A DNA stretch of 24,853 bases, from IMG/VR virus record IMGVR_UViG_3300008255_000454, positions 1-24,853 of that record; one strand, given 5' to 3'. Source of the DNA: a virus. Taxonomy: Duplodnaviria; Caudoviricetes. Shown here in pieces: positions 1 through 24,853 of the stretch; position 1 is the first letter of the stretch; each line of letters starts with the position of its first letter. Made by a program: the position numbers and the translations under genes. Below the pieces are notes generated by a model. That model was given only the letters and a program-made list of their open reading frames with translations. It made no database searches and was not told where the DNA came from.

Positions 1-129
1 GTGAATGGTAAGGAGATGTCCGAAGCAGATGCGAAGAAGATGTTCGAGAAGCCGAAGACCCCGGATGAAATCGATGCACTCCGAACATTAGCAAAGCACT
101 TCGGCTATCGTCTGGTGAGTGAAGGATAA
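1..129 (+). CDS. 3' end of a HRxxGLPA-repeat family protein (partial; VNGKEMSEADAKKMFEKPKTPDEIDALRTLAKHFGYRLVSEG*)
   Basis: Frame 1 is open to TAA at 127-129. nt 1-45 are identical to 4217-4261. The C-terminus (KPK..IDAL...GYxLV) parallels that of 2846..3247. Confidence 0.8.
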   Translation: MNGKEMSEADAKKMFEKPKTPDEIDALRTLAKHFGYRLVSEG

Positions 130-191
130 GAAGCGATAACCACACGACTTACAACAATCTTCACTATTTTCGGACAATTCGCTAAAATCCC

Positions 192-220
192 TTGACAGCT
201 TCCCCACAATAGCCGATAAT
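192..220 (+). promoter_or_regulatory. sigma70-type early promoter P1
   Basis: TTGACA (192-197), 17 nt, GATAAT (215-220). An AGAAGGA Shine-Dalgarno precedes ATG 256. Confidence 0.7.
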
Positions 221-255
221 GGTTCATGTAACGCGAACAGGAAAGAAGGAACCAT

Positions 256-1413
256 ATGAGTTATTATAGAAAACGTCGCCAGCCGAAGTCCGCCGAAGAT
301 ATTCTGTCACAAATCAATAAGATCATGGCGGACATGACCCCCGGCGTTTCCTATATGGCAACTCAATTTAATCGCATGGCTGCCGCTAATATTCGTAAGC
401 GAATTAAGAAGACGAACACGGGCAGTTTGAACATGCGGAAGCTGGCGAATTATAAAACCAGCGAGAATGTTTTTCTTCGCCGTATGACCACCCCCACGGG
501 AAAGAATCATGCATTGGTTTTGATTGTTGACTGGTCTTCTTCGATGCTTTCGATTCTCCGGGACACCCTTCGGCAGGTGGTCACCTTGGCATTGTTTGCG
601 GAAAAGACCGGAATCCCGATGTATGTCTATGGATTTACATCATGTCATTATAACACGTCGCGACCGAATTATGATAAGCTTTCCGGCTCCGGAGCCGGGG
701 CGATTATCGCCGATGCCGGTTTTGCCATGTTGGAACTCTACAATAGCACCAAATTGAAAACGGGCGTGAAACGTCGTGAAGCAATGGGTAATTTGCTTTA
801 CCTTGGGATCACAAAAAAATTCCCTTCTGGTTATAGTATGGGCGGCACCCCACTTGTCGACGCAGCCGTTGCTTCTGTCGGCATTTATGAAAAAATCATT
901 GCGGATACCGGAGTCGATATTCTGAATTCGATTTGGATTACGGACGGACAGGGTGGTGGCGGTTGTGATAATTATCAGACCGTGATTGATGAAAAAACAA
1001 AGTATGAAGTAAGCTTTACTGATTCGTATGATTGCTTACAGTTGCAGATCGCCGCACACAAAATTGCAAAGAGTCGTGTGCCACAGCTTCAATTGTTTGG
1101 ATATTTCATCGGAAAATCTGAATATGAAGCCCTTAACGGTATGCGACATATGGGGTTCAGTAAATACGCAGGGGGAATTGACCCAGTATATGACCAGAAG
1201 AAGGGTTATGCCTTTGCGTCCAATGAAGTTTGGGACGGATATTACGGAATTGCTTCGAATACTCTGAAGGATAAATCACGTAAATACATTGATATCAACG
1301 GTGTACATAATACCAAACAATTGTCGAACGCTTTTACCGACAATATGAAGAAGAAGCAGGTAAATAAGGTATTACTCAATCATTTTGCTGAAAAGCTGGC
1401 TAAGATGGTTTAA
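256..1413 (+). CDS. CobT-like von Willebrand factor A (VWA) domain protein, probable partner of the AAA+ ATPase
   Basis: MIDAS motif LIVDWSSSM (DxSxS), GGTPL, ITDGQG; N-terminal TGSLNMRKLANYK..ENVF typical of the T4-like phage CobT-like proteins; adjacent to the CobS/MoxR ATPase. Confidence 0.8.
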   Translation: MSYYRKRRQPKSAEDILSQINKIMADMTPGVSYMATQFNRMAAANIRKRIKKTNTGSLNMRKLANYKTSENVFLRRMTTPTGKNHALVLIVDWSSSMLSILRDTLRQVVTLALFAEKTGIPMYVYGFTSCHYNTSRPNYDKLSGSGAGAIIADAGFAMLELYNSTKLKTGVKRREAMGNLLYLGITKKFPSGYSMGGTPLVDAAVASVGIYEKIIADTGVDILNSIWITDGQGGGGCDNYQTVIDEKTKYEVSFTDSYDCLQLQIAAHKIAKSRVPQLQLFGYFIGKSEYEALNGMRHMGFSKYAGGIDPVYDQKKGYAFASNEVWDGYYGIASNTLKDKSRKYIDINGVHNTKQLSNAFTDNMKKKQVNKVLLNHFAEKLAKMV

Positions 1414-1441
1414 TCCAAAAACAAATGAAAATTCTTCAATC

Positions 1442-1487
1442 AAATCCTAACTACCTTAAACCAGGGCAGTTAGGATTTATCTTTTTT
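1442..1487 (+). terminator. Rho-independent terminator
   Basis: AAATCCTAACT...AGTTAGGATTT inverted repeat followed by ATCTTTTTT. Confidence 0.7.
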
Positions 1488-1497
1488 GTGAAATAGC

Positions 1498-1525
1498 TTG
1501 ACAATCGGGGTAATTCGACTATACT
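1498..1525 (+). promoter_or_regulatory. sigma70-type early promoter P2
   Basis: TTGACA (1498-1503), 16 nt, TATACT (1520-1525); very similar to P5 at 9466. Confidence 0.7.
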
Positions 1526-1583
1526 GGTATTGTTGATTGAGTGATTGACTTTTGAACTACGGGAATCAGGAAAGGTTCTGAAA

Positions 1584-2801
1584 ATGGCAAATGTGATTTT
1601 CTTCGATGCGAACGGTAAGATTTCTTCGACCAAAGTTAAGGGTCGTGGTCGCCCCCCGAAGGGTGCTGTGAAGCAGCCGAACGGCGATTTGCATGTTCCC
1701 TTCCAAGCTACAAATGTGGGCAATGCCCCTTCCCCGAAGACCGGGAAAAAGCTCAAGAAGTCTAAGGAATTTGTCGTGAAGACTCCTCGTCGGGAACGAA
1801 TTGCGGAAGCCAAGAAGGAATTTTATTCCCCGTCGGCGAACCCCGTTCGTGTGAAGACCATCGATTCCACGATGGACATGCATGGGAATCCGATCAATCG
1901 GACGCCTGTGGTTGACCCGCTGTATGTGCAATGGGGGCACCATGCCGATATTTTGAAAATCGCGAAGTCTGGTTTGTTTTTCCCCGTCTTCGTGACTGGT
2001 CTTTCTGGTAACGGGAAGACCTTCATGATCGAACAAATTGCCGCACAGTTGAAACGTCCTTGGTTTCGTGTGAACATCACTACTGAAACCGAAGAAGACG
2101 ATTTGCTCGGCGGGTTCCGTTTGATCGATGGTGATACGGTCTGGGTCGACGGTCCGGTTGTCGAAGCCTTGAAGACCCCGAACGCAATGTTGTTGTTGGA
2201 TGAAATCGATTTGGGTGGGGCGGCATTGATGACGCTTCAGCCGGTGCTCGAAGGCAAGGGTGTGTTTATCAAGAAGACGAACACCTGGATTGAACGAGCA
2301 CCCGGTGTTCAGATTTTCGCCACCGGCAATACGAAGGGACGCGGTGACGATTCGGGTAAGTTTGCAGGAACCAACATGATGAACGAAGCCATGTTGGAAC
2401 GCTTCGCGGTTACGATGGAGCAGCCTTATCCCGATGCAGCAATTGAGACGCAGATTCTCGACAAGGTTTTCGTTGACCTTGGAATTGAAAACGATAATCT
2501 GAAGGGCAATTTGATCGCCTGGGTCTCCACCATCCGGTCTGCCTATCTTGAACAGGCTATCGATGATATGATCACCACCCGCCGACTGGTCAAATTTGCC
2601 GAAGGATATTCGATCTTCAAGAACGAATTGAAGGTAATCGATATGATCACCTCCCGCTTTGAAGACCATGTCCGGGAAGCCTTCAAGGACTTGTGGAAGA
2701 AGGTTTCCACGGTCGAAACGGTCGATCCCGTTTCGGTTGATACCGAAGCGAATCCCGTTGTGACCGATGTAAACGCCAAGGGATATAAGACCCCCTTCTA
2801 A
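1584..2801 (+). CDS. cobS: CobS/MoxR-like AAA+ ATPase with N-terminal AT-hook-like extension
   Basis: Walker A GLSGNGKT, RVNIT.ET.EDDLLGG, Walker B LLLDEID, ATGNTKGRG, NEAMLERF, TRRLV. ATG 1584 follows an AGGAAAGG SD (the ORF track extends to TTG 1545). Confidence 0.88.
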   Translation: MANVIFFDANGKISSTKVKGRGRPPKGAVKQPNGDLHVPFQATNVGNAPSPKTGKKLKKSKEFVVKTPRRERIAEAKKEFYSPSANPVRVKTIDSTMDMHGNPINRTPVVDPLYVQWGHHADILKIAKSGLFFPVFVTGLSGNGKTFMIEQIAAQLKRPWFRVNITTETEEDDLLGGFRLIDGDTVWVDGPVVEALKTPNAMLLLDEIDLGGAALMTLQPVLEGKGVFIKKTNTWIERAPGVQIFATGNTKGRGDDSGKFAGTNMMNEAMLERFAVTMEQPYPDAAIETQILDKVFVDLGIENDNLKGNLIAWVSTIRSAYLEQAIDDMITTRRLVKFAEGYSIFKNELKVIDMITSRFEDHVREAFKDLWKKVSTVETVDPVSVDTEANPVVTDVNAKGYKTPF

Positions 2802-2845
2802 AATGGGGAATTTTTCAGCCTGCGAACTACGGAAAAGAGAAAATC

Positions 2846-3247
2846 ATGAAAACAGAAATCAAAAAGACAGACAAAAACGGAAACATCTCCTACTATAACG
2901 AGAAGGATCAATACCACCGCGACAATGGTCTTCCTGCCGTCGAATATTCCAACGGATATAAGGCATGGTATGTGGATGGAAAACGCCACCGCGAAGATGA
3001 TCTTCCTGCCATCGAAGGTGCCGACGGATATAAGGAATGGCGGGTGAATGGAAAACTCCACCGCGAAGGTGGTCTTCCTGCCGTCGAATATGCCGACGGA
3101 TATAAGGCATGGTATGTGAATGGTGTTGAAATGACCGAAGCAGAGGCGAAGAAGATGTTCGCGAAGCCGAAGCCGTCGAAGACCATCGATATTGACGCAC
3201 TCAATGCAGCAATTCTTCCCCTTGGATATAAGATTGTGAAGGTCTGA
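2846..3247 (+). CDS. HRxxGLPA 24-aa repeat protein (MORN/YwqK-like beta-hairpin repeats, 3 copies) with a C-terminal LGYKIV tail
   Basis: Three tandem HR[D/E]xxLPA[V/I]ExxxGYKxWxVxG units followed by the linker MTEAEAKKMF. Confidence 0.8.
   Translation: MKTEIKKTDKNGNISYYNEKDQYHRDNGLPAVEYSNGYKAWYVDGKRHREDDLPAIEGADGYKEWRVNGKLHREGGLPAVEYADGYKAWYVNGVEMTEAEAKKMFAKPKPSKTIDIDALNAAILPLGYKIVKV
2915..3124 (+). repeat. Three tandem 72-bp coding repeats (units at 2915, 2987, 3059); further copies at 4160, 6745, 6817
   Basis: CACCG...CTTCCTGCCRTCGAA...AAGGMATGG...GTG recurs with 72-nt period. Confidence 0.9.
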
Positions 3248-3251
3248 TAAT

Positions 3252-3728
3252 ATGACTCCTTCCCCACAGCATTTAAGTCATGATTCGACCGGGGATTATC
3301 ATTCTAAAACTAATGATACCCCTGCCTATATTACACCCGATGGCACACAGTATTTTTATTTTCATGGAAAGCTGCACAGGGAAGATAATCTTCCCGCCGT
3401 AATTCATCCGGACGGCTCCCTTGAATATTGGTTCTTCGGAAGCAGACACCGGGAAGGACTCCCACAACTTCCTGCCGTGATCCGCAAATCCGGGGAATTG
3501 CCACGGGTCGAATATTGGTTGTATGGCAAGTTGCACAGGGAAGATGAAAATCAGCCTGCGGTTATTTCCGATGATGGGGAATTATTGGAATATTATCAGC
3601 ATGGAAAGCGGCACAGACTTGACGGTCCTGCATTAATCCGCTATGATAGTCATAGTCGGACGAGAATGAATTACTATTATGTCAATGGTGAATTCATCCG
3701 GAAGACCGTGGACGATAATGTAGATTGA
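3252..3728 (+). CDS. Diverged HRxxxPA repeat protein (about 4 units)
   Basis: GKLHREDNLPAVI, SRHREGLPQLPAVI, GKLHREDENQPAVI, GKRHRLDGPALI. Confidence 0.8.
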   Translation: MTPSPQHLSHDSTGDYHSKTNDTPAYITPDGTQYFYFHGKLHREDNLPAVIHPDGSLEYWFFGSRHREGLPQLPAVIRKSGELPRVEYWLYGKLHREDENQPAVISDDGELLEYYQHGKRHRLDGPALIRYDSHSRTRMNYYYVNGEFIRKTVDDNVD

Positions 3729-3730
3729 CG

Positions 3731-4096
3731 ATGAAAGAACAACTGTCATCCGACGAATTTCTGAAATTGCTTTCCCCCATTCTCAAAGAAGAAAATGGCT
3801 GGCATCGAGTAAATAAACCAGACGATTTATATCCTTATTTGGTGTGGCATATTCCTGAAAATATAACCAATGGTGCATTTTTGTTTATCCAGTCGATGGC
3901 TGGCAATTACATTGTAATCCCCCTTGTCGATAACCGAACAGGGGGGACCGAGACGTGTGAATATTATAATTCGCGGAAGAATAAATCCTTGCGGATCACA
4001 ATCGAGCAATTTTTGAAGATGGTGAATGATAGTCCGGACACGTTAAAATCCATCTTCCTGGAATTCCTGAAATTGTATCATGATCGACCGGTTTAA
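3731..4096 (+). CDS. WxIPE-family hypothetical protein #1
   Basis: PILKEENGW...VWHIPE...FLKLYH; ATG 3731 (the ORF track starts at TTG 3725). Confidence 0.75.
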   Translation: MKEQLSSDEFLKLLSPILKEENGWHRVNKPDDLYPYLVWHIPENITNGAFLFIQSMAGNYIVIPLVDNRTGGTETCEYYNSRKNKSLRITIEQFLKMVNDSPDTLKSIFLEFLKLYHDRPV

Positions 4097-4098
4097 TC

Positions 4099-4621
4099 AT
4101 GCGAAAAAAAAACAAATACAAATGGTGATATCTTCTACTATAATGAGAAGAATCGACTCCACCGCGAAGATGGTCTTCCTGCCGTCGAAGGTGCCGACGG
4201 TGATAAGGCATGGTATGTGAATGGTAAGGAGATGTCCGAAGCAGATGCGAAGAAGATGTTCAATAAAATCACATGGGAAGAATTCCGAAAGATATTCGAT
4301 CCTGTCTTCACAAAAGAGAAGGGCTGGCGAACCCACGAAACAGATTCATGGTATTATAAATGGATGATCCCGGAATCCACCACTGGTGCATATCTTTACG
4401 TACAATTAATCATGATGACCCAGTTCGATAACGCACCGCTAATTGCAGAATCTTTAATCATCGATACAAATAATAATGCAAGTGACCGCACAGCTAGGAA
4501 TACAGGTATTAGTGTAAAGTCAAGCGATCCGCGATTCACCACACTTGTCAATAATCCGGAAGAAATGAAGAAGGCAGTAATGAAGGTATTACACAGTCAC
4601 CACGAAGAAAAAAGGAATTAA
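4099..4621 (+). pseudogene. Repeat module + WxIPE-family fusion #2, out of frame at an A9 tract (4104-4112); pseudogene, phase-variable gene or sequencing error
   Basis: ATG 4099 reads MRKKNKYKW*. Removing one A gives MRKKTNTNGDIFYYNEKNRLHREDGLPAVEGADGDKAWYVNGKEMSEADAKKMF...EKGW...WMIPE...VLHSHH, collinear with 6685..7245. Confidence 0.7.
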
Positions 4622-4624
4622 ATC

Positions 4625-4885
4625 ATGCTAATTATAATTATGTCTATTCTACTACTGTTGGCTGCTATGGGGTTGTTGGTGTTTATATCGTCTGAGACGG
4701 CGGGTGAATTAGATTTGATTCAAGCAACACTGACCATCGTCGTCGGCTTCACATTAATGTCTATGGTTCTTATGTATTATGTGGGCTATCGCGATGGTCA
4801 GATCGATGCGATCAATGGTAAGATGCATTACAAGAAGGTCGTGGATAATGTAGATCGATATGAATTCATTAAGAAGGATGAATGA
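4625..4885 (+). CDS. Small membrane protein (2 predicted TM helices)
   Basis: Two long hydrophobic stretches followed by GYRDGQIDAINGK. Confidence 0.7.
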   Translation: MLIIIMSILLLLAAMGLLVFISSETAGELDLIQATLTIVVGFTLMSMVLMYYVGYRDGQIDAINGKMHYKKVVDNVDRYEFIKKDE

Positions 4886-4993
4886 TGATTAATTGCTGTA
4901 AACCATTGTGAAAAAACAGTGTATGATGATCGGGGGGAGTGAAGGGGGTGACGGGCTGCTTTACGCGGACTATCCTTCACAATCCAAAACAAT

Positions 4994-5061
4994 TTCAAAA
5001 AAATCCCGCCGCCAAAAAATATAATCCACATTCAAAAAATTCCCGCCAAAAAAATTCTGCC
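4994..5061 (+). repeat. A-tract/CCCGCC direct repeats upstream of P3
   Basis: TTCAAAAAAATCCCGCC (4994-5010), TTCAAAAAATTCCCGCC (5031-5047), AAAAAAATTCTGCC (5048-5061); related AAAAAAATTTCGCC at 5470-5483. Confidence 0.6.
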
Positions 5062-5079
5062 CAGAACCCGCTATTTCTA

Positions 5080-5108
5080 TTGACACTACCGGTTAAATCA
5101 AATATCAT
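5080..5108 (+). promoter_or_regulatory. sigma70-type promoter P3 (probably a leaderless transcript)
   Basis: TTGACA (5080-5085), 17 nt, TATCAT (5103-5108); 6 nt separate it from ATG 5115; no SD. Confidence 0.65.
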
Positions 5109-5114
5109 GAAGAC

Positions 5115-5444
5115 ATGGAATGGACACACGAAAACTTTCACCGGGTATTTGGTCCTCTTTTCCTTGAATCGAAGGGTTGGACGAGATATAGCGATTACTT
5201 GTATATTTGGGAAATTCCGGAATCGGATTACCCACAATCCAACTATTTGTTTGTTATTTTCGATCGTGGGGGCGCGGTATTTCGCTATGGATACGAATCC
5301 TCGATGATGATGCCGCACAAATATGAATGGAAACTTCCCCAACATAGAATGGAAATTGAAGAAATGTTTACCCGACCGGAAATTGTTGTTCGTGGATTGA
5401 ATGAATTGCTGGAAACATGGCACCGGAATGTCAATCATGTTTAG
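5115..5444 (+). CDS. WxIPE-family hypothetical protein #3
   Basis: FGPLFLESKGW...IWEIPE...YLFVIF...VFRYG...LLETWH. Confidence 0.8.
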   Translation: MEWTHENFHRVFGPLFLESKGWTRYSDYLYIWEIPESDYPQSNYLFVIFDRGGAVFRYGYESSMMMPHKYEWKLPQHRMEIEEMFTRPEIVVRGLNELLETWHRNVNHV

Positions 5445-5501
5445 TGAGAGCCGTGCGATTGCATAACATAAAAAAATTTCGCCTGTGATGCGACATTTTT
5501 A

Positions 5502-5529
5502 TTGACAATCCTCATGCTAATGATATAAT
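5502..5529 (+). promoter_or_regulatory. sigma70-type promoter P4 (extended -10; probably leaderless)
   Basis: TTGACA (5502-5507), 16 nt, TATAAT (5524-5529) preceded by TGn; 6 nt separate it from ATG 5536. Confidence 0.7.
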
Positions 5530-5535
5530 GAATTC

Positions 5536-5901
5536 ATGGAATTGACACCGGAAAATTTTGATCGGATATTCCAACCGATTCTCAAAAAAGAAAAGGGGTG
5601 GAAACACATTGGGGTCAGCACCCTGTTGTATTGTTGGAACATCCCGGAAGCGGAAGCCGATGATTCTCGCGAACAAGAATATCTGTTTGTTGTATTCTAT
5701 ACAAGAGACAATCAAACAACCGTATTTCGTTATGGAATTGATACCCTAATGCATCGCGAAGTTCGGCGGAAATACGAATTCACAACACCAGACGACGAAC
5801 ACATTATTTCAGATTTATTTCTTCATCCGGAGAAGGTAGTGGACGCATTGAATGGTCTTCTTCTAAATTGGCATATTGCGAACGACGGAATTAAATCATG
5901 A
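5536..5901 (+). CDS. WxIPE-family hypothetical protein #4
   Basis: FQPILKKEKGW...CWNIPE...YLFVVF...VFRYG...LLNWH; closest paralog of #3. Confidence 0.8.
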   Translation: MELTPENFDRIFQPILKKEKGWKHIGVSTLLYCWNIPEAEADDSREQEYLFVVFYTRDNQTTVFRYGIDTLMHREVRRKYEFTTPDDEHIISDLFLHPEKVVDALNGLLLNWHIANDGIKS

Positions 5902-6317
5902 AAACCACTCACCCAGTGTTTAAAGCGACAGAGTACATGACATCTTCTCTTGTTCAAGAATGGGCAAAAAAGTATTATCATGATGTGCTTTACCCCGGAA
6001 TTATCGAGTCGAAAAAATCCGAATGGAAGGTGTGGGACGTTGGTAGTGAGCCGTTTCCGGTTTATCTTCTCTGGAATATTCCAGAAGCGAACGACGATGT
6101 GACTTCTCTTTATTTTCGATTTCCGCACGTGAACAACGCTGGAAGGGTTTATACCGTATATTCGGTAATTGATGTTGGGATCATGGATAGTGACGGGGCA
6201 TGTTTGAGCTCCCGAAAAATTCGCATTGCAACCAAATCCAGCCAGACACATTTCGTAGAAGAAATTAAGAATGCCATCGTAACCCTACTTGACCAATTTC
6301 ACAATAAAAAATTATGA
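5898..6317 (+). CDS. WxIPE-family hypothetical protein #5
   Basis: ESKKSEW...LWNIPE...LLDQFH; ATGA overlap with the upstream gene. Confidence 0.78.
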   Translation: MKTTHPVFKATEYMTSSLVQEWAKKYYHDVLYPGIIESKKSEWKVWDVGSEPFPVYLLWNIPEANDDVTSLYFRFPHVNNAGRVYTVYSVIDVGIMDSDGACLSSRKIRIATKSSQTHFVEEIKNAIVTLLDQFHNKKL

Positions 6318-6688
6318 ATGACAAACAAAAACAATTTCGTCTCAAAATGATGCCCTTCCTTGCCGAAAGCAAGGGGTGGTCGGATCACGAGTGGTTTGTA
6401 CGGTGGAATATTCCGGAATCAGAGACGGAAACAGCTTTAGACACGTATTTGTTTGTGAATTTTAGTCCTTCGATGGACAAGGCGTTCTGTGTATATGGTG
6501 TGAATTGGTTTGGGGGGAAGGAAAGGGACCATAATCTTCCAGCCGATAGTCTTCGGATGTTACGCGTAACATCCGAAGACGATCCACGGATTCGTGACCC
6601 TAAAATGATCGTGGATGATCTTCTGCGGATACTGGATAATTATCACACCCATGTTTTGAGAACTAAATCCCTTGGTTGTGCCAAATGA
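6314..6688 (+). CDS. WxIPE-family hypothetical protein #6
   Basis: PFLAESKGW...RWNIPE...YLFVNF...ILDNYH; ATGA overlap. Confidence 0.78.
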   Translation: MNDKQKQFRLKMMPFLAESKGWSDHEWFVRWNIPESETETALDTYLFVNFSPSMDKAFCVYGVNWFGGKERDHNLPADSLRMLRVTSEDDPRIRDPKMIVDDLLRILDNYHTHVLRTKSLGCAK

Positions 6689-7245
6689 ATACGAAAACAA
6701 ACCAATACGGAAGCACCTTCTACTACAACGAGAAAGATCAACACCACCGTGATGGTGGTCTTCCTGCCGTCGAATATGCCGACGGTGATAAGGAATGGTG
6801 GGTGAATGGAAAACTCCACCGCGACAATGGTCTTCCTGCCATCGAATATGCCGACGGTGATAAGGAATGGTGGGTGAATGGAAAGAATATGACCGAAGCA
6901 AAGGCGAAGAAGATGTTCAATAAAATCACATGGGAAGAATTCCGAAAGATATTCGATCCTGTCTTCACAAAAGAAAAGGGATGGGAAATTGTAGAAGATC
7001 GTCCTGGGAAGTTTTATAAATGGAATATTCCGGAATATCCTGGGAATTATATTTACGTTCAATTGATAGTAGATCACAAAACAAAATTTGTAACACACCT
7101 GATAGTCGGAACAGAGGGAGGGAGTGAACATTGTAATAATGTAACCATTGGCACCAAAGACCCAGATTTTGTTGCGTGTGTTACTAATCCGAATATGATA
7201 AAAAAAACAGTATTGGATATTCTGGAGATTGTGCATAAGCTATGA
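6685..7245 (+). CDS. Repeat module (2 units) + WxIPE-family fusion #7
   Basis: Two HRDxGLPA repeats, MTEAKAKKMF linker, FDPVFTKEKGW...KWNIPE...ILEIVH; ATGA overlap at 6685. Confidence 0.8.
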   Translation: MNTKTNQYGSTFYYNEKDQHHRDGGLPAVEYADGDKEWWVNGKLHRDNGLPAIEYADGDKEWWVNGKNMTEAKAKKMFNKITWEEFRKIFDPVFTKEKGWEIVEDRPGKFYKWNIPEYPGNYIYVQLIVDHKTKFVTHLIVGTEGGSEHCNNVTIGTKDPDFVACVTNPNMIKKTVLDILEIVHKL

Positions 7246-7805
7246 TTAATTTATCTGAATATACCGGTCCTGGTGGGGTTGAAAAAAAACACCCATACTT
7301 TGACTCCAACACACCCGGCTGGTGTGCTCGTTTGGGTCAGAAAGTTCTCGTTCCTTTGTTCGACCTTGCTAATCAAAATAATAAGTGGTCAATGCGAACT
7401 CTTCTTCGAAATAAGGATCAACGACAATTGGATAGTACAAATACGTTCTCTATCCTGTTCGAGTGGGCGATTCCTGATATTGTGAAAATTCACCCAACAT
7501 CCGGAATGGAAATGCACCCAGTTTTGTATATCGGGCTTCCCAAAACAAAGGGGTCTATCCGTGGTCTTTGGAGTGACAGTTGGTTAACTTATAATCCAGG
7601 TATGAACAAGATCGTGGTTGGTGTTCATATGGAAGGAAAAGATATCGAAGGATGCCCACCAAAAAATGCAATCAGTTTATCTACAACAAATCCTTCGTAT
7701 GTAACATACAATATGAAAACATACATGGATGATTGCGACATTAATTTCTGGAAAAACATCATCAACGATGTTCTAAACGAGGTTCATCAGCAAAAATCAA
7801 TATGA
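7242..7805 (+). CDS. WxIPE-family hypothetical protein #8 (long, diverged)
   Basis: VPLF...NNKW...EWAIPD...WKNIINDVLNEVH; ATGA overlap. Confidence 0.72.
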   Translation: MINLSEYTGPGGVEKKHPYFDSNTPGWCARLGQKVLVPLFDLANQNNKWSMRTLLRNKDQRQLDSTNTFSILFEWAIPDIVKIHPTSGMEMHPVLYIGLPKTKGSIRGLWSDSWLTYNPGMNKIVVGVHMEGKDIEGCPPKNAISLSTTNPSYVTYNMKTYMDDCDINFWKNIINDVLNEVHQQKSI

Positions 7806-8161
7806 GCGATCAAGACGACACAAAAGAATTGCAAGAAATTCTCCGTCATGTGGTGATGGGGACAGCATCCAACAATCCGGAAATTCAGGGAAGAGCCTTC
7901 GCCCTTCATGACCGGATTTTGATGAAGGAATTGGTTGTGATGAAACCGATTACTCATTCCCAGCCACAGACCGCAGTATATCCGTCTACGGTAGAAATCC
8001 GCCACAACGGAATGAAAGCCAAGATTTCAGGTCAGACAATGAACGCTATCATGGCGGATATCAAAGATGGTAAAATCATTCCAGCTATCAAGACGTTGCG
8101 AATAGAAACGGGATTCGGTTTGAAAGATGCCAAAGACTATATCGAAAGTATTAGACCATGA
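7802..8161 (+). CDS. Protein with a C-terminal ribosomal L7/L12 (bL12) CTD-like domain
   Basis: KIIPAIKTLRIETGFGLKDAKDYIES matches the bL12 CTD consensus KIxVIKxVRxITGLGLKEAKDLVE. Confidence 0.7.
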   Translation: MSDQDDTKELQEILRHVVMGTASNNPEIQGRAFALHDRILMKELVVMKPITHSQPQTAVYPSTVEIRHNGMKAKISGQTMNAIMADIKDGKIIPAIKTLRIETGFGLKDAKDYIESIRP

Positions 8162-8367
8162 AATACAATCCGAATGACCCAACACACCGCACCAAACTCC
8201 TTGACCATTACGCGGCGAATCTTGAAAAAATTCGTCAATTCATACACCAATTCACGCAAGAATTTGAATCGGATTTTGTTTTTGAAGGAACAATCATAGC
8301 GGACGAAGTCCCGTGGAACCCCCTTATTGATTTGTATAAAACAGCAAAGGAAATTAATTTACCATGA
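8158..8367 (+). CDS. Hypothetical protein
   Basis: 69-aa ORF with ATGA overlaps at both ends. Confidence 0.65.
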   Translation: MKYNPNDPTHRTKLLDHYAANLEKIRQFIHQFTQEFESDFVFEGTIIADEVPWNPLIDLYKTAKEINLP

Positions 8368-8738
8368 AACAAGAATTTTATGATCGTATCGCGGAGTTGG
8401 TAGAGGAAGCAGAATTTGGAATCCGGTCCAAGTACACGGAAATCGATAATTTCGCGGTGGCTAATGTCTATGATTGGAAGAACAATCTCCCGGCTTCCGG
8501 TATCGGTTATGTTCAAACGTCACCTGTTTGGTTCCAACTCGTATCCGGTGAATATCTCTTGTTCGCTATTTCCCGTGATCGGTTTGAAAAACTTAATGTC
8601 GCATTGAATATGGGATTTGAAACAAACGAACCTGTGCTGCAGGAATATTCATTGTTTGATGAAGATGCGTGTTACCCGGTGGGATGGGTGTCGCTATCAA
8701 CAGAGGAACTCGTATATGGGGAATGTAAATCAGAATGA
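8364..8738 (+). CDS. Hypothetical acidic protein
   Basis: 124-aa ORF with ATGA overlaps at both ends. Confidence 0.7.
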   Translation: MKQEFYDRIAELVEEAEFGIRSKYTEIDNFAVANVYDWKNNLPASGIGYVQTSPVWFQLVSGEYLLFAISRDRFEKLNVALNMGFETNEPVLQEYSLFDEDACYPVGWVSLSTEELVYGECKSE

Positions 8739-9064
8739 CAAAAATCGAAGAAGAATACAATCAAAGCATGGATGATGTATTACAAACAATTAACCAGGAA
8801 ATTACACAAGCCGAAAGGATTTGTAGGCGTTCATCTACCGCTTCTGTATTCGGGACAATCGCGTTGACTGTCGTTCTTTGGTATCAATATGGGTGGATAA
8901 CCGGTATCTTTAGTCTGTTGATGATTTTGATGATTTCATCCGCTGAAAGTTTGTACAGTCGGGCTGCGGTAAGTTTGAAATTGTTGAGGAACGAAAAGGA
9001 ATTGCATGAATCTCTGGTCAAAAACATTCAACAAACTATATTGAAAACTATTGAAAATGAATAA
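8735..9064 (+). CDS. Membrane protein (2 TM) with coiled-coil-like flanks
   Basis: VFGTIALTVVLWYQYGWITGIFSLLMILMISSA hydrophobic core; ATGA overlap. Confidence 0.7.
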   Translation: MTKIEEEYNQSMDDVLQTINQEITQAERICRRSSTASVFGTIALTVVLWYQYGWITGIFSLLMILMISSAESLYSRAAVSLKLLRNEKELHESLVKNIQQTILKTIENE

Positions 9065-9425
9065 ATCCCTTTTTTCTCAAATGACACAGGATAGGTTGGT
9101 TCCTCATGACAAGATAAAATTTATCACGGATCATGTTCTGTCGCAAATCATTTATGGGGGTGATAAGGGATGGTTGTATGGGTATTATACCGATCATCGC
9201 TTTTACGTTATTTGGCGTATTCCTGAAGCAAAACATTTGAACACCTATGTCGGTATCGTTGTATATCCGCCTGAAATACGAATATATTTTGTTATAGGAG
9301 GACGCCAAATTCATGAATGGACCATTAATGTCATGCACCGGGATATTGATCATAGAATTCACCACGACCCGGAATGGTGGAAGGGTGAAATCTTGAAATT
9401 AATCGATAAATTTCATAAGATGTGA
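9057..9425 (+). CDS. WxIPE-family hypothetical protein #9
   Basis: GDKGW...IWRIPE...PEWWKGEILKLIDKFH. Confidence 0.75.
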   Translation: MNKSLFSQMTQDRLVPHDKIKFITDHVLSQIIYGGDKGWLYGYYTDHRFYVIWRIPEAKHLNTYVGIVVYPPEIRIYFVIGGRQIHEWTINVMHRDIDHRIHHDPEWWKGEILKLIDKFHKM

Positions 9426-9465
9426 TGTACCATTAGGTTATGCTTTGATGAATATTAGATTTTGC

Positions 9466-9493
9466 TTGACAATATCGGGCAATCCGATATACT
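9466..9493 (+). promoter_or_regulatory. sigma70-type promoter P5 with a palindromic operator-like spacer
   Basis: TTGACA (9466-9471), 16 nt, TATACT (9488-9493); ATATCGG-N5-CCGATAT at 9472-9490. Confidence 0.7.
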
Positions 9494-9525
9494 GGGGATG
9501 TTCAGATTAGGGAAAGGACCACCAA

Positions 9526-9585
9526 ATGGACATTGAAATCGTAGGCGACGAAATCGAAGACTTTTTGGAATTCATCAGAGGATAA
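9526..9585 (+). CDS. 19-aa acidic micropeptide MDIEIVGDEIEDFLEFIRG
   Basis: Strong SD (GGAAAGGA) directly after P5; the stop lies 5 nt before the next ATG. Confidence 0.5.
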   Translation: MDIEIVGDEIEDFLEFIRG

Positions 9586-9590
9586 TTGCA

Positions 9591-9821
9591 ATGACACTTA
9601 CAGAAATTGAATTGTTGGAACGTTTGTCACAAGCCGGAACATTGCGGGTTGATTCGTTTGGCAGTAGATTTGATTCTGCCATTGCCAACCTTCAAGATCA
9701 TGGATTCATCAAGATGCATGTGGGTTCGGATAAATTCGTTTCCCCATTTCTCTACGTGACGACTTCCGGGTTTCATGAATTTCATAAGTACAGCATCGAT
9801 CACCACACCGTTTTGGGTTAA
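9591..9821 (+). CDS. Small putative winged-helix DNA-binding protein
   Basis: AIANLQDHGFI...YVTTSG resembles the wHTH recognition helix and wing (L..G.I...Y.T..G). Confidence 0.55.
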   Translation: MTLTEIELLERLSQAGTLRVDSFGSRFDSAIANLQDHGFIKMHVGSDKFVSPFLYVTTSGFHEFHKYSIDHHTVLG

Positions 9822-9825
9822 TATC

Positions 9826-9915
9826 ATGAAAGCCACAGACTATGGATTTTGGATTGCCGCTGGAATGTTTGGCGGGATAATGTTTAAGATGGCAATGGCT
9901 CCTTTGTTTTTTTGA
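9826..9915 (+). CDS. 29-aa hydrophobic peptide MKATDYGFWIAAGMFGGIMFKMAMAPLFF
   Basis: Fills the gap between neighbouring genes; single TM-like segment. Confidence 0.4.
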   Translation: MKATDYGFWIAAGMFGGIMFKMAMAPLFF

Positions 9916-9923
9916 GAACCACC

Positions 9924-10361
9924 ATGACCATATCACAATATTCTCCGGAAACGTATCCGCTTGACTGGTTTGCGTCATACGGATATCTGGCTAACGCCAA
10001 ACCAGAATCCGACTGGCGGTATTTTGTGGTCGATACGATTTTTCAACAGATATTGACAGAAGATAATAAATGGATGCTGCTTGGTCAAATGATCGACCGG
10101 TTGATTTTGCGGTGGAATATTCCGGATCATTATGGCGATCCTCATGACAGACTGGTTATATTTGTGGATTATGCTACTTCGTCAATTTTAGTTTCCACCT
10201 ATACCGATGCCGACTTTAATAATCCAGTATCCCAACAGGTAATTACCAAAGAACAATTTCACACTACCCGCAACAATCTTCACACACCAGATGCATGGAA
10301 GAAAATCATCAACGATGTGCTGGGTGAATATCACACGAAGATGCGAACACCCGTAAGGTGA
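9924..10361 (+). CDS. WxIPE-family hypothetical protein #10
   Basis: IFQQILTEDNKW...RWNIPD...PDAWKKIINDVLGEYH. Confidence 0.75.
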   Translation: MTISQYSPETYPLDWFASYGYLANAKPESDWRYFVVDTIFQQILTEDNKWMLLGQMIDRLILRWNIPDHYGDPHDRLVIFVDYATSSILVSTYTDADFNNPVSQQVITKEQFHTTRNNLHTPDAWKKIINDVLGEYHTKMRTPVR

Positions 10362-10405
10362 ATCATGTTAGTAACTCATAACAGTAAATTTGTGGGTGGC
10401 GGACG

Positions 10406-10774
10406 ATGGGTGAGTCCTCTACTATTTACTGGATGCGATACACAGTCGAAATGGTTTTCCGGGGTATCTTGAATGAATCAAAGGGTTGGTGGACACCAAC
10501 CGATAGTCACGAACAAATTGTTTTTCGCTGGGATATCCCAGAGCACAAATACGCATGGATTGTTATCAACTTTGATACAACACTATCAAGTGTAACAATT
10601 CGTACTGTATTAGACACTGTCACAGAAAGTGGGTTTTATGTTGATGGTATTCATATTATTCTTGAGGATGATGTTCCTGTAGGCACACCATCAAGTGACG
10701 CACAACGATTTTGGATTGATTCAATATTGAAGGTGTTGAGTGATTTTCATGCAAAGATCAACAGCAATGGTTAA
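10406..10774 (+). CDS. WxIPE-family hypothetical protein #11
   Basis: VFRGILNESKGW...RWDIPE...ILKVLSDFH. Confidence 0.75.
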   Translation: MGESSTIYWMRYTVEMVFRGILNESKGWWTPTDSHEQIVFRWDIPEHKYAWIVINFDTTLSSVTIRTVLDTVTESGFYVDGIHIILEDDVPVGTPSSDAQRFWIDSILKVLSDFHAKINSNG

Positions 10775-11120
10775 ATGCTATCACACGTATCTTGTTGCAT
10801 ATATTGATCGTGAAATTGCCCGCTATTATATTTCTCTAATTCCAAAGGCATTTCAAACAAAAGGCACACGATACGCACCTCACATTACAATTGTCCGCTA
10901 TGGTGTAGAATCCGTTACGGATATTTCACTTGCGGATAAATATGATGGAATGGAAGTTGAATTTGAATATGATCCGGTGACATACTTTCATCATCCGTAT
11001 TTCTTCCATGATGTTTTCAGCCGGGATATTGGGGATATTCGCGAATCGTTGGGGATGTTACGATATCGTGACGGATTTGATCGCTATCACTTCACAATCG
11101 GAAACGTAAAAAAATCATGA
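10767..11120 (+). CDS. 2H phosphoesterase (Acb1/T4 gp57B-like or 2'-5' RNA ligase family)
   Basis: Two HxT motifs, APHITIV (His at 10881) and RYHFTIG (His at 11088). Confidence 0.65.
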   Translation: MVKCYHTYLVAYIDREIARYYISLIPKAFQTKGTRYAPHITIVRYGVESVTDISLADKYDGMEVEFEYDPVTYFHHPYFFHDVFSRDIGDIRESLGMLRYRDGFDRYHFTIGNVKKS

Positions 11121-11671
11121 GTTTAACATATAAATCCAAGTATGGTGTGTATGGTGTTGTTTGTGATTTGATTTCAACACTACAACAATCGATTCTTTTG
11201 GAATCGATTGGGTGGGGACGCCCCATGAATAAAACCACATTTGACGTACAAACCGAGACAGCTAAGATTGAATTCGTTTGGAAAATCCCCGAATATCAAG
11301 CATCAAATCGACCATTGTGGTCCAAAGTGGAAAAATCACACATAACTGTGCCAATGAAAATTAAGCCGGAAGACCTAGTGGTACAATTTAACCTGGACTT
11401 CAAATATAATCATAAATGTTCCGTTGATTATTTTTACAATGGAAGACTATCAAAAGAGCCACCGCGACTTGGGGGCATTTTGAATATCCTGACATGCCGG
11501 AGACTAATTGATATGTCATGGAAATCATCCGATCATACTCATCATTTACATTACATGAAGTATACTGATCCGGATCAAAGATTATACCACATGTTCAACC
11601 ATGATTTTGTGAAAGTCTTTCGGGAAGCCACACTCGAAATTCTGAAAGACATTCACGATAACAACGATTAA
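11117..11671 (+). CDS. WxIPE-family hypothetical protein #12 (long, diverged)
   Basis: SILLESIGW...VWKIPE...LEILKDIH; ATGA overlap. Confidence 0.72.
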   Translation: MSLTYKSKYGVYGVVCDLISTLQQSILLESIGWGRPMNKTTFDVQTETAKIEFVWKIPEYQASNRPLWSKVEKSHITVPMKIKPEDLVVQFNLDFKYNHKCSVDYFYNGRLSKEPPRLGGILNILTCRRLIDMSWKSSDHTHHLHYMKYTDPDQRLYHMFNHDFVKVFREATLEILKDIHDNND

Positions 11672-11685
11672 TAGGAATTAACCAT

Positions 11686-12555
11686 ATGTACTTAATGCAT
11701 GACTATGACGACACGTTAGCGAAAATTCTTTCACGCGGGGCTTGGTCCAACAATCGCACGGGAATTCGGACTAAGGCATTGTATGGTGTACAGTGTCGGT
11801 ATAAATTGAATGCCGGTATTTACGGTGGTCCTTACGGATTCCCGTTGGTTACAGTCCGCAAAATGTTTCCCAAATCCGGATTTGCCGAATTGATTTGGTT
11901 TCTTTCAGGTTCGACAAACAATAACGATCTTGTTAAACTCGGTGCGAAATTCTGGACACCGTGGGTCAGTCGTGAATTTGAAGAAGCAAATGGATTTGGA
12001 CCGGGCGATCTTGGCAGCATATATGGTCATCAACTTCGTCACTTTGGATCGGATTACAAAACAAAGGCGGATGGATTCGATCAACTTGCCTACATGGAAA
12101 AGGAAGTTAAAACCAATCCAACCAGTCGGCGTATTTTGTTTTCATTGTGGAATATGAAAGACTATAGTCAAATGCGACTTGCCCCGTGCCATGTTATGTA
12201 TCAGGTATGCATTAATGGCAATGGGGAATTGACCGGGATATTAACACAAAGATCAAACGATGTTTTCGTGGGAGTCCCTGTCAATGTTCAATTTTATTCC
12301 GCATTGACATTAATGTTTGCCCATGTTGGGGGATTCCAAGCGGGCGAATTTGTCCACAACATGAACGATGCTCACATTTACGAAAATCAAATTCCTGCCG
12401 TACAGGAATATTTGGAACGGTCGAGCCACATACTACCCGACTCCCCACAAATTAAAATCAACCACCACGATAATATTTGTGATTACACAGTGGATGATTT
12501 TCACATAATCAACTATAATCCTCTACCAGCAATTCAAGTGCCTATCGCGGTGTAA
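11686..12555 (+). CDS. thyA: Thymidylate synthase
   Basis: NRTG, FPLVT.RK, ELIWFLSG, DLGSIYG, SRR, catalytic LAPCH, QRSND, GVPVN (dUMP-specifying Asn), DAHIYENQ. Confidence 0.95.
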   Translation: MYLMHDYDDTLAKILSRGAWSNNRTGIRTKALYGVQCRYKLNAGIYGGPYGFPLVTVRKMFPKSGFAELIWFLSGSTNNNDLVKLGAKFWTPWVSREFEEANGFGPGDLGSIYGHQLRHFGSDYKTKADGFDQLAYMEKEVKTNPTSRRILFSLWNMKDYSQMRLAPCHVMYQVCINGNGELTGILTQRSNDVFVGVPVNVQFYSALTLMFAHVGGFQAGEFVHNMNDAHIYENQIPAVQEYLERSSHILPDSPQIKINHHDNICDYTVDDFHIINYNPLPAIQVPIAV

Positions 12556-12556
12556 A

Positions 12557-12745
12557 ATGGAACACAGTCAAAAATCATATTCTGAACAGTTGGAAGATTG
12601 TATGAATCAAGCTGAATTTCTTGTAGCCAACAATTACGTTGTTTTACTCCAAACCGAATCAATCGATTCACTGGCTCAAAAGATATTCGACAGGAAATAC
12701 CCAAAATCAAATTCTGATGTTGACAGTCCGAATTTGGTATCATAA
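12557..12745 (+). CDS. Small hypothetical protein
   Basis: 62-aa ORF starting 1 nt after the thyA stop and ending before the terminator. Confidence 0.6.
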   Translation: MEHSQKSYSEQLEDCMNQAEFLVANNYVVLLQTESIDSLAQKIFDRKYPKSNSDVDSPNLVS

Positions 12746-12777
12746 ATACACACGTATCGAGCATTTCTCACTTCCCG

Positions 12778-12813
12778 GACCCCGATTATTAGTTTAGTCG
12801 GGGTCATTTTTTT
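12778..12813 (+). terminator. Rho-independent terminator closing the early/accessory region
   Basis: GACCCCGATTA / TAGTCGGGGTC stem followed by ATTTTTTT. Confidence 0.85.
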
Positions 12814-12814
12814 G

Positions 12815-12822
12815 TATAAATA
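12815..12822 (+). promoter_or_regulatory. T4-type late promoter TATAAATA
   Basis: Exact gp55-dependent late consensus about 50 nt upstream of the gp6 start. Confidence 0.75.
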
Positions 12823-12871
12823 ACGATAGTCGAATCCCCATTTTGCATCGTTATTCATACGGAAATAGGAT

Positions 12872-14725
12872 ATGCCCAACAATAAATCAAGTCTGCGTGT
12901 TACCGAATTAGACTTTGACACAATTAAAAACAACCTGAAGAATTACCTATCCTCACAGGATGTTTTTTCGGATTATGATTTTGAAGGAAGTGCATTAAAT
13001 CTCCTTCTGGATATTCTAGCTTACAATACCCATTATAATGCGTTCTATGCAAATATGAACGCGAACGAATCCTTCATTGACACCGCTGTTGTTCGTAACG
13101 CGGTTGTTTCGTTGGCAAAGGCACTAGGATACACCCCACGATCCACTCGGTCCGCCACAGCCACGGTTGATGTTTCCGGATTGGATTCCGCCGTTACAAC
13201 GCTGGTTAAAACCACGACCTTCACAGGAACCAAAGACGGGGTAACATACAGCTTCGTTCCCAAAGTTGATTATGCCGTTACCGCAAATTCTGTTGATAGT
13301 GTGATTTTGAAAGAAGGTAAATGGGTCAATACAACTTTCATTTATGATTCACAAAATTCAAATCAACGATTTGTTGTCCCGAATGAAACCATCGATACAA
13401 GCACATTGATCGTCACTGTTCAGGATAATGTTTCGTCTTCTACTCGCGTAACATACACTCTAGCCGATGACATTAATGTCCTCACGTCGGACGACGAAGT
13501 GTATTTTCTTCAGGAAGTCGAAAGCGGAAAATACGAAATCTATTTTGGTGATGGTGTTTTAGGCAAGCAATTGACCGATGGTAATGTGATTAAACTTCAA
13601 TACATCGTGTGTAATGGTTCGGATGCCAATAAGATTTCAACATTCACCGGACCGTCCGGATCAACCGTCACCACCTTGACGGCAGCTGGCGGTGGTGATG
13701 AAGCGGAAGATATTGAAAGCATTAAACGCACAGCACCAAAGAATTATCAAGCACAGGGTAGAGCCGTTACAGCACGGGATTATGAAACAGTTATCACCAA
13801 CAATTTTGGTAATGTTTCAAGTGTAAACATTTACGGGGGTGATGAAATTAGTCCACCAGAATACGGTAAGGTGTTTATTTCCCTAAATCCTAAAGAGAAT
13901 TACGTTATTTCGCAAACCGAAAAACAGGAAATATTGGATACCGTTTTGAATTCCCGCAACGTAGTTACGGTTATTCCGGAATTCATTGACCCGGAATTTA
14001 TATTCCTTCGCATAACATCGGCGGTTCGGTTTGACAAAAACAAGACAACACAATCCGCGACGGCACTCGCAAATTCGGTTAAGACCAGCATACTTGCATT
14101 TGCATCATCCAACTTGAATAAATTCAATCAAGAATTTAGATATTCTGGTTTGGTTAAAAAAATCGACAACACAAGCACGGCAATCACTGGCAACCTAACG
14201 GATGTTTTGATGGAAAAATCATTCAACACGACGCCAGGAGTTGTTAATTCGTATTCTGTAAATTTCAACAATCCAATTTTCAATCCACACGTTGGGCATG
14301 TTGGATCATTGTCGAGTGAGCCATTCAAATATGAAGATACAAATGGTGCGATCATCAGCGTGTATGTTGACGATGACGGTGATGAAGAATCGATTGTCGG
14401 AAATAAAATCGGCAATGTCAGAATATACAAGATCGTTAATGGTGAGCGAAAGTACATCAATCGTCAAGCAGGAAGTGTTGAATATGAAACAGGCAAGGTG
14501 ACACTTAATATCAAAGTCCCTTCCCAAACAACATCAATCACGCTGTTGGCTAAACCCGAAAAATATGATATCGTCCCGAAAGCCAACACCATTATTAATA
14601 TTGTTGCATCCGGAATTACGGTTAACGTCACAGCGGAAGGTGAGAAATCGAACGGTGTTCCGATTCATGCGGGGTCCGCGTCGTCCACAAATTCCGGATC
14701 AACACTACGGGGAAGTGGAAAATAA
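12872..14725 (+). CDS. gp6: Baseplate wedge subunit gp6
   Basis: LDFDTIKNNLK..DYDFEGSALNLLLDILAYNTHYNAFYANM..NESFIDTA; YFGDGVLGK; QGRAVTARDY; PPEYGKVFIS. Confidence 0.93.
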   Translation: MPNNKSSLRVTELDFDTIKNNLKNYLSSQDVFSDYDFEGSALNLLLDILAYNTHYNAFYANMNANESFIDTAVVRNAVVSLAKALGYTPRSTRSATATVDVSGLDSAVTTLVKTTTFTGTKDGVTYSFVPKVDYAVTANSVDSVILKEGKWVNTTFIYDSQNSNQRFVVPNETIDTSTLIVTVQDNVSSSTRVTYTLADDINVLTSDDEVYFLQEVESGKYEIYFGDGVLGKQLTDGNVIKLQYIVCNGSDANKISTFTGPSGSTVTTLTAAGGGDEAEDIESIKRTAPKNYQAQGRAVTARDYETVITNNFGNVSSVNIYGGDEISPPEYGKVFISLNPKENYVISQTEKQEILDTVLNSRNVVTVIPEFIDPEFIFLRITSAVRFDKNKTTQSATALANSVKTSILAFASSNLNKFNQEFRYSGLVKKIDNTSTAITGNLTDVLMEKSFNTTPGVVNSYSVNFNNPIFNPHVGHVGSLSSEPFKYEDTNGAIISVYVDDDGDEESIVGNKIGNVRIYKIVNGERKYINRQAGSVEYETGKVTLNIKVPSQTTSITLLAKPEKYDIVPKANTIINIVASGITVNVTAEGEKSNGVPIHAGSASSTNSGSTLRGSGK

Positions 14726-14731
14726 TAGACA

Positions 14732-17113
14732 ATGAAAAACCAATTCCTTACGGAAAAAATTTCATCCATTGTCAACGAGCAATTGCCCGAATTTATTCAA
14801 TCGGACCATCCGGTATTTGTTGAATTCTTGCGGGTATATTATGAGTGGATGGAGCAAAATGGGAATGCTCTGGAAGTAGTTTCGCATCATGTTAGCAAAT
14901 ACAACGATGTAGATCATACAACCGATGATCTAATGGACCACTTCGCAAACCAATTCATCAACGACTTTCCTAACACATTGGAAAGCGAACGATCATACAT
15001 CATCAAGAATATCCGGGACTTCTATCTAGCAAAAGGTTCTGAAAAAGCATTCCGACTACTGTTCAAAATTCTCTTTAATGAAAGCATTCAGTTTTATTAT
15101 CCAAAGACAGATATTCTGAAAGCATCGGACGGATCATATGACATTGTAAAGATCATGCGGGTTACTGCGTTAACAGGTGATCCAGCCAATCTGGTGAGTG
15201 TCCGCATCACACAAAACAATACCGGTGCGTCTGCCATTGTTGAATCGGTTGTGTCATATACCAGCCAAGGAAAACGATTCTACACGCTTACACTTAACCG
15301 ACAGTCGATTGTTGGTGGGTTTGACTTATTCAATTCGATAACGGGAACAAACCCGGATATCTCTGCATTAAATGGTGTGGTGACGTGTAATATTTCACCG
15401 GTTTTTGATTCACTCGTTATTCAATCTGCCGGTGCAAACTACAAGACCGGGGATGTTGTTACGTTTGTTGATGCCGAAGATAGTTCTGATTCTACGGGTT
15501 TTATTCCAACCGGATCAGGAGCTATAGCTATTGTTGATACACTGGTCGGGGGGTCTATAGATTCGATAGCTATTACTGCTGCCGGATCAGGATATACCGC
15601 TGGCGATGCCGTCTTTTTTGTTAATTCAAACACAAACGGATATGGTGCGGTTTGTCGCGTGGATAGTGTTGATTCAGTTGGTGCAATAACGTCGGTTGAT
15701 CTTATTTCAGGCGGACAACAATACACAACCATACCGGCTGTTTCGGTTGTTCAAACCGTAACGATCAGTTTGGATACGGAATTTGCAAACCGCGATTTTA
15801 TTGTGGGTGAAATTGTGATCGGGTCAATTTCTGGTGCCAAAGCCCGTGTTGTATTTTGGGATAAGGTATCCAATAAACTAAAACTATATCGATTTACGGA
15901 CGACCCGTTTGGGTTGACAGACACATTAACATCCGTTAAGAGCGGGATTTCAGCCGGGATAACCGCGATTAGTGGATCTGGTGCGGTGCTTACACCATCA
16001 TCAACCACTATCGGCGGAATTTCGTCACTCAATATCATCGATCATGGTCAGGAATATTCGTTCCCACCGTCATTGATTGTGGTTGATACATCAAACACAA
16101 TCACTACACCAGTATCATTGTATCGTACAACCGGAAATCCGCAAACCGGAACCACAAAAGACATTATCTTTTTGGATAGCACAGCATCATCAACGGATGA
16201 TGTTTATACGGGTGCGACTATCAAGATGAATTTCCCGGATTCAACCGTCGAGTACCGCGACATTATTGATTATATTGGGCGGGATAAAAAGATAATTGTC
16301 AACCGAGCATTCACACAAATTCCCGATGGTTCAACCACATACACAATCAGCGGAACGAAGCGAAGTGCCATAGGAACATTCAAGGGGAAATTCACGGATA
16401 ATAGCGGGTTTTTGAGTTCAACGAAGTTCCTTCAAGACAACGAATTCTATCAGGATTTTTCGTATCAGATTAAATCCAAACGATTAATTTCTGAATTTCA
16501 ACGGGTGATAAAGCAACAAGCCCACCCGGTCGGTATGAAATTGCTGAACGGTATCTTGATTATTCCGGAATTGGACCCGTCGGCTTTTGATAAGGATTAT
16601 GAGACAATCGGGATCAAATCAGAAGACGTAATCGTTCAAGATTATCGCTGTTATTTGCTCAACTCAACCACCACAATGGATAGTTGTCCGGATGGTTCAC
16701 CGGAACCCCTAAAAGCCCACCCAAATACATTTAACACGACCGGGATTTCAACCAAGCACGTATCGGTTTCCAATATCCGGTTTGGTAGTGATAAAGACAG
16801 CACGACCACAACACCATCGGTTACAACGAATCATTTTATTGTCGGCGAAACAGTGGATTTCAGAAACCCAAGTACCTTCGAACGTGTTGGCGGTGCAGTT
16901 GTCGCATCATGGGACGGTGATAGCACGTTGGGGTTGATTGACATAACCGGATCGGTTGCAACAGGAACAATCATTCATGCCAAAGACAGCATCCGAAAAG
17001 CGGATTCTAATAATGGTCTGACAACGGGTATGGCATTTAATGACATTCGTATTGGTGATATCGCCACTTTGACCACCAAGCTATTTGTAAATCTTCCACC
17101 CCACACGATCTAA
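14732..17113 (+). CDS. gp7: Baseplate wedge initiator, gp7-like
   Basis: QLPEFI...FVEFLRVYYEWME; IKNIRDFYLAKGSEKAFRLLFKILF; LKASDG; QDNEFYQDFSY; HPVG; located between gp6 and gp8. Confidence 0.8.
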   Translation: MKNQFLTEKISSIVNEQLPEFIQSDHPVFVEFLRVYYEWMEQNGNALEVVSHHVSKYNDVDHTTDDLMDHFANQFINDFPNTLESERSYIIKNIRDFYLAKGSEKAFRLLFKILFNESIQFYYPKTDILKASDGSYDIVKIMRVTALTGDPANLVSVRITQNNTGASAIVESVVSYTSQGKRFYTLTLNRQSIVGGFDLFNSITGTNPDISALNGVVTCNISPVFDSLVIQSAGANYKTGDVVTFVDAEDSSDSTGFIPTGSGAIAIVDTLVGGSIDSIAITAAGSGYTAGDAVFFVNSNTNGYGAVCRVDSVDSVGAITSVDLISGGQQYTTIPAVSVVQTVTISLDTEFANRDFIVGEIVIGSISGAKARVVFWDKVSNKLKLYRFTDDPFGLTDTLTSVKSGISAGITAISGSGAVLTPSSTTIGGISSLNIIDHGQEYSFPPSLIVVDTSNTITTPVSLYRTTGNPQTGTTKDIIFLDSTASSTDDVYTGATIKMNFPDSTVEYRDIIDYIGRDKKIIVNRAFTQIPDGSTTYTISGTKRSAIGTFKGKFTDNSGFLSSTKFLQDNEFYQDFSYQIKSKRLISEFQRVIKQQAHPVGMKLLNGILIIPELDPSAFDKDYETIGIKSEDVIVQDYRCYLLNSTTTMDSCPDGSPEPLKAHPNTFNTTGISTKHVSVSNIRFGSDKDSTTTTPSVTTNHFIVGETVDFRNPSTFERVGGAVVASWDGDSTLGLIDITGSVATGTIIHAKDSIRKADSNNGLTTGMAFNDIRIGDIATLTTKLFVNLPPHTI

Positions 17114-17116
17114 ATA
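17109..17116 (+). promoter_or_regulatory. Possible variant late promoter (TCTAAATA)
   Basis: One mismatch to TATAAATA, about 25 nt upstream of gp8; overlaps the gp7 stop codon. Confidence 0.3.
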
Positions 17117-17140
17117 CATAGAAGACAATAGGATTATCTT

Positions 17141-18802
17141 ATGGCAATCGCATCTTTACTAACGAAGAATTTTGGTCTATATTCCGCACAAGCATTTGTG
17201 GAAAGTTTTTCGTCATTGAAAGATGATAATATCACGTTCAAGAATAACACATATTTCTTTATTGGGAAGGTGTCACAATGGGCGGATCAGGATGGGGATT
17301 CTGTAGCTGACGAGGCGGCAGATATCACAACACCATTAAATACCCGCACACAACAGTTGGTTATTTGGGATGGAATGATCGGTGCGAAACGAGTGCAGCC
17401 AAGCGACGTTCGGCTGGTTATTTCAAAGCACCAATGGGATACCAGCAAGAATACGATTTATGCTGAATATTCCGACACGGATTCTTCTCTATTCTTACAC
17501 CCTACAGCAAGCGAATCGGTTAATGGGAAAAATGCTATCGGTGGTCCAAGCGGAATTCAATACGATGCTGGATCATTTTATGTTTTGACTGATAACAACA
17601 ATGTTTATAAGTGCCTGCAAACGGGAAGAAATTCCGATGGCATTAAAATCAAATCAACCGTCAAACCAACATCATCCACGCCCATTCCATTCCGAACACT
17701 TGATTCGAGTGCGTGCACGTATAATCCGGATTCAACCACAGACAACAAGATCGGCGGATATCTATGGAAATATATGTACACAATCAGTTCTGGTGATATG
17801 AATAAATTTGTGGACACCGAATTTTCTGGGTGGATTCCGATTCGGTTGGTTGATCCAAGTATTCCTGGTGACTATGAAACACAATTGATCGTGCAAAACA
17901 CAGCCGTTGATGGTAAGGTTAATGTTGTTCGGGTTCAAAATGTGACGACAAACGGACCGTGGTTGAAGGGTTCCGTTTCTATTGCGGATAGTGTTGACTA
18001 TGATACTCGATATCGATTAACAGAATCTAACGGTGGAATTTCCGGAAATGGATCGGGGTTGGTTGTTGATTTGTATGTCAATCCGGCTGGCAAGATTTAT
18101 TTTGCGGACGTTGTGTCAGGTGGTCAAGATTACAGTACGGTTACAATTACACCCGGTTCTGCCCAATATATTGACAAAAACGGAAACCTTGATACCGGAA
18201 TTATCCTAACCCCGGATAGTTCAGGATCATTTACAGACGTGACTCTGAAGATTGAAATATCCCCACAAGGCGGACATGGGTTTGATGCTCCTGCGGAATT
18301 GGGTGCCACGCGAGCAATGTTGGCTGTGAAGCTGGATTCCGATGAAAATTCAACACTACCAATTACCAACGATTATCGAAAATTTGGATTGATTCATGAT
18401 CCGCGATTGTTTGGATCAACGAATATCGCAACCGGGGCAAATTACGATCAAACTTTGACACTAAATATTACTAAGACTAGCGGTGTGTTTGTAGCCGCGT
18501 CCTATGTAAATGACGAAATTATTTACATTTCCGGGGATAGCACAATTACAGGTCGCGTGGTTTCATTTACAGTGAACGACTCGGCTGCCACGGGTGTATT
18601 GAAATTGGTAAATGTTGAAGGAACATTCGCAACAACAGAAACGATTTTAGGTGCGACGGGTGGGGTGACAGCCACAATAAATTCGATAGTTCAACCGGCA
18701 ATGGCGGAAAATTCAGGTAAAGTAATGTATATCGAGCACCGGCAACCAATCACACGAAACACGGATCAAACTGAATCATTCAAAATGATTTTTGAATTTT
18801 AA
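17141..18802 (+). CDS. gp8: Baseplate wedge subunit gp8
   Basis: YFFIGK..W, WDGMIGAKRV, FYVLTD.NNVYKCL, GYLWKYMYTI, SPQGGHG.D...ELGA, NDYRKFGLI.DP, C-terminal SGKVMYIEHR.PITR...QTE.FK.IFEF. Confidence 0.88.
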   Translation: MAIASLLTKNFGLYSAQAFVESFSSLKDDNITFKNNTYFFIGKVSQWADQDGDSVADEAADITTPLNTRTQQLVIWDGMIGAKRVQPSDVRLVISKHQWDTSKNTIYAEYSDTDSSLFLHPTASESVNGKNAIGGPSGIQYDAGSFYVLTDNNNVYKCLQTGRNSDGIKIKSTVKPTSSTPIPFRTLDSSACTYNPDSTTDNKIGGYLWKYMYTISSGDMNKFVDTEFSGWIPIRLVDPSIPGDYETQLIVQNTAVDGKVNVVRVQNVTTNGPWLKGSVSIADSVDYDTRYRLTESNGGISGNGSGLVVDLYVNPAGKIYFADVVSGGQDYSTVTITPGSAQYIDKNGNLDTGIILTPDSSGSFTDVTLKIEISPQGGHGFDAPAELGATRAMLAVKLDSDENSTLPITNDYRKFGLIHDPRLFGSTNIATGANYDQTLTLNITKTSGVFVAASYVNDEIIYISGDSTITGRVVSFTVNDSAATGVLKLVNVEGTFATTETILGATGGVTATINSIVQPAMAENSGKVMYIEHRQPITRNTDQTESFKMIFEF

Positions 18803-18817
18803 GCGGGAACAACAGGT

Positions 18818-21800
18818 ATGACACTCAATTTTAATGTTAGCCCATACTATGACGATTATAATGAAGATAATCAATTCTTGCGAATTTTGTTCAAGCCGGG
18901 GAAAGCCGTTCAAGCCCGCGAACTTACGCAAGCACAAACAATTCTTCAAAATCAAGTTGGACGATTCGGGGACCACGTTTTCAAAGACGGAAGCGTGGTG
19001 CTCGGCGGTCAAACATCCGTTGATCTTGAATACAATTTCGTCAAGATCGAAGACACGTTTTCTTCTGATACCATTATCCCTTCCGATTTTCTCGGAAAGA
19101 TTCTTGTTGGTAAGAATTCATTTGCCAAAGCATTAGTTGTCAATACTGCGACACCGGGAAACAATGGTCTAGACTCTGATGATCCGAATACACTATGGGT
19201 TAAATATCTCACGGGCAATCAAACCCAAACACTTTTTATTCAATCAGCCCCAGCCACGGCATTCACACCAAATTCATCGTTGACGGTTGACGGAGCGGAT
19301 ACGACTGCCCGCGTTGTTTTTTATGATTCGGTTAATTTGTTTTTGATCGTTGATCGTGTAACCGGCGATGCGTTTACATCCGGCGCGGTTGTGCGTACTT
19401 CCGCTACGGTAAGTGCTACATTAGACGTTCTTGATTTTGTCGCAAACAAAAATGAATTTCACCAAACAGAACAACTGACAGTTCCGGCTAGACTCACGCT
19501 GGAAAACACCCCAAGCACAAATCCGGTATTGGGTTCTCTGGTTTACGTCTCAACTCGCGGGGCTAATACCTACAATGCAAACAATACCATTGCCAAAGCT
19601 ATTGTTGTTGCTTATGATGCAGATTCCAAGATTCTGGACTTGGCTCGCGTAACCGGATCGTTTATCGACAGTGATATTATCACCAGCCAATTTTCCGACA
19701 GCGTAACATTTTCCGAAACCGTTTCGGATTATGTTGCGGGGGATGAAACAAACGTCGAAAACAATGCAACTGTTCAAGCCGACAGTGTAACACCCACGGG
19801 AACTGGTTCCGCTGCGTCTGTAGAGCGGGGAATTTTCTACATCAAAACTGGGAATACCGAAGACGGAAACAACCCATTCAGCGAAGGATATTTTGCGTTA
19901 ACAAAACAGCAAACAATTGTTCTTGATCCATACACAAATACCCCAACATACCGCGTGGGTATTAATGTCATTGAAAACATTGTAACATCCAACGACACAG
20001 ATACAACACTTGCAAACAGTCTGCTTGATCCAGCCAATGGGTTCAGCAACTATCTTGCACCCGGTGGCGACCGGTATCAAATTGTACCCACACTTATCAA
20101 GAAAACATTAGCCGATACAGACGATGTCAAATTCATTGAATTGCTTCAATTGAATTCCGGTAAGTTGGTTAAGCAGATTTCATATCCGGTTTATTCCGAA
20201 TTGGAAAAAACTCTGGCACGTCGCACTTACGATGAATCCGGTGATTATACCGTCCGACCGTTTGGAATTCGATTACTCGAAAGCCAAGTCGAACACACAA
20301 TAACACGTATCCAAGTATTGACGGTTAACCCAACGACGAAAATTGGAACGATCCGAATCACTTTGTCCGAGGCACCATCAAATGTGTCTGTTGGTGATTA
20401 CATCAAAATCAAGGGTGTTAGCACATCATTGAATTATCCCGATTTGTTGAATAGAACGTTCCCGGTCACAAGTGTGGTTTCAAACTTAATTGAGGTTCAA
20501 AATTCCCTTGATGATGATTATTTCGATACAACTGATTATACCGGAACAAATGTCGCTAGTGCTAAATTAATCAACGACAGCAAATTTGCAATCGGTCTTG
20601 AACCAGGAAAAGCATATATCCGTGGTCATGAGTATGAAACACAATCAACAACATTCATTGAAGCGGATCGCGCCCGTAGAGCAGATGATACCGTAACAGA
20701 TTCATCGGAAAATGTGTTTTGTAATTATGCGAATTACATGATCGTCACCGAATTGCGGGGTGACTTCTTTACATCAAAATCAACCGGAAATACCATCGAT
20801 TCTGATGAAAGTATCCCGGTAGAATTAGAAGATTCATCGGGTCAAGTTGTCGCGATTGCAAACCTTGTGGGAATTCGGTATCACTCTGGAACCGGTGTTC
20901 AAAATGACGTAAGTATTGGTAGCAGTTATCGCCATCGTATGTATATGTCAGATATCGTAGCTATCGATAGCACAGCCACTCTGGAAGATGTGACACGAAT
21001 CACACTAGCCGCCGACAGCACGATTTATGCTGATATTGCCGATGAAGGAAAGATCGACACAGATAATGACGACGTTGTTGATAAGACTGTTGTGTTTCGC
21101 GGGTTTGGCGATGGGTATGTATTTCCGATCACTTCTAATGAAGTGAAAAAAGCCAGCGTTGCAACCGGATCGACAAGCTATTTCATCAAGAAGTATCTGA
21201 CAGGAACATTTGCGAGTGGTGTAGCAACATTTACGGTTTCAGGAACAGATAAATTTTTTGGGTCTGGTGTCCTTGATTCTGACGTTATTAAAGAACACTA
21301 CCACGTTATTGCTGGAACAGTAACCGCATTTGATTCTACAAATGGGGATGTCCAAACCGACGAAGTTATCGAATTTGACGCCACCGCAAATACAGGATCA
21401 ACTGTCAGTTTGTCGTCGGATCGTCAAACACTGACAATCACGATGATCGATAGCACGCTAACATCATCGGCTAATACAACAATTGTTGTTGCGACAATCG
21501 AAGCACAAACATCAACGTTGAAGAAATTCAAAGACCTGCATATTAGTCGGGTAGACGATTCAACCACCAACACAACAGGAATCCCAGATACTTCACTTGC
21601 TGGAACTACATTTGGTCAAATCCGATTCAACGGCAATTCATTTACACGCGCCGGGGATAAGGCATCTTTAGGTGTGTCTGATGTTTTCAAACTCCGCAAG
21701 GTTATCGTTAATGATAGCACGTCGCTTGACGTTACGGATAGATTCATGCTGTTGAACAATCAAAAAGATCATATGTATGATAACTCATTGATCACATTGA

Positions 21801-24800
21801 AAAATGGTGTGAAGGCATTTGATTCCACTGATTCTCTGCTTGTTTACTTCGATTGGTTTGAACCAGCGAGCACGGGGGTGTGTTTCCATATCGATTCATA
21901 TCCCGTTGAATTGACTCAAATCCCATATTTCGTTGGATCAAATTCTGGTAAAACGATTGATTTGAAGAAGTGTTTTGACTTCAGACCACACAAGAGTAAT
22001 GTAACTACCGCGAAATTTGGAACAACCAGTTTCAATGCGAACGGAACAATCACACTACCATCAAGTATCACGGTTGTTCGCGGTGATAGATTGGTAGTTT
22101 CAGGTGCATCAAATCCGGCGAATAATGGCGTCTTTGTTGTTACCGCCAGTGTAACATCGGCGTCCGTTGTTGTTCGCGGAGCCGGATCATTGGTGACTTC
22201 TGCATCAAACACGAACGTTACGGTTCAACTTCAATCATACGGAAGTTTCAAAGCAAATTCAGCACAGCGTTTGCCGGTTGTCAACACAAATATCGTTACG
22301 AATTTCGCGTATTATTTGCCGCGTAAGGCTAAGGTTTATCTTGACAAGAACCGCACGTTCAACATTCTGAACGGTGTGCCCGCACAGAATCCGGTTGTTC
22401 CGCCTGATGTTTCAACCGCAATGACTCTATATGAATTGGGAATTCCAGAATTCACGGAAAAACCAACATCGATCACAATTAAATTTGTTGACAATCGACG
22501 GTTCACAATGGCGGATATTCGAGGATTGGAACGCAGAATCGAAAGCCTTGAATACTATACACAATTGAGTTTGCTTGAAAAGGATACAGCCAATCTTTTG
22601 ATTACAGATAATCAGGGATTGGATCGATTCAAGAACGGTATTCTCGTTGACAACTTCAAGGGTCATAATGTCGGCGACGTTGCAAATGAAGATTACAGGT
22701 GTTCAATTGATACCCTTAAATCTGAATTGCGTCCGCCATTCCGAAGTGAATTCGTTGATTTCTATCAGTCGTTTGTTTCTAGTTCAGGAATTAAGAAAAC
22801 GGGCGATCTTGTGACTTTGGATTATACCGAAGTTACTTTCGTTGACCAGTCTCTGGCTAGCGATACCGTAAATGTTAATCCGTTTGCAGTGGCTAGCTTT
22901 ATTGGAACACTCACACTTGATCCACCGTCGGACGTTTGGATTGATACCGACGTTCGTCCGGATGTTTTGGTCAATGTGACGGGTGAAAATGATGCATGGG
23001 AATTCATTTCCAATTCACTATCATCATCCGGATTCGGAACAGAATGGTCTGATTGGAATACCACTTGGACGGGTGAAAATGTTGTGTCCAGCAAAGAATT
23101 CAGCACACAAAAGCAAGCTGTGTTCGAGGATGGTACACGATCTGGTGCCCACCGAAACAAAGTAGCTGAACGTCAGGTTGTTGAGGTTTCAGAACGACAA
23201 ACGCGAACAGGAATCACCACAACGTTTGCTCCTGAAACAATTACACAGAGCATCGGCGAGCGAGTAGTTAACGTAAGCATTGTTCCATTTATTCGTGCTC
23301 AAAATATTACTGTCACAGCCACAGGATTGAAGCCGAATATTCGTCTATATGCATTTTTCGATCAAACCGATGTTACCGAATTTTGTAATGGCGGGACGGC
23401 TATTGTGACGGACGGTGCCGGTGAAGTAACATTTACCTTTGCTGTCCCAGCCGCTACGTTCCGAACAGGAACACGTCGATTCCGGGTTACAGATAATCTT
23501 ACAAATAATCTGGCATCATCTGAAACATCTGCCGAAACATTATTTCAAGCACAGGGATTGCTACAGCAAACCGAAAATGTTACGCTTTCTACACGGGTGC
23601 CACAGCTCCGTCGCGAAACTACAGTTGAAGATCGTGTTGTTAGTAGTGTTGTAAATCGAACACAATTGAATGGTCAAAATGTTGTGAAATGGCGTGATCC
23701 GCTGGCTCAAACATTTTTGGTTGATGCAGGACTTTATTCACAGGGCATTTTCTTGTCGTCTGTTGATTTGTATTTTTCAGCTAAGGATGCAAACGGTCTT
23801 CCGATTACACTTGAAATTCGCACAACCGAAAATGGATATCCATCACAGAAGATTGTTCCATTTTCTCAAAAGACACTAAAGCCATCAAGTGTAAATCCGT
23901 CTTCGGATGCATCAACCACAACCAGATTCACATTTGATTCCCCGGTATATCTTGCACCCGGTCAGGAATATGCATTGGTCCTTTTGACTAACAGCACGGA
24001 ATATCGAACATTTGTTGCGGAAGTTGGAAAGACGAACATTGCAGATGATCGTCGTATTTCCAAACAACCATATGCCGGTGTCATGTTCAAATCACAAAAC
24101 GCTTCTACCTGGAGCGCAGATCAAACCCTTGATTTAACCTTCCGGTTGAATAAGTGTGCATTTACATCATCCTCTGCCACCGCTACATTCACATTGCCAG
24201 CCGGTTCTGTAACCAGCCAATTGGGTAGAAGCACAGCCACAGCAACCGCGACAATGCCCGACAGCACGGTCACATCTGTTACCGTGACAAGCGGCGGTCT
24301 CGGCTATTATACTCGCGCTCCGAAGGTGACTTTCAGCAGCGGAACCGCGAAAGCCAAGGCTAAGATTTCTGGTGGTGTCGTAACTGATATTGTTGTGACA
24401 AATGCCGGATCGGGATACGTTTCCACGCCGACGGTTTCAATTGAAGCACCAGCGGTTGTCATGGATGTTGTTGAATTGATGACGGCGGAATTGACGTTCG
24501 ACGGTGCGACGTTAACCCATAAATTAACGTCAAGTCTGGATGATCCAACGGCATCCGGTGTCGGCACGTCCGCGTCCTTATTGACAATTCCAGCCAATGA
24601 AAATCTGGTTTTTGGAAAACGCGGAACGGAATTGCTAGGTCGTCAAAAGATTACCGATACCACAAGTACAACAATTACTTCTGTGTTCACAGGCACTACC
24701 GATGTTTCCCCTGTTATGGATATTCAACGATTCGGTTTGATTTGTGTTGGTAATATTATCAACCCGTTGTTCACAAATGGAACATCTGGTATTGATATTG

Positions 24801-24853
24801 ACTCAACAGAAACCAAATCCGTAGGTGGTGATGCGTTTGCAAAATATGTAACA
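18818..24853 (+). CDS. Large DUF4815/VrlC-like virion structural (baseplate/tail) protein, >2012 aa, 3'-truncated by the window (absent from the ORF track)
   Basis: MTLNFNVSPYYDDY...RILFKPGKAVQARELTQAQTILQNQ; APGGDRY; LARRTYDESGDY; DRFKNGILVDNF; WRDPLAQTF; same frame at all checked positions through to ...AKYVT at the window end. Confidence 0.88.
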   Translation, partial: MTLNFNVSPYYDDYNEDNQFLRILFKPGKAVQARELTQAQTILQNQVGRFGDHVFKDGSVVLGGQTSVDLEYNFVKIEDTFSSDTIIPSDFLGKILVGKNSFAKALVVNTATPGNNGLDSDDPNTLWVKYLTGNQTQTLFIQSAPATAFTPNSSLTVDGADTTARVVFYDSVNLFLIVDRVTGDAFTSGAVVRTSATVSATLDVLDFVANKNEFHQTEQLTVPARLTLENTPSTNPVLGSLVYVSTRGANTYNANNTIAKAIVVAYDADSKILDLARVTGSFIDSDIITSQFSDSVTFSETVSDYVAGDETNVENNATVQADSVTPTGTGSAASVERGIFYIKTGNTEDGNNPFSEGYFALTKQQTIVLDPYTNTPTYRVGINVIENIVTSNDTDTTLANSLLDPANGFSNYLAPGGDRYQIVPTLIKKTLADTDDVKFIELLQLNSGKLVKQISYPVYSELEKTLARRTYDESGDYTVRPFGIRLLESQVEHTITRIQVLTVNPTTKIGTIRITLSEAPSNVSVGDYIKIKGVSTSLNYPDLLNRTFPVTSVVSNLIEVQNSLDDDYFDTTDYTGTNVASAKLINDSKFAIGLEPGKAYIRGHEYETQSTTFIEADRARRADDTVTDSSENVFCNYANYMIVTELRGDFFTSKSTGNTIDSDESIPVELEDSSGQVVAIANLVGIRYHSGTGVQNDVSIGSSYRHRMYMSDIVAIDSTATLEDVTRITLAADSTIYADIADEGKIDTDNDDVVDKTVVFRGFGDGYVFPITSNEVKKASVATGSTSYFIKKYLTGTFASGVATFTVSGTDKFFGSGVLDSDVIKEHYHVIAGTVTAFDSTNGDVQTDEVIEFDATANTGSTVSLSSDRQTLTITMIDSTLTSSANTTIVVATIEAQTSTLKKFKDLHISRVDDSTTNTTGIPDTSLAGTTFGQIRFNGNSFTRAGDKASLGVSDVFKLRKVIVNDSTSLDVTDRFMLLNNQKDHMYDNSLITLKNGVKAFDSTDSLLVYFDWFEPASTGVCFHIDSYPVELTQIPYFVGSNSGKTIDLKKCFDFRPHKSNVTTAKFGTTSFNANGTITLPSSITVVRGDRLVVSGASNPANNGVFVVTASVTSASVVVRGAGSLVTSASNTNVTVQLQSYGSFKANSAQRLPVVNTNIVTNFAYYLPRKAKVYLDKNRTFNILNGVPAQNPVVPPDVSTAMTLYELGIPEFTEKPTSITIKFVDNRRFTMADIRGLERRIESLEYYTQLSLLEKDTANLLITDNQGLDRFKNGILVDNFKGHNVGDVANEDYRCSIDTLKSELRPPFRSEFVDFYQSFVSSSGIKKTGDLVTLDYTEVTFVDQSLASDTVNVNPFAVASFIGTLTLDPPSDVWIDTDVRPDVLVNVTGENDAWEFISNSLSSSGFGTEWSDWNTTWTGENVVSSKEFSTQKQAVFEDGTRSGAHRNKVAERQVVEVSERQTRTGITTTFAPETITQSIGERVVNVSIVPFIRAQNITVTATGLKPNIRLYAFFDQTDVTEFCNGGTAIVTDGAGEVTFTFAVPAATFRTGTRRFRVTDNLTNNLASSETSAETLFQAQGLLQQTENVTLSTRVPQLRRETTVEDRVVSSVVNRTQLNGQNVVKWRDPLAQTFLVDAGLYSQGIFLSSVDLYFSAKDANGLPITLEIRTTENGYPSQKIVPFSQKTLKPSSVNPSSDASTTTRFTFDSPVYLAPGQEYALVLLTNSTEYRTFVAEVGKTNIADDRRISKQPYAGVMFKSQNASTWSADQTLDLTFRLNKCAFTSSSATATFTLPAGSVTSQLGRSTATATATMPDSTVTSVTVTSGGLGYYTRAPKVTFSSGTAKAKAKISGGVVTDIVVTNAGSGYVSTPTVSIEAPAVVMDVVELMTAELTFDGATLTHKLTSSLDDPTASGVGTSASLLTIPANENLVFGKRGTELLGRQKITDTTSTTITSVFTGTTDVSPVMDIQRFGLICVGNIINPLFTNGTSGIDIDSTETKSVGGDAFAKYVT

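Follow-up and report, generated by a model that had tools for sequence, protein, structure and literature searches.

An orphan array of twelve divergent small paralogs in a T4-like phage fragment: a candidate private set of host-protein binders

Large viruses are already known to carry arrays of small accessory protein paralogs. The rudivirus SIRV2 harbors 12 genes for AcrID1 homologs, and the relevant parts of the publication portray such arrays as divergent, small and clustered paralogs with strong early promoters in front of some genes and not of others (PMC11065993). T-even phages carry many internal proteins (Ips), and Ip1-3 of T4 act on one target each, which, going by excerpts of that work, illustrates how each host variant could be met by its own inhibitor (PMC12373910). 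The variable accessory regions of T4-like vibriophages, as presented in part of another publication, have been cited as a precedent as well (PMC12028318). The host-takeover cluster of SPO1 may be a further precedent. Here, we describe such an array from a T4-like phage, whose small accessory proteins share a W-x-I-P-[E/D] motif and are termed WxIPE proteins below. Like the AcrID1 arrays, the WxIPE array consists of about a dozen divergent, small, clustered paralogs in one virus. Unlike them, it belongs to a bacterial T4-like phage, is found in one lineage only, has no sequence match to a PDB chain and is known here from sequence alone.

The window analyzed here is a virus record of 24,853 bases, with a CheckV completeness of 14%. 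By Pfam and PHROGs profiles it encodes the VWA half of phrog_459, a MoxR/CobS ATPase, thymidylate synthase and the baseplate proteins gp6, gp7 and gp8, and this gene set identifies it as a fragment of a T4-like myophage. Close relatives are absent from the collections: identity to cyanophage proteins does not exceed 54% for the MoxR ATPase, and gp6 is 35-45% identical to viral contigs. The sequencing run that best covers the window is labeled as an aquifer metagenome and may represent the sample of origin. The accessory region is bounded on the left by the gene for the MoxR/CobS-type AAA ATPase of T4-like phages (1545..2801, plus strand) and on the right by that for thymidylate synthase (11686..12555, plus strand), both recognized by profile matches. 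A terminator-like hairpin (12778-12805) follows the thymidylate synthase gene, and at 12815, upstream of gp6, lies the sole exact copy in the window of what we take to be the T4 late-promoter octamer; hairpin and octamer divide the array block from baseplate gp6. The N-terminus of the MoxR ATPase (window 1545-1700) has a basic GRGRPPKG motif, presumably AT-hook-like, and its flanks in common with a 50-residue ORF on another contig (L176:4643-4795).

The array comprises 12 divergent small paralogs within 8 kb, all on the plus strand. Paralogs 1 (3731..4096, 121 aa, 35 bits in the leave-one-out test), 3 (5115..5444, 109 aa), 5 (5898..6317, 139 aa), 9 (9057..9425, 122 aa), 10 (9924..10361, 145 aa) and 11 (10406..10774, 122 aa) were assigned by motif and alignment. 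Paralog 4 (5536..5901, 121 aa) is the member used for the fold model, and paralog 6 (6314..6688, 124 aa) has a minor variant with a one-base deletion at 6554. Paralogs 8 (7242..7805, 187 aa) and 12 (11117..11671, 184 aa) are divergent, have long insertions and were placed by profile tests. In paralogs 2 (4099..4621) and 7 (6685..7245, 186 aa) a MORN-like repeat module precedes the WxIPE domain, a feature that the original prediction did not describe; the fusion is intact in paralog 7 and frameshifted just past the ATG in paralog 2, whose WxIPE domain spans approximately 4256-4621. The W-x-I-P-[E/D] motif occurs once per gene, from 3845 to 11279, and a six-frame scan of the window gave 13 matches, the thirteenth in an antisense frame of the 5898 gene. 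Composition predicts 0.03 occurrences in the 2724 residues of the accessory ORFs, where 12 are observed, and the 5066 residues of the core ORFs of the window contain none. Five columns of the 12-member alignment A1 are invariant (W22, W34, I36, P37 and H113), and position 38 is Glu or Asp in every member. When single members were held out, all 12 outscored every one of 200 shuffles (13-69 bits versus at most 8.2), the weakest being 7242 and 11117 with 13-15 bits, and profiles of the two family halves align with 96% probability over 102-112 columns, nearly the whole length. The original prediction of 12 ORFs with a common skeleton that includes this motif and a terminal His is borne out in part, with the correction that 4099 is not an intact ORF, its ATG reading nine codons to a stop. 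The description as highly divergent holds for the family as a whole, where median pairwise identity is 20%, and not for the closest pairs, the domains at 4256 and 6913 (paralogs 2 and 7; 48% identical) and the proteins from 5115 and 5536 (44%).

The WxIPE domain has no match above cut-off in Pfam, PHROGs, NCBIfam or PADLOC, in line with the initial view of an unrecognized family, and no housekeeping family emerged from these databases. Among PDB sequences, solved inhibitors included, no match under E 0.1 was found. In 1.84 billion representatives, HMMER recovered the 12 paralogs themselves, in part as variant forms present in other assemblies, along with a single chance match of low complexity. 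Since 8 of 12 held-out members would be caught at this sensitivity, very distant relatives could escape the search. A copy count in 32 related virus records likewise gave zero. Judged by these searches, the protein family appears to be undescribed. Two other genes are interspersed in the array. The first (7802..8161, plus strand) had been called bL12-like; a C-terminal likeness to PF00542 is present, but at E 1.4e-4 it is weak and below cut-off. The second (10767..11120, plus strand), proposed as a 2H phosphoesterase, matches phrog_12204 at E 1.4e-12 (LigT E 0.2), contains two HxT motifs and is best called 2H-phosphoesterase-like. We found only two other clusters of this protein, at 37-45% identity, and an assignment to the Acb1 type would go beyond what its sequence shows. 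The anti-defence or sponge activity suggested earlier for the array has no direct support: the family shows no homology to a known inhibitor, and the neighboring 2H-like protein is without a match among PDB sequences.

One confident structure model was obtained, for paralog 4. It runs helix 5-12, strands 22-25 and 30-35, helix 37-40, strands 49-57, 61-69 and 80-83, and helices 88-96 and 98-120, and in this one model strands 3 and 4 are joined directly into a hairpin. The closest known folds are the class I type III secretion chaperones and YbjN proteins (TY-chaperone fold: SycT, ExsC, DR1245, AmyR). However, judged by this single model, the order of strands and helices seems to depart from the definition of that fold class (PMC3575483), and none of the 12 members matches CesT, YbjN or related profiles in Pfam, PHROGs or NCBIfam. 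The TY-Chap2 meander domain and frataxin/CyaY-like folds occur in host genes in other contexts, and no sequence link between them and the WxIPE family was found. With the sheet faces assigned by strand alternation and not from coordinates, one face appears to be conserved (entropy 0.96 bits) and to consist entirely of hydrophobic residues, and the open face to be variable (2.36 bits), with 68% hydrophobic and 38% aromatic residues. This agrees with the earlier reading of a conserved scaffold with variable surfaces, and such an open face is more readily explained by contacts with proteins or by dimerization than by DNA binding. An aromatic open sheet might also serve to bind single-stranded DNA, RNA or modified bases, as in PC4/Whirly, McrB-N or the C-terminal domain of MotA. 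We regard such a function as unlikely, because the members have net charges of -7 to +2 and are neutral to acidic in 10 of 12 cases, Lys and Arg make up only 12% of the open face, and folds of these types rank below the chaperone folds.

The topology of the model suggests that W22, W34-IPE and H113 converge at one end of the sheet, where the hairpin geometry would place both tryptophans and the end of the last helix. This arrangement, the invariance of His113 and of an acidic position 38 at 20% identity, and the 2H-like gene within the array would be compatible with an enzyme or small-ligand-binding family, possibly a ligand sponge, in which Glu/Asp38 and His113, framed by the two tryptophans, form a shared site and the copies are tuned to different substrates such as nucleotide signals. 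We hold this to be quite unlikely, as the invariant columns include no further polar residue, the structural neighbors do not point to any particular enzyme, and clamps of Trp, Ile, Pro and His are common structural motifs. Virion-packaged proteins that, like Ip1-3, are injected alongside the DNA and then block restriction systems would suit a T4-like phage, given the many Ips of the T-even phages. In several copies the first helix also ends in a hydrophobic-x-Glu motif that resembles what we take to be a prohead-protease site. However, the first helix is confidently part of the fold (pLDDT 87-92 in the 5536 model) and not a removable leader. The Ips have an N-terminal packaging signal in common, whereas the WxIPE proteins appear to share the whole fold, have variable N-termini and in two copies carry N-terminal repeat fusions. 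Moreover, Ips are basic proteins and the WxIPE members mostly are not, so that packaging seems improbable.

Promoters had been proposed for the array, and as consensus sequences they are present. Strong sigma70-type matches on the plus strand are found at 5080..5108 (11/12), at 5502..5529 (12/12, extended -10) and at 9466..9493 (11/12, upstream of the last gene run, before 9591). We considered only these top three, since the region contains 44 weak sites compared to 31 +/- 6 in shuffles. The -10 box ends 7 nt before the ATG of both 5115 and 5536, which suggests that their messages are probably leaderless. The second promoter heads a run of overlapping genes up to 9425, in which nine consecutive junctions, from 5536 to 9057, overlap. 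From promoter consensus, the array region looks as if it were expressed early in infection. Among 29 gene starts in window 256-18818, a Shine-Dalgarno-like word is present in 6 and A at -3 in 17, which hints at a host that uses little Shine-Dalgarno pairing yet canonical sigma70 promoters.

The MORN-like module of paralogs 2 and 7 is not confined to the array. Within the window, copies lie at 1-137, 2846-3247, 4099-4261 and 6685-6918; the second is a stand-alone repeat gene with a short helical tail (2846..3247, plus strand), and next to it lies an older, divergent repeat gene (3252..3728, plus strand; MORN_2 E 0.34, below cut-off). When metagenome contigs were scanned for the exact motif, the module turned up also at L175:6551-6949 and on L176, L178, L179, L180, L183 and L184. 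L175 and L180 overlap the window, further contigs bear T4-like core genes, and the other module-bearing contigs would come from the same phage, L184 probably so. In total at least 11 copies have distinct 5' flanks; they are approximately 78-95% identical in DNA, are dispersed between core genes and carry several different C-terminal tails, of which the WxIPE domain, in two genes, is one. The phrog_459 peptidase/VWA gene (L175:5267-7946, minus strand) is split by one of the copies into two halves (profile 7-317 and 336-736), of which the second is window 256-1413 and has its own sigma70-type promoter consensus at 192-221. Judged by these sequences, the family behaves like a recently spreading element; no mobility enzyme for it was identified. 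The tails of stand-alone repeat genes (window 3160-3247; also on L175, L176 and L183) end in helix-Gly-Tyr/Phe-strand and resemble the helix-GW-strand start of the WxIPE domain, which may reflect a common motif instead of kinship. Another local duplication, two tandem phrog_21015 paralogs, is seen at L184:1262-2011.

The copies have also exchanged sequence, as it seems. A tract of 172 bases (4156..4327, plus strand), which takes in a MORN-like repeat module, is 91% identical to 6813-6984 over repeat, linker and first helix; it ends at the KGW motif, past which identity drops. Over their first 24 codons the 4256 and 6913 domains do not differ in any encoded residue, with dS 0.19 versus 1.6 downstream, and we read the tract as a probable recent gene conversion. 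For 5115/5536 dN/dS is about 0.44, and for 4256/6913 beyond residue 24 about 0.49, with dS near saturation. This tract, dN/dS values near 0.5 that do not indicate strong constraint, the frameshifted paralog 2, the broken minor variant of 6314 (the 6554 deletion, in a contig with depth 3.1 of 17.7), the spread of the repeat gene to at least 11 sites in the same phage lineage and the lack of relatives in the 1.84-billion search could all be products of birth and death by unequal recombination, in a weakly selected array with many copies of little function. We consider this unlikely, since five invariant residues and 12 open domains were retained along branches that are long (1.35 changes per column for the median end branch) and since the genes are tightly coupled and have near-perfect promoters. 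A target array of a diversity-generating retroelement was rejected: the 28 window proteins scanned, in a record that is 14% complete, include no reverse transcriptase, and differences between repeat copies are not adenine-only but include C>T, G>A, T>A and T>G.

The frameshift in paralog 2 is caused by a run of nine adenines (4104..4112, plus strand) soon after the ATG. The same run recurs in contig L175 and in gap-free contigs of all four sequencing runs compared, which might not be independent, and it is therefore unlikely to be an assembly slip. RNA polymerase slippage occurs at runs of nine adenines. Because the length agrees, some full-length paralog 2 product is possible. In a more elaborate scheme, the array would be a private library of chaperone-like binders in which every one of the twelve copies sequesters its own host protein of defence or regulation, a mobile-like MORN gene would capture domains as exchangeable C-terminal tails, and slippage at the A9 run would toggle one fusion; this we find doubtful.

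The reading that we favor as most likely, with a probability of approximately 45%, is that the orphan array is a private set of host-protein binders: early, soluble proteins that share a scaffold, differ in their host partner and serve host takeover or counter-defence. The family would be private to the phage lineage and would have arisen by old tandem duplication between the MoxR ATPase and thymidylate synthase genes. Host sigma70-type polymerase would read the genes early, from messages that are leaderless or translationally coupled, and each gene would yield a soluble sheet-and-helix domain of 110-170 residues. W22, W34-x-I-P-E and the terminal L..H would come together in a single structural node by which the last helix is clamped onto the first hairpin. 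With its open face, which differs per copy, the sheet would bind a different host protein or peptide, as in YbjN and type III chaperone folds, and recombination with the dispersed MORN-like module may have given two copies a second binding surface. The common fold class, the one broken copy and the invariant His/acid pair speak against such a repertoire. If each copy does bind a different host protein, the array would be a ready source of twelve candidate inhibitors, all built on a single new scaffold, partners from pull-downs would point to defences of the uncultured host, and the phage would exemplify how a binding fold can be diversified through duplication, conversion and the capture of domains, with no retroelement involved. 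Under weak selection of the copies, this would be an ordinary lineage-specific expansion. The reach of either outcome is limited by the occurrence of the family in one phage.

Two variants recovered from other assemblies deserve mention. The truncated protein P0012 is the 6554-deletion form of the 6314 product, with the deletion inside a near-perfect palindrome of 40 bases (6545-6584) within this gene. P0006, a variant form of the 6685 protein, begins with residues that match the L179 repeat copy; either it arose by recombination, or repeats were mis-joined in another assembly.
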